In this document: positions 1-64,000 of the stretch, in pieces
Numbering within the stretch: position 1 is the stretch's first letter
Layout: every line of letters starts with the position of its first letter
From: an uncultured Acidobacteriaceae bacterium
GTDB lineage: Bacteria; Acidobacteriota; Terriglobia; Terriglobales; Acidobacteriaceae
Length of the DNA stretch: 64,000 bases
Direction: 5' to 3'
Assembly (NCBI GenBank): GCA_963774565.1
Contig: CAVZFP010000009.1
Coordinates: 64,349 to 128,348, forward strand
The notes under the pieces: model-generated
Told to the model about the DNA's origin: nothing
Database searches by the model: none
Seen by the model: the letters and a program-made list of their open reading frames with translations, nothing else
Translations under genes and position numbers: made by a program

Positions 1-1100
1 TCGTCGCCCACCACATTGCGGTGCCGCAGTGAGGTGATCACCGCGAATGCGCCCAGGTTCATGAAAGTGTAAACCAGCAGGTAGATCAGGATGCCCTTGA
101 TGCCGTCCGGACTGAGTTGAGTAGCGGTCCCGGCGATCAGGCCGAGCAGCATGTACCCGACGTGCGCGATCGAAGAATAGGCGAGCAGACGCTTGGTGTT
201 GGTCTGGGTGAGCGCGGCGAAGTTGGCGCCAGTCATGGTGGCGATTGAGACGAAGACCAGCAACGGCACCCAGATCGGGCGCATGGGCATCAGTCCGATG
301 ACCAGGATGCGGAGCAGCATCGCCCATCCCGCAGCCTTGACCGCGACCGACATGAATCCCGTGATGCTGGTCGGCGCGCCTTCGTAGGCGTCCGGCGCCC
401 ACTGGTGGAATGGGATGGCGGCGATTTTGAATAGCAAGCCGGTAATCGTGGTGAGCAGCGCAACGACCGCAACCGGTTTGTATTCGCTGTTGAGAACGTG
501 CCGCGCCAGTGCTTGTTGGATGACTCCGAGATTGGTGCTGCCGGTTAACCCATAAAGCAGAGACAGCCCGTAGGCAAAAATGCCGGAAGAGAATGCGCCC
601 AGCAGCAGGTATTTCAAGGCAGCTTCGTTGGAGCGGCGGTCGCGACGCAGAAATCCTACGAGCACGTAGGTGGAGATCGCCATCAATTCCAGGCCGATAA
701 AGATGAGAACAATATCGAAGCCGGCGGCCATGCACATCATGCCGGCAACCGAGAGCAGCATCAGTGCGTAGTATTCGCCGTGATTTTCGTGCTCCGTTTC
801 GAGGTAGCGCACCGACATCAGAATGGCGATCGCGGTACCGGCCAGAAATAAGTACCAGAAATAAATGGCAAAGCGATCGACCAGCATCGTGCGCATCAGT
901 CCGAAAGAGCCGGGTGAAGCTCCAAAATAGAGTTGGATCTTGTAGACGCCGGCGGCGGAGAAGAGCACTCCGATCATGGCGGTGACGGCGTTGACCCACT
1001 TCATCTCGCGGGGCAGCATGAGGTCGATCAGCAGGATGCCGAGCGCGAACAGCGTCAGCAGCGTGATCGGCAGCGCGAGAAGATAATCAGTCCAGACCAC
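1..1100 (-). CDS. nuoN: NADH-quinone oxidoreductase subunit N (N-terminal ~366 codons; C-terminus runs off the left edge)
   Basis: Manual reverse-complement translation from GTG (1098-1100) gives one uninterrupted frame to position 1. It reads [15 protein letters not shown]...GLELMAISTYVLVGF...FKIAAIPFHQWAPDAYEGAPT...RLLAYSSIAHVGYML, typical of antiporter-like ND2/NuoN. It follows nuoM with a 1-nt overlap. Confidence 0.85.
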   Translation of the reverse strand, partial: MVWTDYLLALPITLLTLFALGILLIDLMLPREMKWVNAVTAMIGVLFSAAGVYKIQLYFGASPGSFGLMRTMLVDRFAIYFWYLFLAGTAIAILMSVRYLETEHENHGEYYALMLLSVAGMMCMAAGFDIVLIFIGLELMAISTYVLVGFLRRDRRSNEAALKYLLLGAFSSGIFAYGLSLLYGLTGSTNLGVIQQALARHVLNSEYKPVAVVALLTTITGLLFKIAAIPFHQWAPDAYEGAPTSITGFMSVAVKAAGWAMLLRILVIGLMPMRPIWVPLLVFVSIATMTGANFAALTQTNTKRLLAYSSIAHVGYMLLGLIAGTATQLSPDGIKGILIYLLVYTFMNLGAFAVITSLRHRNVVGD

Positions 1101-2766
1101 TATTTCTTCCCCTTTGCCTTAGCTGGCGCGGTTGCGGCCGGAGTCGGCGGATTTTCCGTGGCTCCCACGCTTGCGGGAGCGACTTGCGTTGCCGGTTGCG
1201 CGTCGGCATTCACCGCGGGCAGCGGATAGTCAGGTCGCACGATTGCGATCGTGTGATTGACCGGCTGTTCGAGAATCTGGAAAAACGGCTTGGGATAGAG
1301 GCCGATCCAGAACGCCATGATGAGCAGGGGCACGAACGTCGCGACTTCCCGCGGCGTCAAGTCGTGCAGCTTTTCGTTCTTCGGATTGGTGACGGTGCCG
1401 AAGAAAACGCGCTGGTAGAGCCAGAGTAAATACGCGGCGGCCAGCACGACTCCGGGAACAGCCCATGCGCCCCACTTCCAGTTCTCCATGAACGTCCCTT
1501 GCAGAATCGTGAACTCGCCGACGAAGCCGTTCAGCAGCGGCAGCCCCATCGAAGACAGGAACATGATCATGGTGATGGTTGCGTAGACCGGCATCACATT
1601 GGAGATGCCGCCGTATTCTGAGATCTCGCGCGTGTGGCGGCGTTCGTAGAGGATACCGACAATCAAGAAGAGCGCGCCGGTGGAGATCCCGTGGTTGATT
1701 TGCTGCAGGACCGAGCCACTCAGACCCGAGGGGCGTAAGCGCGAAGATTCCGAGAGTGCAGAAGCCCAGGTGGCTGACCGAAGAGTAGGCCACGAGCTTC
1801 TTCATGTCTTTCTGCATCAGTGAGACCAGCGCGCCATAGATGATGCCGACGATGGAAAGAAAAATCATCCAGCCGCGCACGGTCATGCCCAAAAACGTCG
1901 CCGGATTCGACAGCACGTTGGGGAAGAAGGGAAGCGAGAAGCGGATGAACCCGTAGGTTCCCATCTTCAGCAGAACGCCGGCCAGGATTACAGAGCCCGC
2001 AGTGGGCGCCTCCACGTGCGCGTCGGGCAGCCACGTGTGGAAGGGAAACATCGGAACCTTGATCGCGAAGGCGAAGAAGAAACTAAGAAACAGCAAGCGT
2101 AGCGACGTGCGGGCCGTAGTCGGAGTAAATGCGCGGCGCGGTGTCGTAGAGCGCCTGCAAGCTGAAAGTGTAGATGCCGGTCACATGTTGATGATGGAAG
2201 TAGAGGAACAGGATGCCCAGCAGCATCAGGACCGAGCCGGCCAAGGTGTAGAGAAAGAATTTGATGGCAGCGTAGAGTTTTCGCGGGCCTCCCCAGATGC
2301 CGATCAGCAGGTACATAGGGACCAGCATGGCTTCCCAGAAGACAAAGAAGAGGAAGAAATCGAGCGCCATGAAGACGCCGAGCATGCCGGTCTGGAGAAC
2401 CAGAAACCAGACGTAGTATTCCTTAACGCGATTCTCGATGGCGGTCCAGGACGAGAGGATCGAGATCCATCCCAGCAGCGTAGTGAGCATGATGAGCAGA
2501 AACGAAATGCCATCGATGCCCAGAACGTAGCCCGCGCCGATCGAGGGGATCCAGTTGCCGGGCGCGCCTTCGATGAACTTGAAGCCGGGTTCGAAGCGCT
2601 GCTCCCAGAACATCGGCACCAGCGGGATCGAGACCACGAGCCCGGCGAGCGCGAAGACGTTCGCGATCCAGCGGATGGCGTTCTTGTTCTCCTTGGGGAC
2701 GAACAGGAGAAAAAGCGCCCCGACGAGCGGCGTGAAGAGGATGATCGATAAGATGTGAGCTTGCAT
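1100..2766 (-). CDS. nuoM: NADH-quinone oxidoreductase subunit M, with two apparent frameshifts (~2090 and ~1725)
   Basis: Three ORF-track fragments (2083-2766, 1230-2096, 1100-1666) concatenate into one ND4/NuoM. They read [16 protein letters not shown]...[21 protein letters not shown]; ...[36 protein letters not shown]...; ...[34 protein letters not shown]. The C-terminus is a low-complexity Pro/Ala/Lys tail. Confidence 0.85.
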
Positions 2767-2798
2767 AAGAAACGGTTCTCAGTTAACGGTTCTTAGTC

Positions 2799-2894
2799 GT
2801 AGCGCCGGCGTCTCGCCGGCTGTCGTGAGGGCATCTTGCCCTCGCAAGTGGCGGCGAAACGCCGCCACGACAGCCGCCGGGACAGCGGCGCCAC
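2799..2894. repeat. REP-like multi-hairpin intergenic element (copy 1) between nuoM and nuoL
   Basis: gtagcgccggcgtctcgccggctgtcgtgagggcatcttgccctcgca... contains consecutive short perfect stems: gccggcg/cgccggc, gagggca/tgccctc and gtggcggcg/cgccgccac. The first ~45 nt recur at 9879-9924 with compensatory substitutions. Confidence 0.6.
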
Positions 2895-2912
2895 GAAAAT
2901 CGTGCGTTGCCT

Positions 2913-5050
2913 TCAGTGATACACGTAATAAAACACGAAACCTACCAATCCTGCGGTCATGACCAGCGCATACCATTGCACCAAGCCCCATTCGAACAGC
3001 CGCGCGGGATAACTGAGCATGCGCGCCAGGATCGCGGGGCCGTTGACGCCGATGCCGTCGATGATCCACTTATCCCACCAACTGGAAAACGTTGCGGTTC
3101 CCCGCGTGATCGAGCCGGCGGCATTCACCGCGCCATCGACTACGTTCGAATCGAACCACGAACTAGCTTCGCCCGCGCCCAGCACGCCGAGACGGACGTC
3201 GCCCACTTTGCGGCGCCCGGTGAAGACATAGTCGTAACCTTCGTCAACGTAATACTTGTTGAGCAGCGTCTTGTAAACGGGCGGTGAGGCGGCAGCGATG
3301 GGCTCGACGTAATCCCTTGTCGGCATTGGCGTAGGAGCGTCCGGCCATGAACCATCCCACTCCGGCCGCGGCTACCGATAGGAACATCAGCAAATATTCC
3401 GTCGGGCTGGTGTGCTCTTCTTCTTTTTCGCCGGCGGCCAGTTGTCCGGCTTTGCCTTCCTCGATTAAAACGTGAGCTTCGCCGCGCGCGAAGACTGGAT
3501 CGAGGAAGCGGGCGAAGCGATCGGAGCCGCCGAGGCTGTGCGGCCAGCCCAGGAATCCCGCAAACAGCGAGCAGACCGCCAGGACCACCAGCGGCATCGT
3601 CATCGACTTCGGCGACTCGTGGATGTGGTGCTCGACTTCATGGCTCATGCGCGGCTTGCTGTAGAACGTGAGATAGATGAGGCGGAACATGTAGAACGCC
3701 GTCATCAGCGCGGTGATGTAGCCGATGCCCCACAGGATGCGATAGGCGCCGCCCTCGGAGGTCCACGTCTGCCAGAGGATTTCGTCTTTCGAGAAGAATC
3801 CAGCGAACGGCGGAATGCCCGCGATGGCGAGCGTGGCGATGAGCATCGTCCGGTAGGTCGTGGGAATGCGGTCGCGGAGGGCGCCCATGTTGCGCATGTC
3901 CTGCTCGCCGCTCATGGCGTGAATCACCGAGCCTGCGCCGAGGAAGAGCAGGGCTTTGAAGAAAGCGTGCGTGAAGACGTGGAAGACGCCGGCGGAGAAG
4001 GCTCCGACGCCGAGCGCGAGGAACATGTAGCCGAGTTGCGAAACCGTCGAGTAGGCGAGCACGCGCTTGATGTCGTTTTGCACCAGGCCGATGGACGCGG
4101 CGAAGATGGCGGTCAGCGCGCCCACGATGGCGACCGCCTTCATCGATTTCGGCGCCAGCACGAACAGGGCGTTCGAGCGCGCGACCATGTAGACGCCCGC
4201 CGTGACCATGGTCGCGGCATGGATCAGCGCGGAGACTGGCGTGGGGCCTTCCATCGCGTCCGGCAGCCAGACGTAAAGCGGAAGCTGCGCCGACTTGCCG
4301 CAGGCTCCGACGAAAAGAAGCAGCGTGGCGGCGGTGATGATGGGATCGCCGATGTGGAAGTGCCCGCTGCGGGCAGCTGCGTTCACATCGATGAAGCGCA
4401 GCGAGCCGAAATACCAGGCGATGAAGAACATGCCGAGCAGGAATCCGGCGTCGCCAATGCGGTTGACGATGAACGCCTTGTTGGCGGCGTCGCTCGCCGA
4501 CTTGCGATGGAAATAAAACCCGATCAGCAGATACGAGCACAGGCCCACGCCCTCCCAGCCCACGAACATCAGCACATAGTTGTTGGCCAGGATCAGCGTG
4601 AGCATGGAGAACATGAAGAGGTTCAGGTATCCGAAGAAGCGGTAGTAGCCGCCTTCATGCGCCATGTAGCCGGTGGAATAAATGTGGATCAGCATGCCGA
4701 CGCCGGTCACAAACAGCAGCCAGATGCTGGAGAGCGGGTCGAGAAGGAATCCGGCGTCGGCCTGAAAGGGAGCCTGGCGAGCCGTCGTGCGTGACGTAAG
4801 TTCAGGTGGCCGGTGTCGGTGCCGAGCCAGGTGTAGAGGATCTTCTCGATAAGGCTGGTGGTCGTGCGCCGGAGCCCAGTTGCGTGTATTGCAAGACCGC
4901 GCCGCACGCCATGAGGAACGCCAGGACGACAGACCCGACGCAGACCGCGCTCACCGTCGCCTTCTGCAGCTTGCGCCCGAAGAAGAACATGATCGCCGCG
5001 CCGAAGGCGGGAAGCAGCGGGATGAGATAGATGTGGTCTAGAAATAGCAT
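2913..5050 (-). CDS. nuoL: NADH-quinone oxidoreductase subunit L, with at least three apparent frameshifts (~3290-3330 and two between ~4710 and ~4870)
   Basis: ORF-track fragments together match ND5/NuoL. They are 4802-5050 (MLFLDHIYLIPLLPAFGAAIMFFFG), 4707-4907 (EKILYTWLGTDTGHLNL), 3244-4710 (488 aa, ...LPLYVWLPDAMEGPTPVSALIHAATMVTAGVYM...) and 2913-3326 (C-terminal amphipathic/TM part). Confidence 0.85.
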
Positions 5051-5163
5051 GTCAGCTCTCAGCCGTCAGCTCTCAGCTTTCAGCCAAAGCACTTCGATTC
5101 CAGCAGCCGTAATCATGCGCATCTGCAAGTGCTGACGGCTGAAAGCTGAGAGCTGACAGCTGC
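5051..5163. repeat. Word-like tandem/inverted repeat forming a 21-bp perfect stem (5065-5085 pairs with 5137-5157), in the nuoL-nuoK spacer
   Basis: gtcagctctcagcc occurs twice in tandem. gtcagctctcagctttcagcc is exactly complementary to ggctgaaagctgagagctgac, with a 51-nt loop. Confidence 0.7.
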
Positions 5164-5167
5164 TTTT

Positions 5168-5503
5168 CTACCACTTCAACAAATTCACTTCGTCCACGTT
5201 GACCGTCTCCTTATTACGGAAGAAGGCGATCAGGATGCCGAGGCCGACCGCGGCTTCGGCGGCGGCGTCGGTGATGACGAAAATTGCGAACACCTGCCCG
5301 TGCAGCGCCGTGGGCCCGTGAATCCCCTGCCAGTAGCGCGAGAAGGCGACCAGGTTCAGGTTGACGGCGTTCAGGATCAATTCGATCGACATCAGCACGA
5401 TAACCACGTTGCGGCGCGTAAGCACGCCGATCACGCCCAGCAGAAACAGTGCCGCGCCCAGGACCAGGTAGTGCAGCGTCGTGATGTGAAGCATGGCGTC
5501 CAT
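5168..5503 (-). CDS. nuoK: NADH-quinone oxidoreductase subunit K
   Basis: Intact 111-aa ORF with three TM helices: [55 protein letters not shown]... This is the typical ND4L/NuoK sequence. Confidence 0.9.
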
Positions 5504-5567
5504 TTGAGCTTCTAGTGTCTAGCTCCTAGCCGCTAGCTACGATCGCTACGCAGGCTGCATACTGACT

Positions 5568-6099
<532 letters not shown>

Positions 6100-6103
<4 letters not shown>

Positions 6104-7407
6104 GGTCGCCGCCACACTCCCTGCAGTTGCTGCCCACAGTTCGGTCCGCATCCCCACGACGGCCGTCAGGATCAGGAGCGCCAGGCCCATCGGCAGCAGC
6201 ACTTTCCATCCTACTTTCATGAGCTGGTCAAAGCGGTAACGCGGGAACGTGCCACGATACCAGATATAGAGGTACATGAACACGGCAACTTTCGCCGAGA
6301 ACCAGAAAATGTCCGGTGACGCGCATCGCGGACCGGCGGAATGAACAGAGACCAGGCCGATCAGGCCGAGCACCACGCCGAAGCCGGCCAGGCCCGATGG
6401 TCTGAACTCGGAACAGCGGATGCTTCGGCATGCGCGCCGTGCTGTAGAAACACATCGCCGCCAGAAGCACGAAAAGTGAGTCCGGGAAAGAGCGAGAAGA
6501 CCAAGATCCCACGTCGGGCCGCTCAAGCAGTTCGGAAACGGCCGCAGCCATCCGCCCAGCCAAAGCGTGACGGCGATCGACGAGACGGCGATCATCGCCG
6601 AGTATTCGGCCAGCAAGAATAAAGACCAGCGGAAGCCGCTGTACTCGGTGTGGAATCCGGCGGTCAGTTCGGATTCGGCTTCGGGCAGGTCGAAGGGCGC
6701 GCGGTTGGTCTCGGCGACCATGGCGATGGCGAAGATAAAGAATGCCGATCAGGCCCAGCGGGAAGAATTTGAAGATGAACCAGACGCCCTGCGCCTGCTG
6801 CGCCTGCACGATGCCGATCATGCTCAGCGTGCCGGTGCCGCTCGGCGTTCAGGCTGGTCATCAGGATGGCCGAGACCACCGCCAGTCCCATGGCGACTTC
6901 ATACGACACCATCTGCGCGCTCGAGCGCAGCGCGCCGATCAGCGGGTAGTGCGAGTTCGAGGCCCATCCGGCCGTCACGATGCCGAGCACGCCAGCGACG
7001 AGACGCCGAGCATAAAGAGGATGCCGATGTTCATGTCGGTGATGGCATGCGTGGGGCCGAACGGAACCACGACGATAGACGGTGAAGGCCGCCAGCAACC
7101 ACGATCAGCGGCGCGACCCAGAAGACGAACTGGTCGGCTTCGGCGGGAATGATGTCTTCTTTCAGCATCAGCTTGATGCGCATCGGCGATGGGCTGCAGC
7201 AATCCGTGCGGGCCCACGCGCATGGGGCCGAGGCGCACCTGCATGTGCGCGAGAATCTTGCGCTCCAGCCAGTTCATCGCGATGACCGCGACCGACACGC
7301 CGCCGAAGACGAGCAGGATGTAGACCAGGGCCCAGAAGAGATTGCCCGCCGCGCCGGGCGTGTCTGTCGCTGTCGAGATAGGACTGGATGTACTGAAGAT
7401 CGAGCAT
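6100..7407 (-). CDS. nuoH: NADH-quinone oxidoreductase subunit H, with several apparent frameshifts
   Basis: The start [10 protein letters not shown] (ATG at 7405-7407) overlaps the nuoD stop. Recognisable ND1/NuoH pieces are [32 protein letters not shown] (6975-7298), ...[37 protein letters not shown]..., and [26 protein letters not shown] (5951-6721). The pieces are spread over three frames. Confidence 0.8.
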
Positions 7408-8593
7408 CAGCGGTCCACCTCGCCGAGAACGATGTCGAGCGTGCCGATGACGGCGATCACGTCGGCGACCAGCTGGCCGCGGCACATCACATCGAGCGCT
7501 TGCAGATTGACGAACGATGGCGGACGCACGCGAATGCGGTAGGGCTGCGTCGAGCCATCGCTGACGATGAAATATCCGAGCTCGCCCTTGGGCGCTTCGA
7601 TCGAGTGATAGATCTCGCCGACCGGCGGCTTGATCACCTTCGGGACCTTGGCCATGATCGGGCCTTCGGGAATGCCGTCGACGGCCTGCTCGATGATGCG
7701 CAGCGATTGCCGCATCTCGACCATGCGGACCAGATACCGGTCGTAGGTGTCGCCGTTTTCGCCGATGGGAATTTCGAAGTCGAAGTTCTTGTAGCGGCGT
7801 AGGGCTGGGCCTTGCGCAGGTCCCACTTCACGCCGCTGGCGCGCAGCACCGGCCCGGTCACGCCGAGCGCGATGCAATCCTTGCCGGAGATCACGCCGAC
7901 GTTTTTCGTGCGCTCGCAGCCAGATGCGGTTGGTGGTGAGCAGCTCTTCGTATTCGTCGATCTTCGGCGCGACGAACGTCAGGAAATTCTTCACGTCCTT
8001 TTCGAAGCCGTCGTAGGTCTCGTACTGGCAGCCGCCGATGCGGAAGGCGTGCGTGGTCAGGCGCGCGCCGCAATATTTTTCGAAAATCTTGAGAATCTCT
8101 TCCCGGTCGCGGAAGGTGTAGAACAGCGGCGTCATCGCGCCGATATCGAGCGCATGCGTGCCCAGCCAGAGCTGGTGGCTGGCGATGCGGTTCAGTTCGG
8201 TCAGGATGACGCGAATGTATTGCGCGCGCGGCGGCGCTTCGACGTTCAGCAGCTTCTCGACCGCTTCGCAGTATCCCAGCCCGTTCGAGACCGCGGCGAC
8301 ATAATCCATGCGGTCGACGTAGGGATTGAACATCGTGTAGGTGCGGTTCTCGGCGATTTTTTCGACGCCGCGATGCAGGTAGCCGATGACGCACTCGAGG
8401 CCCAGAACTTTTTCGCCGTCGAGCCTCAGGATGACGCGCAGCACGCCATGCGTCGCCGGATGCTGCGGGCCCATGTTGATGACGAGTTCGTTCGCATCCA
8501 GAAACGTCTTGTCGGGCGTTTCGAGATCGAGATTGCGACGAGATGTGTTCGCGAGTCGTCAGTGCTGTCGGGACTTCGTCGGATCGTGCTCAT
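7407..8593 (-). CDS. nuoD: NADH-quinone oxidoreductase subunit D, with apparent frameshifts (~8530 and inside ~7850-7950)
   Basis: ORF 7407-8474 reads [23 protein letters not shown]...[22 protein letters not shown]...[17 protein letters not shown]...[13 protein letters not shown], a 49-kDa subunit signature. The N-terminus MSTIRRSPD... starts at 8591-8593 and overlaps the nuoC stop as ATGA. Confidence 0.85.
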
Positions 8594-9366
8594 TGCCCGC
8601 TCTCGATTCCCAGGTTGATCTGCACCCACTCTTGTCCTGCTGCAGGATGCCGTAGTCTTTGCGCAGCGGATGGCCCTTCCAGCCGTCGGGCAGCAGAATG
8701 CGCTTCAGGTCGGGATGGCCGTCGAACTTGATGCCGAACATGTCGAAGACTTCGCGCTCCAGCCAGTTGGCCGTTGCCCAGATGGGACACCGGAACTGGG
8801 CATGCGTCTCGCCGTCGGCGATCTGCGTCTTCACCCGGATGCGCTCGTTGCGCGGAAACGAGTAGAGCATCCAGACGCACATCGAATTGCTTTTCGCGCT
8901 TCGGATAATGCACGGCGGTGATGTCGACGCAGTAGTCGAACTGCTCTTCGTCGCGCAGAAGCTGCAGAATTTCGGGAATCAGCGAGCGATCGACCACCAT
9001 GTAGTTCTGGCCGAGATAAGTCAGCGGCTCGATGCCCGGAGCCGTATTGCCCTTTAAGCTTCGCGACCATCGGCGAATCCCAGGGCGTCGGGCACCGGAG
9101 CCGCGGGCTTCGGCGGAGCGCGGCCGGCTTGGCGCGGCAGGCGCGGGCGCAGCGAGCGGGTTTCGGCAGCAGTTGCAGGGCTCGGAGTTGCGGCAGGCTG
9201 GAGCCGGCTTGTCGGGAGCGGTTTTCGTTTCTGATTGAACCGAACCGGAGGGAGTAGCTTTCACCCCGCCCGGCGTAGCGGGCTGATCCGCCGTCGGTTT
9301 CGGTTCACCTTCCGGCGGCGGTGAAGAGGGGGATTTGATTTCGTCCGGCATAGCTCGCGAAGGCAC
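8590..9366 (-). CDS. nuoC: NADH-quinone oxidoreductase subunit C with a Pro/Ala/Lys-rich N-terminal extension; several apparent frameshifts
   Basis: Pieces are [52 protein letters not shown] (8590-9366 ORF), then [76 protein letters not shown] (8559-8882 ORF). This is the 30-kDa subunit motif. The N-terminal ~100 aa is [29 protein letters not shown]... Confidence 0.8.
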
Positions 9367-9404
9367 AAACCTCCGGCGCAGTGTGCGTTGAAAAGAACGT
9401 TAAC

Positions 9405-9433
9405 TTTTATCAGCTTGAGGAGTGCGAAGTCAA
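9405..9433 (-). promoter_or_regulatory. Candidate sigma70-type promoter inside the nuo cluster, upstream of nuoC
   Basis: On the minus strand: TTGACT (9428-9433), a 17-nt spacer, then ATAAAA (9405-9410), about 40 nt upstream of the nuoC start. This is a pattern match only. Confidence 0.3.
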
Positions 9434-9538
9434 CGACAGGCAGGCGATCACGAAACGAACACTCTGATCGCCACAAATGTCCGCGAGCGAACGACTCGTT
9501 CCGCCATCGCGGAACCGCCAACTCGCTTAGGCTGCGCG

Positions 9539-9868
9539 CTATTGCGCCTGGTAGGTCTCGATCAGGTCGCGGATGCGCTGCGCGTCGGCTTTGCGATGGC
9601 CATGACTGGTGATGGGGTCGGTGCCGCCGGTGGATTCGATCACGATCTCGGACCAGAAAACGCCGGTCGAAATGTGCACCGAAGCGACCTTCGAAATCGC
9701 AATGCTCTCCTCGTTGCTGCCGAACAGGCGCGACTTCACGCGGCTGACCCGCTGCGGGCTGACCACGAGGCGCGTCGGAAAGAAAAAATTGCCCTGCGTC
9801 CAGCGGCTGGCGGTGAAGGTTTCGGCGGGAGAGGAATCCATCGGGTTATCGATTGTCGATGCGGTCAT
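9539..9868 (-). CDS. Small bacterial PH-domain-like protein (bPH_2/YdbT-like), 109 aa, sitting where nuoB would be expected
   Basis: C-terminal part of ORF 9539-10291 from the ATG at 9866-9868: MTASTIDNPMDSSPAETFTASRWTQGNFFFPTRLVVSPQRVSRVKSRLFGSNEESIAISKVASVHISTGVFWSEIVIESTGGTDPITSHGHRKADAQRIRDLIETYQAQ. The pattern resembles bacterial PH domains. The family assignment is from memory and has not been searched. Confidence 0.55.
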   Translation of the reverse strand: MTASTIDNPMDSSPAETFTASRWTQGNFFFPTRLVVSPQRVSRVKSRLFGSNEESIAISKVASVHISTGVFWSEIVIESTGGTDPITSHGHRKADAQRIRDLIETYQAQ

Positions 9869-9878
9869 CGAGTGTTCA

Positions 9879-9924
9879 GTAGCGCCGCCGTCTCGGCGGC
9901 TGTCGCGAGGGCTCTCCCCTCGCA
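9879..9924. repeat. REP-like double-hairpin element (copy 2) between nuoA and the bPH gene
   Basis: gtagcgccgccgtctcggcggctgtcgcgagggctctcccctcgca aligns to 2799-2845. Both stems are preserved by paired substitutions: gccgccg/cggcggc versus gccggcg/cgccggc. Confidence 0.6.
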
Positions 9925-9933
9925 TTGCGTCCG

Positions 9934-10291
9934 TTACACCCATTCCAGCGCGCCCTTTTTCCAGACCCATATGTAGCCGACGATCAGGATCGCCAGGAAG
10001 ATCAGCATCTCGAGCAGTCCAAACAGGCCGAAGGCTTTGAACTTCACCGCCCAGGGAAACAGAAAAATCGTTTCCACATCGAACACCACGAACAGGATGG
10101 CGATGATGTAGTAGCGCACGGTGTAGCGTCCGCGGGCGCTGTCGATGGGGTCGATGCCGCACTCGTAGGGCATCAGCTTGGTCTTGCTGGGATTCGACGG
10201 GCGCACCAGCTTCGCCAGCAGCAAAGTGATCGGCAGCAGCGATGCCAACAATCGCGATGAAGATGAAGATAGGAACGTAGTTTTGCGGCAT
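9934..10291 (-). CDS. nuoA: NADH-quinone oxidoreductase subunit A, with one apparent frameshift (~10245)
   Basis: [15 protein letters not shown] (frame of ORF 9539-10291), then [71 protein letters not shown]... (ORF 9934-10377). The ND3/NuoA motif is YECG...FD.E..FL.PW. Confidence 0.8.
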
Positions 10292-10456
10292 AGAAACTTT
10301 GGCTTCAGTTGACGCAGCAGGCCATAGTAGCGCCCCTGGGCCTCCAGTTCAAGGGACACCAGAAAATCTTTAGACACAGAAGATACTCAGGTGCACAAAG
10401 GAAACTTCTACGGACGAACGGGCGCATATTTGGCCCTCGAGCAGGTGTGATTCTTC

Positions 10457-10485
10457 TTGTCAAGCGCGAATTTCGGGTGTAGATT
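10457..10485 (+). promoter_or_regulatory. Candidate sigma70-type promoter for the downstream plus-strand membrane-protein gene
   Basis: TTGTCA (10457-10462), a 17-nt spacer, then TAGATT (10480-10485). It is followed by the RBS-like gggggaa and the ATG at 10511. Confidence 0.3.
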
Positions 10486-10510
10486 GTTTTCGCAGAAAGC
10501 GGGGGAACTC

Positions 10511-11225
10511 ATGTCCACCGATTGCAACGCCCACTCGGGTATTAGCTCCGCGGAAGAAAAGAACACCTGAGTTTGCGGCTAAAGTTGCCGCCTCGGCCGC
10601 GATTCGTCGCAATCGCTTCGGCTTTTGTCGTTTAAGTACGTGTTCTCGCTACTACCTCAACTACAACCAGGCGGCGTTCAACGATCCCGATCTGGGGGCA
10701 GCCAACTATTGGGCGAATCGCGGATGGCTGCTGATGCACATGACCGGAGGCATGGTGGCCTTTGCTCACGGGGCCGTGGCAGTTCTGGAGCGGGTTCCGT
10801 CGCACGCTATGTTCGCTTGCACCGGTGGACCGGGCGGCTGATTTCTCGGCGGCGTCGCGGTCGGTTCGGTCTGGAGCCTACCGACATGGCAATCCACACC
10901 ATGCTTTCGATGGGGCTTCGGGTTCTCGTTGCTGGGCGCTGGATACAAGCCTGGGTCACGACGGCGGCGATGGCCTACGTTACGCCATTCTGAAGTACCG
11001 GCGCATCTCGATTCCACAAGGAATGCGATGGTCCGAGCTTACGTTGTCACCTTCGCATTTGTTACGTTCCGCGTACTGAACAACTACGGCGCCCACCTCA
11101 CGGCTCCAACCGGCCAACGATCCGGCGATAACAATTGGTTGGGCCTGTTCGGCGCGCTCCCGCTGCTGGTCGCCGAAGTCATCCTGCGAACTCCGACGAT
11201 TGCGTTCGCCCCTGGCGTCCAGCTA
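10511..11225 (+). CDS. Integral membrane protein (possibly DUF2306-like), broken by multiple apparent frameshifts
   Basis: Coding-looking pieces lie in three frames. They are MSTDCNAHSG..., NYWANRGWLLMHMTGGMVAFAHGPWQFWSGFRR, RYVRLHRWTGRL, and MVRAYVVTFAFVTFRVLNNYG...GALPLLVAEVILR. The boundaries and the family are tentative. Confidence 0.35.
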
Positions 11226-11309
11226 AATCCATCGGTTAAGGCAAGGGGCCCGGAAGACTTCCCGGTGCTCCCTGTGCCCTCTGTGGTCTATCTTTTGTTC
11301 GCATGCGGC

Positions 11310-13564
11310 TTAAGAGAAGCCGTTGCGAGTCAGCGGCAGCTCGCGCACTCGCTTGCCCGTGGCCGCGAAGACCGCGTTGCAAAGTGCGGGAACAAACGGC
11401 GGCACGCCGGGTTCTCCCACTCCGGCGGGCGGCGCCGTGCTTTCGACAATGTGTACATCGACCTGCCGCGGAGCGTCGTTCATTCGTCGCGACTTGGTAG
11501 TCGTAGAAGTTCGACTGGTCGACGGCACCGCCGGTCGCTGTGATCTCGCCGGTCCGCGCAATGCTGGTGCCGAACACGGCGGCGCCTTCGAATTGCTGCC
11601 GCACCATCTCAGGATTGGCCACGATTCCCGCATCGACTGCGGTATAAACGTGGGGAATGCGCACCGCACCCTGGTCGTCGACCTCCACCTCGACCACCGT
11701 CGCAACGTAGGTGTAGAAGCTGCGGTGCACGGCGATGCCCAGGCCGGTCCCTTTGCCGGATTTCGTTTTGCCCCAGTTCGCTTTCTCGGCCGCGAGTTCG
11801 GCCACGCGTCGCAGGCGCGCCGTGTCGTAGGGATATTTCTCGCCGACTCCCGGAGGCCCCTGCGGTCCAGCGTCGAGCACGTGGCCCGATCCGATGAGGG
11901 TGAGCAGGTAGTCGTAAGGATCGCGGTTGGCGGCGTGCGCGAGTTCGTTGGCGAACGACTGCACCGCGAACGCGTGATAGATGTTGGCCACCGACCGCAG
12001 CCAGCCGATGCGTACGTGGGCGGCGGCCTGCCCGTTTTCCGAGCGGAAGTTCGGGACTGTCGAAGGGCACGACGTTCCATCCCATCGACATTTCGCCTGC
12101 GCCACCGTACACCTCACCCTCCTTAAACGTAGATCCGATGGGAGGGAAGACCGAGCGTTGCAGCCACGCTTTCGGCCTGCCGTTCTCGTCGAGCGCGGCC
12201 TTCATGTACATGGCGGCGACGGAGTGGTAGTAGTCGAATTTGATGTCGTCCTCGCGGCTCCAGATGACCTTGACCGGCTTGCCCGTCTTCTTCGAGAGCA
12301 CGGCTGCTTCCACCGCATAGTCAGGCTTGGATTTGCGCCCGAACCCCCCGCCAAGGAAAGTTACGTGGCAGACTACGTTTTCTTTCTTCAAGCCGAGCGC
12401 CTTGGCGACTTCTTCCTGCACGCCTTGCGGATCCTGCGTGGGCGACCACACCCTCACCTTTTCGCCCTGAACATCGGCGACCGCGACCGGAGGCTCCATG
12501 GAGGCATGTGCCAGATGAGGCGCGAAGTATTCTGCCTCGACGATCCTGCCGCCTTTGGCGAATTCGGCGTCAGGATCGCCCACAGTGTGCACGACTTTCC
12601 CGGGCTGGCGCGCGGTTTGCTGCAATTCTTTTTTGTAATCGGCGGAGTTGTAGGAGGCGTTGCTGCCATTGTCCCAATCGATTTTGAGTTGCTTGCGGCC
12701 TTTGAATGCGGCGAACGTGTTATCGGCGATGACAGCAACGCCGCCTAGTGGCTGGAACCCATGCGGCGGCTTGAAGGGATCAATCGCGACGGTTTTCTTC
12801 ACGCCGATTACCTTCAGCGTGGCCGAGTCATCGAGGGATTTTACTTTTCCTCCGAGGACCGGCGGATGCGCAATGGCAGCGTAGAGCATGCCATCGACCC
12901 GCACGTCCATGCCAAACAGCGGCTTACCCGAACAAATTTCTGCCACGTCGAAACCCGGCGCCGGCTTGCCGATGTAACGCCATTCTTTTGGCGACTTGAG
13001 CGTCAACTCTTCTTTCTTCGGGACGGGCTGTTTTGCGGCAAGAGAAGCCAGTTCTCCATAGCCGAACTTGCGAGCGGAATTCTTGTCGGAGACAACGTGA
13101 ACCGGATCGGCCACGCACTGCGACTCGGGGATGCCCCACTGCTGTGCGGCAGCGCGGACCAGCATCAGACGCGCGGTGGCTCCGGCTTCGCGCAGCACAT
13201 CGAAAAATTCGCGGACCGAGTGCGATCCGTCAGTGTCCTGCGAACCATATTCGGCATCACCGTCGGCTTGCATCACGTGCACCCGGCTCCAGTCGGCGTC
13301 GAGTTCGTCGGCGAGAATGCGCGGCAGGCTGGTGCGCACGCCGTTTCCCATCTCCGACCGGTGGGCAACGATGTAGACCATGCCGTCGGTGTGAATGCCG
13401 ACGAAAACACTGGGATGGAACGCGGTCGCGTCGACGGAGCCGGGAGCGTCAGTGGCTGCGGCCCATAGAGGCTCAGGAAGAATCCGGGCGCAGAGGACGA
13501 AAGCTCCCGCCGAGAACATGCCCTGAAGAAAACCGCGGCGGCTGACATTCTCGATGGTGATCAT
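11310..13564 (-). CDS. Xanthine dehydrogenase-family molybdopterin-binding subunit (IorB / aldehyde oxidoreductase beta-like) with a Tat signal; two apparent frameshifts (~12080 and ~11500)
   Basis: ORF 11609-13564 starts [26 protein letters not shown], a twin-arginine motif. It continues into ORF 11236-12117 ([43 protein letters not shown]...) and ORF 11310-12080 (C-terminus ...[34 protein letters not shown]). Confidence 0.8.
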
Positions 13565-14016
13565 GCCGTCTCCTTCGCTGCTTCCTTAATCGCTGAGCGG
13601 ATGCGCTGGTAGGTGCCGCAGCGGCAGATGTTGCCTGCCATGACGGAGTCGATGTCGTCGTCGCTGGGCTTAGGCTTCGACGAGAGCAACGAAACGGCTT
13701 GCATGATTTGTCCCGGCTGGCAGTAACCACATTGCGGGACGTTCACTTCGGCCCAGGCTTTTTGCACGGCGTGCGGACCGCTGGCCGAAATCGCCTCGAT
13801 GGTGGTGATCTCGAGACCTTCGACGCTGCTCATCTGCTTGGTGCAGGAGCGGATGGCTTTGCCGTTTTGCAGCACGGTGCAGGCGCCGCATAGTGCCATG
13901 CCGCAGCCAAATTTTGTGCCGGTGAGTCCGAGGATGTCGCGCAGATACCACAACAGCGGCATTTCGGGATCGCCGTCGAATGTCTGGGCGTGCCCGTTCA
14001 CCTTGAAATGAACCAT
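13561..14016 (-). CDS. (2Fe-2S)-binding small subunit of the Mo-hydroxylase (IorA-like)
   Basis: Intact 151-aa ORF with the cysteine patterns [12 protein letters not shown] and CGYCQPG...CRCGTY. It overlaps the large-subunit start by 4 nt. Confidence 0.9.
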
Positions 14017-14108
14017 GCTGCACTTCCTGGAAATGGATTGGCAGATTCCGGAACATTGTACTGCTAGTGCGCCAGGCTTTCACAGGCCGTCGCTTCCAGA
14101 ACACGCCT

Positions 14109-14499
14109 TCAGCAGTACTTGTCTGGAAAAAGGAATACGGAACGGGCAAGGTCCGATTGCAGTGTTGTTTCCTGATAGTAGCGCGACAGGATTCCGCCTT
14201 TCCAGATAAGCAGGTCCGGATTGCGGCGGGAGAATTCGTCCCAGTCGGCAACAGAAGAACGCGCCATGCGCTCGCGGATCAGGAAGAAGTAGGCGTGGGT
14301 GATGGTTTCGTGGTAGAGCCGGGACTTGCCGCGAGCGGCGGCGAAGCGCTTCAGGGCAGCTAGAGAATTTCTCCAGCGCTTGTAGCGGCGGATACTGGGA
14401 GAGATAGGCAAAGGCCAGACGCACGTGATCGGCGTGGTGGAAGGAATCTTCGGGCACCAGATCCGATTCGAACTGCTGGATGAGTTCTTCATTGCTCAT
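14109..14499 (-). CDS. Hypothetical protein, with one apparent frameshift
   Basis: MSNEELIQQFESDLVPEDSFHHADHVRLAFAYLSQYPPLQALEKFS (ORF 14080-14499) continues as ...LKRFAAARGKSRLYHETITHAYFFLIRERMA...WDEFSRRNPDLL (ORF 14109-14492). I recognise no family. Confidence 0.45.
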
Positions 14500-14586
14500 T
14501 CAGAAACTCCGAGGACAATGTGAAGACAGCCGCCCCCGGCTGTCCGCCGAGCGCGGCCCACCAGGTTTGACCACCCGCAAGCCCAC

Positions 14587-14921
14587 TCATTTGCCCCACG
14601 CAAGAGCGAACGCTGCAGCCGCATAGATGACCAGATTCCCGATGCCATACATGCCGTGGAGCAGGTGCAGGAGAATGGCCATGATGAACACGGCCAGCAA
14701 CAACCACGCCCCGCGAATGGCGGTTTGGGGAATGAGTAGAAGGATGGAGCCGAGAATCTCTCCGAATCCCAGAACCATGCCGGACGAATCCGGGCATATG
14801 GGTGCGGGCGAAATCATGCGCCGGCGCCGGGCATCACGAAAAGCACCGCTTCGATCAGGATCACGACGCCGAGCGCCCATTGCAGAACGGTCAGACCAAT
14901 TTTGGCGTTCACAAAGCTCAT
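14587..14921 (-). CDS. DoxX-like small membrane protein, with two apparent frameshifts
   Basis: Manual translation from the ATG at 14919-14921 gives MSFVNAKIGLTVLQWALGVVILIEAVLFVMPGAGA. The C-terminal piece MVLGFGEILGSILLLIPQTAIRGAWLLLAVFIMAILLHLL is in ORF 14587-14880. Confidence 0.5.
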
Positions 14922-14935
14922 GCAGCTTCCTCGTC

Positions 14936-15241
14936 TTATTTCGCTTTGATTTTCTCTGGCGCGCGTTGCCGCGGGGATTTTGCCTTGATTTCCTTCAGCC
15001 GATGGCTGGCGCTGGAGTCGAGATCGAGGTCGTAGAACTTCTTCAACTCGCGAATGCGTTCCAGCGAAGCTGCGCTAAATGGAGTCTTGCCGTCGAAGGC
15101 GTGCAGCACGATGCCTTCCAGCACGTCGCCCAGCGTCATGTCGTGGTATTCGGCAAATCCCTTCAGAACTTTCAGGATTCGTTTTTCGATGCGCACCCCG
15201 GTCTGCACGCGCTCGATGAGAAGCTTGGCATCGTCTGTCAT
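14936..15241 (-). CDS. Small hypothetical protein (~101 aa)
   Basis: Internal Met of ORF 14936-15466: MTDDAKLLIERVQTGVRIEKRILKVLKGFAEYHDMTLGDVLEGIVLHAFDGK..., with a Lys-rich tail. Codon usage looks coding. The function is unknown. Confidence 0.45.
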   Translation of the reverse strand: MTDDAKLLIERVQTGVRIEKRILKVLKGFAEYHDMTLGDVLEGIVLHAFDGKTPFSAASLERIRELKKFYDLDLDSSASHRLKEIKAKSPRQRAPEKIKAK

Positions 15242-15476
15242 GTGTACCAAGGTACCACGGTACCAACAAGATGGCAAGCCAATTGTTTCGTACGACCCGA
15301 GACCTATCAACTGATTTACCACCACCTGACGAAACCATAGCCCGACAAGGCGATCGCCGAGAGCACACTGGCGGCTTTTCGCAATCCGCATTGAACTCGG
15401 ATAGGTGTTGAAATATCCGCATATCAACCCATTGTTTATAATCTCCCTTCCATCGCAAGCAACCAAAAGGACACCA

Positions 15477-17027
<1,551 letters not shown>

Positions 17028-17142
17028 GTCTTTACTTTTATAGTATTAACTCATGAGTATATAGTTCTGTGCTGTGATTACTGTATGGACCCTTTTTATA
17101 ATTTTTCCTCTAATGTTAGCGAGGTTCGTGCTCTGAAATAGC

Positions 17143-17192
17143 AGCGCTACCGTAGTGTCCCCAGACATTGGGTCGGTAGCGCTTTGTTGTTG
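17143..17192. terminator. Hairpin terminator between the convergent lysS and porin genes
   Basis: A 10-bp perfect stem agcgctaccg (17143-17152) / cggtagcgct (17174-17183) is followed by ttgttgtt on the plus strand. It is preceded by a 100-bp AT-rich tract. Confidence 0.55.
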
Positions 17193-17224
17193 GTGTCGGC
17201 GCCGAAGGCTCCCCCGCAGCGCGA

Positions 17225-18544
17225 TCAGAAAGCCAGCTGGATGCGGTTCATCAGCACGTTCTCACTGTGCAGCGGAGCCACGGTCGCTGAAGCCATTCTG
17301 AACGCGGTGTGCTCGTAGTCCATCTCAAATTTGACATAGCGATTGAGATACCAGTTCATCCCAATGGCCCGCTCGTTCGCCGCCTGCGCCGCGGTTTTGG
17401 GATTCGCGAAAAGTGGAAAGGCGTCCCCGTCGATGCGAAGTTGACTGTAGCGCAAGGCAAGTTCCAGAGCTCCAAGGCGGCGAAGGCCCTGCGCGTGCTC
17501 CGTAGCATTGCGCGGGCGGACTCCAGCATAGGCGTTCTTCTCTCCCGTAAGCATCACCGAACCGGCAACCTGCCAGGCTTCGTTTCGCACCCTCCCAGTG
17601 AGGCTCTTGTTCAAAACATCCTGCGATGAAATGGCGTATTCGCCGAGCAGGCCGACGGGGCCTACATAGTAGTAGGCCTGCGGCGACAGCCGGTTATGCT
17701 GGCCATTCGCGGTCGCGCTGGAAGAGTACTTGAAGAAGGTGGTCTGTCCCACGGTCTTCAAGCCCGCGATGGTGCCGGTTTGATGTCCGGCGGAGCCGCC
17801 TACGCCGATGCCAAACTGATGCAATGCATTCACGCCAGTCGCGGCAAATGGGCGGACGAAGATGCGGGCGGCAGCTTCACCGCCGTGAGACCACTGGCTG
17901 AAGGGACCGTTCGATCCATCACTCGATCCGTTGAAGTAACCGCCGGCGTACGAGACGGAGTCGGAGAGAACGGAACCTGAGAGTTGCACCCCGATATACC
18001 GCAGCGGAACTAGGTCGGAGGCGAGGGAGCGCTCGGCAAAGGTGAGATCACGGTCCGATCGGAGAACTTCGAGGCCGATTGGTTCTTTGAATTTTCCCAC
18101 CCGCAGTTTCGCGAATTTGACTGACCTCAGTTCGAGAAACGCTTCCTGAATCTGGTACGTGCTCTGTCCGAAATCTGGCATGAATCGGAAATCAACGGCG
18201 TTGAATAACGTGCCTTCAAATAAGGGACGGATGCGGCGGAACAGGAACGTATCCAGCCCTTCTCCGTGTATGGTGTCGACGAACATTCGGTCGTCTGCCT
18301 GGGCGTAGCCATGCACCTGCAGATGGGTAGCGCCATCCGAGGTGGACAGCCACAGGCCGTCGCGGCGGAACCAGACCGGGGAATTGCTTTTTGCCGGGGG
18401 CGAGGAAATCGGTTCCACAGCGGCGGCGGAGCGTCCGTCTGGAAGGGCGGCCTGGACAGGTGCATCGGTTACGGTTTGTGAGTACGCGGCAGCTGTTAAT
18501 GTCAGAAACGTCAGGGCCAAAAATACGTTCTTGCGGGCTTTCAT
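17225..18544 (-). CDS. Phosphate-selective porin O/P family outer-membrane protein
   Basis: Intact 439-aa ORF. It has the signal peptide MKARKNVFLALTFLTLTAAAYSQ, an alternating beta-strand pattern, and a C-terminal ...NRIQLAF aromatic terminus. Overall it resembles OprO/OprP-type porins. Confidence 0.7.
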   Translation of the reverse strand: MKARKNVFLALTFLTLTAAAYSQTVTDAPVQAALPDGRSAAAVEPISSPPAKSNSPVWFRRDGLWLSTSDGATHLQVHGYAQADDRMFVDTIHGEGLDTFLFRRIRPLFEGTLFNAVDFRFMPDFGQSTYQIQEAFLELRSVKFAKLRVGKFKEPIGLEVLRSDRDLTFAERSLASDLVPLRYIGVQLSGSVLSDSVSYAGGYFNGSSDGSNGPFSQWSHGGEAAARIFVRPFAATGVNALHQFGIGVGGSAGHQTGTIAGLKTVGQTTFFKYSSSATANGQHNRLSPQAYYYVGPVGLLGEYAISSQDVLNKSLTGRVRNEAWQVAGSVMLTGEKNAYAGVRPRNATEHAQGLRRLGALELALRYSQLRIDGDAFPLFANPKTAAQAANERAIGMNWYLNRYVKFEMDYEHTAFRMASATVAPLHSENVLMNRIQLAF

Positions 18545-18683
18545 GGAATTACTGTCCTCTCCTCTGGTCGTGTGTTATTCAATCATTGCTATAAACTTGG
18601 TAGAGAATCTACCGAACATCTTTACTAATCTTGCTGGTTAACTGTTGCAGCCTTAGGAATTCAGGAGTCTGCTGGCCTCATCT

Positions 18684-19445
18684 CTAGGTTGCGGCTGTCA
18701 GCCCCCATTTGTTCTGCAGATGACGTTCCATCCCTTTGAATACGACGCCATCGACAACGTAACCGATCGCGATGATCAGGATCATCACAGCGATCACCGC
18801 GCTCATGTCATTCAAATCGCGGCCCATCATGAGAACCTGGCCGAGTCCCAGACTCAGGTAGAGCATCTCGGCGGTAATGAGGGAGCGCCAGGCAAAGGCC
18901 CAGCCCTGCTTAAGTCCGGAGACGATAAATGGCAGGCTGGCGGGCAACAGCACGTACCAGAACAGCTTGAATCCTTTGGCTCCGAGGTTGCGTCCAGCCT
19001 GGCCGAAGATTTTGGGCATCTGCTTTCGCCCGTCTTCCATGGCCAGCGTAACCGACAGCAGCGAGCCCATGATCACTACGAAGAGAATGGCATTCTGATT
19101 AAGCCCGAACCAGAGTAAGGCCAGAGGCCACCAGCAGATGCTGGGCAAACTCTGCAGACTGACCAGCAAACCGCCCATGGTTTGTTCGAGGAATTTGTTG
19201 CTGGCCACGCCCAGTCCGAGAATCATGCCGAGGGCCACGGAGATCGCGTAGCCGATTACAACACGCTGCATGCTTACCCGAATTGCGATCCAGTAAGTGT
19301 GATCCTGGAATCCGGCATAGAGCGCTTCGCCCACGCCCCAGGGCGTGGGAAAAAGATACGGTGGCCAGACCTTCAGTTCGGCCAGCAAAGTCCAAAGGCC
19401 GAAGAGTGCGGAATAGAAGATGATGTAGCGCGCAGCGCGTTTCAT
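18684..19445 (-). CDS. ABC transporter permease (NitT/TauT family: nitrate/sulfonate/bicarbonate type)
   Basis: Intact 253-aa ORF with six hydrophobic segments and an EAA-like loop. It lies in an operon with the ATPase and the NMT1/SsuA-like binding protein. Confidence 0.8.
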   Translation of the reverse strand: MKRAARYIIFYSALFGLWTLLAELKVWPPYLFPTPWGVGEALYAGFQDHTYWIAIRVSMQRVVIGYAISVALGMILGLGVASNKFLEQTMGGLLVSLQSLPSICWWPLALLWFGLNQNAILFVVIMGSLLSVTLAMEDGRKQMPKIFGQAGRNLGAKGFKLFWYVLLPASLPFIVSGLKQGWAFAWRSLITAEMLYLSLGLGQVLMMGRDLNDMSAVIAVMILIIAIGYVVDGVVFKGMERHLQNKWGLTAAT

Positions 19446-20392
19446 GCCTGGACTCCCGGTTCTATGCGAGGCTTCACGCCATCGTTGTATTCGGCTTCGA
19501 GCGACTGGTTGATCTCGTCCCGCAACTCGTTAAGGATTTCGCGGGCGGCGCGAGCTACGGTCGGGTCTTCGAGTTGGCGCGGGCGCGGCAACTCGACGGG
19601 GAACTCGCTCTTAACGCGGCCGGGACGGAAGGTCAGAAGCACGACGCGATTGCCGAGGCGAACCGCCTCACGCACATTGTGGGTGACGAAAATGATGGTC
19701 CGCCCGGTTTCGCTCCAGATGCGCTCCAGTTCATCGTGCAGCAGGTCGCGAGTCTGGGCGTCGAGGGCGGCGAAGGGTTCGTCCATCAGGAGGACGTCGG
19801 GTTCGGTGGCCAGCGCGCGGGCGATGGCAACGCGTTGGCGCATGCCGCCGGAAAGTTGATGGATGTAGCTTTTTTCAAATTTCGCCAGATGCACGAGGCG
19901 CAGATAGTAGCGAGTTCTTTCCTCGCGCTCGGCTCTGGGGATGCCTTTCATCTTCATCCCGAATTCGACATTCCGGCCGACGGTAAGCCAGGGAAACAGG
20001 GCATGCTCCTGGAAGATCATGATGCGGTCCGTGCCCGGACCTTGCACGGGCTTGCCGTCGATCAGGATCTGTCCGGAGGTTTGCGGATGCAGGCCGGCAA
20101 TCAAATGCAGCAATGTGGACTTCCCGCAACCGGACGGACCGACAATGCAAACGAACTCGCCGGCACGTACTTGAAGATTGATGTGGTCGAGAGCCAGCAA
20201 ACGCTCTCCGCTCTGGGTTCGATAACTGAGACAGATGTCGCTGAGGCCGACCTTGGAAATCTCGCGCGAAATAGAACGCACCGAGCGGACGAGCGAGACT
20301 GGCTCTTCGCTTCGCCTACCGAAGGGCGCAGGGAAGCGAGGGTCGAGAGGAATAGGAGACCGACTGGAGAAATTCTGTATGTTCGTACTCAT
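19442..20392 (-). CDS. ABC transporter ATP-binding protein (NitT/TauT family) with a ~45-aa N-terminal extension
   Basis: Walker A is GPSGCGKST, the signature is LSGGMRQR and Walker B is LLMDEPF. It overlaps both neighbouring genes by 4 nt. Confidence 0.9.
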   Translation of the reverse strand: MSTNIQNFSSRSPIPLDPRFPAPFGRRSEEPVSLVRSVRSISREISKVGLSDICLSYRTQSGERLLALDHINLQVRAGEFVCIVGPSGCGKSTLLHLIAGLHPQTSGQILIDGKPVQGPGTDRIMIFQEHALFPWLTVGRNVEFGMKMKGIPRAEREERTRYYLRLVHLAKFEKSYIHQLSGGMRQRVAIARALATEPDVLLMDEPFAALDAQTRDLLHDELERIWSETGRTIIFVTHNVREAVRLGNRVVLLTFRPGRVKSEFPVELPRPRQLEDPTVARAAREILNELRDEINQSLEAEYNDGVKPRIEPGVQA

Positions 20393-21408
20393 GGAATCGC
20401 CTTTCGTCCCTTTTCGGCGAGAACCTGGTTGAGAAGTGTGAGGTCGTAGAGGCCGGAGAGGTCAGGTTTCTGCCGGCCGAGAAATCCATCGTCGAAGGCT
20501 TGTTGGGCAGCGATGGTGAGCGCGCTGTGCAGAGGGTCGTACGTGACCTGCATTCGGGAGAACGCTTCGTCGAGGACGGCCGGTGGCAGCGCCTTGCTGG
20601 TTTCGCTTTGAATCTGCTGGTTCAAGAGCTTTTTTGCTTCGCGTTGGTGGCCGTTAATCCAGTCCGTCAATTCGACGTTGGCACGAATCCAGTTCTTGAC
20701 CAAGTCCGGATGTGCCCTCAGGAACTTGGTGTTCACGACAAGCAGTCCGATGACGAATTGTCCGTTTGGCCATAGACTGCGCTCGTCTACGAAGAGGTGG
20801 CCGTTGCCTTCATGGATCAGGCGTGTGGCCCAGGGTTCCGGAGCCCATGCCGCATCCAGATCTTTCTTGAGGAACAGAGTCAGTTGATCGGGATTCGCCA
20901 TGGGGACGATCTGTACGTCGCCGCCCTTGTCGTTGGTTTTCATGCCGTGATTATTGAGCCAGCTGCGCAGCGCGACGTCTTGCGTGTTGCCGAATTGCGG
21001 AGAGGCCACGCGCTTGCCGTGGAAATCATCCGGCTTGTTTATGCCGGAGTCGTTGCGCACAATGAGGGAAGCGCCGCCACTAGCAGCACCTGCCACAATG
21101 CGAAGGGCTTCGCCGCTGGAATGGACGTAGCCATTGATGGCCGGATTCGGGCCGACGTAAGTCATATCAATCGCGCCGGCAAACAAGGCCTCAATCGCCG
21201 AAGGCCCGGCATTGAAGCTGGTCCACTGCACTTTGACCTGTGGGCCCATGGCTTTCTCGAACCAGCCATTGGCTTTGCCCACCATAGCTTGCGGGTGAGT
21301 GATGTTGGGGAATGCGCCGACACGGAGGGTGTTGGCGCTGCCCTGGGCCCATCCGGAGATTGCCGTTGCGAGCCCCAGCAGGAATGCGGCCAGAAGGCGT
21401 CTATTCAC
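20389..21408 (-). CDS. ABC transporter periplasmic substrate-binding protein (NMT1/SsuA-like)
   Basis: Intact 339-aa ORF with the signal peptide MNRRLLAAFLLGLATAISGWAQG. The LRVGAFPNITHPQAMV... pattern is typical of aliphatic sulfonate/nitrate-type binding proteins. Confidence 0.8.
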   Translation of the reverse strand: MNRRLLAAFLLGLATAISGWAQGSANTLRVGAFPNITHPQAMVGKANGWFEKAMGPQVKVQWTSFNAGPSAIEALFAGAIDMTYVGPNPAINGYVHSSGEALRIVAGAASGGASLIVRNDSGINKPDDFHGKRVASPQFGNTQDVALRSWLNNHGMKTNDKGGDVQIVPMANPDQLTLFLKKDLDAAWAPEPWATRLIHEGNGHLFVDERSLWPNGQFVIGLLVVNTKFLRAHPDLVKNWIRANVELTDWINGHQREAKKLLNQQIQSETSKALPPAVLDEAFSRMQVTYDPLHSALTIAAQQAFDDGFLGRQKPDLSGLYDLTLLNQVLAEKGRKAIP

Positions 21409-21619
21409 CCCTGGGTCCTCCTGCCACGACCATTGATAAATGATTCCATAAACTCTATCAACATAATAGACTTTATTAACGTTAGGGACAATGCAAGTAA
21501 AGTTCCAATCGCCAGCAAAAAAAGGAAAATCAAAGTTAGTAAAATCAAAAGGTTAGCGGCGTGACCGGGAAATACCTCAGGTTTCCCTGTGCAGAAATTT
21601 GCAATTTAAAGGCGGTACC

Positions 21620-22396
21620 TCAGCCAGAAACTCGCAGAACCAGGAGGCTAACGTTGTCGGGACCTCCGCGCTCCAGAGCCATACCCACTAGCCTCAGGCA
21701 GGCTTCCGTCGGTGAGTTTGCTTGTGCCACGCGGGCGAGTTCCTGATCGCCCACCAGACCCCAGAGCCCGTCCGTACAAAGGACCAGGGTGTCTCCCTCT
21801 TGCAGGGGAACGGGACGATCCGGAAAGTGAGGCGCGACGTCTCGACCGCAGCCCAGAGCAGCGGTAAGAATGTGACGCTGTGGGTGGGACTCGGCATCTT
21901 CAGAGCGTACGACGCCACTCTCGACAAGCCTTCCGACATAGGAATGATCCCGCGTAAGCCTGGAAATGGATCCGGCGCGAATGTGATAGAGGCGACTGTC
22001 TCCAACGTGGGCGAAGTGGAGCTGCCGATCGGCGATGGCGACAGCAGTGCACGTGGTGCCCATTCCGTAGAACTGCGGATGCTCGGCGGCGTAGCGTTGA
22101 ATCGTCTCGTGAGCGGATTGGAAGGCGTGGAAGAGGGTATCTTGGGGAGTCGCGCGGAAGACGTGGTCGTAGATGTGACGCACGGTTTCGACGGCGAGGC
22201 GGCTGGCTTCTTGTCCGCCTTCGTATCCGCCCATGCCGTCGGCAACGATGGCGAGGCGGCCCTTGCGAAGGAATTCCTGCTCGGAGTCGGGCTCCCAATA
22301 GAGATAGGAATCTTCGTTATTGGTGCGCAGGCGGCCGACGTCGGTCAGACTGGCTGCTTCGATTCCGGGCCTTGAAGTTTTGCAATCGACTGCCAT
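21620..22396 (-). CDS. PP2C-family Ser/Thr protein phosphatase (alternative upstream start at 22483)
   Basis: TDVGRLRTNNEDS, VADGMGGYEGGQEAS and LVLCTDGLWG motifs in ORF 21620-22483. Confidence 0.85.
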   Translation of the reverse strand: MAVDCKTSRPGIEAASLTDVGRLRTNNEDSYLYWEPDSEQEFLRKGRLAIVADGMGGYEGGQEASRLAVETVRHIYDHVFRATPQDTLFHAFQSAHETIQRYAAEHPQFYGMGTTCTAVAIADRQLHFAHVGDSRLYHIRAGSISRLTRDHSYVGRLVESGVVRSEDAESHPQRHILTAALGCGRDVAPHFPDRPVPLQEGDTLVLCTDGLWGLVGDQELARVAQANSPTEACLRLVGMALERGGPDNVSLLVLRVSG

Positions 22397-22744
22397 AACC
22401 GAGGAGCGCGAGCTTTCTGAAACCCGGATGCGACGAATCTGGTGTGACAAAAACTGGTGTGATCGACAAACCGTTCCGGTCATTATAAGGGAAGCTCAGA
22501 TTTCGATCTTTCCCTGTGGGACCTTACCCTGGAGGATCTTCCCCGCCTTGCGACGAGGTTTGGGTAGGGTATCACTTGCACAGGCAAACACAACAACGAG
22601 TTCGCGCTGCTTCTGGATACAGGAAGAATTGCAAAGGTTCCGCATCGTTTCATGCCGTAGGGGAAAGCGTCGGAAGCGGAGGCGGGATGGTGGAATCGGT
22701 GATTTGGCAAGCCGCTCGTTGACGATTTACTATTTCGTCACTCC

Positions 22745-24730
22745 ATGAAACCTCTCACGAAGATGATCTCTGACACTCGTATCCTCTGTTTTCTCTTATC
22801 CCTTCCGGCCGGCGCGCTCTTTTTGGGTTCTTCCAGTGCACAGACCGTTCCGTCGAGCGCATCGCTGGCGAGCGAAACTCCGGCCAAAGTCGAGGCTGTG
22901 ACCGACAGCTTTGACTACGTCAAGCGCGATGTAATGATTGCGATGCGCGACGGAGTGAAACTGCATACCGTGATCGTCATTCCAAAAGGGGCGAAGAACG
23001 CGCCCATTCTGCTGACGCGGACGCCTTACAACGCCAGCGCGCAATTGAGCCACGCGCAGAGTTCCCACCTGGGTTCGATTCTGAACGGCTATGACAATGC
23101 CGTGGAAGTGATTGTGGAAGGCGGATACATCCGCGCGGTGCAGGATGTGCGTGGCAAGTACGGGTCGCAGGGCGACTACGTGATGACTCGTCCGCTGCAC
23201 GGGCTGCTGAACCCGACGGCGGTCGATCATTCGACCGACACTTATGACACCATCGACTGGCTGGTGAAAAATGTTCCCGAGGCCAATGGCAAGGTGGGCA
23301 TTCTGGGAATTTCCTACGACGGGTTTTTGCCGTTGATGGCGCTGGTGAATCCACACCCGGCGCTGAAAGTGGCAGTGCCGATGAATCCCATGGTCGACGG
23401 CTGGAGGGGAGACGACTGGTTTCACAACGGCGCCTTTCGCGAGCAGAACATGCCATACATCTACGAGCAGGAGGCAACCCGGGACAACAGCGCGATGTGG
23501 TGGACCAACCACTTTGACGACTACGACGTGTATATGGAGGCGGGTTCAGCGGGGGAACTGGGACGGCGTCATGGGTTAGAGCAGGTGGGATTCTGGCGAA
23601 AACTGCTGGAACATCCGAGCTATGATGCGTGGTGGCAAGAGCAAGCCATGGACAAGATTCTGGCCGCGCAGCCTTTGAAAGTGCCGGTGATGCTGGTCGA
23701 TAGTTTGTGGGATCAGGAAGACATCTACGGCGCGGCGGCGGTCTACAAAGCGATCAAGCCGAAGGATACCAATAACGACATGGTGTTTCTTGTCATGGGA
23801 CCGTGGCATCACGGGCAGGAGATTGGCGATGGCAGCACGCTCGGTGCATTGAAATTCAACAGTGATACCGGGCTCTATTTCCGCGAAAACATTCTGCGGC
23901 CATTTTTGGATCACTATCTGAAAGACGGCGCGCCCAAAGCAGATGTGGCTCCCGTGACGGCGTTCGAAACGGGGACGAACACTTGGCGGCCGTTGCCCTC
24001 GTGGCCAGCGGGATGCGCCAGCGCTAGCCAGTGCTCGATTCATGCTAGGAAGCTGTACCTGGAGGCGGGACTCAAGGCGGGATTTGACGCGCCTAAGAGC
24101 GGAGATGCGGCATTCGATGAATATGTTTCGGATGCGGCGAAGCCCGTGCCTTTCCGCTCACGGCCGATTCAACCGGTGGGATACGGCGGCCAATTCACCT
24201 GGTCGCAGTGGCTGGTGGATGATCAGCGAGAGGCGTCGGGTCGTCCTGATGTGTTGGCCTTTGCGTCGGACGTGTTGAGGGAACCGGTGAAGATCAGCGG
24301 GCAGCCGATTGCGAATCTGATCGCATCGACGAGCGGAACCGATTCGGACTGGGTGCTCAAGGTGATTGATGTTTATCCCGATGAGGTGGCGGGACAGGTA
24401 GGGATGGGTGGTTATCAGTTGATGATTTCCGCCGACATTTTTCGCGGGCGCTATCGGGAGAGCCTGGAGACGGCGAAGGCGATCGCGCCGGACCAGCCTC
24501 TGCTTTATCACTTTGTGCTGCCGACGGCGAATCATGTATTTCTGCCGGGGCACCGGATCATGGTGCAGGTGCAGTCCAGCTGGTTTCCACTGTACGATCG
24601 CAATCCGCAGACCTTTGTGCCCAATATTTTCTGGGCCAAGCCGGGAGATTATAAGAAGGCGGTGCAGCGCGTCTTCCACTCGGCCGAGCAGTCGAGCTTC
24701 ATTGAACTGCCGGTGGTCGAGACGAGATGA
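22745..24730 (+). CDS. CocE/NonD-family hydrolase (S15 X-Pro dipeptidyl-peptidase / alpha-amino-acid ester hydrolase-like), secreted
   Basis: Intact 661-aa ORF with a signal peptide. It has the ...TRTPYNA... and GISYDG nucleophile-elbow motifs and the characteristic C-terminal jelly-roll region. Confidence 0.8.
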   Translation: MKPLTKMISDTRILCFLLSLPAGALFLGSSSAQTVPSSASLASETPAKVEAVTDSFDYVKRDVMIAMRDGVKLHTVIVIPKGAKNAPILLTRTPYNASAQLSHAQSSHLGSILNGYDNAVEVIVEGGYIRAVQDVRGKYGSQGDYVMTRPLHGLLNPTAVDHSTDTYDTIDWLVKNVPEANGKVGILGISYDGFLPLMALVNPHPALKVAVPMNPMVDGWRGDDWFHNGAFREQNMPYIYEQEATRDNSAMWWTNHFDDYDVYMEAGSAGELGRRHGLEQVGFWRKLLEHPSYDAWWQEQAMDKILAAQPLKVPVMLVDSLWDQEDIYGAAAVYKAIKPKDTNNDMVFLVMGPWHHGQEIGDGSTLGALKFNSDTGLYFRENILRPFLDHYLKDGAPKADVAPVTAFETGTNTWRPLPSWPAGCASASQCSIHARKLYLEAGLKAGFDAPKSGDAAFDEYVSDAAKPVPFRSRPIQPVGYGGQFTWSQWLVDDQREASGRPDVLAFASDVLREPVKISGQPIANLIASTSGTDSDWVLKVIDVYPDEVAGQVGMGGYQLMISADIFRGRYRESLETAKAIAPDQPLLYHFVLPTANHVFLPGHRIMVQVQSSWFPLYDRNPQTFVPNIFWAKPGDYKKAVQRVFHSAEQSSFIELPVVETR

Positions 24731-26019
24731 GAGGCAACGTGGTTTTCAGGAGGTGTGTGCGAATCGCATTGCAGGTCGGTGCCGGTCTGTTGTTGCTGAC
24801 CGCGCCGTCGCTGGGGCAAGGGAAGCGGCTGTGGGTGCTGCGCGCGCCGGGAGAGATGGTCGAATACGATCCGGCGACATTTGCGGTAAAGCAGACGGTG
24901 AAAGTTCCAGCCGAGGCGATGGAGAATCTGCTGGGTTTGTCGGTAAATCATCTAGGGCAAATTTTGTTTGTGCCGATCGTCAACCTGCCGCTGTCCGAGG
25001 AAGATGTGCAATCGGGACACAAAGTGTGGTTCTGGGACGGACATGCGGCGGCGACGCTGGAGCAAGGTGTGAAGAGAGAAGTGGCGGCCACGGGATCGAA
25101 CCAGGCGATCAACGAGGCAGCTCCGACGGCGCGGCTTTCGGCGGACGGCACACATTTGTTCTGGTTTGCAAATCAGGCGCACCGGCTGCAGAGAGACGGA
25201 TTGGACCTTTCGACGGCGACGACCTGGCAAGCATGGCGAACCGACCTGAGCGGCGGAGCACGCGAAGATCTGGCCACAGTCAAACTTCCGGAGTGCAAGT
25301 GCGCGACGGGCAGCTGCGAGGAGACTTGCCCCTACTGCGGAGTTTGGGTGCCAGAGCGCGGGATCGAGAATTTCTTTCTGATGACGCAATACGTGACCCG
25401 GCAAACCGAATCTGACTACCAGAAGAGTTCGCGCTATCAGGAGGAGAACGGCAAGTGGACGGCCACGGCGCTGGATAAGCCTTTGGAACGTGAGTTGGAC
25501 GCTTCTGCGACAGGCGACTTGATTGCTGAGGCGATTCCGGATGCGGGCTGCTGCGGATGGTCGAACGAGAGCAATGATCAGATGCTGGTACGAGCTTCCG
25601 GCAAGACACGAGTCGTATTTGACGAGCGGGCGAGCTATCAGAATCCTGACTACGATGTGAGTTTCTATACGTCGAACGCGCAGTTGTCGCCGGCACTGGG
25701 GTATGTGGCGATGACCATTGTGTCGACGGCGGACACAAACCAACCCATTCAACTGGCGGACCAGGGAGATGCCAACCCCGAAGAGTTGCAGGGAATTCGG
25801 AAGGCATTGACGGAGTTGCCGGCGGTGGAAGTGAAGGGCATGGAGGATTCTCCGCGGAGGGTGGCGTTTGTGCCGCATGCGGTGTTGGTGGGATGGATGA
25901 ACGAGAAGGAGATTCTGATTGTGGAAGATCATGTGCTCGTGGTTTACAACGTGGGGACGGGAACGCGGCGCAAGTCGAGCCTGCGGCTGGAGGACGCGGG
26001 CAGGGTGTTTCTGCGGTGA
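24727..26019 (+). CDS. Secreted hypothetical protein with Cys-cluster motifs (430 aa)
   Basis: Intact ORF that overlaps the hydrolase stop as ATGA. It has an N-terminal signal-like segment and the motifs LPECKCATGSCEETCPYCG and DAGCCGW. I recognise no family. Confidence 0.6.
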   Translation: MRGNVVFRRCVRIALQVGAGLLLLTAPSLGQGKRLWVLRAPGEMVEYDPATFAVKQTVKVPAEAMENLLGLSVNHLGQILFVPIVNLPLSEEDVQSGHKVWFWDGHAAATLEQGVKREVAATGSNQAINEAAPTARLSADGTHLFWFANQAHRLQRDGLDLSTATTWQAWRTDLSGGAREDLATVKLPECKCATGSCEETCPYCGVWVPERGIENFFLMTQYVTRQTESDYQKSSRYQEENGKWTATALDKPLERELDASATGDLIAEAIPDAGCCGWSNESNDQMLVRASGKTRVVFDERASYQNPDYDVSFYTSNAQLSPALGYVAMTIVSTADTNQPIQLADQGDANPEELQGIRKALTELPAVEVKGMEDSPRRVAFVPHAVLVGWMNEKEILIVEDHVLVVYNVGTGTRRKSSLRLEDAGRVFLR

Positions 26020-26108
26020 AGAGACAGGACACATAGCCGATTTCATTCCCTTTGCCTGAAGAACGGCTGCGCCAATCGACCGCTGCCACAAGCTATTCCA
26101 AGATTTTA

Positions 26109-26138
26109 TTGACATTAGCCCCCGGAGTGGCGTACAAC
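26109..26138 (+). promoter_or_regulatory. Candidate sigma70-type promoter for the 26164 gene
   Basis: TTGACA (26109-26114), an 18-nt spacer, then TACAAC (26133-26138). The RBS ggaggtg lies just before the ATG at 26164. Confidence 0.35.
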
Positions 26139-26163
26139 CGCCTGCACAATTGGAGGTGCACCC

Positions 26164-26619
26164 ATGGGGCGAATCAATGCTGGGATTACGAGCGTCACCT
26201 TCGTGGCGCTTCTCGTAATAACCATGCCAACCTTAGCGCAGGAGAACGAGCATAAAGAGAAGCCGGCTTCGACGAGTAGCGCTGCGATGGCGAAACACAG
26301 TATTTGGAAGGAAAAGGGCGACGGAGTCTGGGAGGCTCACATTCCCAGATTTGTGGATGACGAAGAGGGAAAGGAGAAGCCCGAGTTTGCGGCTGTGCGG
26401 CTGACCGGGGCACGCTATGCCGAGTTTCAGAAAGGTTCCAAGGACTTTCTGAATGACCACAACATTTTTTCGCACAAAGTGAAGGTTCTGGAGTCCTGTC
26501 CAGCAGCCAAGCCGACGCAGGAAGAACCAAAGTCTGCTTACTGGTACTTAATAGTTGCCCATTGGCCGGGCAGCACGTCGGCGTGTTACGCCTATCCGGG
26601 ATGGAGTGAGCCCAAGTGA
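26164..26619 (+). CDS. Small secreted hypothetical protein (151 aa)
   Basis: Intact ORF with a signal peptide (...VITMPTLAQE) and a good RBS. I recognise no family. Confidence 0.55.
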   Translation: MGRINAGITSVTFVALLVITMPTLAQENEHKEKPASTSSAAMAKHSIWKEKGDGVWEAHIPRFVDDEEGKEKPEFAAVRLTGARYAEFQKGSKDFLNDHNIFSHKVKVLESCPAAKPTQEEPKSAYWYLIVAHWPGSTSACYAYPGWSEPK

Positions 26620-26640
26620 GCCTGAAGCTCCGGAGCGATG

Positions 26641-28971
26641 TCACAGCTTCATGCGGCGCTGTAAGGCTTGGAAACGAGGATCGGAGCGCAACGGGTCAAC
26701 GGCAGGGTCAAACTTGATCCAAGCCAGATATAGATCCCGTTCCGCGTAGGCTTTTTCGAGCCAAGTCAAAGCTTGGTCGTTTTCTGCCAGGGCAATATAG
26801 AGAGTGGCGATGAAGTAGGGGGGAATGTAGGTCTGTTTAGACTGTTCCTGCAGTTGGGCCAAGATTTTCAGGGCATTCGGCCGATCTCCCTGTTGGGCGT
26901 AGGCGCGTCCCAGCCACACGGCGCGGACGGCGTCGCCGCCCGACAGGGTTAAAGCTTTTTGGAACTCGACGATGGCTTGCGGATAAGCTCCTTTCCCCAA
27001 GAAGGTATATCCGAGGCATGCGTGCGCGCCATCGAAGTTGGGCGCTAATTCGAGCGCTTTCTGACACTGTTGGGCAGCCAGATCATATTTGCGAGCAGAG
27101 TAGAATATCCAACCGGCCGTCGTGTCGTTAAAGGCGGAGAGCGGATCAATGGCCTGAGCGGCGAGGATCTCGGCCTGCGCCTGCTCAAACCGAGTCATGG
27201 CTGAGAGGAAGACAGAGTACAGGCGATGAGCCTCCGCATCACTGGGATTCAGTGCGAGAGCGCGGCCGTATTCCTTGTCCGCACCGTCCCAGTCCCAATC
27301 GCCGTAGAAAAGGATCGAGGCCAACTCGGTGTGGGCGCGAGCCAGCGAATCATCAAGAGTCAGCGCCTTGAGCGCATACTGCTTCGCCTTGGGCATGACT
27401 TCCTGAGACGGACGGTCAGGAGTTCCCCAGTAAGAGTCAGCCAAACCGGCGTATGCGGGGGCAAAGTTCGGGTCGAGCGCAATCGCTTGCTCGTAATACT
27501 GACGGGCTCTCTTGCGCTGCTCGTAGGTCCCAATATTCAAGTAGTTGGCTTTTAGATACGCCTCTTGGGCGGCGGGTTCGACCGGATGTGGAGTGGTCAA
27601 CCGTTCCTGGTCGTGGGGTGTAAGCTTCACTTTGATTTCGTTGGCAATAGTGAAGGCGAGTTCGCGCTGAAGAGTGAGCAGATCGCGAAGTTCCCGTTGG
27701 TAACTCTTGGACCAGAGTTGGCTGTCGGTATTGGCATTGAGAAGCCGGGCGGTGACCTCGACGGTGTTGCCGGAGCGCAGGACGGATCCTTCCACAATGG
27801 CATCCACGTTCAATTGGCGTGAAATTTCGCGCAGCGGCAGCCTGTCGGTCTTGTAGCGCATGACCGAAGTTCGTGAAATGACACGCCGCACGCCCCGAAT
27901 CTGACCGAGATCGGTAATGAGAGCTTCGGTCATGCCGTCGGCGAGGTAGTCCTGCTCGGGATCGTGGGACAGATTTTCGAGTGGCAGAACCGCCAGCGAC
28001 TCGATTCTCGTGCTGCCTTCGGGGAACCAGTTTCCGAACCACGCAGCGAGCAGAAGCAAAATAGCCAGCATCCCCGCTGCCGCCAGGATGGAGCTGCGGC
28101 GCACGCGTTTTGGGCGCTGGAGAATGACGTTGGTGGAACTTCCTGTGTTCAGGCGGCGCAGGTCTACCAGCAAATCGCGGACGGACTGATAGCGATTGTC
28201 GGGATCTTTCTCGAGACACTTCAGCACGATCTGTTCGAGCGCTGGAGAAATGTGTCGATTGAGCACGCCAGGCGGTTGAGGCGGTTCGCGGAGAATCGCA
28301 TCGATCAGGCGTGCCGTATGTGTATCGGGAAACGGACGAGCGCCTGTCGCGCATTCGTAGAGGACAGCGCCCGCCGCCCAGATGTCACTTCGAACATCCA
28401 CCGTCTCGCTGCGCAATTGTTCCGGGGCCATGTAGGGAAGAGTGCCGACAGGCCCTTTTGCGTCATCGGCGGTTTTCGTCACGGCCGTGTCGCTGACTGG
28501 ATGCACCAGTCTGACTAAGCCAAAATCGAGAATCTTCAAGCGGTTGTCGGGAGTGATCCGGAGGTTACCCGGCTTTAAGTCGCGATGAACGAAGTGCTGG
28601 CTGTGAGCGGTGTCCAGACCCTCCGCCAGTTGCGTTCCCATGTGTAGCACTTGTTTTTCCGGCAGCGAGCCAGCGGCCAGCTTGGCGTCCAGGGTCACAC
28701 CCGGAATGTATTCCGTCACCAGGAAGTCGACGCCATTTTCCGTACCAAAGTCGAAGACGGTTTCAATATTGGGGTGATTTAGTTTGGCCAGAGCGAGCGC
28801 CTCCTGGCGGAAACGCTTGCGGGCACCTTCGTCCGCCAGTGCGCCGCGGGGCAGAACTTTTAGAGCAACGTCGCGATCCAGTTGTTCGTCGTGAGCGCGA
28901 TACACGACTCCCATGCCGCCAGCCCCTATTTGTTCGCGGATTGTGTACCGAGAAAGCGCTGGCGCGATCAT
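26641..28971 (-). CDS. Ser/Thr protein kinase with a TM segment, a TolB-N-like domain and C-terminal TPR repeats
   Basis: Intact 776-aa ORF. The Hanks kinase motifs are GAGGMGVVY, HRDLKPGN, DFGL and YMAPEQ. One TM helix (ILAAAGMLAILLLLAAWF) is followed by repeated TPR-like A..Y..AL.L.P segments. Confidence 0.9.
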   Translation of the reverse strand: MIAPALSRYTIREQIGAGGMGVVYRAHDEQLDRDVALKVLPRGALADEGARKRFRQEALALAKLNHPNIETVFDFGTENGVDFLVTEYIPGVTLDAKLAAGSLPEKQVLHMGTQLAEGLDTAHSQHFVHRDLKPGNLRITPDNRLKILDFGLVRLVHPVSDTAVTKTADDAKGPVGTLPYMAPEQLRSETVDVRSDIWAAGAVLYECATGARPFPDTHTARLIDAILREPPQPPGVLNRHISPALEQIVLKCLEKDPDNRYQSVRDLLVDLRRLNTGSSTNVILQRPKRVRRSSILAAAGMLAILLLLAAWFGNWFPEGSTRIESLAVLPLENLSHDPEQDYLADGMTEALITDLGQIRGVRRVISRTSVMRYKTDRLPLREISRQLNVDAIVEGSVLRSGNTVEVTARLLNANTDSQLWSKSYQRELRDLLTLQRELAFTIANEIKVKLTPHDQERLTTPHPVEPAAQEAYLKANYLNIGTYEQRKRARQYYEQAIALDPNFAPAYAGLADSYWGTPDRPSQEVMPKAKQYALKALTLDDSLARAHTELASILFYGDWDWDGADKEYGRALALNPSDAEAHRLYSVFLSAMTRFEQAQAEILAAQAIDPLSAFNDTTAGWIFYSARKYDLAAQQCQKALELAPNFDGAHACLGYTFLGKGAYPQAIVEFQKALTLSGGDAVRAVWLGRAYAQQGDRPNALKILAQLQEQSKQTYIPPYFIATLYIALAENDQALTWLEKAYAERDLYLAWIKFDPAVDPLRSDPRFQALQRRMKL

Positions 28972-29150
28972 GGTCTGGACTTACTCCAGTGTGTTGGCAT
29001 GTTACTCCTTTAAGGCCGAACGGGGAACGACATGTGAGCGACAGAGTCTTTGACGTCATTTGAGGCTTACCAGCAGTTCATCGCACGCGCGGTCGAGTTT
29101 GGCAGATCTTAACAAAACAAGGAAATTGTGTTGAATGTGGAGGCCTGGAA

Positions 29151-30638
29151 TCAGGCAATCATGCGATCGTCCTTCCGCTGACCGGCGCGATAGAGGATCC
29201 AGCCGAGGAGATTCGCCGCCAGCACCACTCCGGCGATTTTCAGGGAATAGCGAGACTGGCTCTCCACGCGTATGATCGGGAAGATCGAGAGTACAACGAA
29301 GAGCAAGGTTACGAGAAAGCCCGAAGCTGCCGCCGCGCGCAGAACGAGGCCAGGGCGGATACCCCGGGCTTTGGGCGCGAGCAGAGGAATGGCGAAGAGC
29401 GCGAGATAGGCCAGGCCGTAAAAAGTGAAGCCCCAGGTCAGAAGAAGTTCGTAGGCCTCTTGTTCGCCGACGCCGATCAGGGCCGCGATGCTCGCGGCCA
29501 GGGTTGCCCCTCCCAGGAAAAGGATCGAGTTCACCGGCGTTTTGTAGCGGGAATGCAGATGCGAGAACCAGGGGGGCAGCAGATGGTCCCAGCCGGCGGC
29601 CATGGGGAGGCGCGCGCTGCCGCTGAAATAGAGGCTGAAGGTGGAGAGGTAATTCGCCAGCAGCAAGAAGATGGCAACCGGAACGATGACGGCGCCGAAG
29701 TTCCCGAAGCCGCGGCGCAAGGCTTGCGGGATGGGACCGATGACATCGACAGCGTCGGGGGAGACGTAGGCCAGAATCGCACTCGTGGTGAAGATATAGA
29801 TCAGCGCGATCATGGGCGCGGTGATCAGGATGGAACGCCCGATGTTGCGGGCGGGGTTGCGGGATTCCCCGGCGAAGATGGCGACATATTCGAAGCCGCT
29901 GAGCGCGCCAAAAGTCATCTTGCTGAAGACGCTGAGAGTGAAAACCGTGAGCGGCGGTGCGACCAGTCGCAAGGGATGGAAAGCAGTGAGAGTTCCGTTG
30001 CGTACATTCAGCAATGGAAGGGTTACAAGTACGGCTACGGTGACGAGCACGGCGATGCTGCCTGCATTGTTGAACCACTTGCCAACGCTGAAGCCAATGC
30101 CGGCCAGCAGCATTTGCGCCGCGATTAGAACTACTGACGCAGACAGAACAGCCCACCGGTTGTCGGCCATCCAGGATAGTGAAGGCACGGCATAAGCCAG
30201 GAAGGTCGAAGTGACCAGGCCGATGATGGCAACGTAGAGCATGATGAAGAGCCAGAGATTCCACGCCACCAGGAACCCGATTTGATCGTTGAAGGCGAGG
30301 CGCGCCCATTCGTAGAGACCGCCTTCGAGCGGCATCAGACGATTGAGATGTGCGACGATCAGCGCGAGTGGAATGAAGAAGAGCAGCATAGCCGAGAGCC
30401 ATAGGACAACATGAGCCGGCCCAGCCTTCACCGCCGTGCCGAGAAAGTCGGGGACTACTACAAGCAGGATTTGCGCGAGGATCAAGTCGAGGAGACCGAG
30501 TTCCCGACGGAGGCCGGCGCTGTGGGACTGAATTTCGGCTTCGGCTGATTGGAGAGACGGATTGTCTGGGATCGCCAATTTAAGTCTCAGAAGGGAAGTC
30601 AAATACCCCGCGCTGTCCCGCCAAAAAACGCGGAGCAA
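29151..30638 (-). CDS. APC-superfamily amino acid/polyamine permease
   Basis: Intact 495-aa ORF with ~12 hydrophobic helices. The N-terminal LGLLDLILAQILLVV... and overall pattern are typical of APC transporters. Confidence 0.75.
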   Translation of the reverse strand: MLRVFWRDSAGYLTSLLRLKLAIPDNPSLQSAEAEIQSHSAGLRRELGLLDLILAQILLVVVPDFLGTAVKAGPAHVVLWLSAMLLFFIPLALIVAHLNRLMPLEGGLYEWARLAFNDQIGFLVAWNLWLFIMLYVAIIGLVTSTFLAYAVPSLSWMADNRWAVLSASVVLIAAQMLLAGIGFSVGKWFNNAGSIAVLVTVAVLVTLPLLNVRNGTLTAFHPLRLVAPPLTVFTLSVFSKMTFGALSGFEYVAIFAGESRNPARNIGRSILITAPMIALIYIFTTSAILAYVSPDAVDVIGPIPQALRRGFGNFGAVIVPVAIFLLLANYLSTFSLYFSGSARLPMAAGWDHLLPPWFSHLHSRYKTPVNSILFLGGATLAASIAALIGVGEQEAYELLLTWGFTFYGLAYLALFAIPLLAPKARGIRPGLVLRAAAASGFLVTLLFVVLSIFPIIRVESQSRYSLKIAGVVLAANLLGWILYRAGQRKDDRMIA

Positions 30639-30680
30639 GCACGGGGTACCCTCACCGATTTTTCCTAGCTACTCAATTCA

Positions 30681-32264
30681 TTATTTCTTTTCTGCTGGCC
30701 TCAGGAGCAAATCTTGATAATCGAAACTGAAATCGGCCAGCGGGGAGACTGCGGCCATGCTTGCGTTGTCGATGGTGCCGTCCGGGTTCAACGCAAAGGT
30801 CACGAACGCGTCTTCGATGGTGCGGACGCGCCAGTGGGCCTTGAAGGTGTCGTGTTGCCACGGTTGCAGGTCGCCGATCATGGTGGGCGAGTGATCGAAA
30901 GTCATCACGAGACCGCCATTTTCCATACGGATGGTGATCGGTCCGTACCACGCGTCATTGTAGACGCCGGCATATTTTTCGAGAGGCAGGGAAGGCTTGG
31001 AGTCGGCGGCGCGGGCGGCTTCGGCCTTCTTCATCGTCTCAGCCGCGTCTTTTTCCTGGGTGTCTTCACGGGATTTGAAGGCCGAAATCCAGTCGGTGGA
31101 CGGCAAATGAAAGTAGGAATCGAGCACATGGAATAGGATGGAATCGAAGGCGCCGTCCTCTTCAGCGTTCGTGAGCACGACGACTCCGAGATTTTCCTCG
31201 GGCACGAGCATGACGCGGGAGACGAATCCGCCAACGCTTCCAGTGTGCCCCACGAGCTTGCGGCCGTGATAGTCTCGCAATTCCCAGCCCAGAGCGTAGT
31301 CCGCGAAATTGGCTTTCAGTCCGGCGAGAGCGGCAGGTGGATCGCCGATGGGAAGAATGGTTTGCGGCGTCCACATCTCTTTGGAGCGCTGCTCGCTGAA
31401 CAGGTGGCCATCGCGGTCCGTGAACCTGCCGCGATTTAACTGCAGCTGTACCCACTTCGCCATGTCCGCGGCGCAGGAATTGATGGAACCAGCGGGGCCG
31501 GCATTGTCGAGGTTTTCGAACGGAATCACTTGCAGTTTGTCCTCCACGCGCGAGTGCGGGTAGGCGCGATCCTCGCCGGGCTGGATGTTCGCGTTCGTGA
31601 CGTTGGAATGGTTCATGCCGAGCGGCGTGAAGATTCGCTGGCGAATGTAGTCGTCCCAGGAAATGCCAGTCACGGCGGGGACGATCTGTCCAGCGGTCAT
31701 GTAGAGCAGATTGTCGTAGGCATAGTGGCTGCGGAAACTGGAGGCAGGCTTCATGAAGCGCAGCTTGTAAATAATTTCTTCGCGGGTGTAGGTGGAGTGC
31801 GGCCAGAAGAGCAGGTCGCCTTCGCCAAGACCCATGCCGCTGCGATGCGTGAGCAGGTCACGGATGGTCATCTCGTGCGAGACGTAGGGGTCGTACATCA
31901 CGAAGCCGGGAAGACGCTGGTAGACGGGATCGTCCCAGGAGAGCTTGCCTTCATCGACCAGCGTGGCCAAGGCAGCGGTCGTGAAAGCTTTGGTGTTGGA
32001 GCCGATGCCGAACATGGTGAATTCGTCGACCGGAGTACGGTCTCCCAGTTTGCGCACGCCGTAGCCCTTGGCGACTAGAATCTTGCCGTCTTTCACAATG
32101 GCTACAGCCATGCCGGGGACGGCGAAGGTTTTCATGGAAGAGGCGACGTAGGCATCGAGATCGGCGGGCGGGGCGCTTGAAGGCGCGGGGGACTGCGCGG
32201 ATGCAAAACTGATGAAAGTCAAAGCTAGGAAAAAAACGGGAAACCGTTTCAGGCAAGAGCGCAT
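30681..32264 (-). CDS. Beta-lactamase-fold serine hydrolase (class C / esterase family) with a C-terminal lipocalin-like extension
   Basis: The signal peptide is MRSCLKRFPVFFLALTFISFASA. The S-x-x-K motif is in FGIGSNTKAFT, and a Y-x-N motif is in YAYDNLLY. The ORF track gives 30681-32276. Confidence 0.8.
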   Translation of the reverse strand: MRSCLKRFPVFFLALTFISFASAQSPAPSSAPPADLDAYVASSMKTFAVPGMAVAIVKDGKILVAKGYGVRKLGDRTPVDEFTMFGIGSNTKAFTTAALATLVDEGKLSWDDPVYQRLPGFVMYDPYVSHEMTIRDLLTHRSGMGLGEGDLLFWPHSTYTREEIIYKLRFMKPASSFRSHYAYDNLLYMTAGQIVPAVTGISWDDYIRQRIFTPLGMNHSNVTNANIQPGEDRAYPHSRVEDKLQVIPFENLDNAGPAGSINSCAADMAKWVQLQLNRGRFTDRDGHLFSEQRSKEMWTPQTILPIGDPPAALAGLKANFADYALGWELRDYHGRKLVGHTGSVGGFVSRVMLVPEENLGVVVLTNAEEDGAFDSILFHVLDSYFHLPSTDWISAFKSREDTQEKDAAETMKKAEAARAADSKPSLPLEKYAGVYNDAWYGPITIRMENGGLVMTFDHSPTMIGDLQPWQHDTFKAHWRVRTIEDAFVTFALNPDGTIDNASMAAVSPLADFSFDYQDLLLRPAEKK

Positions 32265-32381
32265 GAATCTCTCCAAGTAGTGATCACGTACAACAACTTC
32301 GACGACGAGATTAGAACATAGCAGCTGAGATTCGCAGAGAGTGTACTCGGTTTGTAGCGACGCGAGCAGTTCGTTAGCCCG

Positions 32382-33350
32382 TTAGGGAGTTTTGGCGCGC
32401 ATCAAAAATGAAATGTCGCCTACTTTGTACAGAACCTTTCCCGGAGAATCCGGGGCAGCGTGTACCGTGCCCGCACGCACCGCGTCGAACGCAACCACGA
32501 GCCGAGGGAGAATTTCGGGCGATGCAACCGGAATATTGTGCGCGCCCAGAACCAGTTTGATTTGCGGGCCGAGGGCGGCCAGCCGGCGGATGGATGCGGC
32601 ATACGCGTCCACATCAGTTTCGGGGCGGAAAAGCCAGATCGGGGCAGGATAGTAAGTGTCTCCGGTGAACAGAAGGCCGTTGGCACGATCGATCAGTGAG
32701 ATGGCGTCGGGTGTATGGCCGGGAGTGGCGATGACCTCAAGCGTACGGTCACCCAAATCGAAGCGGTCTCCGTCGTGGGTATAGGCCGTGATTTTCCACG
32801 GCCGGGTCGCGTAAGTCTTCGGATTGAAGTCCTTGGGCAGTGCGCCACAAATCTGGCCCGGCGTGATTTCCTCCTGCGCGTCTTCGCGCGAGCCGCGTGC
32901 GTTCCTCCGTGTGAAGTCCGTGTCGATACCGTAAATGGTCTTGAATTGCCAGTTGCCGCCCACGTGATCGTCGTGAGTATGGGAGTTCAACACGATGATC
33001 GGCACTGTCGTAAGTTCGGCGGTCAGCCTCTTGATGTCGCTCATGCCCATGCCGGTATCGAACAATATTGCTCGCTGCTTGCCAACGATCAGGTAGCTGA
33101 TCACTTCTTCCGCTTGATGCGGTTCGTAGATGGCGAATACATCGCGCGCTGGTTTGTAGACTTCGAACCATGCATCGCTGACCGGAACGCGCTCGAGATT
33201 CTTGTACTCGGGGCGAGGAAGCGGGCGGCACCATTCAGGGATCGTATTCTGAGCCATTAAAGGCGCTGCGATAAGAAAGCAGTTCGCTAGAATAGCAATG
33301 CATTTCTGCCTGGAAAATTCTGCGTAGACGCGTCTGGACGCCTGGGTCAT
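32382..33350 (-). CDS. MBL-fold metallo-hydrolase, secreted
   Basis: Intact 322-aa ORF with a signal-like N-terminus, the HxHxDH motif (NSHTHDDHVGG) and the downstream TPGHTPD. Confidence 0.85.
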   Translation of the reverse strand: MTQASRRVYAEFSRQKCIAILANCFLIAAPLMAQNTIPEWCRPLPRPEYKNLERVPVSDAWFEVYKPARDVFAIYEPHQAEEVISYLIVGKQRAILFDTGMGMSDIKRLTAELTTVPIIVLNSHTHDDHVGGNWQFKTIYGIDTDFTRRNARGSREDAQEEITPGQICGALPKDFNPKTYATRPWKITAYTHDGDRFDLGDRTLEVIATPGHTPDAISLIDRANGLLFTGDTYYPAPIWLFRPETDVDAYAASIRRLAALGPQIKLVLGAHNIPVASPEILPRLVVAFDAVRAGTVHAAPDSPGKVLYKVGDISFLMRAKTP

Positions 33351-33418
33351 TTTGAATCTTGTCTGGACTTGCAGAATCGTAAATTATAAAGAGATTACCT
33401 TGGTTGGCAAGGAGCGCC

Positions 33419-34033
33419 ATGGTTTCAAGCAATTTTATTTTCTGGGAAGTGGATGCGCAGGCCGACTTCATGTTGCCCGGCGGAAAACTCTACGTACCGG
33501 GGGCGGAGCGGTTGCTGCCAAAGATTCGCCGGCTCACCGACGCGGCTCGACAGGGGCGAGTCTTACTGGTTTCGCATGGATGTTTTCATACGCCGAACGA
33601 TCCCGAGTTCAAGATTTTTCCGCCGCATTGCGTGAAGGGAACCGCAGGAGCGGAACTTGTTCCCGAAGCGCTGACTGAAAAAATTGTGCGGGTGCCGAAT
33701 GACGCGGAATCGAAACTTCCGGAAGATTTGTCGCAGTACCAACAAATCCTGCTGGAGAAGCAGACGCTGAATATTTTTGAGAGCCGGCACGCGGATGCTC
33801 TCGTGCGCCGGCTCGGAACTCAGGCGGAGTTTGTGGTCTTTGGAGTAGTGACGGAATACTGCGTGAGCTTTGCTGCTAAGGGTCTGCTCGAACGGGGACG
33901 GCGCGTGGCCGTCGTGCAAGATGCCATCGAAACCCTCAAGCCGGACGACGGAAAAAAGGCAATCGCAGAACTAGAGCGATGGGGAGCCCGACTGACGACG
34001 GCAGACCAGGCTCTCAAGGCGCTTGGCCGCTGA
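33419..34033 (+). CDS. Isochorismatase-family cysteine hydrolase (nicotinamidase-like)
   Basis: ORF 33404-34033. The ATG at 33419 lies behind aaggag. Motifs are FWEVDAQADF (catalytic Asp region) and VFGVVTEYCV (catalytic Cys). Confidence 0.75.
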   Translation: MVSSNFIFWEVDAQADFMLPGGKLYVPGAERLLPKIRRLTDAARQGRVLLVSHGCFHTPNDPEFKIFPPHCVKGTAGAELVPEALTEKIVRVPNDAESKLPEDLSQYQQILLEKQTLNIFESRHADALVRRLGTQAEFVVFGVVTEYCVSFAAKGLLERGRRVAVVQDAIETLKPDDGKKAIAELERWGARLTTADQALKALGR

Positions 34034-34049
34034 GAGCCTGGCCCGAACC

Positions 34050-34328
34050 TCAGTGATGGTCGTGGTCGCCGTGGTTGTGACGCCAGGTCCAGTATTCCTT
34101 TTGTTCTTCGGGAGGAAGTTTACGGAAGTCGCGGTGGGCGTCACGATGGGTCTCATCCGCCCAGCGATTGTAGTAGACAACTTCGTCGTTGTTCCACACG
34201 TGGTAGTCGGTGTAATAGGGATCGTATACGCGATAGGAATGGTGCTCGGAACAAGCCATTCCTGCGAAGGACGAAGTCAGCACGGCTGCTAGCAGCAGCG
34301 AACTCAACGGATGTAAACCACGGCTCAT
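34050..34328 (-). CDS. Small secreted His/Tyr/Trp-rich protein (~92 aa)
   Basis: MSRGLHPLSSLLLAAVLTSSFAGMACSEHHSYRVYDPYYTDYHVWNNDEVVYYNRWADETHRDAHRDFRKLPPEEQKEYWTWRHNHGDHDHH. It has a signal or lipobox-like segment and an RBS ggagag upstream. Confidence 0.5.
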   Translation of the reverse strand: MSRGLHPLSSLLLAAVLTSSFAGMACSEHHSYRVYDPYYTDYHVWNNDEVVYYNRWADETHRDAHRDFRKLPPEEQKEYWTWRHNHGDHDHH

Positions 34329-34426
34329 GTCTTTCTCTCCTGGAAAAAGGAACACTTCTGAGAGTAATTAGTTGCTGAAAAATCACACGTGGTTTCAGAG
34401 AAATCCGCGGACTGTAATAGACTACA

Positions 34427-35644
34427 GTGTCTTCGAGTGGAGGAATCACGTTGGCCGACCCGTTGCGCATGCTGTTGGATTTGCCGGAGCAGGAAAAAAT
34501 CGAACGCGGGCTGGAGCACACCCCCCGTGAAATCTGGCAACAGCCCGATACCTGGAGGAAAACATACCAGCGCTGCCAGGAGCAGCGCGCCGAGTTGAAT
34601 GATGTTCTGCGGCGGGCGGGAATCGGCCGCGGCAACACTTCTTCCCCCACGGTCTACTTGGTCGGCGCAGGCACGTCAGATTATACCGGCCGATCGCTGG
34701 CTCCGTTGCTGCGCCGGCGATGGAGTTGTGAAGTCTGGCCCATCCCCAGCACCACCATGCTTACTGAATTCGAAGAGTTCCATCGCCCGGGGAAAGAGTA
34801 TCTGTGGATTTCATTTTCGCGCTCAGGTGAGAGTCCGGAGGGCGTGGCGCTACTGGAGCAGGCGCTGGACCGGCATCGAGAGATTCGGCATCTGGTGATT
34901 ACCTGCAACCAGCTGGGACCTATGGCACAACTGTGCCTGCGTCATGCCGACCGGGCTTTCGCTCTGGTGCTTGACGAGGCGGTGAACGACCGTGGCGTGG
35001 CCATGACGAGTTCGTTCACGAATATGGTTCTCGCTGGGCAGTGTGTGGGGCATCTGGACGATGATGCCCAGTTCAGCGATGTGGTCGCGCAAACGAGCGA
35101 GACCGGGCGACGGTTTCTCCCGGTTGCAGCCGAAGCCGCGGCGGCCATTACGTTGTTCGGTTGTACGCGCACCTGTTTTGTAGGGGCGGGAGTTCTGCGG
35201 GCGGTGGCAGACGAATCCGCGCTGAAGGTGGTGGAACTGAGCGGCGGCAAAGTGACCACTCTGGCGGAAACGCCGCTGGGGTTGCGTCACGGGCCACTGT
35301 CGAGCGTCGACGGGCAGACGCTATTCGTGGCGTTCCTGTCGAGTGAGGCTCGGCGGCGCGGCTACGAACTGGATTTGCTGCGAGAGATTGATCGCAAGCG
35401 TCTAGGGCGGGTGCGAGCGGTGGTGACAGCGAGCGGGGGCGAAGATGCGTCGTCGCTGGTGGATTATTGTTTGTCTTTGGATTCCAGCGGTAATTTTCCG
35501 GACCACTATCGGCCGGTATTAGATGTCATGCTGAGCCAGTTGATCGGGCTGTTCGCCTCGATGCGATGCGGGCTGAAGCCGGATCAGCCAAGTCCCAGTG
35601 GAACCATCACAAGAGTCGTTGCGCCCATTAAGTTGTATTCGTAG
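34427..35644 (+). CDS. SIS-domain sugar phosphate isomerase (AgaS-like); start uncertain (alternative 34469)
   Basis: Intact 405-aa ORF with REIWQQPDTW near the N-terminus and two SIS-like halves (VYLVGAGTSDY..., CFVGAGVLRAVADESALK). Confidence 0.7.
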   Translation: MSSSGGITLADPLRMLLDLPEQEKIERGLEHTPREIWQQPDTWRKTYQRCQEQRAELNDVLRRAGIGRGNTSSPTVYLVGAGTSDYTGRSLAPLLRRRWSCEVWPIPSTTMLTEFEEFHRPGKEYLWISFSRSGESPEGVALLEQALDRHREIRHLVITCNQLGPMAQLCLRHADRAFALVLDEAVNDRGVAMTSSFTNMVLAGQCVGHLDDDAQFSDVVAQTSETGRRFLPVAAEAAAAITLFGCTRTCFVGAGVLRAVADESALKVVELSGGKVTTLAETPLGLRHGPLSSVDGQTLFVAFLSSEARRRGYELDLLREIDRKRLGRVRAVVTASGGEDASSLVDYCLSLDSSGNFPDHYRPVLDVMLSQLIGLFASMRCGLKPDQPSPSGTITRVVAPIKLYS

Positions 35645-35766
35645 AAGCGAGAAGTCAGAAGTCAGAGTGAAAAAGTAAAAGGCAGATTTCAGATTTCAGA
35701 TCGCAATCAATCTGCAATCTCCCGATCCAAAATCGACAGTCCTGAAATCTACATTCCGCAATCCGG
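35645..35766. repeat. Word-like low-complexity REP cluster between the SIS gene and the radical SAM gene
   Basis: agaagtcag occurs twice and cagattt 2.5 times. gcaatcaatctgcaatct is present, and cctgaaatct is the inverted copy of agatttcagg. The same style of element occurs at 5051-5163 and 37030-37064. Confidence 0.6.
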
Positions 35767-35809
35767 TTCTCACTTCTTCCTCTTGACTTTTGCATTTCCC
35801 ATCTGGTCG

Positions 35810-36925
35810 CTAGACCGCTGTGCTGGCTTCGCTTCCCGGTTCATAGGGACAGAACGGGTCTGTGCCCAGGGCGTCGCCGGTATAGGCAAAAGCCCGTGCC
35901 CGCGATCCTCCACAAATGTGGCTATATTCGCAGGCGCCGCACTTTCCGTGGAACTGGTCGGGGGAGTGCAGGGAGCGGAACACCTCAGAGTTGCGGTAGA
36001 CGTCGACCAGAGAGCCGGTACGGACGTTGCCGCAGCGGAGCGGCAGGAATCCAGAAGGATAAATATCTCCAAGGTTCGAGACGAATACGATGCCATGTCC
36101 GTCACGAATCTGAAAACCCTTGTAGACCGACGTTGCCTTCATATCAGGCGTGGGCATGCGGGACGAGCGCATCATGTCAATCGCGATGCGGCGATACGAC
36201 GGGGCCTCGGTGGTTTTGATGGCGAACGGCGACTGGCGCGAGAGATCGAACACCCAGCGCATGATAGATTCGCCCTGTGCCGGTGGGACCTCATTCAAGG
36301 CCTTGCCCCGGCCGACTGAGATCAGGAAGAACAGGCTCCAGCGCATGACGGGAAAACTGGTGCGCAATAATTCGTAAATGGCGGGCAGATCGTCCGCCGT
36401 CTCTTCCGCGACCAGAGTGTTGACCTGAATGGGCAGGCCGAGGTGTCCGCAATGGCGGGCCGCTTCCATGGTGCGTTCAAAGGTTCCCGGGACGGCGCGA
36501 ATGTTGTCGTGCTTCGCGACGCAGGAACCGTCGAGGCTGAGTCCCAAGCTTTGAATTCCGTGTGCCTGCAGCTTGGTAATGGCGTCGTTGGTCAACTCGG
36601 GAGTGGCGCTCGGGGTAATGGAGACTTCCAGCCCGAGCCCGTTGGCGTAGTCGATCAGCGGGTAAATGTCTTTGCGACTGAGGGGATCGCCTCCGGTCAG
36701 GATCAGGTGCGGGAGGGGATCGCCGAAACCGACCAGTTGGCTCAGGAACCGCTGACTCTCTTCGGTGTTGAGTTCGAGCGGATGCGCCGTGGGCATGGCC
36801 TCAGCGCGGCAATGTTTGCAGGCCAGACCGCAGGCCTGAGTCATCTCCCAGTAAACCAGCATGGGATTTTTGGAGAAGTCATGAGCCCCGCGGCCCATGC
36901 TTGGAGTAGTGCTGGCAGCGACCAT
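35810..36925 (-). CDS. Radical SAM/SPASM-domain protein (AhbD/PqqE-related maturase-type enzyme)
   Basis: ORF 35810-37027, with the ATG at 36923-36925 behind aaggggga. The CxxxCxxC motif is in TQACGLACKHC. A GGDPL motif is present. The C-terminal SPASM-type Cys cluster is GKCGACEYSHICGGSRARA...DPFCPY. Confidence 0.8.
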   Translation of the reverse strand: MVAASTTPSMGRGAHDFSKNPMLVYWEMTQACGLACKHCRAEAMPTAHPLELNTEESQRFLSQLVGFGDPLPHLILTGGDPLSRKDIYPLIDYANGLGLEVSITPSATPELTNDAITKLQAHGIQSLGLSLDGSCVAKHDNIRAVPGTFERTMEAARHCGHLGLPIQVNTLVAEETADDLPAIYELLRTSFPVMRWSLFFLISVGRGKALNEVPPAQGESIMRWVFDLSRQSPFAIKTTEAPSYRRIAIDMMRSSRMPTPDMKATSVYKGFQIRDGHGIVFVSNLGDIYPSGFLPLRCGNVRTGSLVDVYRNSEVFRSLHSPDQFHGKCGACEYSHICGGSRARAFAYTGDALGTDPFCPYEPGSEASTAV

Positions 36926-37351
36926 GATGTTCCCCCTTCGGCGAAGCCCACAAGCAAGTTCAGGGTAAGTTCCGAGATGGAAAAAGGCTGTGATTAGGAT
37001 CACATAGGGTCGTGACGAACTTCGCAACAGCAGTGGCCAGGGGCCAGTGGCTAGTGGTCAGCGGCTGGGTTGTCAATTGGCGGCAGGCCACGGGAGACAC
37101 ACATGCAATGAGGGCGAGCGGAATGGTGGAGGTGTCCCAGCATCCGAGTGAGATGTCCGTCTGCGTGTTGGATTGCGCGCGTTGATATCACGGAGTGATT
37201 CGCTAGCGCGCTTGGCTTGGTGGTGCCCACCTTTCGAAAACCGCGAAAGGTGAGGCGGCCAAAACTGTAACCAAATTCATGAGAAGGAGTTGGGCCAGCC
37301 CCGCACACACCGGTGTGTTCACACTCGGTGCGCGGGGCAGTCGAACGGCCG

Positions 37352-39388
37352 TTATTCCTCAGAATGCGCGTGCACGAAGTTCCAGCCGTTGGGTGTGCCC
37401 AGGCCCGTCGCCTGGTCCCAGCCCGGTCCGCTCGGGAGCGTGGAATCCGAGCCGAAACTGAGGACGAACCAGCGCGTGGAGAACGGGCTGTTGTAGAGCG
37501 CGCTCATGAAGGTCGGCTGGTTACTCGAGCGGCGCTGCCAGTTCCGACGAATTGATCGGGATACTTCCGCCCGCATCGTGAATCATGCCCGTGACGTTAT
37601 GCCGGGAGCTCTGGTTGACGATGTCGGTAATCGCCTCGGACGGGAGGCGATACAGACGCGGCGCCGCCTGCCCGAGCAGATGGTGTGCGTGCTGCGTGGT
37701 AATCCCCCACAGCGCCGAGAACATCGGGCACGAGGCGCTTGTGCCACCGACCACCTCGATCCCCAGATCGTTCTGCGCGTCCACGCTGTAGATGATCTCG
37801 ACGACCGGTGTACGGATCCGCGACCCAGGAAATATCGGGCGTGAGACGGCGATCCCCGGGGACGGCCGTGCTGGTAGAACGGCTTCGGGTAGGTGTCGCT
37901 CGCACCACCCGTGCCGCCGTACACGAAACCCTCGTTGGAGGGTGGATCGAGCGGCGGGCTCCCGAGCGAAACCTTGTCCGCGATCTCGGTGATGGTCGTG
38001 CCCCAACTCGTCTGCCAGGCGATGTGCTTTTGGGCGTCAAGGACAACGCTCACTCCGCCGATTCCCGTCACGTAGGGCGAACTTGCGGGCCAGCCGGTGG
38101 AGGTATAAAGCCCGCCGAGTTGACTGGCGTTGTCGCCGTAGTCGCCCGTGCTGAACTGAATCGACATGGCCAGCCGCGCCGATGGCTTTGAAAATGTTAT
38201 CGATCGCGCTGTAGAACTCGGAATCGCCGGCGACTCCGATATCAAAGCCGCTCCAGCTGTTGGAGATGGAGACCACGCCCGGTACCGATGCCGCCTGAAG
38301 GATGCCCGCGAACAGGTCGGTGAAGGAATTGGTCGGCGTGACCACCAGAACGATTTTCGCGCCCGGGGCGACCGCATGCACCCACTCAACGTCGAGGGTC
38401 GTCTCGGTCGCCCAGCCGGCATTGGCATCGGACGAGAAATTCGATTCGGTCGGCGTGCCAATGACGTGAAGTCCGGCGCGGGAAGGCCCATGTATGGCGA
38501 GAACGCGGCCACATCGTTGGCGATCGTGGTCGAGCCGTAAGCGTCGACGATGGCGATGGTCGTGCCTTTGCCGGTCAGGCCGTGCTGATAGAGGGGCGTC
38601 AGATTGTAGGCCGTCTGAATGTCGCTCGGCTGGTAGCCGCAAGGCGGGAGCGTTCGGCGGCCCGTTGGTGATGGGTGCGCCGTAACGGTTGCCCTGGTAG
38701 CTCGCGGTGGTGGTGCCGTCGGCAGAAGTGAACTCTCCTGGGTCGGCGGGTAGAAGCACTGCGCCGAGAAGACCAGGCCGTTCGGCTGGGCGCTGAGCGG
38801 CATGTGGCTGCGGGAGCATAGCCCTCGGCATCGGCTGCCGTTGGATACTTGTGGCGGCCTTGTTGCCGACGCGTGCGATTTGCGGCTCCGGCGCGAGATC
38901 GACAGGCCGCTGACGCGCGGCAACCAGCGGGTACGAGCGCAGTCGGCAGAGTCGACTTGCGGGCGCTGGCGCGGAAGGTGCGCCCGTACAGATTGTACTG
39001 ATGCAGCTCTACGTTAAACGTGCTCTGCACGCGCTCCGCGGCTGCGCTGGCTCTCACGAACAGGTTGTCCTGGCCGTGCCGGTTACCGTGAATCCCTGGG
39101 CCTTGAGGAAGTCCGCGACCTTGGCAACTTCTGCAGGAGCTCGGCGCGTGCTGCGCGCGGACTTGTTCGCATGGAAAGGTAGCCGGCCTTACCCGCCTGC
39201 TGCGCCGCCACCAGGGCGTCGAGACCCTGCTGGTCGTGCAGTTTCATCCAGATGGTGATCTCGATGGGGCTTGCGGCATTCACCGGGCCGAGGTCGGTTG
39301 CTCGGAACAAGAACGACTGGGCGCCGACGGCAGTGGTCGCGGTTAACGCCCACACAAAAATAAGAGCTAGCACTCGCGCTGGTTTCAT
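37352..39388 (-). CDS. S53 (sedolisin/kumamolisin-like) peptidase with pro-domain; at least four apparent frameshifts, possibly a pseudogene
   Basis: The signal peptide and pro-domain are in ORF 39083-39478 (MKPARVLALIFVWALTATTAVGA...). Further pieces are in ORFs 38599-39057, 38037-38831, 37583-38923 and 37521-38006 (GGTSASCPMFSALWG, the catalytic SGTS-type motif), and 37352-37576 (...GWDQATGLGTPNG). Confidence 0.7.
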
Positions 39389-39642
39389 GATCGAGTCCTC
39401 CTTGGTCCGCGGGCAGGCAGACGTTGCTTTCTGAGTGTTAGGGCGAAGTCGGCCAAGTTCAGGCCAAAACCGGCCCAAGGCCGAGAGACGATTCCTATAT
39501 CAGTGCCGAACCTGAGTGTCAAGAACAAAACGACGCAAAGCCGTTAAGGACGGGCATTTCCGCCGATTGGGTAAGCTTATGTTTGTAAACAAGCGAGGTG
39601 TTGGAAAACTCTTCGAGGTATTTCAGGCGCAAAATGCAGCTT

Positions 39643-39686
39643 GTAAATAAAGGCCCGGGTCTACGGGTGAGCACATAGACCCGGGC
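39643..39686 (-). terminator. Rho-independent terminator (minus strand), ~170 nt downstream of the cytochrome c gene
   Basis: An 11-bp perfect stem gcccgggtcta (39653-39663) / tagacccgggc (39676-39686). On the minus strand it is followed by ctttattta. Confidence 0.6.
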
Positions 39687-39855
39687 GGGCTGTTCCGTTT
39701 GATGGCGGACCATAGAGGGGAATCCGGCCAATCCGGCTTGGAGGCCAGAGCGTGCCGGTGAGCGGATCACTCACCCTCGATCATGTCGCGGATGCCTCGT
39801 TGGGCAGCGCGGAGTTCGCCGTTCGGAACAGCGATCCCTACCTCTGAACCACTGA

Positions 39856-40191
39856 CTACTTTTTCTGCGCTTCGCGGATGTAGGACACGACCATCTTGGT
39901 CTGGTCCGGGGTCACGCCCTTGTTGGCGAATGCGTGCATTGCTTTCTTGTCCTTGCCGCCGGTCGCGATCATGTCGGTCAGATCGGCGTCGGAGGCTTTC
40001 TTGGCATCGTCAGAAACCAGGCTCGGAATCTTGGCAGCCGGTTTCCCTGCGAGGTCCGCACCATGGCAGGCCGCGCATTTTGCTTTGTAGATGGCTGCGC
40101 CGTCATCGGCGGCCCAGGAAAGGTTGGGCAAAACGAGGAACAACGCGACGGCGATCATCGCGATCAGGATTACGAGCTTCGTCATCTTCAT
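39856..40191 (-). CDS. Monohaem class I c-type cytochrome (111 aa), exported
   Basis: Intact ORF with a signal/TM segment (MKMTKLVILIAMIAVALFLVLPNLSWA) and a single CAACH motif. A downstream Met (KKAMHAF) is the candidate sixth ligand. Confidence 0.85.
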   Translation of the reverse strand: MKMTKLVILIAMIAVALFLVLPNLSWAADDGAAIYKAKCAACHGADLAGKPAAKIPSLVSDDAKKASDADLTDMIATGGKDKKAMHAFANKGVTPDQTKMVVSYIREAQKK

Positions 40192-40331
40192 GATTGCTTT
40201 TTCCTTTCAGAACCTTACTGGTCTCGGTGGTTCGTCGGCGCTGAAGCAGGAGAATCTCGCAGACGACTTTCGAGGGTGGAATGAGAATGTGTAATCGTCA
40301 TGCAGTTTCTACGGAACCGAGGCGGTTGGTC

Positions 40332-40347
40332 AGTGATTGCCGTCACG
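40332..40347. promoter_or_regulatory. Weak CRP/FNR-type palindrome in the divergent cytochrome c / hemA control region
   Basis: aGTGA-ttgccg-TCACg matches the core of TGTGA-N6-TCACA (8 of 10 positions). Confidence 0.25.
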
Positions 40348-40593
40348 CCGAGTCGTGATCGTGGTGGGAGGCTAAGTTCGTATGGCGCATTTAGGATCGC
40401 GTCAAAAGACTCGTGATCCGCGCCATATGCCGCACTGCCGGTGTCACGATCTCTTCCTAATCCTTGGTCGGCAGCACAAATCACTGAAAACACAGGGATT
40501 CACCTCCGGAGTCACCCCCGGATCTTTGGCAAACCGCTTGCGCTTCCATAGTTGCAACTTGCGCCTGAGGTGTTCGTCTTGGAACCTACGCTC

Positions 40594-41922
40594 ATGGTGA
40601 TCGGCCTGAACCACCGCACCGCACCGCTAGCCATGAGGGAACGTTTTTGGATCGGCGAAACGCGACGCTACGAAGTCCTGCGGCAGCTAAGTAGCGCCGA
40701 AGGCATCGAAGAGGTTGTCGTTCTATCGACCTGCTGCCGAACGGAATTCCTGGTATGGGCCAGCGAGCCGACTCTGGCGGCGAATTCGCTGCTCCACTTT
40801 CTGGGTGTCGAGCACGGGTTGAAGCTGAAGGAGTGGGAGCACTTCTACCGCCTGCTGGATGAATGCGCCCTGACTCATATTTTTCAAGTCACCTGCGGCC
40901 TCGATTCCGTGGTATTGGGCGAGCCCCAGATTCTGGCACAGGTGAATGCGGCGTGGGAGCAGGCGCGAACCGTAGGTGCCGCAGGCCGCTTCCTGAGCGC
41001 GGTGCTGGAAAAAGCCTTGAGCATATCTAGCCGAGTGCGTCATGAAACGGCAATTGAGGATCTGACCGTCTCGATTCCGACGGCAGCCCTCGAACTTACC
41101 CGCGACATTTTCGGATCTTTGACTGGCCGCAGAATTTTGCTGCTGGGAACTGGGGAAATTAGCGAACTGACGGCCCGCGAGATGGTCGACAGAGGGGCCG
41201 GTTCGGTGGTGGTGATCGACCAATCGCCGACGCGAGCCCAAGAATTGGCGGAGAAGTTGGGAGCAACCGCGGCTACCCTGGCTGATCGCTGGAACTGCAT
41301 GCTGCGCGCGGATATCGTAATCAGCGCGACCGGCTGCCCGCATGTGGTTCTGACTCGCGAGGAAGCGGAGAGAATCGCAGTCGAACGCAACCGTGTGCCA
41401 CTGCTCCTGCTGGATATCGGCATGCCGCGCGACGTGGAGCCCGATGTACGCCGGGTCGACGGAATTCTGCTCTATGACTTAGACGGACTGGAGCGGGCGG
41501 TCAAGAACAATGCCAACGACCGTACGGCTGCGGCCGCGGAAGCGGAAAAGATTGTTGCTGCGGAAGCCCAAGCTTTCCGCGGAAAACTGCAGGCGGAAAG
41601 CGTGGTGCCGACGATTGTGGCGCTGCGCCAGCGCCTCGATGAAATTTGCCGGCAGGAACTGGAGTCCTTCACAAAAGAGCGGGGGCCCTTTACGCGGGAG
41701 CAGGATCAATCACTTCACGCAATTACGGCGCAGGTCATACAGAAGATTGCCAGCTCCCTGGCTCGCGAACTTAAGGAAGTTCCAGAGAAGGAGGAACAGG
41801 AGCGGATGACCGCCGCGGTCACACGCCTATTCCACCTGCAATCGCCGCAACGGGCGGCTGCCGGCACCATATCGGAGAGAGAACATGACCGAAGGAAAGA
41901 CCAGAGAGTTGCAATCCCGTAA
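40594..41922 (+). CDS. hemA: Glutamyl-tRNA reductase
   Basis: ORF 40552-41922, with the likely start at ATG 40594 (MVIGLNHRTAPLAMRERF). It has the catalytic-Cys region VLSTCCRTEF, GEPQILAQV, and the NADPH-binding LLLGTGEISEL. Confidence 0.9.
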   Translation: MVIGLNHRTAPLAMRERFWIGETRRYEVLRQLSSAEGIEEVVVLSTCCRTEFLVWASEPTLAANSLLHFLGVEHGLKLKEWEHFYRLLDECALTHIFQVTCGLDSVVLGEPQILAQVNAAWEQARTVGAAGRFLSAVLEKALSISSRVRHETAIEDLTVSIPTAALELTRDIFGSLTGRRILLLGTGEISELTAREMVDRGAGSVVVIDQSPTRAQELAEKLGATAATLADRWNCMLRADIVISATGCPHVVLTREEAERIAVERNRVPLLLLDIGMPRDVEPDVRRVDGILLYDLDGLERAVKNNANDRTAAAAEAEKIVAAEAQAFRGKLQAESVVPTIVALRQRLDEICRQELESFTKERGPFTREQDQSLHAITAQVIQKIASSLARELKEVPEKEEQERMTAAVTRLFHLQSPQRAAAGTISEREHDRRKDQRVAIP

Positions 41923-42580
41923 ACCGGTCGCAAGAGGACCTGTCGGAGATCTTGCGAGCGACAATTCAACGAAACCGTGGACAGATCGGCAAGCCTATTT
42001 GCTGGCGGTCTTCTGCCTATTACTGGGAGTGGCGCTGGGATATCTGTTTCGTGGATCAGCGTCGCCCGTGGTAGCGCGGTCGGCGGGCCCGACGACTACT
42101 CAGCAGGGAACCGACTTCCAAAAGCAGCTGCCTGATTCCAACGAGCAAGCTGCCTTGGCGCAGGCGGCGGCACCGCTGCTCGATGCGGTGAACAAAGATC
42201 CCAACGACTTCGACTCGTTGGTGAAACTTGGCAACCTGTTTTACGACGGAAAGCAATTCCCCAACGCAATCCAATACTATGCACGGGCGCTCGCCATTCA
42301 TCCGGATAATCCGGATATTCGCACCGACATGGGCACGGCTTACTGGTACACCGGGAATGCCGACAAAGCCCTGGAAGCAATGGAGACGTCTCTGAAATAT
42401 CGGCCGGGGCATCCGCAAACCCTGTTCAACCTAGGTTGGGTGCGCTGGCAGGGCAAACAAGATCCCAAGGGCGCGATCGAGGCGTGGCAGCAATTGCTCA
42501 AGGCAAATCCAGACTATCCGCAGCGGCAGCAGGTCGAGCAGTACATCGCCAAGGCAAAAGAGCACGCTTCACGGGGCTAA
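41885..42580 (+). CDS. TM-anchored TPR-repeat protein (CcmI/NrfG-like chaperone architecture), paralogue of 61655-62446
   Basis: Intact 231-aa ORF with one TM helix (AYLLAVFCLLLGVALGYLF), a low-complexity linker and three TPR units. It aligns clearly with the C-terminal half of the 61655 gene (LGNLFYDGKQF.../VGNLYRITHQF...; RTDMGTAYWY/RTDMASCLFY; NLGWVRWQGKQD/NLGLVRWKGKSD). Confidence 0.75.
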   Translation: MTEGKTRELQSRKPVARGPVGDLASDNSTKPWTDRQAYLLAVFCLLLGVALGYLFRGSASPVVARSAGPTTTQQGTDFQKQLPDSNEQAALAQAAAPLLDAVNKDPNDFDSLVKLGNLFYDGKQFPNAIQYYARALAIHPDNPDIRTDMGTAYWYTGNADKALEAMETSLKYRPGHPQTLFNLGWVRWQGKQDPKGAIEAWQQLLKANPDYPQRQQVEQYIAKAKEHASRG

Positions 42581-42631
42581 ACAATTTCGATCCATTGGCG
42601 CTCTTTCATAAAAACTCATAGCGGCGCCACC

Positions 42632-42658
42632 GGGCTTCCGAAGAGGAAGCCCCTTTTT
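42632..42658 (+). terminator. Rho-independent terminator after the TPR gene
   Basis: gggcttcc-gaaga-ggaagccc is an 8-bp stem with a 5-nt loop, followed by cTTTTTgc. Confidence 0.7.
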
Positions 42659-42694
42659 GCTTCTGGAAGCGCCGGTGAATAACGGAGATCGCTT

Positions 42695-44183
42695 TTAGCT
42701 GGATGAGTTTTCGGATGGCACCGAGTCCGTGGCAGGCTCCTCGTCCCCTGCAGGCACGAGTTCGAATTTCTTCAGTTTGTAACGCAAGGCGTCGCGGCTG
42801 ATGTCGAGTAGGCGGGCGGCGTGGGTCTGATTGCCATTGGCTTGTCGCATGGCGAGTTCGACCATGGCGCGCTCCACCTCTTCCAAAGATGTGCCTTCCT
42901 CGGGAATGTAGAGCCGGGGCAGCACGCGGCCATTCGGAAGTTGCTTGCCCGCGCCATCACCCGGCGTGCTGCTGGCCTCAAAGGCCGTCAAGCCGCCGCG
43001 AGCCGCTTCGCCCACCGCGAACGGCATGTAGACCGGCCGCAGAATGAATTCGTCTTCCAGGATCATGGCGCGCTCGATCGAGTTCTTGAGCTCACGCACG
43101 TTTCCAGGCCAGTTGTGAGCGAGCAGTAACCGGCGGGTCTCGCGCGTCGATGCCACGCACGGACTTCTTGAACTTGCGGTTATACCAGTTGATGAAGAAG
43201 TCGACCAGAGGCAGAATATCTTCGGTGCGCTCGCGCAGCGGCGGAATGAAGATAGCGATGATGGCCAGCCGGTAATAGAGATCCTGGCGGAAATGGCCTT
43301 CGCGTACCGCTTTTTCCAGATCGCGATTGGAGGCCGCGATTACGCGCACATCCACCTGCATATCGCGTACGCCTCCTACCCGGCGAATCACTTGGTCTTC
43401 GAGTACGCGCAGCAGTTTGGCTTGCAGCAAGGGAGAGAGTTCGCCGATTTCATCCAGGAATAACGTGCCGCCATTGGCCGTTTCAAACAGGCCCTTCTTC
43501 ATCTGCTTGGCGTCGGTGAAGGCGCCTCGTTCGTGGCCGAAGAGTTCAGCTTCCATCAGAGTCTCGGGAATGGCCGAACAGTTGATGGCGACAAATGGGC
43601 CGTGCTGGCGGGAGCTATCGTAGTGGATCGTTTTGGCGATCAGGTCTTTGCCGGTACCGCTCTCACCTTGAATCAGAATGGTGGTGGCCTCGCTGGCAGC
43701 AACCTTTTGCACGAAGTTCATCAGTTCTGTTGTTTTCGGCGAAACCGCAACGACTTCGTGATAGCCCGTGCTCCGGCGCACTTCCCCGCGCAGAGACTGG
43801 ACTTCGGTGCGCAAGCGGGAAGCTTCCAGCGCATTCTGGATGGTGACGTGTAATTCCTCGAAATCCAGGGGCTTACCGATGAAGTCGTAAGCACCCAGTT
43901 TAAGCGCGGTTTTGACGTCGTCCAGTTGAGGATCGGCCGTAATCATGATCACGGCGGGGGCGTCGGGACTTTTCTTAAGCTGTTCGAGAACTTGTATTCC
44001 GTTCAAATCTGGCAGGCGCACGTCAAGCAGAACCAAGTCGGGAGACTCGTGCTGCGCGAGGCGAAGTCCGGGGTCGCCGGCCGCGGCTTCGACAACCTGG
44101 TATCCCCACTCTTCGCACTTCTGACGCAGCGACCAGCGCACCAGGCGCTCGTCGTCAATCACCAGAATCTTCTCGGCTGGCAT
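42695..44183 (-). CDS. Sigma54-dependent response regulator (NtrC family: REC, AAA+, Fis-type HTH), with one apparent frameshift (~43150)
   Basis: ORF 43092-44183 carries the receiver DLVLLDVRLPDLNG, Walker A GESGTGK, the GAFTDA sigma54-contact loop and VRVIAASN. ORF 42695-43156 carries NWPGNVRELKNSIERA and the HTH AARLLDISRDALRYKLKKF. Confidence 0.9.
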
Positions 44184-44258
44184 GCTCTTTTAGCTTACTA
44201 CGGAAGGGGCTGGGGATGGCACGCGGGCTTGTTCTAGTCGTGCCCAGGCTGCGGATGG

Positions 44259-44459
44259 CTAGTACGTTGGGATCGGGTCTTCGATTGGCGGGAAATCCTC
44301 GTCCAAACACCTAAGTTTTTTCAGCAACGATAGCAGTTCGTCCCCGCGGGCGGGCCCAGTCTTAACTTCCTCATATCTATTCCGGGTATTAATCGCTGCC
44401 GCTAGTTCCGGTAGCGCTGGGACCGCGGGCCGCGTTTCCTCTGGAACGCGTTCTAGCAC
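44259..44459 (-). CDS. Possible small hypothetical protein (66 aa)
   Basis: This rests only on the ORF track. The composition is acidic and non-repetitive (MLERVPEETRPAVPALPELAAAINTRNRYEEVKTGPARGDELLSLLKKL...). There is no clear RBS. Confidence 0.2.
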   Translation of the reverse strand: MLERVPEETRPAVPALPELAAAINTRNRYEEVKTGPARGDELLSLLKKLRCLDEDFPPIEDPIPTY

Positions 44460-44595
44460 AATAAACGGGGGAAGCCACCACTTTGCGGCAGAAGTCCGCG
44501 AGTGCTACGGCGATGTTTCACCATCAATGGAGCGGTCTGATCGCAGCAGCGATTACCGAAGACAGCTAGCCTGACGTACCCTTCCCGGTGTCCAA

Positions 44596-45191
44596 TTGAA
44601 TTGCGTGCGTCCACCCCCATCCACAACGGCTTCCGCAAAGGTTTCGAAGCCTTGGAGGATTACCCTCCCGGCTTTAATGTTAGTCTTCTCCGCGCTTCTC
44701 ATGCTGCTTGCCACAAAGGAACAGCCGATGCTGCGAAAGATGGGCACGGACTGGGAAACACCAGCTACGATTGTCAATTCCCTAATCAATGGCCCCGGCT
44801 ATTATCTGACCGCTCCGATTCCGATACCGATACCACTCGCTCTGAACGAACGGCTCATGACGGAAGTAGGTTACTCGGGATCGCCGTTTTCTGGTTCCTG
44901 ATCGGATTGTCAATTGACAGGCGAAGGCGCGGTCAGAGCCTTGAACAGCAACATCCAATTCCGATTGGGGTTTGGTTTACGTTTTGTGCTCTTGTCTGCG
45001 GCGTTCTTGGTTTTGGTCTGGCAGTCGTTGAATTTCGCAATGCAGGCTTCTGGGGCCTTATCGCCAAATATCCACTTCGATCTACCGGCTCGATGGCGCT
45101 GGGTTTCGTCGTCTGGTTGCCAGTGTTCTGCGGTTACTTTTGTAGAAGGGCACTCATCGCCGCACGGCAGAGCCTTAAACCAAGAGCCTGA
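44596..45191 (+). CDS. Hypothetical membrane protein, with one apparent frameshift (~44880); start uncertain
   Basis: ORF 44596-44901 (TM LPALMLVFSALLMLLA...) continues into ORF 44601-45191 (LLGIAVFWFLIGLSIDRRRRG...IGVWFTFCALVCGVLGFGLAVVEF...ALGFVVWLPVFCGYFC). Confidence 0.35.
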
Positions 45192-45313
45192 CGCTCACAC
45201 GTCCGCCCACTGAGATGTTGATTTTTTCCAATCATCGCTAACTGGCCCTTACCGCTCAATGACGTGATTGGTACGCTAGGAAAACGTTCCGCGTACCTCG
45301 TTTCAGTAGGAAC

Positions 45314-46579
45314 CTAGGACGAAGAAACTGGCGCAGCCGCCCTATGCAGCGGCAGAATCACGGCAAACGTTGTGCCCTTGCCGACCGCGCTGGTGACGTC
45401 GATGCGGCCTTGGTGATCTTCCACGATGCGGCGGGCTAGCGACAATCCCAGGCCCGTGCCGTCGCCTTTGGTGGTGTAGAAGGGCCGGAAGATGTTGGGC
45501 AGGTGATCGGCCGGGATGCCACGGCCATTGTCGGCCACTTCGACCACGGCGGTGGCTCCAAGGGGCTTTACGGTGACCGTGATTTTGCCGTTCGCGTCGA
45601 TCGCCTGCAGAGCATTCAACAGCAGGTTCAGCAGCACTTGGTGGATCTGATCGCTATCGTGCTCGACTTCCGGCAAGGCGGGATCTTTGTGGAGCGTGAT
45701 GTCGAAGGACTTAGCCAGCGCCTGCTGGCGGCCCAGCATCACGGCATGTTCGACCGTAATATTCAGGTCACTCTTGCGAACCTTGGGAGGATGCGGCCGG
45801 GCAGTCTGCAGGAGATCGGTGACGATGTGATTGATGCGTGCGATTTCCTGGCGGACGTCTTTGACCACGGTGCGCGCCGGGCTGCTTACGGGCAGATCAC
45901 GACCAATAATTTCGATGACGCCGGCAATCCCCGCCAGAGGGTTGCGGATTTCATGGGCCAGTCCTGTCGCCATCTCTCCCAGAGTGGCGAGGTGCTCGGC
46001 GCGCGACATTTGCGTGCGGTGCAGGCGTTCGATCTCAGCCCGGCTTTCGCGGAGCTGCATTACCATCTGATTGAAGTTGCGGCCGAGGTCGCCGATCTCG
46101 TCGTTGCGCCGGGCGAAACTCACGGCCACGGTGAGATCGCCGCCGCCGAGCCGAGCGATCTTCTGCTGCAGTTCGACCATGGGGCGCTGCACCGTGTAGG
46201 TGAGCACAACGAGCAGTGCACCGCAAATTGCGACCGCCCCTGCTCCCGCGACTAACAGAACGATGTGGCGTTCGGGATCGCGCCAGGAGAGCGTGGCCAG
46301 CAAGAACAGCAGCATTCCGCCCAGCAACACGCAGGCAATCGGCACCAGCGCCTTGATCTCCCAGTTGATGCGAAGCCAGGGAAGTTCGGGATCCTCAGGC
46401 TTGGTTCCAGGCGTGGCGGAAGCGTCCGCAACCGGTCCAGTCGAGATAGGATCCGTCAGCAATGCTGCTCCCGAATAGGCTGTACTAAAAAAGCCGGCAC
46501 GCGAGCGAGCAGAGCTGGACGCAGGGACCTCATCAGTCGGAATGTCTGGACTCGTTGGTTTCGTCATGGTCTCAGGCAT
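45314..46579 (-). CDS. Sensor histidine kinase (2 TM, HAMP, HisKA, HATPase_c) with almost no periplasmic loop
   Basis: Intact 421-aa ORF. It has a HAMP-like [20 protein letters not shown], the H-box [12 protein letters not shown], the N-box LLNLLLNA, the G1 motif DNGRGI and the G2 motif GTGLGLS. Its start overlaps the ccsA stop by 8 nt. Confidence 0.9.
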
Positions 46580-47969
46580 ACGCGTGCAGTCCTGGAAGCA
46601 AGTAGGTCACGCCAAAGAAAGTGAACATCACCACCGCGAAGCCCAGGATGGCGAAGTAGGCCGCGCGCCGGCCGCGCCAGCCGCGGGTGATGCGCATGTG
46701 CAGGTAGCCGGCATAGACCAGCCAAGTAATCGCCGCCCACGTCTCCTTGGGGTCCCAATTCCAGTAGGACCCCCAGGCCCGGTTGGCCCAGTAGGCGCCG
46801 GCGGCGATCATCAGGGTGAGCAGGGGGAATGCAATGCAAATTGTTTTGTAGGTAATTCGGTCGAGCGCGTCCGCATCCGGCAACAGGCGTTCCAGATCCT
46901 GGCGTCGCCAGAGCAGCAGAAGATAAAGCAGGTTAGCGAAGATTCCGCCGACCAGTGCGGAAAGAATGAACGGGCTCGCCGCCAGGCTGGTGGCATAGAG
47001 TCCGTCCGCATCGAGCGAGGGATACTGCCCGGAGCGTACTCGCAGCAGGAAAAATACCAGCGCCAGCGATTGCAACAGAATGCTGATGAAGACCGCGCGG
47101 TCGGCGAAGGCCAGCAACCCTTCATTTTTCTGGACTCGTGACAAAATGTAAAGCACGAGCGGCGCCAGCACCGCGGCGAACACCAGAAGCATCAGCCAGC
47201 CAAGGTCTGGAATCGTGACGAACAGCCGCACCCCACGCGAGACGAACACCTCGGCTTTGTTCTCCGCATCCCACGCGACCACGCTGAGCCCGCCCCACTT
47301 TTCGAAGCGCATCAAGACCGCGGCATAGATGCCAACGGTGAACACACTGGTCGCCGCCAGAAAGACCTCTGTCTTCATCTTGTCCTGGATCAGGAACATC
47401 ATGGCGAGCGCGAAGCTCAGGGCGCATGCCGCATATGCCAGCATGGCGAGGGTCACATGCACGTGCAGCCACGTCGATTGCAACGCCGGTACGAGCGGGC
47501 GCACTTCGCTGGGCAGAAGCTGCATCAAGATAACACCCACAATGGCGACCGGCATGGTCACGGTGCCGATGACTTTTACCCCGTAACGTTTCTCGGCGAT
47601 CAGGGTCAGCGCCGCCAGCGTCCACACGAAGCTCAGCAGCATTTCATAGACGCTGGCGAATGGCGGATGCCCCGCTTCATACCAGCGATGGGCCACGGCT
47701 CCAGTGTTGACCAGCAGTCCAGCCCATGTCATGAGCGATGCGAACTTGATGTAGGAATCGGTCCCGGTCACGCCAAAGCCAAGATACAGAGCTCCCGCGC
47801 CAGCGTAGAAAACCAGCGCGGCATACAGCAGGTTGGCCTCACTCAGAAGGCTTCCGCTTTTGATCACATTCAGAAAAGCCATGAACAGCAGGAACGCCAT
47901 TCCCAACCCCACCATCACGATCAGCGTATTGCCGGTCGCGGGATGCTGTTCAACGTTTGCGCGTGCCAT
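46572..47969 (-). CDS. ccsA: Cytochrome c biogenesis protein CcsA/ResC (system II haem-handling subunit)
   Basis: Intact 465-aa polytopic ORF with the Trp-rich WWD-type motif [14 protein letters not shown] and conserved His residues. Confidence 0.9.
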
Positions 47970-47990
47970 ACACTTCCTCCGTAGCCGGAC

Positions 47991-49457
47991 TCACCTTCCG
48001 GCGATCGATGTTCTGGCGATCGATGTGGCCTGTGCCTGGGCCGAAGCCACGATCTCGGTTTCCAATTCCTTCTGAATCTCTTTCACCACGTTCTTGAACT
48101 TATGTTCGAAGGCGTCGCGGTTACGGTTCGCCGTGCCACCGACCCACAGCGCCGCGCGGCCGCGCGCATCGACTACGGGAACGACCCAGAACCGCATGTG
48201 AACCACGTAGAAAACAAAGGTCAGGCCGATTGCCATCAACACGACGCCAGCCCAAACCGCCCACTGGCCGGGTTCGTGCGAGACCTGCAGTCCGGTGTAG
48301 AGCCCGGTCTTCAAGTCCTTGGGGTCGAAAATGTAGGGGGAGGACGCGTTCTCGTCGACGCCCGGAATGTCGGGCAGCCACACGTTCACGCTGGTGTTCG
48401 CTTTCTTCGAAGTCACGACCAGGTGGACCGCGGGGTTCACGACGTCTCTACTGCGGGCGTAAACCCGGCCGTCCTGCACCACGAAGTCAGGGATGAACTC
48501 CACCAGTTGCACGCTGGTGTCGGCATCGAGGGCGACGGTCTGATTCATGGCCAATGAAATTTCCTGCGGAGTGCGCGTGGCGCCGCGGGCGGGAGTCGCG
48601 TTCAGTATCAGTTGATCGAGCTTGCCAGTGCGGCCATAGCTGGCCTGATAAAAGCGCAGCCCCTGATAAACCAGTGGGTCGTTGACCACAATTTCTTTGC
48701 GCGCGATCTCGCGGCCGCCGTCCACCACGGCAAGCTTCGACCACCAACGCTTGGGAGTGCCGTCGGCGTAGGTCTCTTCGCCGGTGCCATCGCAGCGGAT
48801 GGAGAACGGAATGGTCTGCAGAGAGCCGTTCTTGAGTTCGATCTGGTTGCTTGCGCTTCCCGGCGTCAGCATCAGGAATCCGCGCCATCCGTAGAGCGAG
48901 TCCACAATGAAGCCCAGGAAAATCAGCAGCAGGCTGGCGTGAACGATGTAGACGCCCATCTCGGAAATACGATTGCGCTCCGCGAACAACGAGAAGCTGT
49001 CGGTGCGTACGATCCGTTCGGCTTTCAGTCCCAGGTGGCGGAAGGCGCGCTCGGCTGCGCTCAACGCTTGCTCGTCATCGGCCACTGCAATTAGCGCCTG
49101 CGTCGGCAGAACCTTGCGGAAACTTTCATCAGGACTCTTATAAGGACGGGCGAAGTAGCGCCATGCGTTCGGGAATCGCTGCACCGACGCTGCGATGATG
49201 CTCAAGCTGACCAGAATCATCAGGGCGACGAACCAGCGCGTGTGGAAGATGTCAGTCAGGCCCGTGACATCGAGGAAGCGCAGCATCGCCGGGGAGTAAG
49301 CGCGCTGCATGTCATCGGGGTCGGTGATCGGACGCTGCAAGATGACCGTACCCGCAGCGGAAAGGATGACCACCAGGATAATCAGAACTACGCCCGTCTT
49401 AATGGAACTAAGTGTCTGCCAGATTTTGCGGACCGCGGAGCGAAGTGACTGGGCCAT
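47991..49457 (-). CDS. resB: Cytochrome c biogenesis protein ResB/Ccs1 (system II)
   Basis: Intact 488-aa ORF. It has the N-terminal TM GVVLIILVVILSAAGTV, a large soluble loop and a C-terminal TM pair, and lies immediately upstream of ccsA. Confidence 0.85.
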   Translation of the reverse strand: MAQSLRSAVRKIWQTLSSIKTGVVLIILVVILSAAGTVILQRPITDPDDMQRAYSPAMLRFLDVTGLTDIFHTRWFVALMILVSLSIIAASVQRFPNAWRYFARPYKSPDESFRKVLPTQALIAVADDEQALSAAERAFRHLGLKAERIVRTDSFSLFAERNRISEMGVYIVHASLLLIFLGFIVDSLYGWRGFLMLTPGSASNQIELKNGSLQTIPFSIRCDGTGEETYADGTPKRWWSKLAVVDGGREIARKEIVVNDPLVYQGLRFYQASYGRTGKLDQLILNATPARGATRTPQEISLAMNQTVALDADTSVQLVEFIPDFVVQDGRVYARSRDVVNPAVHLVVTSKKANTSVNVWLPDIPGVDENASSPYIFDPKDLKTGLYTGLQVSHEPGQWAVWAGVVLMAIGLTFVFYVVHMRFWVVPVVDARGRAALWVGGTANRNRDAFEHKFKNVVKEIQKELETEIVASAQAQATSIARTSIAGR

Positions 49458-49635
49458 ATCTTTCCTTTCCCTTCATTCGGACAATGCACGTTCCGCTCCA
49501 ACTTCGTGCAATCCCCACAATTCGTTTTGGTTCAACGGGTTGCGCTGCGGGGTGAGTATTTGTGTCCGACCGCGGTTGAGCCATTACACTCACGTGCGAA
49601 GTTGGTGCGCTGCGTTTTCACCCACCGCTCAAGTG

Positions 49636-49651
49636 TGTGATTTCAATCACA
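49636..49651. promoter_or_regulatory. Perfect CRP/FNR-family palindrome TGTGA-N6-TCACA in the divergent resB / 16-haem cytochrome control region
   Basis: tgtgatttcaatcaca is a 7-2-7 perfect inverted repeat. It also contains the FNR-like TGAT-N4-ATCA core. It lies ~180 nt from each divergent start codon. Confidence 0.5.
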
Positions 49652-49828
49652 AAAGCGGATAAGGGGCGTGCGTTATTTCCACCAGTGGGAGTGCGGCAGA
49701 AAGCCCATTCAGGGCTGGACTCGGGTCTGTGAAAATTCGCAACATCGATAGCCCCACCCTTGAAGTGACTGTGAGGCAAACACTTACAGATTCTTAGAGA
49801 GCCAGTCGCCCGCGGCCAAAATTAGGAG

Positions 49829-51370
49829 ATGTTCGTGCAAAAGCTAAGGTACATGGTCCCAGAGGTCCAAAATCGCAAGGCTTCGGTAACCGGGCGGAAA
49901 CTGCAAACAGCCCTCCCTAAATTTGTATGGCTGTGCGGCTTCGTCCTCGCGATCGCGATCTCGCCGGCTGTAGCGAAAACCCACCCGGTCCCACTCGACA
50001 AGAATGTGGATGCGGCGAAATGCATCGAGTGCCATGAGGACAAGACCAAAGGCAAGGCGGTTCACTCGGCCATCGCTACCGGATGCCTGAGCTGCCATGA
50101 AGTCCGGGTCAATAACGACGTCACACGCGTCAAGCTGACGGCGACCACTCCTTACAAGCTTTGCCTCACTTGTCACACCGAGAAGGACGCCAGCCAGATT
50201 AAGGGCACGATCCACAAGCCTGCAGTTCGTGATTGCCTGACCTGCCACGATCCACATGCCACCGATTTCAAGAACCAACTGTTGAAAGCGACGTCTGGCG
50301 AGAAGAAAGACAATCTCTGCCTCACGTGCCATAACCAGGGCGAGAATGTTCCCGCGAAGGGCAGCCGTCACGCCGCGCTCGACATGGGCTGCGACACCTG
50401 CCACACGACGCACAAGACTGGCCCCGAAGCCACTGTGCAGAATCAGTTCCACCTGACCAAGGCGACGCCGGCCCTTTGCATTGACTGCCACGACGTGAAG
50501 GACGCAGCACTGCAGAAGGCGCATCAGAATCAGCCCTTCGGTACCGCGAACTGCGTAAGCTGCCACGATCCTCACCAGTCTGCAGCGCCCAAGCTGATGG
50601 CGAAGTTCACTCATCCGCCCTTCGCCGACAAGAGCTGCGACACGTGTCATGCTGCGGCGAAAGACGGCAAAGTTGTGCTGACGCAAGCCAGCGCCAAAGA
50701 ACTCTGCGTCACCTGCCACTCCGATCAAGCCGAGCAGATCGCGAAGGCGAAAGTGCAACATCCCGGAGCGGCTGGAGATTGCACCGACTGCCACAATCCG
50801 CACGCCGGTAACACTCCAGGTTTTGTGCAACCCACACCGGTGGCCGCGTGCCTGAACTGCCACAGCGATCAGGCGGAACTGCAGAAGAACCCGCACCTGC
50901 ACCAGCCGGCTTTCCAGCAGGGATGCGCTACCTGTCACGAGCCTCACGGCGGCGACAACCAGCACCTGTTGCGTACCGCCAATGTGAATTCGCTCTGTCT
51001 CGAGTGCCACGGCCCGGATCGGGACCCCGGCAAACTGGAGAACGATCATCTGCTCACTATTTTCGAGGGCAAGGTGAAGCTGCCGGAAGACTACTTCAAG
51101 ACGAAGCGCCCGCCGGTGTTGCCGCTGCAGTATGGACTGGGGCATCCGACCGAGCGCCACCCGATTTCCGATGTTACGAACCCGACCACCAAGGCCGTCA
51201 CTGCGATGAATTGCTTGACTTGCCACCAGCCGCATGCGGGCGCCGACAACGGCATGCTGGTGAAGGACCAGGCGCCCAACATGCAATTCTGCCGCACCTG
51301 CCACAGCAATCCGATGGATCTGAAATCGGTCGGCGGCGGCAACGAAACAAAGGGCGGAGAGAAACGATAA
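49829..51370 (+). CDS. Multihaem c-type cytochrome with 16 CxxCH motifs (c7-like repeat architecture), exported
   Basis: Intact 513-aa ORF. An in-frame GTG at 49835 is better spaced from the aggag RBS. It has the signal peptide KFVWLCGFVLAIAISPAVA. I counted 16 CxxCH motifs, from CIECH to CRTCH. Confidence 0.9.
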   Translation: MFVQKLRYMVPEVQNRKASVTGRKLQTALPKFVWLCGFVLAIAISPAVAKTHPVPLDKNVDAAKCIECHEDKTKGKAVHSAIATGCLSCHEVRVNNDVTRVKLTATTPYKLCLTCHTEKDASQIKGTIHKPAVRDCLTCHDPHATDFKNQLLKATSGEKKDNLCLTCHNQGENVPAKGSRHAALDMGCDTCHTTHKTGPEATVQNQFHLTKATPALCIDCHDVKDAALQKAHQNQPFGTANCVSCHDPHQSAAPKLMAKFTHPPFADKSCDTCHAAAKDGKVVLTQASAKELCVTCHSDQAEQIAKAKVQHPGAAGDCTDCHNPHAGNTPGFVQPTPVAACLNCHSDQAELQKNPHLHQPAFQQGCATCHEPHGGDNQHLLRTANVNSLCLECHGPDRDPGKLENDHLLTIFEGKVKLPEDYFKTKRPPVLPLQYGLGHPTERHPISDVTNPTTKAVTAMNCLTCHQPHAGADNGMLVKDQAPNMQFCRTCHSNPMDLKSVGGGNETKGGEKR

Positions 51371-52659
51371 TGTCTGCACACCGCAAATCAAACTGCACCC
51401 GCAAGCTTTGGACTCTGATTCTGTTCGCTCTGGCGCTCGCCTCCGCGGTGCCGGCCCATGCGGACAAGAAGAAGTCTGCTCCGGCCACGGGAAACGTCAA
51501 GCTCGGCGATCAGCGCAGCAAGGCATATTTCGATCTCAGCAAGATCGTGTGGCCGAATCCTCCGGCGATCGCGCGGATTAAGTTTGTCGATCTGTTTACC
51601 GGACAGAAAGTCGATCCTAATCTGTTCTCCAAGAAGAACCAGAAGACGAAACAAAAATGGATGGACCGCCTGGCGGGCGACCAACAGACGGAAGAAATCA
51701 AAATCAAGGATCTGCCTTTCCAGTTAATCCGGACTTACGGAGTAGCGGTCGATTCCAAGGGCCTGATTTACGCTGCGGACCAAGGCGTGAGCGCGATCTT
51801 CATCTTCAACACCGAGACCAAGGCGGTCGAGCTGATTGCCAACGGAAAACAGGTGCATTTCGGCGCAGTGAGCGGCATGGCCCTAGATGACAACGATCGC
51901 CTGTTTGTGACTGACGTCGGTCTGCGCCGTGTTGACGTATTCAAGCCGGGAACGCACGAGTTGGAGACCGTTTTCGGTGGCGACGTCCTCGCCAAGCCCG
52001 CCAGTATCGCCATCGATACCGAGAACCGGTTTATCTATGTCGTTGACACGCAGAACGACGTGGTGGACGTGTTCGATGCCGACAGCTTCAAGCTGCTGCG
52101 GAAGATCGGCACGCCGAGCAAGAAGCACACGCTGACCGCCCCGGGAACTTTCTCCCTGCCGATGGGCGTCGCGGTTGACAAAGACGGCAATGTTTACGTC
52201 ACCGACACTTTCAACGACCGCATAGAGATCTTCGACGCCGACGGCGGTTTTATCAGCATGTTCGGCAAGAACGGCGATGGGCCCCAGGATTTTGAGCGGC
52301 CCAAGGGAATCGCGGTCGATGGCGATGGCCACATCTGGGTTGCGGATTCCGCTCAGGACCGGATCAAGGTTTTCGATAAAGACGGCCGCTTGCTGATTTA
52401 TTTCGGTGAGCACGGCGAATATCCCGGTCGCTTCATGGGCGTTTATGACATAGCGATTGACAAGAACAATCGGGTCTTCACTTCCGAAATGTTTCCCGGT
52501 CGCGTGCAGATGTTCCGTTACATCACCGACGAGGAAGCCGCTGCGGAAAAGAAGCGGCGCGAGGATGAGTCCGAACAGAAGCATCCCGCCGCTCCGGCAC
52601 AGAAGCCGGTCAGCGAAGCGGTGCAGAGTAACGCGGCAAAAGATTCTGCGGCGAAGTAA
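51370..52659 (+). CDS. NHL-repeat six-bladed beta-propeller protein, exported (429 aa)
   Basis: The ATG at 51370 overlaps the cytochrome stop as TAATG. It has the signal peptide KLWTLILFALALASAVPAHA and repeated NHL units (P.GIAVD..G.IYV.D....RI.VFD). The N-terminal 174 aa of ORF-track entry 50848-52659 is an out-of-frame overlap and is not part of the gene. Confidence 0.85.
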   Translation: MSAHRKSNCTRKLWTLILFALALASAVPAHADKKKSAPATGNVKLGDQRSKAYFDLSKIVWPNPPAIARIKFVDLFTGQKVDPNLFSKKNQKTKQKWMDRLAGDQQTEEIKIKDLPFQLIRTYGVAVDSKGLIYAADQGVSAIFIFNTETKAVELIANGKQVHFGAVSGMALDDNDRLFVTDVGLRRVDVFKPGTHELETVFGGDVLAKPASIAIDTENRFIYVVDTQNDVVDVFDADSFKLLRKIGTPSKKHTLTAPGTFSLPMGVAVDKDGNVYVTDTFNDRIEIFDADGGFISMFGKNGDGPQDFERPKGIAVDGDGHIWVADSAQDRIKVFDKDGRLLIYFGEHGEYPGRFMGVYDIAIDKNNRVFTSEMFPGRVQMFRYITDEEAAAEKKRREDESEQKHPAAPAQKPVSEAVQSNAAKDSAAK

Positions 52660-52845
52660 GGCAGTCTGAAGGAGCTTGCGATGAAAAGCGAAGCGAACAA
52701 CCGGTTGCAACGAGCCGCAACAAGTTCTCGGCAGTCCATGGCTGCCGAAGAACAAGCGTCGGGCAAAAGCCCGGCTCTTGGATCCAGACGTACTTGTACA
52801 GCTTTATTTGTGTTGCAGCACAATCCTAAGGAGGTTTCGAAACTT

Positions 52846-53734
52846 ATGAAGAAAGCGATGTTAGTTCTCTTGGTAGTATGCGGCGTCGCTGCTATGGCGA
52901 TGGCGCAAGCTGGGACCATCAGCAATACGACAGACGTCCTCGGCGCCCACCTCGGCTACGGCCGTGGCTGCGTCATGTGCCACGCTCCGCACAGCGGTCC
53001 TGCCGGTAACGGCAAGACCGTCAGCGATTCTCAAGCTGGCAAGTTTGCTTTGTGGGGCCAGGATCTTACCCCGCTGTACGGCGCAAACCTTGACGTTCAG
53101 CGGCGACGGCAAGGCCACCTACGCTGTCACACTGCCGGCGCAGGGCACGATCACCAGCGCCCATGACGCCAACACCATCATCCTGTTCTGCCTGAGCTGC
53201 CATGATGGCAACGTTGCCCCGGCTACTCACATGACGGGAACGACGGTTGAGACCCTGCCAGTCGTCGGCGGCAACGCTCCCACTTTCCTGGGCAAGGACG
53301 GAACGGGCGCAACCAACCCGTATCAGAACGACCACCCGGTGGGCGGCGCAGCAATCGTCAGCTGCGGCGGACAATACAACTGGGATTGCACTGGTGGCAA
53401 TACGGTTGGAATCACGATGGCTGGCGCTACTCACGGCGGACAGTTCCTGACGAACTACGGTGGCTCGTTCTGGAACACTGGCACCGTCAACGCGACCAAC
53501 GTCAAGCTGGCCACCTTCGGCACAGTCGTGACCGCAGTGACCTGCACCACCTGCCACGATCAGCACAGCATGACCGTGTTCACCAACAACGTCGGCAGCT
53601 TTGCCACGAGCTTCTTTGTTCGCGGCAACTACATGCCACAAACCGGCGGCAACAACGCGGCGCAGTTCTGCCGCAACTGCCACGGCGGCGAGTCGAACGA
53701 ATTGCACAACGTGAATGGCGTTCCGACCACCTAG
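52846..53734 (+). CDS. Small exported tetrahaem c-type cytochrome (~296 aa, Gly/Thr/Asn-rich), with one apparent 1-nt frameshift (~53087)
   Basis: The RBS aaggagg (52828-52834) precedes the ATG at 52846. The signal peptide is MKKAMLVLLVVCGVAAMAMA. ORF 52681-53166 joins ORF 52964-53734 at ...LYGAN|LTFSGDGKATY... The four CxxCH motifs are CVMCH, CLSCH, CTTCH and CRNCH. Confidence 0.8.
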
Positions 53735-53753
53735 GCTGTGTTGTTTTGAACCC

Positions 53754-53784
53754 TGGGGGAGGGAAGTTCCTCCCCCAATTTCTT
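53754..53784 (+). terminator. Strong hairpin (attenuator or partial terminator) directly after the tetrahaem gene
   Basis: tgggggagg-gaagtt-cctccccca is a 9-bp GC-rich stem, followed by aTTTcTT. It lies 12 nt before the PPIase ATG. Confidence 0.55.
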
Positions 53785-53795
53785 GGAGAAAGATC

Positions 53796-54815
53796 ATGAA
53801 GTGCCAGCTCTTAATTTCGATCGTGTTCTTGGCGGCCATCAGCCCGGCTTGGGCGCAGCTTGTCAGTTCGCACGCTTCCACCCTGCCCACGCAGCCCGCG
53901 GCCAGCGCCATGGAAGCAGCCAGCAAGCCTGTGGCGCGAGTAAATGGAGCGGTCCTGACAGACCGTGACCTGATACGCGAGGAGTACACGATTTTCCCTT
54001 ACGCGCGCCAGCATAACGGCGTCCCGAAAGGGATGGAAGCAGATATCCGTGCCGGCGCCATGAAGATGATTGTCTTTGAAGAACTGGTTTACCAGGAAGC
54101 GGAACGCCGGAAGCTGACCGTGCCACCCTCCCGTTTTCGTCAGGCCGAGGTCGCCTTCCGCAAGCAGTTCACGAATCCGCAGGAATATCAGGAGTTGCTC
54201 AACACCGAGTTCAAGGGTTCCAAGGCGCTGCTCGATTCCAAGATCCAGCGCTCGCTGCTGATCGAAACCATGTTGAAACAGGAAGTGGAGGACAAAGCCT
54301 ACATTCCCATGGCCCAAGCCCGCACTTTCTATGACAAGAACCCAGAGCGGTTCCGCGTTCCGGAGTCGTTTGCGATGCAAACGATTTCGATCATTCCGCC
54401 CAACAACGCGAGCCCGGAACAGGTGAAGGAAGCGCGCAAAAAAGCGGACAACGCTCTGCGCCAGGCCAAGCTGACCAAGAGCTACGACGACTTTGGCCTG
54501 CTGGCCGAAAAGCTTTCCGAGGACGACTACCGGGTCATGATGGGCGATCACAAGGCGGTTGACAAGGCCAAGCTGCCGCCGCAGGTGTTGCAGGCGGTAT
54601 CGAGCATGCAACCCCAGCAAATGAGCGGCCTTATCGACATCGGGAATAACGGGTACACGATTGCGCGGCTGAACGAGCACGTCCCCGAAGGCAAGCGGAC
54701 CTTTGAACAGGTGAAGGACAGCATTCGCGAGTACCTGAAGAAGCAAAAGACGGAAGAACTGCGCAGCGCGCTGGATAAGCGGCTGCGGAAGAACGCGAAG
54801 GTAGAGGAGCTCTAA
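53796..54815 (+). CDS. SurA-N / PpiC-type (parvulin) peptidyl-prolyl isomerase, exported
   Basis: ATG at 53796 within ORF 53715-54815. It has the signal peptide MKCQLLISIVFLAAISPAWA, a SurA-like chaperone N-domain (VARVNGAVLTDRDL...) and a parvulin-like region (FAMQTISIIPP...). Confidence 0.75.
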   Translation: MKCQLLISIVFLAAISPAWAQLVSSHASTLPTQPAASAMEAASKPVARVNGAVLTDRDLIREEYTIFPYARQHNGVPKGMEADIRAGAMKMIVFEELVYQEAERRKLTVPPSRFRQAEVAFRKQFTNPQEYQELLNTEFKGSKALLDSKIQRSLLIETMLKQEVEDKAYIPMAQARTFYDKNPERFRVPESFAMQTISIIPPNNASPEQVKEARKKADNALRQAKLTKSYDDFGLLAEKLSEDDYRVMMGDHKAVDKAKLPPQVLQAVSSMQPQQMSGLIDIGNNGYTIARLNEHVPEGKRTFEQVKDSIREYLKKQKTEELRSALDKRLRKNAKVEEL

Positions 54816-54817
54816 TC

Positions 54818-56665
54818 GTGAAGACTGTCGTCAAACGCGGGATTCTGGTGGCCAACCTGATTATGCTGATGGCCACGTTGCCCGCGTGGGCGCAGGTTGA
54901 GGTCGGCGAGAATACCAGAATGAACCTGAGTGGTAATCTCTCCTTCGGATACACCGCTGATTACTCCAACCTGTTGCCATCCGACCATGGCATGACCCCT
55001 GGCGGCAATGCCGATCTGAGCGGGTATTATTACAACCCGAACTTCCTCTCATTTGACGTGCAGCCCTTCTATAACCAGTCCAGAGATAATTCTCAGTATC
55101 AATCCGTATTTCAATCCGGAGGAGTGAGCGGCAACGCATCCATCTTCTCCGGCAGCCACTTTCCCGGAACGGTGAACTACAGTAGGGTCTACAACAACGA
55201 AGGCGGGATCACCCTGCCCGGCGTGGGTAGCCTGGTTACCCGCGGGAAGAGCGATAATCTTGGCCTGGGTTGGGGAATTCATATTCCCGGTTACCCCAAC
55301 GTTCAATTCCAATTTGCCGACGGCGGGAGCAACAGTTCAGTGTTTGGGACCAGTGCAAACAGCACATACCGCTCTAAACTGTTCGGGGTGGCTGTATCGG
55401 ACCGATGGGCCGGCTTCGACCTCAGCGGCGATTATCACCGCAACAACATTCACTCCCTCACACCTGACTTTCTTGCGGGCGAAGGTCCCGTGGCTTCGGC
55501 AGGCTCATCCAATTCCTACGACTTTACCCTTGGGCATAAATTGCCGTTCAATGGTGCGTTTTCGGCTGCGGCCGGCAGGTCCGATGTCAGTTCTGAATCG
55601 AGTGGCGAGCAGTTTAACGGAACCATCGATACGGTCGGTTCCGGCGTAAGCTTCGAGCCTATCGCCAATCTGAATCTGGGCGTCACCGAGCAGTACACCA
55701 ACAATCTGGAAGGGTCGATTTACCAGTCGGTGTTTTCTGGGGGAGTAGTGCCGTCGTCATTGCTTGACTATTCGACCCACTCGCTCGACATCAACGGACA
55801 CGCCAACTACACCGTGCCATCGATTCATCTGACGTTTGGGGCCATTGCAGACCGTCGCCAGCAGGAAATATTTGGGGTTTCACTGTCGGCTGACATGTTT
55901 AGTGAATCGGTGATCTACGGAGCCGATTTGCTGGGCGGCTATTTCAATGCCAGCGCGGCTGTGACCCAAACCCAGATCATGGGCGTAAACGGGGGGGCGC
56001 ACTCCCTGGGGCAGTTCGAAACCGTCTCCTACTCGCGTAAGTACCAGAATTGGACCCTGAACAGCTCGTTCAACTACTCACACAATACGCAGACCGTTCT
56101 GATTGGTTACACGGCTTCCGGGTACGGATATTCAGCCGGAATTGGGCGCAGAATTGGGGCCTATTCGTTTTGGAGTGTGAACGCCGTCGAGACGAAATCA
56201 AAATTCAGCAACTCCTCGGGATCGGAAAACCTAAGTCAAAGCTATTCGACCTCTCTCACCTTGAAGCGGTTTAGCATGAGCGGGAGTTATGCGAAGGCCG
56301 ACGGCAATTCGCTGCTTACGCCAACGGGCCTGACGCCAGTGACAACTCCCATCCCAGTTTTGACCCCGGCGCAGGAGATTGTGTTTGGCGGAAAATCCTA
56401 CTCTTTCGGCGCCTCGACCACTCCGCTACATGGGCTCGTCCTGTCGGGCTCTTACTCTTCGACAAAGAGCAACACGACAGCGAGTTATGCCACTTCCCAG
56501 AACACGACTGCACAGTTGAATACGATGCTACAGTACAAGGTAAGGCAGTTGTGGATCACGGGCGGCTATTTGAGGCTGCAACAGGGGTTTAGCATTACTG
56601 GCCAGCCCGCCGCTTCGTATTCGTCGTTCTTCATGGGGATTACGCGGTGGTTCAAATTCTTCTGA
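54818..56665 (+). CDS. Predicted outer-membrane beta-barrel protein of unknown family (615 aa)
   Basis: Intact ORF with a GTG start 2 nt after the PPIase stop. It has the signal peptide ...LIMLMATLPAWAQ and long runs of alternating hydrophobic/polar residues rich in Gly/Ser/Tyr/Asn. The C-terminus ...GITRWFKFF has a terminal aromatic residue, typical of BAM substrates. Confidence 0.65.
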   Translation: MKTVVKRGILVANLIMLMATLPAWAQVEVGENTRMNLSGNLSFGYTADYSNLLPSDHGMTPGGNADLSGYYYNPNFLSFDVQPFYNQSRDNSQYQSVFQSGGVSGNASIFSGSHFPGTVNYSRVYNNEGGITLPGVGSLVTRGKSDNLGLGWGIHIPGYPNVQFQFADGGSNSSVFGTSANSTYRSKLFGVAVSDRWAGFDLSGDYHRNNIHSLTPDFLAGEGPVASAGSSNSYDFTLGHKLPFNGAFSAAAGRSDVSSESSGEQFNGTIDTVGSGVSFEPIANLNLGVTEQYTNNLEGSIYQSVFSGGVVPSSLLDYSTHSLDINGHANYTVPSIHLTFGAIADRRQQEIFGVSLSADMFSESVIYGADLLGGYFNASAAVTQTQIMGVNGGAHSLGQFETVSYSRKYQNWTLNSSFNYSHNTQTVLIGYTASGYGYSAGIGRRIGAYSFWSVNAVETKSKFSNSSGSENLSQSYSTSLTLKRFSMSGSYAKADGNSLLTPTGLTPVTTPIPVLTPAQEIVFGGKSYSFGASTTPLHGLVLSGSYSSTKSNTTASYATSQNTTAQLNTMLQYKVRQLWITGGYLRLQQGFSITGQPAASYSSFFMGITRWFKFF

Positions 56666-57751
56666 AATCGGTTTTCGGTGAGACGTGCTGGAAGCGAGCA
56701 CTGGTTTGCGCCATGGCGCTGCTGCTGGCTCCGGTGCCGGGAGCAATCGGGAAGACCTCCAAGACGCAGCCCGTAGAAGTTCCCGAGTTGCTGCTGGAGG
56801 GTGGACGGCGGCTCACCTTTGAGCGCAGTTTCTGGTCTGAGCCCGAAGTGAAGATTAAGCGCGGCTTCTGGACCAAACTCATCGACATCGTGGCGGGCGC
56901 TCCCGACTTTCATGTCCTGATCAGTCCCTACGAAGTCGTGGAGGATTCCCGCGGCCGCATCATCGTGACCGATCCGGGAGCGGCCGGAATCCACATCTTC
57001 GACTTTGGACAGCAGAAGTACAAATTCATCTCGCGCGACCGAGATGACAACAACGGGCTGGTCACACCGCAGTGCGTCGCCGTGGATGCCGAAGACAACA
57101 TCTATGTGACCGATTCGGAGTCCGGCAAGATCTTCGTCTTCGAGCCCGGCGGAAAATTTCAGCGGACGATCGGCAGCCTGAAAGGCGGCGAAGGATATTT
57201 CAAGCGTCCGACTGGAATCGCCGTCGATTCCGCGGCGCAGCGCATTTACGTCACCGACACACTGCGCAACCAGATTTTCGTTCTCGACATGCAGGGCGAC
57301 GTGCTGCAGACCATTGGCAAAAACGGGGATCGGCAACGTCGAGTTCAACTATCCCACCGAGTTGCGCCTGTCGGGCAATCATCTGATCGTGGTCGATGCG
57401 ATGAACTTCCGCGTGCAGGTGCTGGACCGCTCGGGAAACTTCCTCTACGCCATCGGGCGCATTGGCGAAGGGCAGGGGCAGATGTTCCGGCCGAAGGGGA
57501 TCGGCGTGGATTCGGAAGGGCATCTGTACGTGGTGGAAGCGGTGCGCGGGTTAGTGCAGGTTTTCGACCAGGCGGGAAACCTTCTTTACTACTTCGGAGC
57601 GAAGGGGAGCGGCTTTGGAGAATTCCAGTTGCCCACCGGCTTGTGGATTGATCATAACGACCGTGTTCTGATTGTCGACTCGTATAACCGGCGAGTCCAA
57701 GTGTTTCATTATTTCGGGCTGGCAAAACAAACCGCGGGAGGTCAGCCTTGA
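56647..57751 (+). CDS. Second NHL-repeat beta-propeller protein, with one apparent frameshift (~57330)
   Basis: ORF 56647-57651 (...GRIIVTDPGAAGIHIFD...PQCVAVDAEDNIYVTDSESGKIFVFE...PTGIAVDSAAQRIYVTDTLRNQIFVLD) continues in ORF 57314-57751 (...NHLIVVDAMNFRVQVLD...PKGIGVDSEGHLYVVEAVRGLVQVFD...). Confidence 0.8.
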
Positions 57752-59776
57752 GATCGAGGCTTATTGCGGCGGCCGTCGTGTCGGTGCTGGCGAGTGAGAT
57801 GGCATTCGCGCAGATCTATACGGACGTGCTTGGAGCGCATAATATGTCGCCCGCCAGCGGATCTCCAATTACCGGGAATCTCGGCAGCCCGTGCCTGTAC
57901 TGCCACGCGCCACACTCGGGGATCGAAGGTACGGGCGGTGTGAGCGGAACTCCGCTGTGGAGTCAAAAACTATCAAGCGTGCAGTCGTACCAGACATATA
58001 CCAGCATCACGATGGTGAATAAAACCAATGCATCCCCACCGCTGGGGTCGAATAGCACGCTTTGCCTGAGTTGCCACGATGGCACGGTGGCACTGGGAAC
58101 GCTCACTCCCTATGGTCAGGTATCGATGTCGGGAACTCTCGCCGGGACGGCTGCGGATCTGGGAACGAATCTGCAGTCGACGCATCCATTTAACTTTGTT
58201 ACGCCGCTGCAACCGGCTCCCGACATATGGCCGTCGTTGGGCGCCAGTCCCCCTTCGACCCAAGATACGACGGGTGTAGTGCGGCTCATCAATGGCAATG
58301 TGGAGTGCGGAAGTTGTCACAATCCGCATGTGCAGAACATCGATTCCAGCTCTGATTTCCTGGTGATTGATAACTCGCAAAGTGCGCTCTGCTTGGCCTG
58401 CCACAACACGGTTCCGAGCGGAACTGGGATGGGACTGGCAGCGAGTGTGGCTCGTCCCGCTACAGCGGCCGGCGTAACGTCGAATTCAACTTCAAAGACA
58501 GCCTCGGTGAACCCGCTTGCACGATGGCGGGAGAGCATCCATGCCACCGCGACCAACCGGGTTGCGAGCCAGATTTCGCCCGAGGCGGTCGGGCTTGTCT
58601 CCAAGCGAATGACTCGCGTCGGTGCCCTTGGACCCTACACCAACCTGCGCAAGAACGGGTGTTTATCCTGCCACGCGACACACAACTCGTCCACGAAGGT
58701 CTTGCTGCGAGCACTGGACGATCAGACCTGCATCGTCTGTCACAGCGGCGGCACTTCTGTGTCGCCTCCGGCTCCGAACATCGCCGCCGAGATGGCGTCG
58801 CCGAAAATCAGCCACGTGATCGCCGGCGGCTGCGAAAAACAGTTCGCACTCGGCGCGCGAGAGCGAGTTGCTGAATCACAATCGCCATGCCGCTTGCGTG
58901 GATTGCCACAATCCCCATGCCACGAAACAGGTCGGCTTGAGTTTTCCCGCGCCTCCGCTAATACGTCCGTCGCAGGAGGGGGTGAGTGGCATCAGCGCCA
59001 CCGACGGCCGCAGTATTGTCTCTCCCGCCACGAATCAATACGAGAACTGCCTGCGCTGCCATGGAACGAGTGCGGGCAAATCAGAGAACGTGGCGGTGTT
59101 TGGGTATCTGCCCAACCGGTTGGTCTCGGGGCCGGATCCTTGGAACGTGATCCCGCAATTCGGGTTGACATCCACGTCAAGCCATCCCGTGATACATGAT
59201 CGTCGCAGTCCATTTCCGCAGCCCAGTCTTCGCTCGAACATGCTTGATCTGGACGGAGTCCGGCAAGGGCGCACCCTGGGCGTGCGTATCTTGTGCACGG
59301 ACTGCCACAACAGCGACGACAACCGGGAATTCGGCGGAACTGGACCGAATGGACCTCACGGCTCGAAGTATTCCCACATCCTGGAACGTCGCTACGATAT
59401 GAGCCAAGCGCCGGTGCCGGGCCAGCCCATTACGAATTTGATCGTACCGCCCAATCTGACTGCGACGGGCAACTTCGCGCTTTGCGCGAAGTGCCATGAC
59501 TTAGCAACCATTGTCAGCAATTCCAGCTTTAGTGAGCATGCTCGCCACATCAACGATGGGTTTTCCTGCTCGGTGTGTCACACTTCGCATGGAATGGGAT
59601 CACAAATGGCTACTGTATCCGGCGAGCGCATGGTGAATTTCGATCTCAACGTCGTTGCCCCCAACGGCAGGAGCCCAATTACGTACCGGAAATCGACGAA
59701 TTCGTGCAGCCTGACCTGCCATGGGCACGCTCATGGGTCCGCTGGAACGGGCGAACCGGTGAGACTGCGGCCGTAA
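57748..59776 (+). CDS. Exported multihaem c-type cytochrome with 11 CxxCH motifs plus one CxxxCH, with one apparent frameshift (~58840)
   Basis: The TTG start overlaps the NHL stop as TTGA. The signal peptide is MRSRLIAAAVVSVLASEMAFA. ORF 57748-59199 carries CLYCH, CLSCH, CGSCH, CLACH, CLSCH and CIVCH. ORF 58868-59776 carries CVDCH, CLRCH, CTDCH, CAKCH and CSVCH, and also CSLTCH. Confidence 0.8.
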
Positions 59777-59927
59777 AACCTCTGGGCTTTTCTTCGGTCA
59801 GGGGTTCTAGGACAATTCCCGGTTGAGCCTTACACAGACCCGGCGACGATCTCTTCGGGAGGGTTATAGGGTAGAAATACGCTCTACGATCCTAATCAGC
59901 GTTCTCGAAGCTTGTTTTCCATCTCGT

Positions 59928-61349
59928 CTATTTCTCTTTTCGATAGCAGTACAGCGTATCGCTGCGGTTCGGGTCGCGGGCGATGAGTAGCATGGTGTCA
60001 AGGGCACTGGCCAATCCGGATGGGACGGTGTCGGGAAACTTGTCGTTGGACAGCAGATATCCACCTGGCTTTAGCATGGTTGCAATATTGGCGCGGGCCA
60101 GCGACTGCTCGAAAGCGTCGTAGTAGATGAAGATGTTGGTCCCGATAATCAGATCGAAGCCCTGCTGCGGATCGAGAGGCAGGCGCTGGTAGACGATGTT
60201 CATGTCCAGCGGCGTGAGGCGGCGCACGATGCCGGGGCGAATCTTCACCGCCCGCGTTTGCGTCTCTGCCGCGGCACTGGGCACAGCGATGGGCGGCACC
60301 GGTTCGCCGATTTGATCCCCCAGCTTCTGCCAGTATTCGACGAAGCTCCTGCGATATTCCTCTGTCTGCCGCGCTGCGGTGTTCCAGGGAAGCTGCACCG
60401 TGTACGAGCGTCCGGCAACAGCCTTCTCCTTCGCCCGCGCCACGTGGAAGTTCACTTCAGAACTGATGTCGAGGGTATAGAGGTCGACCGTGTCCGGGGT
60501 CGCGACTCCCAGGCGAATGAGCGAGTCCAGCACGGCAAAGGGCTGGATCGTCTGCGGAGGATAGAAGTCATTGCCTTTTTCCTTGTTGGCGAAGTCGAGC
60601 CCCGGACCGACGATGGCGATTCTCTGCACGCTTCCAGGCTTGAGCAGGCCTTTCTCCACCATGCGGTGGAAATGCTGATCGAGCAGGAAGTCCGGCCACA
60701 GATTCGTGTCGAGCGAGATGCCGCGATCTTTAAAAAGCTGCGAACGGGTTTCTTCGCTGGCTGAGGCGCGGTAGCGCAGAATGTCGTCCCGCATGCGGGC
60801 CAGGTTGTCGAGCAGGTATCTCTTGATCCGGGCACGGTCCTCCTGCGTTTTGAATGAGAAGCCCTTTTTCTTGAGGAAAGCGCGCATCCGCGCCATGCCA
60901 TCGCTGGCGTTTGGCGTCCAAGTCTCAGGCGCGGACAGCGAACGGATCAGATCGTTTGCCCGGTTCTCGGCGAAGGAATCGACCAGGGAGCTCTTGCCGA
61001 AACGCAGCAGGTAGTCATCGTCGATCCGGTACTCCTTGGTGAAAGTGACGCCGAAGCGCAGCAGGTTCGTGAGCGTGTCTTCTTCCCCGGAGTTGAGGCG
61101 TTCGCGGACTTCGCGGTCCGATTGTTGCACCCAGGCGGACCATTTCGCGGCGTCCAGGTTGGACGTTGGTTTCAGTTCCGCAGGAAGGGAATCGGAAAAT
61201 GCAGCCACCACCGGTTGCGCCGCTTTGAACGAGATGAATTCGCTCTTCGTCGCTTGCTGAGGCGCCGCGAACCCCAACGACGCGCCAAACATCAATTCAC
61301 AGCCAATGGAGACGAGGATGCCCCACCGAAATCTGTCGTTCGCAATCAT
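59928..61349 (-). CDS. Class I SAM-dependent methyltransferase-fold protein with an N-terminal signal or anchor segment
   Basis: ORF 59928-61391, with the likely start at MIANDRFRWGILVSIGCELMFGASLGFAAPQ. The Rossmann motif I-like segment is RIAIVGPGLD. Later motifs are DLIIGTNIFIYYD and LKPGGYLL. Confidence 0.6.
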   Translation of the reverse strand: MIANDRFRWGILVSIGCELMFGASLGFAAPQQATKSEFISFKAAQPVVAAFSDSLPAELKPTSNLDAAKWSAWVQQSDREVRERLNSGEEDTLTNLLRFGVTFTKEYRIDDDYLLRFGKSSLVDSFAENRANDLIRSLSAPETWTPNASDGMARMRAFLKKKGFSFKTQEDRARIKRYLLDNLARMRDDILRYRASASEETRSQLFKDRGISLDTNLWPDFLLDQHFHRMVEKGLLKPGSVQRIAIVGPGLDFANKEKGNDFYPPQTIQPFAVLDSLIRLGVATPDTVDLYTLDISSEVNFHVARAKEKAVAGRSYTVQLPWNTAARQTEEYRRSFVEYWQKLGDQIGEPVPPIAVPSAAAETQTRAVKIRPGIVRRLTPLDMNIVYQRLPLDPQQGFDLIIGTNIFIYYDAFEQSLARANIATMLKPGGYLLSNDKFPDTVPSGLASALDTMLLIARDPNRSDTLYCYRKEK

Positions 61350-61654
61350 AGTCACGCCCCTTGCCGGAGGCGACCGCATTCCGATGACCAAAGATGATGA
61401 GAGGCGCGGTTAATCTGTGTCAATTGTCTGTCTTTGTTTCTTGGAGTTAGTCAGTCGGGAAGAAGACGGATCGCGAGTCCGGGGCAAAACCCATCGCCGA
61501 GCACTCCCGGTGCGCTTTTTCTCGCAACGAGGGTGTCTTTTGGCGCGAGTTGTTCCCGCTTTTTCGGCTCGTCGCTTCTGACCAGGCGCACAAAATCAAA
61601 CACTTAGCCGCGATGCGTGCTGTGGAACCGAGAATGCTTCTTGCTTCTTTGGAA

Positions 61655-62446
61655 ATGAATACGGAACCCATTCAGACAAACCACTCTGCCGCTGCCTGGC
61701 ATGCCCGGGAAGTCTACGTCATGGCAGCGGTCTGCCTGATTCTGGGCGTAAGTCAGAGATTTTTGCAGCTGTGCGATCGCGCCATCGACATCACCCTGGT
61801 AGAACAGGCACGACGCCATATCGGTACGAGCACCTACATTTTTCGGGTTCACCTCGAGCGCCTTCTCGTACTAGTGGGCTACCTGGTCCGTGGGTCTACC
61901 TCGGCGGCTGCCACAAGCGCCACCGCCGCCAGTTCGTCACAGCATGATGCCGCCACGAGCCCTGCTCCGCAGCAAATGCCTTCGCTCGATGACGTGAAGC
62001 GCATGGCGGATAAGCAAGGGGCGCCTCTGTTGGCGAAACTCCAGAGTGATCCGAACAATGCCGACTTACTGAACCAGGTCGGAAATCTCTATCGCATCAC
62101 CCACCAGTTCCAGAGGGCCGTTTCGTACTACCAGAAGGCGCTCGAGGTGAACCCGAAAAATGTAGGTGCTCGTACCGATATGGCGTCGTGCCTGTTCTAC
62201 CAGGGTGATGTCGATGGCGCGATCGCACAGCTGCAAAAATCTCTGACTTACGATCCTAAACATGCAGGGACACTTCTCAACCTGGGCTTGGTTCGCTGGA
62301 AGGGCAAAAGCGACGCTGCCGGAGCCATCGCTTCTTGGGCCAAGCTGCTGAAGTACTATCCCAACTACGAAAACAAGGACATGGTTCAGAAGTTGATCAG
62401 TGAAGCCAAAGCGCACCCTGCCAGGAACCCGCTCCAAAGTGAGTAA
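61655..62446 (+). CDS. TM-anchored TPR-repeat protein (paralogue of 41885-42580) carrying an in-frame 40-codon inverted-duplication insert in its TM segment
   Basis: ATG at 61655 within ORF 61550-62446. The sequence is MNTEPIQTNHSAAAWHAREVYVMAAVCLILGV, then the 40-aa insert SQRFLQLCDRAIDITLVEQARRHIGTSTYIFRVHLERLLV, then LVGYLVRGS..., then the TPR units. Confidence 0.7.
   Translation: MNTEPIQTNHSAAAWHAREVYVMAAVCLILGVSQRFLQLCDRAIDITLVEQARRHIGTSTYIFRVHLERLLVLVGYLVRGSTSAAATSATAASSSQHDAATSPAPQQMPSLDDVKRMADKQGAPLLAKLQSDPNNADLLNQVGNLYRITHQFQRAVSYYQKALEVNPKNVGARTDMASCLFYQGDVDGAIAQLQKSLTYDPKHAGTLLNLGLVRWKGKSDAAGAIASWAKLLKYYPNYENKDMVQKLISEAKAHPARNPLQSE
61747..61866. repeat. Left arm of a perfect 120-bp inverted repeat (reverse-complement copy of 62133-62252)
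   Basis: Base-by-base comparison shows that 61747-61866 is the exact reverse complement of 62133-62252. The ORF track confirms it. Minus-strand ORF 61604-61852 encodes NPKNVGARTDMASCLFYQGDVDGAIAQLQKSLTY, identical to the plus-strand TPR sequence downstream. Confidence 0.95.
62133..62252. repeat. Right arm (native TPR coding copy) of the perfect 120-bp inverted repeat
   Basis: See the left arm. The two arms are separated by 266 bp. Confidence 0.95.
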
Positions 62447-62580
62447 ACACGGTTGGCGGGCAAACTCAGCCTGCTTAACCTTGTGCCATTCCCGCTGGAC
62501 TGTGGTTCGCTGAAGTTGGCCTGGTCCTTGTTAATGCTGGTGAGGGAGGAGTTACAGTTTTTAGGTTTTGCAAAGCTGCT

Positions 62581-62807
62581 TTAGCGATGGATACCGGTGT
62601 GGCACGCGCAGAGCAGAGGCTAATCAAGTTCTCTTCCGAATCGCCTCCCGAGTGACTGCGGAACTGTTTGTGATGGACCTCTAGGTTTGACATCGCGCCG
62701 CACGACTGACAGCGCCAGCCATCCCGACGTAACACTTCCTGCAGCAGTTTTGCGTACGACTCTGGATCCAGTCGCTGATGGATTGGTTTCTGGCCAATCG
62801 GACTCAC
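62581..62807 (-). CDS. Small HNH endonuclease (~75 aa), with one apparent 1-nt deletion near the C-terminus
   Basis: ORF 62475-62807 reads ...WRCQSCGAMSNLEVHHKQFRSHSGGDSEENLISLCSAR|ATPVSI... Shifting one base restores LCSARCHTGIHR and a stop at 62581-62583. That gives the full C-x2-C...HH...N...C-x-x-H HNH pattern. Confidence 0.75.
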
Positions 62808-63502
62808 GATTCCTTCTCACCCAAGCCTTCACGGAATACTCGCTTCCGTTCACCAGGCAGGAACTTGAAGAATCTCGTCATCGAAAAAAGCAAAGTCTTC
62901 GGATCTCCGTTGTCCAGATTGGCCCCGGCCAGAAAGTCCGCACACATCATTTCCAGACAGTAGCTGCGGGAACGGTCGCTCCCCGGCATCAGGGCCGCCA
63001 TGTCCATCGCTTTCTCAATGACCGGCATCTGGCTCTGGTACAGTTTGAACCAGATGATCTCCCACGGTTCAGTTTCCCGCCCAGCTAAGTCCTTCTCGAC
63101 CTCCCGCTTAAACTGCTCCTTGGGCATCTCTCGTGCGCGGTGCAACCAGGTTGCACAATCGAATTGCCGCCGGTCCCTCCTTGCCAGCTTGGCTAGTTCG
63201 ATCCCCTTCGACCAGCCCACTTCCTTCAGTTGCTCTCTCGCCTGCGGCGGCAGGTGTTCATGAATCGACCTCAGGTAGTACGCCTTCCTCCTCGATTCGG
63301 GGAACCGCCTTTCCAGAAACTCGTCGAAACTCTTCAAATTCTCCAGTCGCCAGTATTGTCCCGCCCGCACCTCGCACAGGTAGCGTCCCAGGTCGACGAA
63401 CTTGGTGTCCCGCTCCGTCTCCTTCCGCTGTTCCCACGCCAGAATCTCGTCAATCTTGCCCAGTACAAATGCGGCACGGCGACGATGGATCTTCGGCGGC
63501 AT
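62804..63502 (-). CDS. Hypothetical protein, possibly DNA-binding (ParB/KorB-HTH-like region); co-transcribed with the HNH gene
   Basis: ORF 62804-63583, with the likely start at MPPKIHRRRAAF (63500-63502). It overlaps the HNH start as ATGA. The segment GRYLCEVRAGQYWRLENLKSFDEFLERRFPESRRKAYYLRSI resembles ParB-type HTH regions. That resemblance is from memory and has not been searched. Confidence 0.5.
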   Translation of the reverse strand: MPPKIHRRRAAFVLGKIDEILAWEQRKETERDTKFVDLGRYLCEVRAGQYWRLENLKSFDEFLERRFPESRRKAYYLRSIHEHLPPQAREQLKEVGWSKGIELAKLARRDRRQFDCATWLHRAREMPKEQFKREVEKDLAGRETEPWEIIWFKLYQSQMPVIEKAMDMAALMPGSDRSRSYCLEMMCADFLAGANLDNGDPKTLLFSMTRFFKFLPGERKRVFREGLGEKES

Positions 63503-63867
63503 GGGCGGATACTCAGTAATTAAGCTCGTTAATCCAAGCAAGACTGTCGGCTCCTGGACGCCGCACCAGAGAGGTGTCGACATGGGATGGGTTCCCGGTG
63601 TTTACGCCCGCCGGGATGCCGGTGAAATAGAAACTAAAGTCGCACGAAACGGTGTCACCGTGATGGCACGAACGATGTGCGACATTGCTACCTCGTCAAA
63701 GCTTTGTGTACGACCCGTCTATGGAAGCTGGGAGCAATGCGCCGTCCTGGGGCAGGACAGCGCATTGCTACATCGATAAGCGACACTCTATTGTCCATCG
63801 CAAGAGATCCCGCATTTGGCTTTACCGGGAGATCGTGCAGCGAGCGATTCAATCAGGTTCTCGTTCC

Positions 63868-64000
63868 TTACCAGATGCGCACGCGGTCCGGTGAAGCGAG
63901 GTAAAGCTTCTCTCCCGGCTGCACATTGAAAGCGGCGTACCAGGCATCGATATTGCGCACCGTGGCGGCCCGATACTCGCCAGGAGCATGCGGGTCCGTC
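63868..64000 (-). CDS. C-terminal end of an unidentified gene entering from the right edge
   Basis: Manual minus-strand translation gives ...TDPHAPGEYRAATVRNIDAWYAAFNVQPGEKLYLASPDRVRIW followed by TAA (63868-63870). It looks coding, but the product is not recognisable. Confidence 0.3.
   Translation of the reverse strand, partial: TDPHAPGEYRAATVRNIDAWYAAFNVQPGEKLYLASPDRVRIW

Follow-up and report, generated by a model that had tools for sequence, protein, structure and literature searches.

The stretch from position 49829 to position 59776 of the window, the 64,000-nucleotide piece of DNA analyzed here, raises the question of whether an acidobacterium carries a counterpart of the omcE nanowire cluster of Geobacter and Desulfuromonas, or whether these genes are better read as an outer membrane conduit, a periplasmic respiratory module, or a decaying set of pseudogenes. 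Seven genes, all on the (+) strand, occupy this interval (Table 1), and the layout proposed in the initial annotation proved exact at every junction when it was checked on the sequence. The genes for the 16-haem cytochrome (cyt16) and the first propeller (NHL1) meet in TAATG at 51368-51372, the PPIase and barrel genes are joined by TAA-tc-GTG at 54813-54820, the GTG start of NHL2 at 56647 overlaps the barrel TGA at 56663-56665, and NHL2 runs into the gene for the large cytochrome (cytL) through TTGA at 57748-57751. Only two intergenic gaps interrupt the operon, at 52660-52845 and 53735-53795.

The annotated products were upheld by Pfam for the Paired_CXXCH multihaem cytochromes, the NHL/DUF5128 propellers, and the SurA_N and PpiC rotamase domains, whereas the barrel is assigned to no Pfam family and was instead recognized in an AF2 model with about 28 strands. 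Signal-peptide-like N termini, judged by eye, are present on all seven products. The CxxCH motifs number 16 in cyt16, 4 in the tetrahaem cytochrome (cyt4), and 11 in cytL, which gives the 31 canonical motifs counted earlier; one CxxxCH motif comes in addition. This number and that of seven genes are right, but they hold only after the repair of three frameshifts that the initial annotation had overlooked.

Table 1. Features of the operon and of its flanks, in positions of the window
Feature	Positions	Strand	Description	Basis or remark
Monohaem cytochrome c	39856-40191	-	Flank of the operon	
Sigma54-dependent response regulator	42695-44183	-	Receiver, AAA+, and Fis HTH domains	Pfam; AAA_lid_14 split across two ORFs, frameshift near 43120
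Sensor histidine kinase	45314-46579	-	HAMP/HisKA/HATPase	Pfam
CcsA	46572-47969	-	System II cytochrome c maturation	Pfam PF01578
ResB/CcsB	47991-49457	-	System II cytochrome c maturation	Pfam PF05140; divergent from the operon
cyt16	49829-51370	+	513-aa exported cytochrome, 16 CxxCH	Pfam Paired_CXXCH_1 x8
NHL1	51370-52659	+	429-aa six-bladed NHL beta-propeller, signal peptide	Pfam
Two leader hairpins	52725-52780	+	52725-52751 and 52753-52780	RNAalifold
cyt4	52846-53734	+	295-aa tetrahaem OmcE homologue, 4 CxxCH	One-base frameshift
Terminator-like hairpin	53754-53777	+	GC-rich, directly 3' of cyt4	
SurA-like PPIase	53796-54815	+	339-aa periplasmic chaperone/PPIase, SurA_N and one PpiC rotamase domain	Pfam
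Outer membrane beta-barrel	54818-56665	+	615 aa, ~28 strands, signal peptide, C-terminal ...WFKFF	
NHL2	56647-57751	+	368-aa NHL beta-propeller	One-base frameshift
cytL	57748-59776	+	675-aa cytochrome, 11 CxxCH and 1 CxxxCH	One-base frameshift

The three frameshifts leave cyt4, NHL2, and cytL, three of the seven operon genes, broken as single open reading frames in the window, which is what would be expected if the mutations were real and the locus a set of pseudogenes. The frame changes near 53085-53087 in cyt4, near 57325 (57320-57328) within the run AAAAACGGGG in NHL2, and near 58831 in cytL, and in each case the removal of one base restores it. Against decay, similar breaks occur in essential or unrelated genes of the same window, namely, the sigma54 activator, a NuoL/M/N-type subunit, NuoC, and a molybdopterin oxidoreductase. 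When locus L001, an intact relative, serves as the reference, the breaks in cyt4, NHL2, and the sigma54 activator prove to be one-base insertions, with the cytL region too divergent to resolve, and two of the breaks fall in homopolymer runs. The broken operon genes contain no stop-codon substitutions or deletions, and apart from the shift their amino acid identity to L001 is 74 to 87%. Many of the related genomes are bins labelled "MFD", which we take to be long-read assemblies. Because unrelated genes of the window are broken alike and all seven genes are intact in the relatives, the three operon frameshifts are most likely assembly indels, and the decay of the locus appears improbable.

Among species genomes, the locus has at least 545 relatives. 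Their names (Acidobacteriaceae, "Ca. Sulfotelmatobacter", Bryobacterales, and others) bear out the acidobacterial origin that had been suspected from the sequence. Of 80 fetched Terriglobia loci, 53 have all seven genes in an identical order, a recurrence that is more than chance. The annotated flanks are likewise all present: ResB, CcsA, the histidine kinase, the sigma54 regulator, HemA (GluTR), the monohaem cytochrome, and TPR proteins on either side of the operon. ResB lies no more than 10 kb from the operon in 21 of the 80 related loci, many loci of the Acidobacteriaceae and Sulfotelmatobacter types have the kinase next to ResB/CcsA, and the sigma54 regulator is kept beside the operon in L001.

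The proposed relationship to the nanowire loci was put to a direct test with cyt4, which it might have failed but passed. The cyt4 family profile retrieves from the PDB chain 9yuq_N (E value, 1.4e-13) and 7tfs_A, which is OmcE of Geobacter sulfurreducens (E value, 1.5e-6). The 9yuq entry, titled "putative multiheme cytochrome c", comprises 16 chains with the OmcE N-terminal motif and is probably the Desulfuromonas soudanensis bundle. An hhalign comparison of the cyt4 profile with the OmcE family profile gave a probability of 99.4% (E value, 4e-21) over columns 2 to 233 of 234, that is, over the full length. Among 47 sequences, the invariant residues of cyt4 are H35, C42xxC45H46, H49, C115xxC118H119, H163, C233xxC236H237, H240, and C275xxC278H279, and its eight haem-ligand histidines map one-to-one onto H31, H55, H58, H107, H149, H205, H208, and H230 of OmcE. 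The invariants common to the two families are the N-terminal histidine, CxxCHxPH, LW, C[LM]SCHDG, DHP, CxSCHxxH, and the terminal CxxCH. Intact homologues reach 89% identity to cyt4. These alignments show cyt4 to be a full-length OmcE homologue with four CxxCH motifs and four distal histidines, and hence a candidate filament subunit. It is about 65 residues longer than Geobacter OmcE, and its N-terminal histidine is nearer the first haem motif, at 7 residues instead of 20; therefore, the geometry of inter-subunit ligation may differ. The AF2 model of the apoprotein, built without haems, is poor (pLDDT, 63), and Foldseek with this model gave no match in the PDB.

A second OmcE-like module occupies the N-terminal part of cytL (residues ~22 to 220), where it is tetrahaem and fused to an extension with 7 to 8 haems; when the cyt4 family was aligned with cytL by hhalign, the probability was 99.1% (E value, 5.7e-19) and all four haem motifs were covered. 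The resemblance that had been drawn to both OmcS and OmcE thus stands for OmcE; for OmcS it does not, as phmmer against the PDB, a set that includes the OmcS entry 6ef8, retrieved no OmcS similarity for cyt4 or cytL.

A strictly periplasmic respiratory module, in which, for example, a multihaem reductase of the nitrite, sulfite, or hydroxylamine type is accompanied by accessory proteins, would account for the weak sub-threshold Pfam matches to the NrfB-like, NapC/NirT, and c554 families, and the cyt4 profile also gave marginal PDB matches to NrfA (E values, 0.04 to 0.06). However, the NrfA, Hao, and MccA families are all below the Pfam threshold in the operon, the 31 motifs are all CxxCH with no catalytic-type motif among them, and the operon includes a dedicated 28-strand outer membrane barrel and an OmcE homologue. 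The orthologue of the large cytochrome is, moreover, predicted to be extracellular in a preprint (Fiorito et al., bioRxiv 10.64898/2026.05.27.727921, May 2026). A periplasmic module is accordingly the most improbable of the readings.

The neighbors of cyt4 are of the same kinds as those of omcE. The fetched G. sulfurreducens locus has the order ResB, CcsB, two Paired_CXXCH cytochromes, NHL, OmcE, and a large barrel without a Pfam family. In the minimal omcE cluster as described by Petersen et al. (bioRxiv 10.1101/2025.10.22.684050), OmcE is accompanied by two multihaem cytochromes, a pair of beta-propellers, and one large beta-barrel, with resB/ccsB alongside, and here two multihaem cytochromes (cyt16 and cytL), a large barrel, and a resB/ccsB neighborhood were all found. 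The omcE cluster of Desulfuromonadia (G. sulfurreducens GSU0613-0619; D. soudanensis; Wang et al. 2022) and the present operon share a homologous tetrahaem subunit, with all haem motifs and ligand histidines in common; in both, Paired_CXXCH multihaem cytochromes lie upstream of the subunit gene and a large Pfam-less barrel downstream of it, and the maturation genes are adjacent, as resB/ccsB in Geobacter and as ResB and CcsA directly upstream and divergent here. The NHL propellers are also homologous: NHL1 is 27% identical to the propeller of the Geobacter omcE locus (E value, 1e-35), and the intact NHL2 orthologue of L001 is 36% identical to it over the full length (E value, 2e-51). The Desulfuromonadia propellers have been described as lipoproteins; the N termini of NHL1 and NHL2 show no obvious canonical lipobox by eye. 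Both Geobacter omcE-locus cytochromes are matched by cyt16 (E values, 4e-24 and 6e-20).

Several differences set the two arrangements apart. A single cytochrome with 16 haems stands in place of two smaller cytochromes, an OmcE-like module is fused into cytL whereas both cytochromes of the fetched Geobacter locus are without one, and the glycosyltransferase block of the omcE cluster is absent. The barrel (615 aa versus 752 aa) has no detectable sequence similarity to that of the Geobacter omcE locus, which leaves a common descent of the two barrels unsupported by sequence. An additional gene, for a SurA-like PPIase whose best solved relatives are SurA (E value, 8e-5), separates the subunit gene from that of the barrel. 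Of the accessory set that had been likened to the Geobacter loci, the NHL proteins, multihaem cytochromes, and barrel therefore have counterparts at omcE, but the PPIase does not. It has one by description in the osc cluster of G. sulfurreducens, which papers citing Shen et al. (2025, Cell Chem Biol) describe as comprising large periplasmic cytochromes, the prolyl isomerase chaperone OscH, the channel-like outer membrane components OscEFG, and the propeller-like OscD. The accessory logic of PPIase, barrel, propellers, and cytochromes around a subunit gene is alike in the two clusters, but the present operon contains no OmcS-like hexahaem protein and a single barrel instead of OscEFG.

The likeness to omcE extends to the 3' side of the subunit gene, where Geobacter omcE, too, has a canonical terminator hairpin. 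Here the hairpin reads TGGGGGAGGG-AAGT-TCCTCCCCCA and is followed by ATTTCTT; its core motif is expected 0.02 times in the 64-kb window but is present there once, and 58 loci have it at the corresponding position. Of 81 loci, about 73 have a GC-rich hairpin that begins no more than 30 nucleotides past the stop of the OmcE-like gene. In the leader of cyt4, two neighboring hairpins are conserved, for which RNAalifold on eight close relatives gave 24 pairs, 4 of them with compensatory changes. Both gaps of the operon flank cyt4. A hairpin after the gene is compatible with any abundantly expressed product and is not particular to filament subunits.

The barrel connects the operon with a different kind of system. 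In its AF2 model (pLDDT, 69.5), 28 long strands are present, and the top Foldseek match is MtrB of the Shewanella MtrCAB complex (6r2q_B; E value, 5e-10; TM score, 0.50; identity, 10%), with ushers and LptD among the other matches. Its 296 homologues belong, where named, to Terriglobia throughout. Residues 282 to 398 of cyt16 form an MtrA-like stretch that matches the same solved complex (PDB 6r2q_A; E value, 4e-16), and we propose that cyt16 is a periplasmic or trans-outer-membrane electron wire. In contrast to MtrCAB, the barrel has about 28 rather than 26 strands, no MtrC/OmcA-family cytochrome is encoded, and the operon additionally specifies OmcE-like proteins, NHL propellers, and a PPIase. 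In the Pfam family Mtrc-MtrF_II-IV_dom, cyt4 and cytL remain below the curated cutoff, and cyt16 exceeds it (53.7 versus 30 bits) through its repetitive haem motifs.

A related cluster has been described in peat Acidobacteriota. According to Fiorito et al., the EET1 Porin-NHL-CytC cluster of Terriglobales has a three-gene core, transcribed in deep peat, of an MtrB-like porin, an NHL/DUF5128 protein, and an OmcE-like large cytochrome, the orthologue of cytL, whose independent AF3 model matches 7TFS with a TM score of 0.70. The barrel-NHL2-cytL portion fits this core, with cytL corresponding to the "13-heme OmcE-like MHC", and the porin matches 6R2Q in Foldseek with a TM score of 0.48, near that of the present barrel. 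Judged by description rather than by sequence, the operon is almost certainly an EET1 cluster. In the passages of that preprint that were read or searched by term, there is no reference to a separate OmcE homologue with four haems, to the PPIase, to the upstream pair of 16-haem cytochrome and NHL protein, or to the hairpin after the subunit gene. OmcE homologues and clusters have also been reported in five phyla, among which Acidobacteriota is not listed (Petersen et al.). The initial view of the system as essentially uncharacterized is correct experimentally but goes too far, as preprints of 2025-2026 cover omcE clusters outside Desulfuromonadia and the acidobacterial three-gene core.

Fiorito et al. 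treat their four clusters as Mtr-like conduits, with multimer modeling in favor of membrane-spanning complexes, and note the likeness of the large cytochrome to the OmcE nanowire. The present operon could be read in this way, with cyt16 inside the barrel, cytL as a surface reductase on an NHL scaffold, and cyt4 as a soluble monomeric shuttle, periplasmic or extracellular. The MtrB-like fold of the barrel, the MtrA-like segment of cyt16, and this modeling agree with such a conduit, and a SurA-like PPIase would suit the biogenesis of a barrel. On the other hand, the ligand histidines of cyt4 number exactly eight for its four haems, its full-length homology is to a protein known in no other role than that of filament subunit, the gene set fits omcE clusters rather than mtrCAB, cyt4 and cytL score below the MtrC-family cutoff, and the surface cytochrome itself bears an OmcE module. 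A conduit could also feed a filament, which makes the two readings compatible; as a sufficient account of the operon, a conduit with a soluble cyt4 is possible but rather unlikely.

We favor, with moderate confidence, an OmcE-type extracellular electron transfer operon of Terriglobia that corresponds, in Acidobacteriota, to the omcE nanowire cluster of Geobacter and Desulfuromonas. In such a system, electrons would leave the periplasm via cyt16, possibly threaded through the MtrB-like barrel, and would be received outside by cytL, whose OmcE-like module may nucleate a cyt4 polymer, cap it, or dock to it. This polymer would deliver the electrons to acceptors that are insoluble or macromolecular, for example Fe(III) or humic or particulate organic matter. 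The SurA-like PPIase may chaperone the barrel, the coil-rich cytochromes, or both, and the NHL propellers may serve as assembly scaffolds. The hairpin after cyt4 and the two flanking gaps would permit an excess of subunit over machinery, as with pilin genes, and expression is probably under the control of the neighboring kinase and sigma54 regulator. Judged from its genes, the operon is a strong candidate for a route by which abundant soil and peat acidobacteria may transfer electrons outside the cell.

Seven genes are encoded on the plus strand of the operon, and Pfam searches identified a 16-haem Paired_CXXCH cytochrome (cyt16), two NHL/DUF5128 propellers (NHL1 and NHL2), a protein with SurA_N and PpiC rotamase domains (PPIase), and two more multihaem cytochromes (the tetrahaem cyt4 and the large, terminal cytL), while a Pfam search of the 615-aa protein (the barrel) retrieved no family. 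The gene junctions, the 19-nt overlap and the two intergenic gaps described in the initial annotation are exact, and the operon contains no other gap. Absent from that annotation were internal frame changes in three of the seven genes, cyt4, NHL2 and cytL. Removal of one base per site yields proteins of 295, 368 and 675 aa, respectively, and the reported total of 31 CxxCH motifs (16 + 4 + 11) holds only after this repair. The repaired proteins also contain one CxxxCH motif.

Pfam domains that continue in another frame were found in unrelated genes of the window as well, namely a NuoL/M/N-type Proton_antipo_M subunit, NuoC (with a truncated Complex1_30kDa domain), a molybdopterin-binding oxidoreductase and the sigma54 activator, and these breaks resemble frameshifts. 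Comparison with a close relative, an uncultured Acidobacteriaceae MAG (L001/L004) with 74-87% amino-acid identity and the same flanks, revealed that one base has been inserted at each break in cyt4, NHL2 and the sigma54 activator, and left the break in cytL unresolvable. All seven genes are intact in this relative (500, 430, 320, 342, 615, 364 and 669 aa). Because unrelated genes are split alike, the insertions are of single bases and the relative is intact, the three frameshifts in the operon are most likely assembly indels. The alternative that they are real and that this copy of the operon is decaying is very unlikely, given the breaks in unrelated genes and the whole gene set of the relative. 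The breaks in unrelated genes point to an indel-prone assembly, in which gene calls need frameshift tolerance. Many of the related genomes are "MFD" bins, which we take to be long-read assemblies. Gene calling splits CcsA of the relative in two (153 and 321 aa; L001:3832-5230), versus an intact 465 aa in the window, and that MAG therefore probably carries indel errors too. Elsewhere in the window, one gene encodes a 776-aa fusion of a Ser/Thr protein kinase with TPR repeats, and the other genes are ordinary housekeeping ones (nuo genes, an S15 peptidase, an amino-acid permease, beta-lactamase-fold proteins, a phosphate-selective porin and a radical SAM protein). Across the whole window, neither the Rfam scan nor the tRNA scan gave a hit.

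Positions of the operon, its junctions, RNA hairpins, frame changes and other features in the window
Feature	Position	Strand	Remarks
Operon	49829-59776	+	seven genes: cyt16, NHL1, cyt4, PPIase, barrel, NHL2, cytL
Junction	51368-51372		TAATG
Gap	52660-52845		186-nt cyt4 leader
First leader hairpin	52725-52751		conserved; adjacent to second
Second leader hairpin	52753-52780		conserved
cyt4 frame change	~53085	+	ORF table
Gap	53735-53795
Post-cyt4 hairpin	53754-53777		10 bp, GC-rich, TGGGGGAGGG-AAGT-TCCTCCCCCA, T-rich tail; 20 nt past cyt4 stop
Junction	54813-54820		TAA-tc-GTG
Overlap	56647		GTG start, 19 nt ahead of the end of the preceding gene
NHL2 frame change	~57325	+	in AAAAACGGGG; ORF table
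Junction	57748-57751		TTGA
cytL frame change	~58831	+	ORF table
Frame break	1100-2096	-	split Pfam domain; NuoL/M/N-type subunit
Frame break	8590-9366	-	split Pfam domain; NuoC
Frame break	11236-13564	-	split Pfam domain; molybdopterin-binding oxidoreductase
Frame break	42695-44183	-	split Pfam domain; sigma54 activator
776-aa kinase-TPR protein	26641-28971	-
487-aa protein	59928-61391	-	no Pfam family; convergent to operon

The repaired cyt4 has 4449 homologues in a large protein collection, which are intact, about 290 aa long and up to 89% identical, and which reduce to 320 representatives upon clustering at 50%. Where named, they belong to Terriglobales, Ca. Sulfotelmatobacter, Ca. Solibacter and Bryobacteraceae, and all are annotated as "hypothetical." Phmmer searches of the PDB with the single sequences of cyt4 and cytL gave nothing useful; OmcE was reached by the family profile only. 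This profile, built from 47 diverse cyt4 members, matched two entries, 9yuq_N (E 1.4e-13) and 7tfs_A, the OmcE filament of Geobacter sulfurreducens (E 1.5e-6). The former is labelled "putative multiheme cytochrome c," has 16 chains per entry and an OmcE-type N terminus (KHDLSS...CVFCHTPH), and is probably the OmcE bundle of Desulfuromonas soudanensis.

Most of the OmcE sequence was recovered from the profile alignment, the OmcE family was collected and 20 members were aligned. Profile-profile comparison of the cyt4 and OmcE families gave a full-length match with 99.4% probability (E 4e-21). Each family has four haem motifs as well as four additional ligand histidines, and their invariant elements correspond one to one: the N-terminal His, CxxCHxPH, LW, C[LM]SCHDG, DHP, CxSCHxxH and the terminal CxxCH. 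The distance from the N-terminal His to the first Cys is 7 residues in the cyt4 family, whereas it is 20 in OmcE. An AF2 apo model of a cyt4 homologue (P0002) had low confidence (pLDDT 63) and returned only noise from Foldseek against the PDB, as is to be expected when a coil-rich haem protein is modelled with its haems left out.

The G. sulfurreducens omcE locus (L002) is composed, in this order, of purHDE, a c7 cytochrome, ResB, CcsB, a 370-aa cytochrome, a 330-aa cytochrome, a 361-aa NHL propeller, OmcE, a 752-aa protein without a Pfam family, and glycosyltransferases. The minimal omcE cluster contains two multihaem cytochromes, two beta-propeller lipoproteins, OmcE and a large beta-barrel, and adjoins resB/ccsB; OmcE homologues are given for five phyla, Acidobacteriota not included (Petersen et al., bioRxiv 10.1101/2025.10.22.684050). 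The operon in the window fits this architecture, which bears out the likeness to the Geobacter omcE neighbourhood first suggested for it. Over 292 residues, the intact NHL2 orthologue shares 36% identity with the propeller of the Geobacter locus (E 2e-51), and NHL1 matches this propeller with an E value of 1e-35. The matches of cyt16 to the two Geobacter cytochromes (E 4e-24 and 6e-20) have scores inflated by repeated haem motifs, and BLASTP and hhalign find no similarity between the operon barrel and the 752-aa Geobacter barrel. The PPIase, whose closest solved relatives are SurA, has no counterpart at the Geobacter omcE locus. A prolyl-isomerase chaperone, OscH, was reportedly described by Shen et al. 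in 2025 as part of an omcS-companion cluster. The locus is very probably an OmcE-family gene cluster; a periplasmic reductase module was considered and rejected as extremely improbable.

The barrel has 296 detected homologues, those with names from Terriglobia, and is the fastest-evolving product of the operon (median identity of 40% among the best 80 of at least 545 loci). Its AF2 model, obtained with 28 homologues, is all-beta (pLDDT 69.5), with a signal-peptide helix and 28 long antiparallel strands, and the sequence ends in ...WFKFF. The best Foldseek match is MtrB of Shewanella (6r2q_B, E 5e-10, TM 0.50), followed by TonB-dependent receptors, LptD and pilus ushers. The all-beta model and the top rank of MtrB agree with the previous call of this protein as a beta-barrel. 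Moreover, a stretch of cyt16 is similar to MtrA of the same solved complex (6R2Q; E 4e-16), which keeps a porin-cytochrome reading alive. Both matches favour an arrangement in which the same proteins form an Mtr-like conduit with no filament, an alternative that is nevertheless unlikely. The preferred reading, held with modest confidence, is that of an OmcE-type extracellular electron-transfer operon, probably polymerising a tetrahaem subunit that is fed through a barrel-associated multihaem cytochrome. The chance that filaments form is put at slightly below even.

Residues 6 to 220 of cytL align to the whole cyt4 family (hhalign 99.1%, E 5.7e-19), with all four haem motifs aligned and four distal histidines kept. 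Beyond this OmcE-like module, cytL has about 455 residues with 7-8 more haems. When the module was sought in the two cytochromes of the Geobacter omcE cluster, matches were obtained at the level of the haem motifs only. The OmcE operons examined in published work are reported to encode no candidate for a filament-end protein; cytL is, by inference, such a candidate.

The operon family is widespread: species-representative genomes contain at least 545 relatives, and the best 80 of these are nearly all from Terriglobia MAGs of peat, bog and soil. The genome scan was run with a narrower alignment, the diverse one having no stretch conserved enough for searching. Comparison of the window proteins with these best 80 of at least 545 loci by tblastn showed all seven genes in the same order at 53, the five-gene block cyt4-PPIase-barrel-NHL2-cytL at 10, a lone cyt4 paralogue at 5, and a partial set, mostly at contig ends, at the remaining 12. 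The lone cyt4-like genes are extra copies in Bryobacterales/Bryobacteraceae MAGs (L046, L054, L056, L057 and L058), with the rest of the operon not within 10 kb, and may be paralogues with another role or alternative subunits. At seven loci (L029, L064, L071, L073, L078, L079 and L081) a TPR gene replaces cyt16-NHL1 ahead of the five-gene block, and L079 carries the cyt16-NHL1 pair downstream of it. The operon seems to be built from two modules, cyt16-NHL1 and the five-gene block. Copies with 45-51% identity occur in MAGs labelled Patescibacteria group, Ca. Cybelea, Ca. Binatia and Verrucomicrobiia (L048, L061, L065 and L082), and represent either mis-binned acidobacterial contigs or horizontal transfer. 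The convergent gene for a 487-aa protein, in which methyltransferase-like motifs are visible by eye (VGPGLDF and DLIIGTNIFIYYD), recurs near the operon at L001, L017, L028, L040-L043 and L047.

The sole two gaps of the operon sit on either side of cyt4, and both contain conserved hairpins. With a criterion of at least 8 bp including at least 6 G-C pairs, a hairpin starting no more than 30 nt past the cyt4 stop is present in 73 of 81 loci, and several of its stem positions switch between G-C and A-T from locus to locus. Across Terriglobia it takes the form GGGGGAGGG-loop-CCCTCCCCC, frequently followed by T-rich sequence; one example in the close relative is at L004:10892-10911. The 64-kb window has a single copy of its core motif, versus 0.02 expected, and this motif is found in the same place, once per locus, in 58 loci. 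The five lone cyt4 paralogues have no post-cyt4 hairpin. Geobacter omcE likewise has a canonical intrinsic terminator, AAAAAGGGUGGAC-UCCG-GUCCACCCUUUUUUU, ahead of the 752-aa barrel gene (L002:10713-10746), which was shown by folding and had been overlooked by a simple terminator scan. A terminator hairpin after the subunit gene is typical of major-subunit genes in fimbrial operons, and the post-cyt4 hairpin would fit high expression of cyt4 relative to the machinery.

In the cyt4 leader, the first hairpin has a T-run and an A-run at its sides, and the second has a 12-bp stem with a four-base loop, which is GCAA in most relatives and AAAA in the window. Compensatory changes were observed at four pairs among eight close relatives, and neither hairpin matched Rfam. 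No sigma54 -24/-12 consensus site was found upstream of the operon or in its internal gaps, with matches fewer than chance, and a sigma70 promoter scan gave nothing on the coding strand.

A cluster that almost certainly corresponds to part of this locus has been described as the "EET1 Porin-NHL-CytC cluster" of Terriglobales/UBA7540, found in 49 MAGs and with transcripts in deep peat (Fiorito et al., bioRxiv 10.64898/2026.05.27.727921, 27 May 2026). As given in the available portions of that preprint, it consists of an MtrB-like porin (6R2Q, TM 0.48), an NHL scaffold and a "13-heme OmcE-like" cytochrome whose AF3 model resembles 7TFS (TM 0.70). The supplement draws a parallel between OmcE nanowires and this large cytochrome and suggests that electrons are transported over long distances, while the word "nanowire" is absent from the main text as available. 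The EET1 core is almost certainly barrel-NHL2-cytL. The locus is therefore not unknown, and the initial description of it as essentially uncharacterised, although true of experimental work, goes too far. In a term search of the available text and supplements, PPIase and SurA are absent and "tetraheme" occurs only for a verrucomicrobial cluster. Relative to that text, the complete omcE-type cluster with its own OmcE orthologue, the encoded cytochrome with a fused OmcE module and the terminator-type hairpin after the subunit gene all appear to be new.

A joint reading, tentative and rather doubtful as a whole, combines OmcE-type nanowires of Terriglobia with cytL as a filament-end protein, of which Desulfuromonadia omcE operons are reportedly devoid, an MtrAB-like conduit and a ratio-setting hairpin. 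In this scheme cytL would nucleate the polymer, anchor it or form its tip, and would connect it electrically with a conduit formed by cyt16 and the 28-strand barrel, and the terminator hairpin past cyt4 would determine how much subunit is made relative to the machinery. If true, the operon would be a compact and complete genetic system for how cytochrome nanowires start, are anchored and get charged. It bears on nanowire secretion, anchoring, initiation and electron supply, a question in Geobacter too, and the subunit, the fused OmcE-module cytochrome, the barrel, the chaperone and the two propellers make a defined gene set for reconstitution. If these are true OmcE homologues, long-range electron transfer by cytochrome filaments may reach beyond the classical metal reducers. 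Terriglobia are among the most abundant bacteria of acidic soils and peat, and the operon, if read correctly, would offer a molecular means by which humic or particulate organic matter is respired in peat, which bears on how anaerobic carbon oxidation is balanced in peat and acidic soils without inorganic electron acceptors.

Follow-up and report, generated by a model that had tools for sequence, protein, structure and literature searches.

The window analysed here, 64,000 nt of a contig from an uncultured Acidobacteriaceae bacterium (CAVZFP010000009.1), carries on its forward strand seven genes, which code in this order for a 16-haem cytochrome, an NHL-repeat protein, a small tetrahaem cytochrome, a peptidyl-prolyl isomerase, a predicted 615-aa barrel, a second NHL-repeat protein and a cytochrome with 11–13 haems, with ResB/CcsB encoded alongside. 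The first of them, MHC1 (49829–51370), is a multihaem cytochrome of the DmsE-like, doubled-CXXCH type, about 500 aa long and with 16 CxxCH motifs in an intact orthologue; it is presumed to be a periplasmic feeder. NHL1 (51370–52659) is a six-bladed β-propeller that has its homologues among the propellers encoded in OmcE clusters of Desulfuromonadia (BLASTP E 1e-31 to 1e-43). The tetrahaem gene (52846–53734) is followed by the gene of a SurA/PpiC-type isomerase (PPIase) with a signal peptide (53796–54815), a presumed periplasmic folding helper, and by that of the predicted outer-membrane β-barrel (54818–56665). The barrel protein carries a signal peptide, lacks Cys and ends in ...RWFKFF with its terminal Phe; dyad alternation is seen in 12 stretches, where shuffled sequences give 4.1 ± 1.9. 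NHL2 (56647–57751, frame break near 57290–57327), a second β-propeller, and the multihaem cytochrome MHC2 (57748–59776, ~667 aa, frame break near 58821–58838) complete the row. An MHC2 orthologue has 11 CxxCH motifs and one CxxxCH, and its first ~220 aa make up a complete OmcE-like module, which opens with DVLGAH, a motif shared with the tetrahaem protein. Divergently transcribed from the reverse strand are the genes of ResB and CcsB, the System II of cytochrome c maturation (46572–49457), of a histidine kinase (45314–46579) and of a sigma-54-dependent response regulator (42698–44183, frame break near 43107–43141), the last two being conserved beside the cluster in relatives.

The reading frame of the tetrahaem gene starting from ATG at 52846 closes at 53166, after which the +1 frame continues to the TAG codon at 53732–53734. 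In DNA alignments a single gap against ten of ten relatives places one surplus base within 53081–53090, the sequence there being TACGGCGCAAACC-TGAC in the closest intact relative. Within ~17 kb the frame is broken singly at four places, in genes that are well conserved apart from this, and the surplus base, being one of the four, is therefore probably an assembly error; ccsB is also frame-broken in one relative, which belongs to the same kind of long-read MAG collection. After removal of the inserted nucleotide the gene codes for 295 aa, and over 4,400 homologues of 281–296 aa can be aligned with this repaired protein along its whole length. Its signal peptide, encoded by 52846–52908, has the MKKAMLVLLVVCGVAAMAMAQA leader ending in ...AMAMAQ-A, and the four CxxCH motifs occupy residues 42–46, 115–119, 233–237 and 275–279 (C42, C115, C233 and C275). 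A Sec signal peptide together with a loop-dominated composition of low charge, both characteristic of the OmcE family, is thus present: G, T, N, S and A account for 52.2% of the mature protein and D, E, K and R for 7.7%, while the corresponding values for OmcE of Desulfuromonas soudanensis are 52.8% and 10.2%. A frame break at ~53087 and four CxxCH motifs in a G/T/N/S/A-rich, charge-poor sequence had been noticed in the first-pass annotation of this DNA, and both observations are confirmed by the ten relatives and by the counts; the interval it had assigned to the gene (52846–53784) is correct at the start and too long at the end, as the coding sequence stops at 53734 and position 53784 already takes in a downstream hairpin. 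A lipoprotein was considered and rejected, Cys12 lying within the signal peptide, being not conserved in relatives and having no lipobox. Cytochromes c3 and c7 are compact domains of ~70–130 aa matched by Pfam or NCBIfam models over their length, and the tetrahaem protein is not of this type: it gave only short motif-level matches (PF14522, 28.2 bits; PF14537, 22.6 bits, below the cut-off), no stretch of it passes c3/c7 models by itself, and the CctA score was 20.7 bits against a cut-off of 180 bits.

Judged by sequence, the tetrahaem protein is a divergent homologue of OmcE, the tetrahaem subunit of which conductive nanowires of Geobacter are built, the relationship being distant but clear. 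When the family profile was run against all PDB sequences, only two entries came below E 1e-4: 9yuq_N (E 2.1e-5), which is D. soudanensis OmcE and the best match, aligned over full length, and 7tfs_A (E 7.6e-5), which is OmcE of Geobacter sulfurreducens. Comparison of the tetrahaem family with an OmcE-family alignment by hhalign gave a probability of 99.4% (E 5e-21) over 206 columns, which cover the four CxxCH motifs and the His residues of APH/TPH, NDHP and DQH/DVH. Identity to OmcE is just 25–30%, and phmmer with the single sequence found no match in PDB, so that the family profile was needed to reach OmcE. An AF2 model based on 18 close homologues had a pLDDT of 36 and was replaced by one from an alignment of 131 sequences including members of the OmcE family, which, without haems, reached pLDDT 77.7 and pTM 0.73. 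A Foldseek search of PDB with the latter model returned one spurious match (E 9.3), a type of search that is uninformative for coil-rich cytochromes; with OmcS and OmcE, structure searches reportedly succeed only between close sequences (PMC9473688).

Apart from those of the CxxCH motifs, the tetrahaem protein has eight His residues, at positions 35, 49, 106, 128, 163, 196, 240 and 287. In an alignment with 48 diverse full-length relatives the CxxCH motifs are invariant, and four of the eight are conserved family-wide: His35 (48/49), His49 (45/49), His163 (48/49) and His240 (49/49). His128, His196 and His287 are variable, and His106 is kept in 115 of 120 close homologues, being Phe in the remaining five, while in the wider family its position is occupied by D, S, T, G or R. 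The family-wide pattern, in which the four CxxCH motifs are accompanied by four conserved His with one of them N-proximal, is exactly the ligand set of OmcE, where the count is identical. His35 lies within the DVLGAH motif, and as the DVLGAH His of the MHC2 module aligns with TKH of OmcE, His35 corresponds, via MHC2, to the N-terminal His of OmcE; its spacing to Cys42 is 6 residues, compared with 17–20 at the equivalent place in OmcE and MHC2. In filaments of OmcE and OmcS a haem at the interface is known to take a His ligand from the adjacent subunit (PMC12954529; PMC9473688). It had been noted earlier that at least eight extra His are available and that one of them stands close to the N-terminus, as in OmcS/OmcE. 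All eight are indeed there, with conservation limited to positions 35, 49, 163 and 240, and the N-proximal one is among these four. From composition and His placement the first-pass annotation had proposed an OmcE/OmcS-like candidate for a polymerising filament subunit, and this reading is supported by the PDB profile search, by hhalign, by His35, by the matching neighbour genes and by the conserved layout of ribosome-binding site and hairpin.

Signals for expression are concentrated around the tetrahaem gene. A Shine-Dalgarno sequence AAGGAGG (52828–52834, forward strand) stands 11 nt before the ATG and has no second copy within 49400–59800, and its GGAGG part is retained in nearly all relatives. 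The leader separating the gene from its upstream neighbour is 186 nt long and contains two conserved hairpins within 52730–52775, GGCAGTCCATGGCTGCC at 52730–52746 and GTCGGGCAAAAGCCCGGC at 52758–52775, the first with compensatory changes in four of five pairs. A scan of 52400–54000 with Rfam matched no family. A sigma-54 promoter (TGGCAC-N5-TTGC), sought in the leader and the divergent region, had no match near the cluster, the count being below chance. Between the tetrahaem stop codon and the ribosome-binding site of the PPIase gene lies a GC-rich hairpin with a T-rich tail (53754–53784, forward strand). Its stem-loop (53754–53777) has 10 pairs, 7 of them G-C, and a 4-nt loop, and the ATTTCTT behind it makes a weak T-run. 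Taken alone it is not significant in comparison with shuffled sequences (z = −1.42), but hairpin detection carried out sequence by sequence revealed that 64 of 69 loci have an equivalent of 8–13 bp, which starts 8–25 nt past the stop codon and in 41 of these 64 carries a T-rich tail. The consensus obtained with RNAalifold was poor because variable loop lengths shift the MAFFT alignment out of register. The element has a putative terminator-like or stabilising role. The first-pass annotation, thus, was right about the only canonical ribosome-binding site after a 186-nt gap, and of the 9-bp GC hairpin with a T-run that it had described the hairpin stands, with one more pair and with its recurrence across loci, while the T-run is weak.

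About 60 of 72 related loci, all belonging to uncultured Terriglobia, show this order of genes. The tetrahaem family itself comprises more than 4,400 sequence clusters, and the genomes considered represent 72 species, all uncultured. The tetrahaem protein and MHC2 diverge faster (median identity 56–57%) than MHC1 and the propellers (66%). In Geobacter, outer-surface cytochromes were found to evolve faster than periplasmic ones (PMC12977616).

Based on these sequence data we consider it fairly probable that this uncultured terriglobial bacterium (Acidobacteriota) builds an extracellular filament of the OmcE type, with the tetrahaem protein as the major subunit that polymerises. Its precursor would be exported by Sec, as can be read directly from the signal peptide, and the four haems would be joined at CxxCH by the neighbouring ResB/CcsB, the genes of which are present and are expected to serve here. 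Folding of the loop-rich protein may be aided by the co-encoded periplasmic PPIase, in parallel to the folding role proposed for OscH, which we take to be a prolyl isomerase, in the OmcS cluster. The conserved neighbourhood suggests that the 615-aa barrel then serves the subunit as a passage or as a mount, and that the two NHL propellers act as a scaffold. By homology, subunits would stack head to tail, and one of His35, His49, His163 and His240 would provide the missing axial His to a haem of the next subunit, as is the case in OmcE and OmcS; the haems would then form an insulated chain that is continuous. Electrons may come from the 16-haem MHC1, while MHC2 with its own OmcE-like module probably docks on a filament end. 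The strong ribosome-binding site, the long structured leader and the hairpin past the stop codon together may provide the subunit in excess of the accessory proteins.

The same data could be accommodated by a tetrahaem carrier that does not polymerise and acts as a monomeric periplasmic or surface relay in a conduit from MHC1 through the barrel to MHC2, sharing with OmcE its ancestry and not its quaternary structure, much as the peat preprint reads EET1 as porin, scaffold and cytochrome (bioRxiv 10.64898/2026.05.27.727921). This is possible, if not likely. The cluster also fits an Mtr/Pcc-like layout, as it codes for a DmsE-like cytochrome with 16 haems, for a barrel and for a large cytochrome predicted to be extracellular, and OmcE-like tetrahaems are widespread, three of them demonstrated as filaments, so that membership of the family is no proof of polymerisation. 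The short spacing after His35 and a large insertion are unlike OmcE, and the Foldseek search, although of a type that says little about coil-rich cytochromes, gave no structural match. Against this, the 4+4 His pattern of OmcE is kept exactly across the family, the N-proximal His included, and the conserved strong ribosome-binding site and post-gene hairpin suggest that the product is needed in excess over its partners. It diverges, moreover, as fast as the presumed surface protein MHC2 and unlike the presumed periplasmic MHC1, and a barrel and a propeller lie nearby, which is the published sign of a nanowire-competent OmcE homologue (bioRxiv 10.1101/2025.10.22.684050).

In the close subclade His106 is a ninth well-kept His for four haems, and it might fill the open haem site in cis, turning the protein into a cap ("stopper") of the filament or into a self-satisfied monomer. 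We regard this as very improbable: the residue gives way to Phe in some of the close homologues and to D, S, T, G or R family-wide with the cluster and the hairpin still kept, the cluster offers no second tetrahaem with eight His that could be the major subunit, and the strong expression signals suit a major rather than a minor component. There is equally little chance that the gene is a pseudogene damaged by a genuine frameshift. The surplus base does truncate the frame at 53166, but breaks of the same kind in the well-conserved genes around it and in ccsB of a relative point to assembly indels, and conservation at the protein level extends on both sides of the break.

A further step can be offered as a speculation that is rather unlikely to hold in full, namely that Terriglobia possess a complete and self-contained OmcE-type nanowire machine, in which MHC2 is a co-encoded end piece of the filament. 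MHC2 combines an OmcE-like module having the same DVLGAH "donor" motif with 7–8 further haems, and might dock via the same His-haem handshake, being an anchor, an initiator or a solvent-exposed tip. If such a machine with its end piece were real, cytochrome wires would be a product of dominant Acidobacteria of soil and peat, and from the cluster one could learn, as from a tractable model, how a wire is started, stopped and connected to the cell.

To our knowledge, only a few organisms have yielded the structure of a cytochrome nanowire, namely Geobacter, Desulfuromonas and two archaea. In soils and peat, where the terminal electron acceptor for much of the anaerobic respiration is still unresolved, Terriglobia belong to the most abundant bacteria. 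Because an OmcE relative occurs here with a matching assembly gene cluster, Terriglobia of soil and peat probably make such wires too, and the conserved seven-gene cluster with its candidate subunits is a candidate means by which electrons could reach particulate organic matter over long distances. The PPIase and the large cytochrome bearing an OmcE module are two parts unreported in Desulfuromonadia OmcE clusters and bear on how filaments are folded, anchored and terminated.

Among known systems, the archaeal filaments PcECN and AvECN (Pyrobaculum calidifontis and Archaeoglobus veneficus) are also built of tetrahaem subunits and form insulated haem wires, but their fold and sequence are unrelated, and they gave no match in the PDB search with the tetrahaem profile. 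OmcS of G. sulfurreducens is hexahaem and has no sequence similarity to the tetrahaem protein. It shares with the present case a filament subunit, here a candidate one, co-encoded with putative folding and secretion proteins, and ligation of haem by His between subunits is a feature of OmcS. For its osc operon, folding by OscH and secretion by OscE, OscF and OscG were proposed, as far as the work is related in a later paper (Shen et al. 2025 via PMC13194489).

Closer in taxonomy is the "EET1" locus of peat Terriglobales, with an MtrB-like porin, an NHL propeller and a 13-haem "OmcE-like" cytochrome, for which expression in peat metatranscriptomes and an MtrB-like AF3 model of the porin were reported (Fiorito et al., bioRxiv 10.64898/2026.05.27.727921). 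The window has the three-gene core of EET1 at 54818–59776, in the same order and in the same taxon, and the EET1 porin is taken to be the orthologue of the 615-aa barrel by taxon and by the order porin–NHL–cytochrome. EET1 was read as a porin-cytochrome conduit, the word "nanowire" being missing from the main text (bioRxiv 10.64898/2026.05.27.727921); the upstream genes of the tetrahaem protein, PPIase, MHC1 and NHL1 are not discussed in the preprint's text and supplement as far as read.

The closest similarity is to OmcE systems. Like OmcE of G. sulfurreducens (GSU0618, PDB 7TFS), the tetrahaem protein is a secreted, loop-dominated, G/T/N/S/A-rich tetrahaem c-type cytochrome; the two have in common the motifs CVxCHxPH, LFCxSCHDG and NDHP(V/I)G, and both genes have resB/ccsB in their neighbourhood together with genes for multihaem cytochromes, for an NHL propeller and for a large barrel, which here is a predicted one. 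Unlike it, the tetrahaem protein is ~274 aa long in the mature form (~200 aa in OmcE) and has an insertion of ~65 residues (166–232) and a C-terminal extension ...VPTT; because of these two elements, the His spacing of 6 instead of 17–20 residues and the identity of 25–30%, the geometry of the interface may differ from that in OmcE. The cluster also differs from that of G. sulfurreducens in having a PPIase gene and no downstream island of glycosylation genes. In the latter respect it resembles D. soudanensis WTL (9YUQ; bioRxiv 10.1101/2025.10.22.684050), the cluster of which is of the "minimal" type without glycosyltransferases; that bundled filament comes from a different phylum, and its bundling loops are not comparable to the tetrahaem protein. 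The same study names five phyla that have OmcE homologues together with nanowire genes, Acidobacteriota not among them, takes a nearby barrel and propeller as the criterion of nanowire competence, and reports that a tip or stopper protein was sought in Desulfuromonadia OmcE operons and none was found (bioRxiv 10.1101/2025.10.22.684050). With two metagenomic Desulfuromonadia OmcE loci (L006/L007) taken as reference, the barrels show no sequence homology: when an alignment of 40 barrel sequences was compared with the 756- and 785-aa barrels, hhalign gave a probability of 0.1%, the barrel profile had no meaningful match in PDB, and the length is 615 aa here versus ~770 aa there. The propellers carry ordinary signal peptides here and are lipoproteins with a lipobox in Desulfuromonadia clusters; NHL1 and NHL2 match the reference propellers with BLASTP E from 1e-31 to 2e-45, and MHC1 is related to the cluster cytochromes. 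A minimal Desulfuromonadia OmcE cluster consists of two multihaem cytochromes, two β-propeller lipoproteins, OmcE and a large β-barrel beside resB/ccsB, and the same set of parts, with a predicted barrel, is found at the tetrahaem locus.

The tetrahaem cytochrome gene starts at ATG 52846, with AAGGAGG (52828-52834) 11 nt ahead of it, and the frame opened there covers a typical Sec signal peptide as well as the first haem motif before reaching a stop at 53166, while the remainder lies in the +1 frame, up to TAG 53732-53734. A 1-nt frame break near 53087 had been noticed in the first-pass annotation, and DNA alignment with ten relatives placed exactly one surplus base within 53081-53090, where the closest intact relative has TACGGCGCAAACC-TGAC. 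Deletion of one base gives a product of 295 aa, which aligns over the break without gaps with homologues of 281-296 aa. Single frame breaks were also registered in the genes of the response regulator (~43107-43141), the beta-propeller NHL2 (~57290-57327) and the multihaem cytochrome MHC2 (~58821-58838), making four with that of the tetrahaem gene in conserved genes within ~17 kb, and in ccsB of one relative from a long-read MAG collection. Since these three neighbouring conserved genes and the relative's ccsB are broken as well, the tetrahaem break points to an indel of long-read assembly and not to gene decay, and a true pseudogene is very improbable. In other parts of the window, pairs of overlapping ORFs (e.g. 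29056-30638, minus strand) may be more frame breaks.

Pfam and NCBIfam gave motif-level cytochrome matches for this protein and nothing more, and a single-sequence search of PDB returned no match. The profile built from 18 family members matched at E < 1e-4 only two PDB chains, both of them filament subunits of the tetrahaem nanowire protein OmcE: 9YUQ of Desulfuromonas soudanensis (E 2.1e-5, full-length alignment) and 7TFS of Geobacter sulfurreducens (E 7.6e-5); the third chain, unrelated, appeared at E 1.2. Motifs CVxCHxPH, LFCxSCHDG and NDHPxG are common to the family and the OmcE chains. Profile-profile comparison with an OmcE-family alignment assembled around the 9YUQ sequence gave 99.4% probability (E 5e-21) over 206 columns, including all four haem motifs and three distal histidines, and with such a score across these positions homology to OmcE is established.

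Four CxxCH motifs and a G/T/N/S/A-rich composition with few charges had been described for this protein before; four motifs were counted, and in the mature form G+T+N+S+A make up 52% and charged residues 7.7%. Its AF2 model (131-sequence alignment, pLDDT 77.7, pTM 0.73) contains scant regular secondary structure, confidence being minimal at residues 21-80 (N-terminal arm and first haem site) and maximal in the C-terminal half. Foldseek comparison with OmcE and OmcS, proposed earlier as a check, gave no match for this model in PDB and is counted as uninformative, because the OmcZ paper reports equal failure for OmcS and OmcE themselves (PMC9473688).

Haem ligands were surveyed by an exhaustive profile search through 1.84 billion representatives, which yielded 404 clusters at E <= 1e-3. 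Among 48 diverse full-length members the conserved histidines were the four of the motifs together with His35 (48/49), His49 (45/49), His163 (48/49) and His240 (49/49), eight in total, which equals the count in OmcE, where "the other four histidine residues" are haem ligands (10.1101/2025.10.22.684050). Of the at least eight extra histidines initially offered as ligands, eight are indeed present outside the motifs and four are conserved family-wide; three further ones are variable, and His106 is a feature of the close subclade alone (115 of 120, Phe in the others). His35 belongs to a DVLG(A/P)H motif that also starts the OmcE-like module of MHC2, and since the module's His aligns with the N-terminal TKH of OmcE (hhalign, 99.8%, E 1.5e-28), His35 corresponds to the N-terminal His of OmcE, even though it stands 6 residues ahead of the first haem motif and the OmcE residue about 18-20. 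The N-proximal His seen previously before the first haem motif, and likened to the arrangement in OmcS/OmcE, is this conserved His35. In OmcE and OmcS the interfacial haem is ligated by a His of the adjacent subunit (PMC12954529, PMC9473688). A pair of cysteines in an inserted region (Cys173/Cys181, window 53362-53388), invariant only in the close subclade, is probably a disulphide. The protein ends with a V-P-T-T tail (residues 291-295, window 53717-53731), in which V292 and T294 are invariant in the 18-sequence close subclade, whereas OmcE terminates directly after its fourth haem motif.

The neighbourhood comprises, on the minus strand, a sigma-54 response regulator with a histidine kinase (42698-46579) and CcsB with ResB (46572-49457), and, on the plus strand, the multihaem cytochrome MHC1 (49829-51370, 16 CxxCH in an intact orthologue), propeller NHL1 (51370-52659), the tetrahaem gene (52846-53734), a SurA/PpiC-type PPIase (53796-54815), a 615-aa protein with no Pfam match (54818-56665), NHL2 (56647-57751) and MHC2 (57748-59776). 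This order is identical on four long contigs of different genomes. When one genome per GTDB species was scanned, 72 loci emerged, and about 60 of them retain the full order as far as contigs reach. All 72 come from MAGs and none from cultured strains; 71 carry the label Acidobacteriota or Terriglobia, whereas one was binned as Acidimicrobiaceae. Two bins, MFD00731.bin.1.223 and MFD03044.bin.2.66, apparently carry two full clusters each. On each of the long contigs from relatives, the kinase and the sigma-54-dependent regulator adjoin ResB/CcsB (42698-49457, minus strand) and are oriented away from the cytochrome cluster; some relatives have a MazEF pair inserted in between. The two-component pair is likely a dedicated regulator of the cluster; a search for its -24/-12 (sigma-54) promoter gave no match.

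The minimal OmcE cluster consists of two multihaem cytochromes, two beta-propeller lipoproteins, OmcE and a large beta-barrel beside resB/ccsB, and a barrel and a propeller nearby serve as the criterion of nanowire competence for OmcE homologues (10.1101/2025.10.22.684050). Two OmcE loci taken for comparison have the order NHL - OmcE - 756/785-aa protein. Homology links their propellers with those of the acidobacterial cluster (E down to 2e-45), and MHC1 has relatives among their cytochromes. The 615-aa protein showed no sequence homology to Geobacter-type barrels (hhalign probability 0.1%) and no homologue among PDB chains. It possesses a signal peptide, lacks both Cys and hydrophobic helices, has a C-terminal RWFKFF and 12 dyad-alternating stretches versus 4.1 +/- 1.9 in shuffles, and looks like an outer-membrane barrel. 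Its C-terminal motif (F/Y)xG(I/V)(T/S)RWFNFF is almost invariant. The porin of EET1, a porin-NHL-cytochrome cluster of peat Terriglobales, is modelled as MtrB-like in a 2026 preprint (10.64898/2026.05.27.727921); it is taken to be the orthologue of the 615-aa protein from its taxon and gene order rather than from sequence. The first ~220 aa of MHC2 (window 57748-58410) form a complete OmcE-like tetrahaem module, opening past the signal peptide with DVLGAH and followed by ~445 aa with 7-8 additional haem motifs; MHC2 could be an anchor, cap or tip of a filament.

Expression signals suspected around the tetrahaem gene were largely recovered: the gap upstream measures 186 nt, the 10-kb cluster has a single AAGGAGG, and the gene is followed by a 10-bp hairpin (7 G-C, 53754-53777) and ATTTCTT. 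By itself this hairpin does not stand out (z = -1.42). In 64 of 69 loci a GC-rich hairpin of 8-13 bp begins 8-25 nt past the stop, usually as GGGGGAGG...CCTCCCCC, with matched double changes in several of them (GGAGGAGGG/CCCTCCTCC, CAGGAAGAG/CTCTTCCTG and GGCGGGGG/CCCCCGCC, for instance); a T-rich tail follows in 41 loci, and the PPIase RBS comes directly next. It is missing from L054 and L057, second unlinked paralogues of about 40% identity that also lack the accessory cluster, and a comparable hairpin is absent from L029, L034 and L070, two of which resemble extraction or assembly problems. GGAGG of the RBS is retained in nearly all 31 aligned leaders. The leader itself contains another two conserved hairpins, at 52730-52746 and at 52758-52775; across 31 loci, compensatory changes affect 4 of the 5 pairs of the first one. 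No Rfam family was matched here, nor a sigma-54 or any obvious sigma-70 promoter, and the hairpins might act in processing, stabilisation or attenuation. Such a layout fits a subunit that would be made in excess via attenuation or differential mRNA stability.

Against one reference cluster, across 45 complete loci, the barrel evolves fastest (median identity 41%), followed by PPIase and the tetrahaem protein (56% each), MHC2 (57%), NHL1 and NHL2 (66% each) and MHC1 (67%). Geobacter shows faster evolution in its outer-surface cytochromes than in the periplasmic members of porin complexes (PMC12977616), and the rate pattern is weakly consistent with the tetrahaem protein and MHC2 being at the surface and MHC1 in the periplasm.

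The best-supported reading, which we consider probable, is that the tetrahaem protein is a polymerising subunit of an OmcE-type filament. ResB/CcsB would attach haem to the cytochromes, PPIase would assist folding, the barrel and propellers might provide secretion or anchoring, MHC1 could feed electrons and MHC2 would form the filament end piece. It is rather unlikely that the protein works as a monomeric relay in a porin-cytochrome conduit, the sense in which EET1 is described in the peat preprint (10.64898/2026.05.27.727921). A cap or self-satisfied monomer using nine histidines is hardly credible, given that His106 is not kept beyond the close subclade.

Neither the OmcE family nor its cluster is new. 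The 2025 survey of OmcE lists five phyla without Acidobacteriota (10.1101/2025.10.22.684050), and the peat preprint (10.64898/2026.05.27.727921) describes a porin-NHL-13-haem core in Terriglobales and calls MHC2 a "13-heme OmcE-like MHC". Its text and supplement, as far as consulted, are silent on the tetrahaem gene, PPIase, MHC1 and NHL1, and the word "nanowire" does not occur in the main text. Within the literature searched, no description of an acidobacterial OmcE-type filament subunit turned up; the lineage carrying it here is ecologically dominant and uncultured. Superfamily and logic are the same as for OmcE; the subunit, however, is larger and deeply divergent, and the cluster is distinguished by its PPIase, by another kind of barrel and by a large cytochrome that carries an OmcE module.

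Follow-up and report, generated by a model that had tools for sequence, protein, structure and literature searches.

The window analysed here, a stretch of 64,000 nt from an uncultured member of the Acidobacteriaceae (contig CAVZFP010000009.1), encodes a 12-haem cytochrome that, as judged by profile comparison, opens with a module of the OmcE nanowire-cytochrome family. A stand-alone tetrahaem protein encoded approximately 4 kb upstream belongs to the same family by the same comparisons, as a diverged OmcE paralogue. With a probability of roughly 45 %, we consider the large protein to be a secreted two-domain multihaem cytochrome of an OmcE-type barrel/NHL/cytochrome cluster for extracellular electron transfer, within which it would serve as a cell-proximal adaptor. 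The acidobacterial 'EET1' cluster and its OmcE-like cytochrome were already known (Fiorito et al. 2026, bioRxiv 10.64898/2026.05.27.727921); what is added here is the division of the cytochrome into domains, and the tetrahaem paralogue.

Gene cluster and architecture of the large cytochrome

The features considered are as follows (positions in the window).

46572–47969, minus strand: ccsA, System II cytochrome c maturation, divergent from the cluster
47991–49457, minus strand: resB, System II cytochrome c maturation, divergent from the cluster
49829–51370, plus strand: 16-haem cytochrome with 16 CxxCH motifs
51370–52659, plus strand: first NHL β-propeller, with an ATGA overlap with the 16-haem cytochrome gene
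52846–53734, plus strand: tetrahaem cytochrome, ~295 aa after removal of one extra base near 53082–53084
53796–54815, plus strand: SurA-like periplasmic peptidyl-prolyl isomerase (PPIase), with Pfam Rotamase_2 and SurA_N_3 hits in its syntenic homologues
54818–56665, plus strand: putative outer-membrane β-barrel, 615 aa, in the same position in all loci; counterparts in related loci give no Pfam hit
56647–57751, plus strand: NHL/DUF5128 β-propeller, translationally coupled to the large cytochrome, with an extra base at 57324
57748–59776, plus strand: large 12-haem c-type cytochrome, 675 aa after frame correction
57748–57810, plus strand: signal peptide of the large cytochrome, residues 1–21, with an AFA↓Q cleavage site read from the sequence
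57811–58410, plus strand: OmcE-family tetrahaem N-module, residues 22–221, with CLYCH, CLSCH, CGSCH and CLACH as its CxxCH motifs
58411–58647, plus strand: variable linker rich in Ala/Ser/Thr/Gly, from haem 4 to haem 5, much of it unconserved in the family consensus
58648–59776, plus strand: C-terminal 8-haem domain, with seven CxxCH motifs and a terminal CxxxCH
58825, plus strand: extra base, the G in ATCGCC-G-GCGGCT, splitting the large cytochrome into two frames by alignment to L084 and L089
59705–59722, plus strand: CSLTCH, a CxxxCH haem-binding sequence motif near the C-terminus

The gene for the large cytochrome starts with TTG at 57748, behind a GGGAGG Shine–Dalgarno sequence, and ends at 59776. 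Its start shares 4 nt (TTGA) with the stop of the NHL gene before it, and overlaps of 4 nt or 1 nt between NHL and cytochrome genes also occur in four other loci (L001, L085, L087 and L088). The 675 aa protein was obtained by joining two ORFs, 57748–59199 and 58868–59776, with the homologue P0001 as a guide, which is intact, 658 aa long and 97 % identical; homologues of similar length, about 660–700 aa, number more than 3,500.

From its N-terminus, the protein consists of a signal peptide, an OmcE-like 4-haem module with all of its CxxCH motifs inside residues 49–219, a variable linker and an 8-haem C-domain. The sequence-only reading had put the total at 11–12 haems, with a further 7–8, including the unusual CSLTCH site, beyond the first module; the corrected protein indeed carries 11 CxxCH and one CxxxCH motif, making 12, eight of which lie in the C-domain with the CxxxCH in terminal position. 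Amongst 120 acidobacterial homologues of the large cytochrome, 117 possess 11 CxxCH motifs and all 120 the CxxxCH, which takes the form C[YSTN]L.CH in most distant full-length fusion proteins listed. In 140 homologues the stretch separating haem motifs 4 and 5 varies between 18 and 146 aa, whilst every other inter-motif spacing is tight, in line with independent domains. Pfam and NCBIfam searches of the cytochromes returned only generic multihaem domains, and the PDB profile search gave no significant homologue of solved structure for the C-domain, its only matches being those of OmcE to the N-terminus. Orthology of the C-domain with Geobacter cyt370/cyt330 was considered and rejected, the similarity consisting of repeated generic paired-CxxCH matches and one weak C-terminal match (iE 1e-4).

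With regard to the frame correction, the sequence-only reading had placed it at ~58840; the frameshift is there, but the extra base lies at 58825. At that site the gene is intact in metagenome contig L084 (98.2 % nt identity) and in L089 (78 %). Single-base insertions are also present in the tetrahaem gene (53082–53084) and the second NHL gene (57324), and from such comparisons all three are probably window-specific sequencing errors. If the frameshift were real, the large cytochrome would not be made here, and its similarity to the tetrahaem protein would be of evolutionary interest only. That the cluster is decaying in this organism is, nevertheless, highly improbable. Decay would account for 1 bp frameshifts in three of nine cluster genes, and for a σ54 regulator upstream that likewise appears split, but each of the three coding events is the insertion of one base, and none of them occurs in the 98.2 %-identical contig, from which a fourth insertion of this kind, intergenic at 59861, is missing as well. 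The remaining indels relative to the 78 %-identical relative are, moreover, all multiples of three, the disrupted ORFs display no further decay, and similarly split ORFs are seen in several loci of 'MFD' MAGs, presumably long-read Microflora Danica assemblies.

Homology of the N-module, the tetrahaem protein and OmcE

The first ~210 residues of the large cytochrome had been proposed to be a paralogue of the tetrahaem protein with a shared mature N-terminus, and alignments agree on both counts. BLASTP of the N-module against the tetrahaem protein gives 32 % identity (E 1e-10) across the first two haems, and hhalign of the two families returns a probability of 99.2 % (E 2.1e-19) over 196 aligned columns. 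These columns span four of four CxxCH motifs and four of four distal histidines, plus DVLGAH, CHAPHSG, LW.Q.L, CLSCHDG.VA, xxHP and CH.xH; the conserved non-haem positions that the sequence-only reading had named as a check are thus present. As a control, the tetrahaem profile was compared with the 8-haem C-part, yielding only a 46-column paired-CxxCH match (E 1.8e-4). Both proteins also possess an A-x-A↓Q signal-peptidase site, with DVLGAH following 3–8 residues on. By these alignments, the first ~220 residues resemble the tetrahaem protein far more than chance would allow. The extent of the similarity varies, as hhalign with another alignment pair (MAFFT, 120 close homologues) covers only the first ~103–107 columns, containing haems 1 and 2. 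Since the later pair of alignments reached all four motifs and the first did not, the match in the second half is weaker and alignment-dependent; the ~80 extra residues of the tetrahaem protein in this half account for its much greater divergence.

Comparison with OmcE itself favours the N-module throughout. Its family profile matches PDB 7tfs_A with E 7.7e-24 (profile 10–220, chain 13–231 of 232) and 9yuq_N over its full length with E 2.5e-17, whilst the tetrahaem family profile gives E 3.3e-6 (7tfs) and 4.4e-6 (9yuq). Using hhalign against the OmcE family (120 homologues), the N-module aligns over 208–211 columns with E 1e-35 to 8e-37, and the tetrahaem family over 221 columns with E 4e-19 to 9e-19. 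In the loci examined the OmcE HMM scores 77–115 bits for the N-module versus 25–50 bits for the tetrahaem protein, and in BLASTP the N-module is 34.6 % identical to OmcE of G. sulfurreducens across 191 aa (E 5.6e-19). Family profiles are needed to reach OmcE in the PDB, as searches with single sequences returned no match for the tetrahaem protein and only insignificant ones for the large cytochrome. On the evidence of these scores the N-module is the more canonical OmcE member, nearer to Geobacter OmcE than the tetrahaem protein is, and for this reason not a derivative of its neighbour. AlphaFold2 models, calculated from shallow alignments and with no haems, were unusable (pLDDT 49.5 for the tetrahaem protein and 33.1 for the N-module).

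The distal histidines of OmcE (H31, H58, H149 and H208) correspond to H31, H56, H146 and H194 in the N-module and to H35, H49, H164 and H241 in the tetrahaem protein, all of which are at least 98 % conserved in their families; the four-motif set is likewise kept in 117 of 120 homologues of the former and 119 of 120 of the latter. The N-module contains exactly eight invariant histidines, at OmcE-equivalent positions. The tetrahaem protein (CVMCH, CLSCH, CTTCH and CRNCH), whose gene has a strong AAGGAGG sequence 8 nt before its ATG at 52846, possesses nine conserved histidines, the ninth being H107 (96 %), as well as a conserved, disulfide-like pair, C174/C182. Neither is a stand-alone protein of ~220–250 aa ending just past haem motif 4, the N-module being part of a 675 aa protein and the tetrahaem protein reaching ~295 aa with insertions. 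Their neighbourhood is of OmcE type, the window cluster (46572–59776) containing a putative outer-membrane β-barrel and β-propellers near resB/ccsA. As for the idea of the tetrahaem protein as a filament subunit, its homology to the OmcE family stands, but a polymerising role is not secure given the nine histidines and the extra cysteine pair; with its ninth histidine and large insertion, it may not polymerise at all.

Conservation of the cluster and possible roles of its cytochromes

The order tetrahaem–PPIase–barrel–NHL–fusion is found wherever 5.7 kb or more of upstream sequence is available (~75 loci, from 80 acidobacterial species representatives), such that the co-occurrence of both genes in related genomes, another check that had been suggested, extends to every acidobacterial locus with enough flank (~75 species). 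A look-up in reverse, from two tetrahaem proteins, leads to the same cluster, and the source names of the nearest homologues, together with all 80 genome loci, point to Acidobacteriota/Terriglobia. The 16-haem cytochrome and first NHL pair is also conserved, in some loci downstream of the core. Propeller homologues have NHL/DUF5128 Pfam hits in L001 and L085–L089, and resB/ccsA neighbours recur in L001, L085, L086, L089 and the G. sulfurreducens omcE locus (L082).

On comparing loci, the most conserved core of the synteny is barrel–NHL–fusion, which, complete with the overlap of NHL stop and cytochrome start, is also present in two distant lineages (L087 and L088). In distant lineages the fusion is accompanied by one to three canonical small OmcE-like genes (220–248 aa); the fusion is single-copy, and the small paralogues are often duplicated. 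Approximately 30 full-length fusions of 538–690 aa with 11+1 motifs occur among the best 150 of 4,833 clusters (50 % identity) matched by the N-module profile, one of them from Planctomycetota, and the C-domain HMM covers most of that domain in distant fusion proteins of this size. Median identity across 71 loci is 37 % for the barrel, which is the fastest-evolving gene of the cluster, 45 % for the tetrahaem protein, 49 % for the N-module, 56 % for the C-domain, 63–66 % for the NHL proteins and 65 % for the 16-haem cytochrome, as might be expected if the C-domain were buried and the N-domain lay exposed.

A role as adaptor, anchor or nucleator, predicted for the large cytochrome, is plausible and agrees with the synteny, the variable linker and these rates. 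The 8-haem C-domain would associate with the 615 aa barrel, assisted by the co-translated NHL propeller and the SurA-like chaperone, and would take electrons from the periplasmic 16-haem cytochrome. The OmcE-like N-domain would then be exposed at the cell surface, where it could dock the free tetrahaem protein via the OmcE head-to-tail interface, with a stacked haem pair and a histidine donated across; what docks there might be polymeric or just one capping unit. With its C-domain at the barrel and its N-domain docking the tetrahaem protein, the large cytochrome would therefore act as a fixed, cell-proximal adaptor from a trans-outer-membrane conduit to an extracellular haem chain. Rather doubtful is the more specific proposal that the fusion forms the fixed end of OmcE-type wires, with the C-domain plugging the barrel, the N-domain serving as the first link of the haem chain outside the cell and so anchoring the wire both electrically and mechanically, and, in Acidobacteriota, the nine-histidine tetrahaem protein capping it. 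The omcE locus of G. sulfurreducens, the most thoroughly studied OmcE system, encodes no fusion protein, and as that organism makes OmcE filaments, the fusion is no general requirement for them.

Two other arrangements need to be weighed against the adaptor. The N-module retains exactly eight invariant histidines and four haems, the 'polymerisable' set of OmcE, and it belongs to the most OmcE-like protein of the acidobacterial cluster, so the large cytochrome could itself polymerise, its N-domains stacking head-to-tail and its C-domains forming the exposed branches of a 'leaky' or decorated nanowire. The tetrahaem protein would in that event be a terminator or periplasmic partner, and its nine conserved histidines do fit the formal 'stopper' description predicted by Petersen et al. 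(bioRxiv 10.1101/2025.10.22.684050). We regard such a filament as unlikely, because OmcE ends right after haem motif 4 and the ~450 aa extension hence starts at an end that appears to lie at or near the subunit interface, where it would probably hinder regular polymerisation. The small canonical genes beside the fusion in distant lineages also look more like major subunits; small paralogues are frequently duplicated, and the fusion is single-copy.

Also somewhat improbable is that there is no filament, and that the periplasmic 16-haem cytochrome, the barrel and a 12-haem surface protein constitute an Mtr/Pcc-type conduit; the OmcE-like fold would then be a reused packing unit and the tetrahaem protein a soluble or surface shuttle, with no need for it to bind the N-module. 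A barrel with two large multihaem cytochromes is indeed Pcc/Mtr-like gene content, and Fiorito et al. likewise read EET1 as a conduit with a barrel modelled as MtrB-like. The strong divergence of the tetrahaem protein from OmcE, comprising the ~80 extra residues, the cysteine pair and the ninth histidine, points the same way. Set against this, both paralogues share with the OmcE family the mature N-terminal DVLGAH arm and the full set of four distal histidines, suggesting that the interface chemistry is retained, and small and fused OmcE-like genes strictly co-occur across phyla.

This very large, cross-phylum family of clusters bears on the secretion, anchoring, initiation and termination of cytochrome nanowires, and supplies candidates of the tip or stopper type: an OmcE domain fused to an 8-haem domain and coupled to propeller and barrel genes, and in Acidobacteriota a nine-histidine OmcE paralogue in addition. 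If the fusion does represent the fixed end of a wire, it would provide initiation and termination components that are not evident in the OmcE operons of Petersen et al., and would extend OmcE-type systems to the abundant Acidobacteriota of soil and peat, as well as to other phyla. The host bacteria are among the dominant Terriglobia of soils and peat. The EET1 cluster, very probably one and the same as the cluster of the window, may account for CO2 that is produced anaerobically where inorganic electron acceptors are absent. Protein pairs are now defined for multimer modelling, pull-downs and cryo-EM.

Comparison with known systems

What holds OmcE filaments together is the ligation of a haem in one subunit by a histidine from the next. 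Four CxxCH motifs and four distal histidines are shared with OmcE of G. sulfurreducens (GSU0618, PDB 7TFS) and its D. soudanensis homologue (PDB 9YUQ), but here the OmcE unit forms the N-terminal domain of a 675 aa protein, with eight further haems behind it, and the tetrahaem protein differs from OmcE in being ~65 residues longer, with its ninth conserved histidine and cysteine pair. Petersen et al. define OmcE clusters by their barrel, β-propeller and resB/ccsB neighbours, and the operons that they studied encode no OmcE-like tip or stopper candidate; their five listed phyla do not include Acidobacteriota, the host phylum here. The G. sulfurreducens omcE locus resembles the window in its resB/ccsA, multihaem cytochromes, NHL/DUF5128 β-propeller and large β-barrel. 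It differs in having separate cytochromes of 370 and 330 aa and glycosylation genes instead of the fusion, and the SurA-like PPIase is a part of the window cluster.

The closest described counterpart is EET1, a porin–NHL–CytC cluster of Acidobacteriota, the three-gene core of which is found in the same order in the window (54818–56665, 56647–57751 and 57748–59776), likewise in Terriglobia. In the preprint by Fiorito et al., its cytochrome is a '13-heme OmcE-like MHC' whose AF3 model with haems matches 7TFS with a TM of 0.70 and 29 % identity, the barrel counterpart is modelled as MtrB-like, the whole is read as a porin–scaffold–cytochrome conduit, and the cluster is transcribed in situ. The EET1 cytochrome and the large cytochrome of the window very probably constitute one family, the count of 13 reflecting a looser motif definition than the strict CxxCH/CxxxCH that gives 12 here. 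The available preprint text treats the cytochrome as a single OmcE-like protein, without the split into module, linker and C-domain, the tetrahaem paralogue or the histidine census.

MtrCAB of Shewanella and OmaB/OmbB/OmcB of Geobacter similarly combine a barrel with a periplasmic-type multihaem cytochrome and a ~12-haem candidate surface cytochrome; the window cluster adds NHL propellers, a PPIase and domains of the OmcE family. NCBIfam models revealed no homology to Mtr or Pcc cytochromes (DmsE, 40 bits against a cut-off of 192; GSU2203, 33 against 325). The minor, adaptor and terminator subunits of chaperone–usher pili (PapH and PapK) offer a functional analogy, raised in the discussion of Petersen et al. 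and, in terms of minor pilins, by the sequence-only reading, in that the operon also contains a paralogue of its major subunit, which may take up a unique place at the base or tip; the fold is unrelated, and assembly would proceed by haem–histidine ligation here as opposed to donor-strand exchange.

Organization and reading frames of the gene cluster

A single gene cluster occupies 46.5–59.8 kb of the window and, judged by sequence, is an extracellular electron-transfer cluster of the type named after OmcE, the tetrahaem nanowire cytochrome of Geobacter.

Genes of the cluster (window coordinates, strand, product)
46572–47969, −, ccsA
47991–49457, −, resB
49829–51370, +, 16-haem cytochrome
51370–52659, +, NHL β-propeller 1 (NHL1)
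52846–53734, +, small (free) tetrahaem cytochrome
53796–54815, +, SurA-like PPIase
54818–56665, +, 615-aa putative outer-membrane barrel, the counterparts of which in related loci have no Pfam hit on record
56647–57751, +, NHL β-propeller 2 (NHL2)
57748–59776, +, large cytochrome

Genes for a histidine kinase and for a σ54 response regulator lie upstream, and TPR CcmH-like genes border the cluster in the window and in its relatives alike. The kinase (45314–46579) and the NtrC-type regulator are also kept beside the cluster in the loci L086 and L087. A long ORF extends 5′ of the tetrahaem start (MKSEANN...), and this region (52681–52845) is included in several database homologues of 345–348 aa. 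The shorter start at ATG 52846 is nevertheless indicated as the real one, because a strong AAGGAGG lies 8 nt before it and a signal peptide is encoded directly after.

The reading frame is broken in three cluster genes, those for the tetrahaem cytochrome, NHL2 and the large cytochrome. Compared with L084, a metagenome contig that is 98.2 % identical and has intact genes, the window has one base too many at each of 57324, 58825 and 59861 (intergenic); the break in the large cytochrome, placed at ~58840 in the sequence-only reading, is thereby moved to 58825. Alignment to a second relative, L089 (78 % identical, all eight genes intact), reveals 1-bp window insertions at ~53084, ~57319 and ~58828, with all remaining internal indels being multiples of three. 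Because of this combination the frameshifts are taken as probable sequence errors, their pattern resembling that of insertion-type sequencing or assembly errors, and it is unlikely that the cluster is decaying in the window genome. Four single-base insertions are present in all: 53082–53084 (tetrahaem), 57324 (NHL2), 58825 (large cytochrome) and 59861 (intergenic). Corrected proteins were rebuilt using P0001, a near-identical intact large cytochrome (97 % identical, 658 aa), as a guide. The σ54-dependent regulator (42695–44183, −) is likewise present as two overlapping ORFs, 43092–44183 and 42695–43156, the second starting just ahead of the WPGNVRELKN motif; this split is probably another 1-bp indel.

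Paralogy of the two cytochromes and their relationship to OmcE

The frame-corrected large cytochrome is 675 aa in length and harbours 11 CxxCH motifs as well as a CSLTCH site at its C-terminal end. This CxxxCH site, singled out as unusual from the sequence alone, is kept in all 120 homologues, 117 of which also possess 11 CxxCH motifs. Amongst 140 homologues, the stretch that separates haem 4 from haem 5 varies in length (18–146 residues), every other haem-motif spacing being tight; in the window it is rich in Ala, Ser, Thr and Gly. Such variable spacing indicates that the protein is built of two domains, an N-module of four haems and a C-domain of eight, with a flexible tether between them.

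It had been proposed that the N-terminal part of the large cytochrome is a full paralogue of the tetrahaem protein, including a common mature N-terminus, and both parts of this proposal hold. The two are 32 % identical by BLASTP (E 1e-10, haems 1–2), and profile–profile comparison of the families gives a probability of 99.2 % (E 2.1e-19, 196 columns), although the module diverges far more in its second half, which was aligned with just one of two alignment sets. All four CxxCH motifs are paired, as are the non-haem elements DVLGAH, CHAPHSG, LW.Q.L, CLSCHDG.VA, xxHP and CH.xH, so that the likeness reaches beyond CxxCH spacing. As a control, the tetrahaem profile displays only a generic paired-CxxCH match to the C-terminal eight-haem region (E 1.8e-4, 46 columns). 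Both proteins also possess an A-x-A|Q signal-peptidase site, with DVLGAH situated a few residues into the mature N-terminus.

Profile comparisons assign the N-module and the free tetrahaem alike to the OmcE cytochrome-nanowire family. Against 7TFS, the G. sulfurreducens OmcE filament subunit, the N-module scores E 7.7e-24 over chain residues 13–231 of 232 and the free tetrahaem E 3.3e-6; against 9YUQ, the D. soudanensis OmcE bundle, the values are 2.5e-17 and 4.4e-6, respectively. Using hhalign with 120 Geobacter-type OmcE homologues, they are 1e-35 to 8e-37 and 4e-19 to 9e-19, and BLASTP against Geobacter OmcE yields 34.6 % identity (E 5.6e-19) and 27 % (E 5.6e-6). Across the acidobacterial loci, the OmcE HMM scores N-modules at 77–115 bits and free tetrahaems at 25–50 bits; OmcE against the C-domain, a control, reaches 2e-6 over 35 columns only. 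By these scores the N-module represents the canonical OmcE-like copy, whilst the free tetrahaem is the diverged one. AlphaFold2 models built with no haems have pLDDT values of 49.5 (free tetrahaem) and 33.1 (N-module).

Members of the OmcE family have exactly eight invariant histidines, the four motif ones together with H31, H58, H149 and H208, and the N-module has exactly eight conserved histidines at equivalent places. The free tetrahaem family displays nine, the extra one being H107 (96 % conserved), as well as an extra invariant cysteine pair, C174 and C182. H107 lies in an SAHD motif 13 residues ahead of haem motif 2, and the cysteine pair sits inside an insertion absent from OmcE and the fused N-module. 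A count of nine agrees with the published prediction for a filament "stopper".

For the C-domain, a PDB profile search returned no significant homologue of solved structure, and comparison with the cytochromes of the Geobacter omcE cluster gave generic matches only. A 370-aa cytochrome at the G. sulfurreducens omcE locus (L082, 6163–7275) carries two CxxxCH motifs, CATRCH at one end and CVVGCH at the other; its last ~95 residues weakly match the end of the C-domain (iE 1e-4), and both proteins end in CxxxCH. A remote relationship between the two is possible but not established.

Distribution, gene order and evolutionary rates

Both families have thousands of members which, where named, belong to Terriglobia, Ca. 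Sulfotelmatobacter, Solibacter or Bryobacteraceae. Among GTDB species representatives, a scan turned up >589 loci, and all 80 of those retrieved are from Acidobacteriota. The two cytochrome genes co-occur: wherever 5.7 kb or more of sequence precedes the large cytochrome gene in these loci, a free tetrahaem ORF is found 4–5.5 kb ahead of it on the same strand, followed by PPIase, barrel, NHL and large cytochrome, and reverse look-ups starting at two tetrahaem proteins recovered the same cluster. About a dozen loci possess a second tetrahaem copy just downstream. This paralogue is on the − strand and convergent in L021, L027, L030, L035, L042, L043, L048, L057, L058, L069 and L080; in most it directly follows the large cytochrome, at about 11.9–13.1 kb, and in L043 it is ~4 kb farther away, at 15.7–16.6 kb. 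The 16-haem cytochrome/NHL1 pair is also shifted downstream in several of these loci.

The N-module profile, searched against 1.84 billion cluster representatives, hit 4,833 clusters. The best 150 of these fall into two length groups, ~200–250 aa (matched end to end) and ~540–690 aa (matched at the N-terminus only), the latter having 11 CxxCH, one CxxxCH and a C-domain HMM match, and including one fusion cluster from Planctomycetota. In two distant loci, L087 and L088, two NHL genes enclose that of a 660–675-aa barrel and the fusion gene comes last, the NHL stop overlapping the cytochrome start, with one to three canonical OmcE-like genes (220–248 aa) alongside. These clusters are of a non-acidobacterial type, and the OmcE-like genes flanking the core lie at 3482–4156, 10934–11611 and 11819–12481 in L088 and at 11942–12688 in L087. 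L088 also contains a pair of 326-aa and 375-aa cytochromes, close in size to the 330-aa/370-aa pair of Geobacter.

In a set of 71 loci, median identity with the window counterpart is 37 % for the barrel, 45 % for the tetrahaem, 49 % for the N-module, 54.5 % for the PPIase, 56 % for the C-domain, 63–66 % for NHL2 and 65 % for the 16-haem cytochrome. The N-module thus resembles the barrel and free tetrahaem in rate; the C-domain is nearer to the presumably periplasmic components.

Possible roles and comparison with known systems

The most economical reading, essentially the adaptor or anchor role suggested in the sequence-only reading, is a plausible one. The C-domain would bind the barrel, with the co-translated propeller and SurA-like chaperone assisting, and would receive electrons from the 16-haem cytochrome; the OmcE-like N-domain would be displayed at the cell surface, docking the free OmcE-like protein via the OmcE head-to-tail interface. 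Synteny, the variable linker and the pattern of rates all agree with such an adaptor. Alternatively, the fusion protein may itself polymerise, as all eight histidines are present in its N-module and the tetrahaem, with nine, answers to what Petersen et al. formally describe as a "stopper", or there may be no polymer, the cluster being a porin–cytochrome conduit.

Petersen et al. (bioRxiv 10.1101/2025.10.22.684050) define OmcE clusters by the presence, beside resB/ccsB, of OmcE itself, a large barrel and two each of multihaem cytochromes and β-propellers. Acidobacteriota are not among the five phyla that they list, and they state that the operons they studied encode no candidate for an OmcE-like tip or stopper. 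From Acidobacteriota, Fiorito et al. (bioRxiv 10.64898/2026.05.27.727921) reported an "EET1 porin-NHL-CytC" cluster that is transcribed in peat, and the "13-heme OmcE-like MHC" it encodes, modelled with AF3, matches 7TFS with a TM of 0.70. This is very probably the cluster seen here, so both it and the likeness of its large cytochrome to OmcE had already been described in that preprint. The domain split of the large cytochrome, its paralogy with the co-encoded tetrahaem, the fused copy as the canonical OmcE-like one, the nine-histidine feature of the free tetrahaem and the cross-phylum barrel–NHL–fusion core were not found in the literature compared. Gene order at the G. sulfurreducens omcE locus is resB, ccsA, 370-aa cytochrome, 330-aa cytochrome, NHL, OmcE, 752-aa barrel and glycosyltransferases, with no OmcE-fusion protein; unlike that locus, the window cluster encodes one, and together with the tetrahaem it provides specific, testable candidates for the ends of OmcE-type wires.

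What the first reader, a model, noticed from the sequence alone, without database searches (positions are those of the whole stretch)
61747..62252. Perfect 120-bp inverted duplication inside a single TPR gene, inserted in frame into its TM helix
Positions 61747-61866 are the exact reverse complement of 62133-62252, 266 bp downstream in the same gene. The upstream copy is exactly 40 codons. It interrupts the membrane anchor: ...AAVCLILGV, then the insert, then LVGYLVRGS.... Comparison with the paralogue at 41885 shows the anchor should be contiguous. The insert reads through without a stop.

Zero mismatches over 120 bp in a window otherwise full of indels means the event or artefact is very recent. 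I see four possible explanations:
- A fold-back or chimeric-read assembly artefact.
- A genuine recent inverted duplication from template switching.
- An inversion switch in which recombination between the arms would flip the 266-bp segment.
- A deliberately long mRNA stem.

This structure is not explained by any annotated feature.
Basis: seen in the sequence. Interest (0 to 1): 0.7.

Follow-up and report, generated by a model that had tools for sequence, protein, structure and literature searches.

The report
Recent inverted self-copy inside TPR gene
One strain of a soil-type Acidobacterium carries a 120-base backwards copy of part of a membrane-anchored TPR gene, pasted into the same gene's membrane anchor; this is most likely a one-off replication copying error that damages the gene, not a designed switch.

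Summary
Positions 61747-61866 are the exact reverse complement of 62133-62252 (120/120). This is the only inverted repeat of 30 nt or more in the 64-kb window. It adds 40 in-frame codons inside the TM helix of a CcmH/NrfG-like TPR gene (61634-62446).

A metagenomic orthologue that is 98.6% identical (L001) has the intact empty site, CTGGG|CGTACTAGTG. So do 8 more distant orthologues, the paralogue at 41885, and 187 other family members. The insert carries the window's own alleles at 3 SNPs, so it arose after the split from L001.

One junction has a 4-nt microhomology (CGTA) sitting in a pre-existing 13-14/20 quasi-palindrome (Monte Carlo P = 6.5e-5). That is the signature of polymerase template switching.

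An independent k=31 assembly (Logan, run ERR11718639) has a contig ending exactly at 61750. A de Bruijn simulation puts the end there only if insert and empty alleles coexist in the reads.

The insert lowers anchor hydropathy from 2.61 to 1.73 and creates a 120-bp mRNA stem. Flipping the 266-bp spacer gives a premature stop. No recombinase domain was found in the window.

Verdict: a recent, lineage-specific, probably polymorphic template-switch duplication that likely damages the gene. A library artefact is not excluded. A switch or a designed stem is unsupported. Interest is low.

The parts
61634..62446 (+). Membrane-anchored TPR gene (CcmH/NrfG-like), 270 aa as deposited (P0001). The ancestral form is 230 aa.
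   Evidence: ORF. The exact 270-aa product is in the NCBI/ENA collection. Pfam TPR_2, TPR_17 and TPR_CcmH_CycH match residues 134-244.
61747..61866 (+). Inserted inverted copy (left arm). It is 40 codons read in an antisense frame of the TPR repeat: SQRFLQLCDRAIDITLVEQARRHIGTSTYIFRVHLERLL.
   Evidence: 120/120 reverse complement of 62133-62252. Absent from L001, from 8 other orthologues, and from 187 other family members.
62133..62252 (+). Donor segment (right arm). It encodes the native TPR residues ...KALEVNPKNVGARTDMASCLFYQGDVDGAIAQLQKSLTY.
   Evidence: Conserved in all orthologues. It differs from L001 at 62146, 62158 and 62236, and the insert carries the window alleles at all three sites.
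61867..62132 (+). 266-bp spacer between the arms: second half of the TM helix, Ala/Ser/Thr-rich linker, first TPR helix. It would be inverted by recombination between the arms.
   Evidence: The length is not a multiple of 3. The inverted form reads ...ERLLVVRNGPLELVGDAIEISDLVQ*.
61747..61750 (+). CGTA junction microhomology. It is repeated at 61867-61870, and its complement TACG lies at the donor end, 62249-62252.
   Evidence: L001 positions 1-129 align to window 61622-61750 and positions 126-2262 align to 61867-64000, a 4-nt overlap. See also the alignment.
61731..61750 (+). Target-side half of a pre-existing quasi-palindrome. It is complementary to 62249-62268 at 13/20 positions (14/20 in the L001 ancestor-like sequence). 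Probable priming site of the first template switch.
   Evidence: Monte Carlo probability of a 4-nt terminal match plus at least 13/20 for random site pairs is 6.5e-5.
62249..62268 (+). Donor-side half of the pre-existing quasi-palindrome.
41885..42580 (+). Paralogue (38% aa identity) with an uninterrupted anchor, located next to hemA.
59928..61349 (-). Divergent 473-aa hypothetical gene. It is not part of the event. It anchors the independent Logan contigs used to test the junction.

Best explanation
This is a single, recent template-switch mutation in the DNA of this strain.

**Proposed mechanism (inferred).** During replication or repair synthesis, the growing + strand reached ...CTGGGCGTA-3' at position 61750. 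It then left its template and re-annealed to the + strand about 500 nt ahead, at TACG (62249-62252). A pre-existing 13-14/20 inverted homology helped it anneal there. It copied 116 nt backwards to 62133, then returned to the original template at CGTACTAG.

**Result.** A perfect 120-bp inverted repeat now sits inside the gene, 266 bp upstream of its source.

**Why it reads through.** The length happens to be 3n, and two of the three frames of the copy are open. The gene is therefore translated through 40 antisense-encoded residues that split the N-terminal membrane anchor.

**Consequences.**
- The allele is probably hypomorphic or null.
- It coexists with the intact allele in the sampled population.
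- It has no designed function.
- The arms are long enough for passive RecA-type inversion of the spacer, but that only truncates the protein.
For: **Shown**
- The copy is an exact reverse complement, and it is the only long inverted repeat in the window.
- L001 is 98.6% nt-identical in the gene and has the precise empty site.
- All 8 further orthologues and the paralogue, and 187 other family members, lack the insert.
- A search of 5.8 billion protein clusters with the insert-containing N-terminus found no other carrier.
- The insert carries the window's alleles at the 3 sites where L001 differs in the donor.
- One junction has a 4-nt microhomology (P about 0.005). It lies within a 13-14/20 quasi-palindrome (P = 6.5e-5).
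- The Logan assembly of run ERR11718639 has a 2057-bp contig carrying the exact neighbouring 473-aa gene at 402-1823, and a 46-codon partial gene at 1-138. The contig end therefore maps to window 61750 and the partial gene's start to the in-frame ATG at 61613.
- Logan uses k=31, drops singleton k-mers, and uses Minia3 (PMC12424806).
- A k=31 graph simulation ends that unitig at 61776 for the insert alone, at 61750 for insert plus empty allele, and nowhere for the empty allele alone.
- In-frame read-through is unremarkable, with a chance of about 0.22.
- Hydropathy of the anchor falls from 2.61 to 1.73.

**Established knowledge**
- Template switching creates reverse-complement copies and perfect hairpin stems in one step (PMC8794818).
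Against: - No reads could be examined.
- The DNA of the Logan contig was not retrievable. The junction argument therefore rests on coordinates, not sequence.
- The predicted downstream Logan fragment (62225-62446) is not on record. Other predicted fragments, including the 46-aa control, are absent from the protein collection, so this test was uninformative rather than confirmatory.
- The window's consensus is error-prone, with single-base frameshifts in a class II tRNA synthetase, a sigma-54 activator and nuo genes. The assembly is therefore not above suspicion.
- The second junction has only a 5/7 match with a terminal mismatch.
- From my own knowledge, a 116-120-nt copy across about 390-500 nt is larger than most described short-range template-switch events.
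Confidence: 0.65

Rival explanations
1. The insert is a library or assembly artefact. It would be a double template switch by a polymerase in vitro (MDA, PCR or end-repair), or a chimeric long read, incorporated into a noisy consensus. The organism itself would have only the 230-aa gene.
For: - The window has several single-base frameshifts in conserved genes, so the consensus rests on error-prone data.
- The insert is seen in only one deposited contig.
- In-vitro polymerases also switch templates at microhomologies.
- The arms are perfectly identical.
- The exact repaired full-length protein is not in the collection, and neither is any junction-spanning fragment.
Against: - A clean in-place insertion needs two switches in one molecule that restore the original template.
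- An independent k=31 assembly of ERR11718639 breaks exactly at 61750. This requires k-mers of both continuations, each seen at least twice and surviving graph cleaning. The chance of a random break at that base is about 1e-3, given contigs of 2-4 kb.
- A de Bruijn misjoin cannot occur on a 4-nt overlap.
Confidence: 0.25
2. The structure is an intragenic inversion switch (a premature-stop type inverton). Recombination between the 120-bp arms would flip the 266-bp spacer to toggle the TPR protein.
For: - The anatomy fits: inverted repeats inside a CDS flank a short segment, and the flipped form gives a premature stop. Intragenic invertons of the premature-stop class are known (bioRxiv 10.1101/2023.03.11.532203).
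- From my own knowledge, 120 bp of identity is sufficient for RecA-dependent inversion.
Against: - The 'ON' orientation already carries a 40-aa antisense insert that breaks the anchor.
- The repeat is absent from every relative, including one 98.6% identical.
- No recombinase or invertase Pfam domain was found in 58 of the 61 ORFs selected across the window. The remaining three are two short unscanned ORFs and the 776-aa Ser/Thr kinase, whose precomputed families include no recombinase.
- In the one described case I read, the thiC inverton, the repeat is 11 nt.
Confidence: 0.04
3. The structure is a deliberately long mRNA stem (regulatory dsRNA or RNase III site) selected for function.
For: The predicted fold of 61700-62300 has a 120-bp stem, with MFE -381 kcal/mol against -215 for shuffles, z = -34.
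Against: - The stem follows automatically from any perfect inverted duplication.
- There is no conservation and no covariation. The stem is absent from all homologues.
- No Rfam family matches in the window.
- It costs the protein its anchor.
Confidence: 0.02

Closest known systems
Template-switch mutations (quasi-palindrome-templated mutagenesis). Ripley's model; Dutra and Lovett in E. coli; Loytynoja and Goldman's four-point model; Monttinen and Loytynoja 2022 (PMC8794818).
   Same: - A reverse-complement copy of nearby sequence is written in one event.
- The switch is primed at an imperfect inverted homology.
- A perfect hairpin-forming repeat is created de novo.
- The ancestral state is recoverable from an outgroup.
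   Different: - This is a net insertion of 116-120 nt, copied from about 390-500 nt away. Most described events are tens of nt within or next to an existing hairpin (this statement is from my own knowledge).
- It lies inside a coding TM helix and reads through.
Intragenic invertons (Chanin et al., 'Intragenic DNA inversions expand bacterial coding capacity', bioRxiv 10.1101/2023.03.11.532203).
   Same: - Inverted repeats within a single CDS flank a short invertible segment.
- Inversion would introduce a premature stop.
   Different: - The repeat is 120 bp rather than about 11 nt, as in the thiC example I read.
- It is not conserved.
- No invertase was found.
- The reference orientation is itself disrupted.
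- No read evidence for flipping could be obtained.
Larger inverted duplications formed by fork template switching: tandem inversion duplications in Salmonella (from memory) and ODIRA in yeast (PMC10766183).
   Same: Template switching between strands at short inverted homologies generates an inverted copy.
   Different: Those are kb-to-Mb amplifications with an inverted middle copy or hairpin-capped intermediates. This is a 120-bp insertion without amplification of the flanks.
Inverted chimeras from in-vitro amplification (MDA or PCR template switching; from memory, Lasken and Stockwell 2007).
   Same: They produce inverted junctions at short microhomologies.
   Different: - Those are usually single junctions, with the rest of the molecule staying inverted and each event unique.
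- Here there are two junctions restoring the original template.
- The branch is visible in an independent k-mer assembly.

Membership tests
Template-switch mutation | The new sequence is an exact reverse complement of nearby sequence on the same molecule. | tested here: met
   120/120, 266 bp away.
Template-switch mutation | The ancestral state without the change is documented in close relatives, and one event explains all local differences. | tested here: met
   L001 has an empty site with no other change within 8 nt on one side and 30 nt on the other. All other relatives are also empty.
Template-switch mutation | Homology or microhomology is present at the switch points. | tested here: met
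   The first junction has 4 nt within a 13-14/20 match, P = 6.5e-5. The second junction is weak, at 5/7 with a terminal mismatch.
Template-switch mutation | The change is present in genomic DNA molecules and is not an artefact. | tested here: inconclusive
   The Logan contig end at 61750 matches a mixture of insert and empty alleles. However, no reads or contig DNA were available, and fragment look-ups were negative.
Intragenic inverton | Inverted repeats flank a segment inside one CDS. | tested here: met
Intragenic inverton | Both orientations are observed in reads from one population. | not testable with these tools
   A k=31 graph cannot distinguish orientations: the insert-plus-flipped simulation gives the same unitig end as the insert alone. 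No reads were available.
Intragenic inverton | A site-specific recombinase or invertase is available. | tested here: not met
   No recombinase domain among 58 of the 61 selected ORFs scanned with Pfam. The neighbours are an HNH protein and hypotheticals. A recombinase encoded outside the window cannot be excluded.
Intragenic inverton | The repeat is maintained in related genomes (programmed, not accidental). | tested here: not met
   It is absent from L001 (98.6% identical) and from 187 other family members.
Structured regulatory RNA | The structure is conserved, with covariation, across homologues, or it matches a known family. | tested here: not met
   There is no Rfam hit. One arm does not exist in any homologue.

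The most novel reading that the evidence does not exclude
The allele could be a naturally segregating, newly born invertible cassette. In this reading, a single template-switch event has just created a 120-bp inverted-repeat pair inside a cytochrome-associated TPR gene. The population now carries empty, forward and (by RecA-mediated flipping) inverted forms. That would capture the de novo origin of an intragenic inverton or dsRNA element in the wild before selection has acted on it.
Probability: 0.06. Interest if true: 0.55.

Novelty: new member of a known kind. Interest (0 to 1): 0.25.

Why it matters
As biology this is minor. It is one damaged allele of one of two paralogous TPR genes, in a conserved multihaem-cytochrome cluster of an uncultured Acidobacterium.

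Its value is threefold:
1. It is an unusually clean and unusually long natural example of a template-switch insertion. The empty site, the donor, the priming quasi-palindrome and an apparent polymorphism are all recoverable.
2. It is an annotation warning. The deposited 270-aa protein contains 40 residues that are an antisense read of its own TPR repeat.
3. It illustrates how long perfect inverted repeats, the raw material for inversions and hairpins, can appear in one step.

Tried and rejected
- **Exact look-ups of the repaired gene.** I tried four possible starts, and none is in the collection.
- **Exact look-ups of predicted Logan contig-edge fragments.** All were negative: spacer, downstream fragment, repeat unitig, empty-allele fragments, and also the 46-aa control. 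The test is therefore uninformative. The 46-aa fragment could not be looked up with the look-up of encoding contigs.
- **Scan of genome contigs for the exact empty-site 35-mer.** It found nothing. The window's own genome is not among the species representatives.
- **The look-up of encoding contigs for P0001, the HNH gene and the long form of the 259-aa ORF.** None is on record.
- **Literature search for ERR11718639.** No paper was found.
- **Transposon or MITE with a 4-bp target duplication.** Rejected, because the inserted sequence is the gene's own reverse complement and CGTA is part of the donor.
- **DGR-type or retron-type repeats.** Rejected, because the repeat is inverted, perfect and not conserved.
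- **Selection for read-through.** Rejected as evidence, because the chance of an open in-frame insert is about 0.22.
- **Rfam and tRNA scans.** Both were empty.

Full report
**1. The observation**

Positions 61747-61866 are the exact reverse complement of 62133-62252, at 120 of 120 positions, with 266 bp between them. A scan of the whole window for repeats of 30 nt or more finds no other inverted pair. This is therefore not a chance match.

Both arms lie in one ORF. The product as deposited in NCBI/ENA starts at ATG 61634 and is 270 aa (P0001). The upstream arm is 40 codons, in frame and without a stop.

The upstream arm separates ...AAVCLILG(V) from (V)LVGYLVRGS. Deleting it gives LILGVLVGYLVRGS, which is collinear with LLLGVALGYLFRGS in the paralogue at 41885-42580.

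The boundaries are ambiguous by four bases. CGTA stands both at 61747-50 and at 61867-70, and its complement TACG ends the donor.

**2. The gene**

Pfam finds TPR repeats and the TPR_CcmH_CycH domain in residues 134-244. JGI names relatives 'cytochrome c-type biogenesis protein CcmH/NrfG' or 'TPR repeat protein'.

The best genome hits are Acidobacteriota MAGs (Candidatus Solibacter, Acidobacteriaceae, Sulfotelmatobacter).

The gene ends a cluster that is conserved in L002 and L010: PPIase, a 615-aa hypothetical, an NHL propeller, a multihaem cytochrome, then the TPR gene. The window also holds hemA, ResB, CcsA and a second multihaem cytochrome plus NHL pair.

**3. Relatives**

The 90% cluster of P0001 has one other member, P0002. 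It is 230 aa, exactly 40 fewer, from a JGI metagenome.

Its contig L001 aligns to the window with 10 mismatches in 705 gene positions, and it has the uninterrupted site CTGTTTCTGGG|CGTACTAGTGGGC. BLAST places L001 positions 1-129 on 61622-61750 and positions 126-2262 on 61867-64000. The two pieces share the four bases CGTA.

Eight further orthologues (51-60% aa identity) from genomes and metagenomes also have a contiguous anchor, as does the paralogue.

Of 188 family members retrieved by two searches of 5.8 billion clusters, only P0001 has residues in the insert columns. One of those searches used the insert-containing N-terminus as the query.

Within the donor, L001 differs from the window at 62146, 62158 and 62236. 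The insert carries the window's bases at all three sites. The copy was therefore made from this lineage's own allele, after or around its split from L001.

**4. The junctions**

The 20 nt ending at the insertion point (TCTGCCTGATTCTGGGCGTA) match the reverse complement of the 20 nt starting at the donor's outer end (CCTGCATGTTTAGGATCGTA) at 13 positions, including the last four. In the L001 sequence the match is 14 of 20.

For random site pairs 100-1000 nt apart, a 4-nt terminal match has P = 0.005. A 4-nt terminal match together with at least 13/20 has P = 6.5e-5.

The other junction shows only 5 of 7 matches with a terminal mismatch.

This is the pattern expected when a 3' end primes on a nearby imperfect inverted homology, copies, and returns. 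That is a template-switch mutation, a process known to create perfect reverse-complement repeats in one step (PMC8794818). A de Bruijn assembler cannot misjoin on four bases.

**5. Is it in real reads?**

No reads were available, but there is an indirect test.

The exact 473-aa product of the divergent neighbour (59928-61349) is carried by a 2057-bp contig of the Logan assembly of run ERR11718639. The gene lies at 402-1823, and a 46-codon partial gene on the other strand lies at 1-138.

Converting coordinates, position 138 falls on window 61613, an in-frame ATG of the TPR ORF. Position 1 falls on window 61750, the last base of GGGCGTA.

Logan builds k=31 unitigs, drops k-mers seen only once, and simplifies the graph with Minia3 (PMC12424806).

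I simulated the k=31 graph:
- With only the insert allele, the unitig ends at 61776.
- With insert plus empty allele, it ends at 61750.
- With only the empty allele, it does not end there at all.
- Adding a flipped allele changes nothing.

The observed end matches the mixture. Logan contigs of this organism are 2-4 kb, so a random end at that exact base has a probability of about 1e-3.

A second run, SRR28062054, holds a contig 100% identical to window 59926-61430, but it stops short of the gene.

Three caveats apply:
- The Logan contig's DNA could not be fetched.
- The predicted downstream fragment (62225-62446) is not on record.
- Look-ups of other predicted fragments failed, including the 46-aa control. 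Those tests are therefore uninformative.

**6. Assembly quality**

Several conserved genes in the window are interrupted by single-base frameshifts:
- A class II tRNA synthetase is split at about 16.3-16.4 kb by an extra G.
- A sigma-54 activator is split at about 43.14 kb by an extra base in GCGCG.
- The nuo genes appear only in pieces.

The consensus is therefore error-prone, as in a long-read assembly. This keeps a library or consensus artefact on the table, even though the region around the finding agrees perfectly with an independent contig.

**7. Consequences**

- Kyte-Doolittle hydropathy (19-residue window) of the anchor drops from 2.61 (VYVMAAVCLILGVLVGYLV) to 1.73.
- As RNA, 61700-62300 folds with the full 120-bp stem, at -381 kcal/mol against -215 for shuffles. 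This follows automatically from the duplication.
- Inverting the segment gives ...ERLLVVRNGPLELVGDAIEISDLVQ*. The flipped form is truncated before the TPR domain.
- Two of the three frames of the insert are open. An in-frame, open insert has a chance of about 0.22 and says nothing about selection.
- No recombinase or invertase domain appears in 58 of the 61 selected ORFs scanned across the window. The immediate neighbours are an HNH protein and a phage-like hypothetical.
- Rfam and tRNA scans of the window are empty.

**8. Comparison with known systems**

The event meets the defining features of a template-switch mutation:
- an exact reverse-complement copy,
- a documented ancestral state,
- a single event that explains the difference,
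- homology at a switch point.

It is longer and longer-range than most described cases (that comparison is from my own knowledge).

It has the anatomy of a premature-stop intragenic inverton (10.1101/2023.03.11.532203). It fails the tests of conservation and of a nearby recombinase, and its 'forward' state is already damaged. It is not a conserved RNA structure.

**9. Verdict**

The best explanation, at about 0.65, is a recent, lineage-specific, probably still polymorphic template-switch inverted duplication that impairs a CcmH/NrfG-like TPR protein.

A chimera made during library preparation remains possible, at about 0.25. A designed inversion switch or mRNA stem is unlikely, at 0.06 or less together.

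This is a new instance of a known kind of mutation and of low general interest. It is useful mainly as a clean example and as an annotation caveat.

Noticed in passing
window 15647-17027 (+), junction near 16300-16420: A class II (Lys/Asp-type) tRNA synthetase is split into two ORFs by what looks like one extra G (…ATGAGCCTC-G-ACCCAGGAAGTC…). In an essential gene this probably means a consensus indel error.
   Followed up: partly
window 42695-44183 (-), around 43137: An NtrC-type sigma-54 activator is split. The receiver and AAA+ domains are in one ORF, and the AAA lid plus Fis-type HTH are in the next frame. The cause is one extra base in a GCGCG run.
   Followed up: partly
window 1230-8474 (-): Complex I (nuo) genes appear only as partial domain matches. 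Proton_antipo_M matches profile positions 83-194, NADHdh matches 185-298, and the 49-kDa subunit matches in 3 stretches. This suggests further frameshifts in this part of the contig.
   Followed up: no
window 40552-59199; L002 1-6630; L010: A cytochrome-c maturation and multihaem-cytochrome neighbourhood.
- hemA plus the TPR paralogue.
- CcsA and ResB (System II).
- Two cytochrome plus NHL-propeller pairs.
- PPIase.
The order PPIase, hypothetical, NHL, cytochrome, TPR is conserved in Candidatus Solibacter-like contigs.
   Followed up: partly
window 59928-61349 (-): A 473-aa protein with no Pfam or PHROG match sits between the cytochrome and the TPR gene here, but not in L002 or L010. An identical copy occurs in two unrelated-looking runs, ERR11718639 and SRR28062054.
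   Followed up: partly
window 62475-63502 (-); L001 736-1764: A small HNH endonuclease gene overlaps the stop of a 232-aa phage-like hypothetical (phrog_17202). In L001 the same pair is present but broken into shorter ORFs. This looks like a decaying mobile remnant beside the TPR gene.
   Followed up: partly
window 63733-63769: A 17-nt inverted repeat with a 3-nt loop (AGCAATGCGCCGTCCTG / CAGGACAGCGCATTGCT) lies in the intergenic stretch near the window end. It may be a terminator-like hairpin.
   Followed up: no
L003 5926-7222: In an Acidobacteriaceae MAG, the two TPR paralogues lie in tandem. In the window they are 20 kb apart.
   Followed up: no
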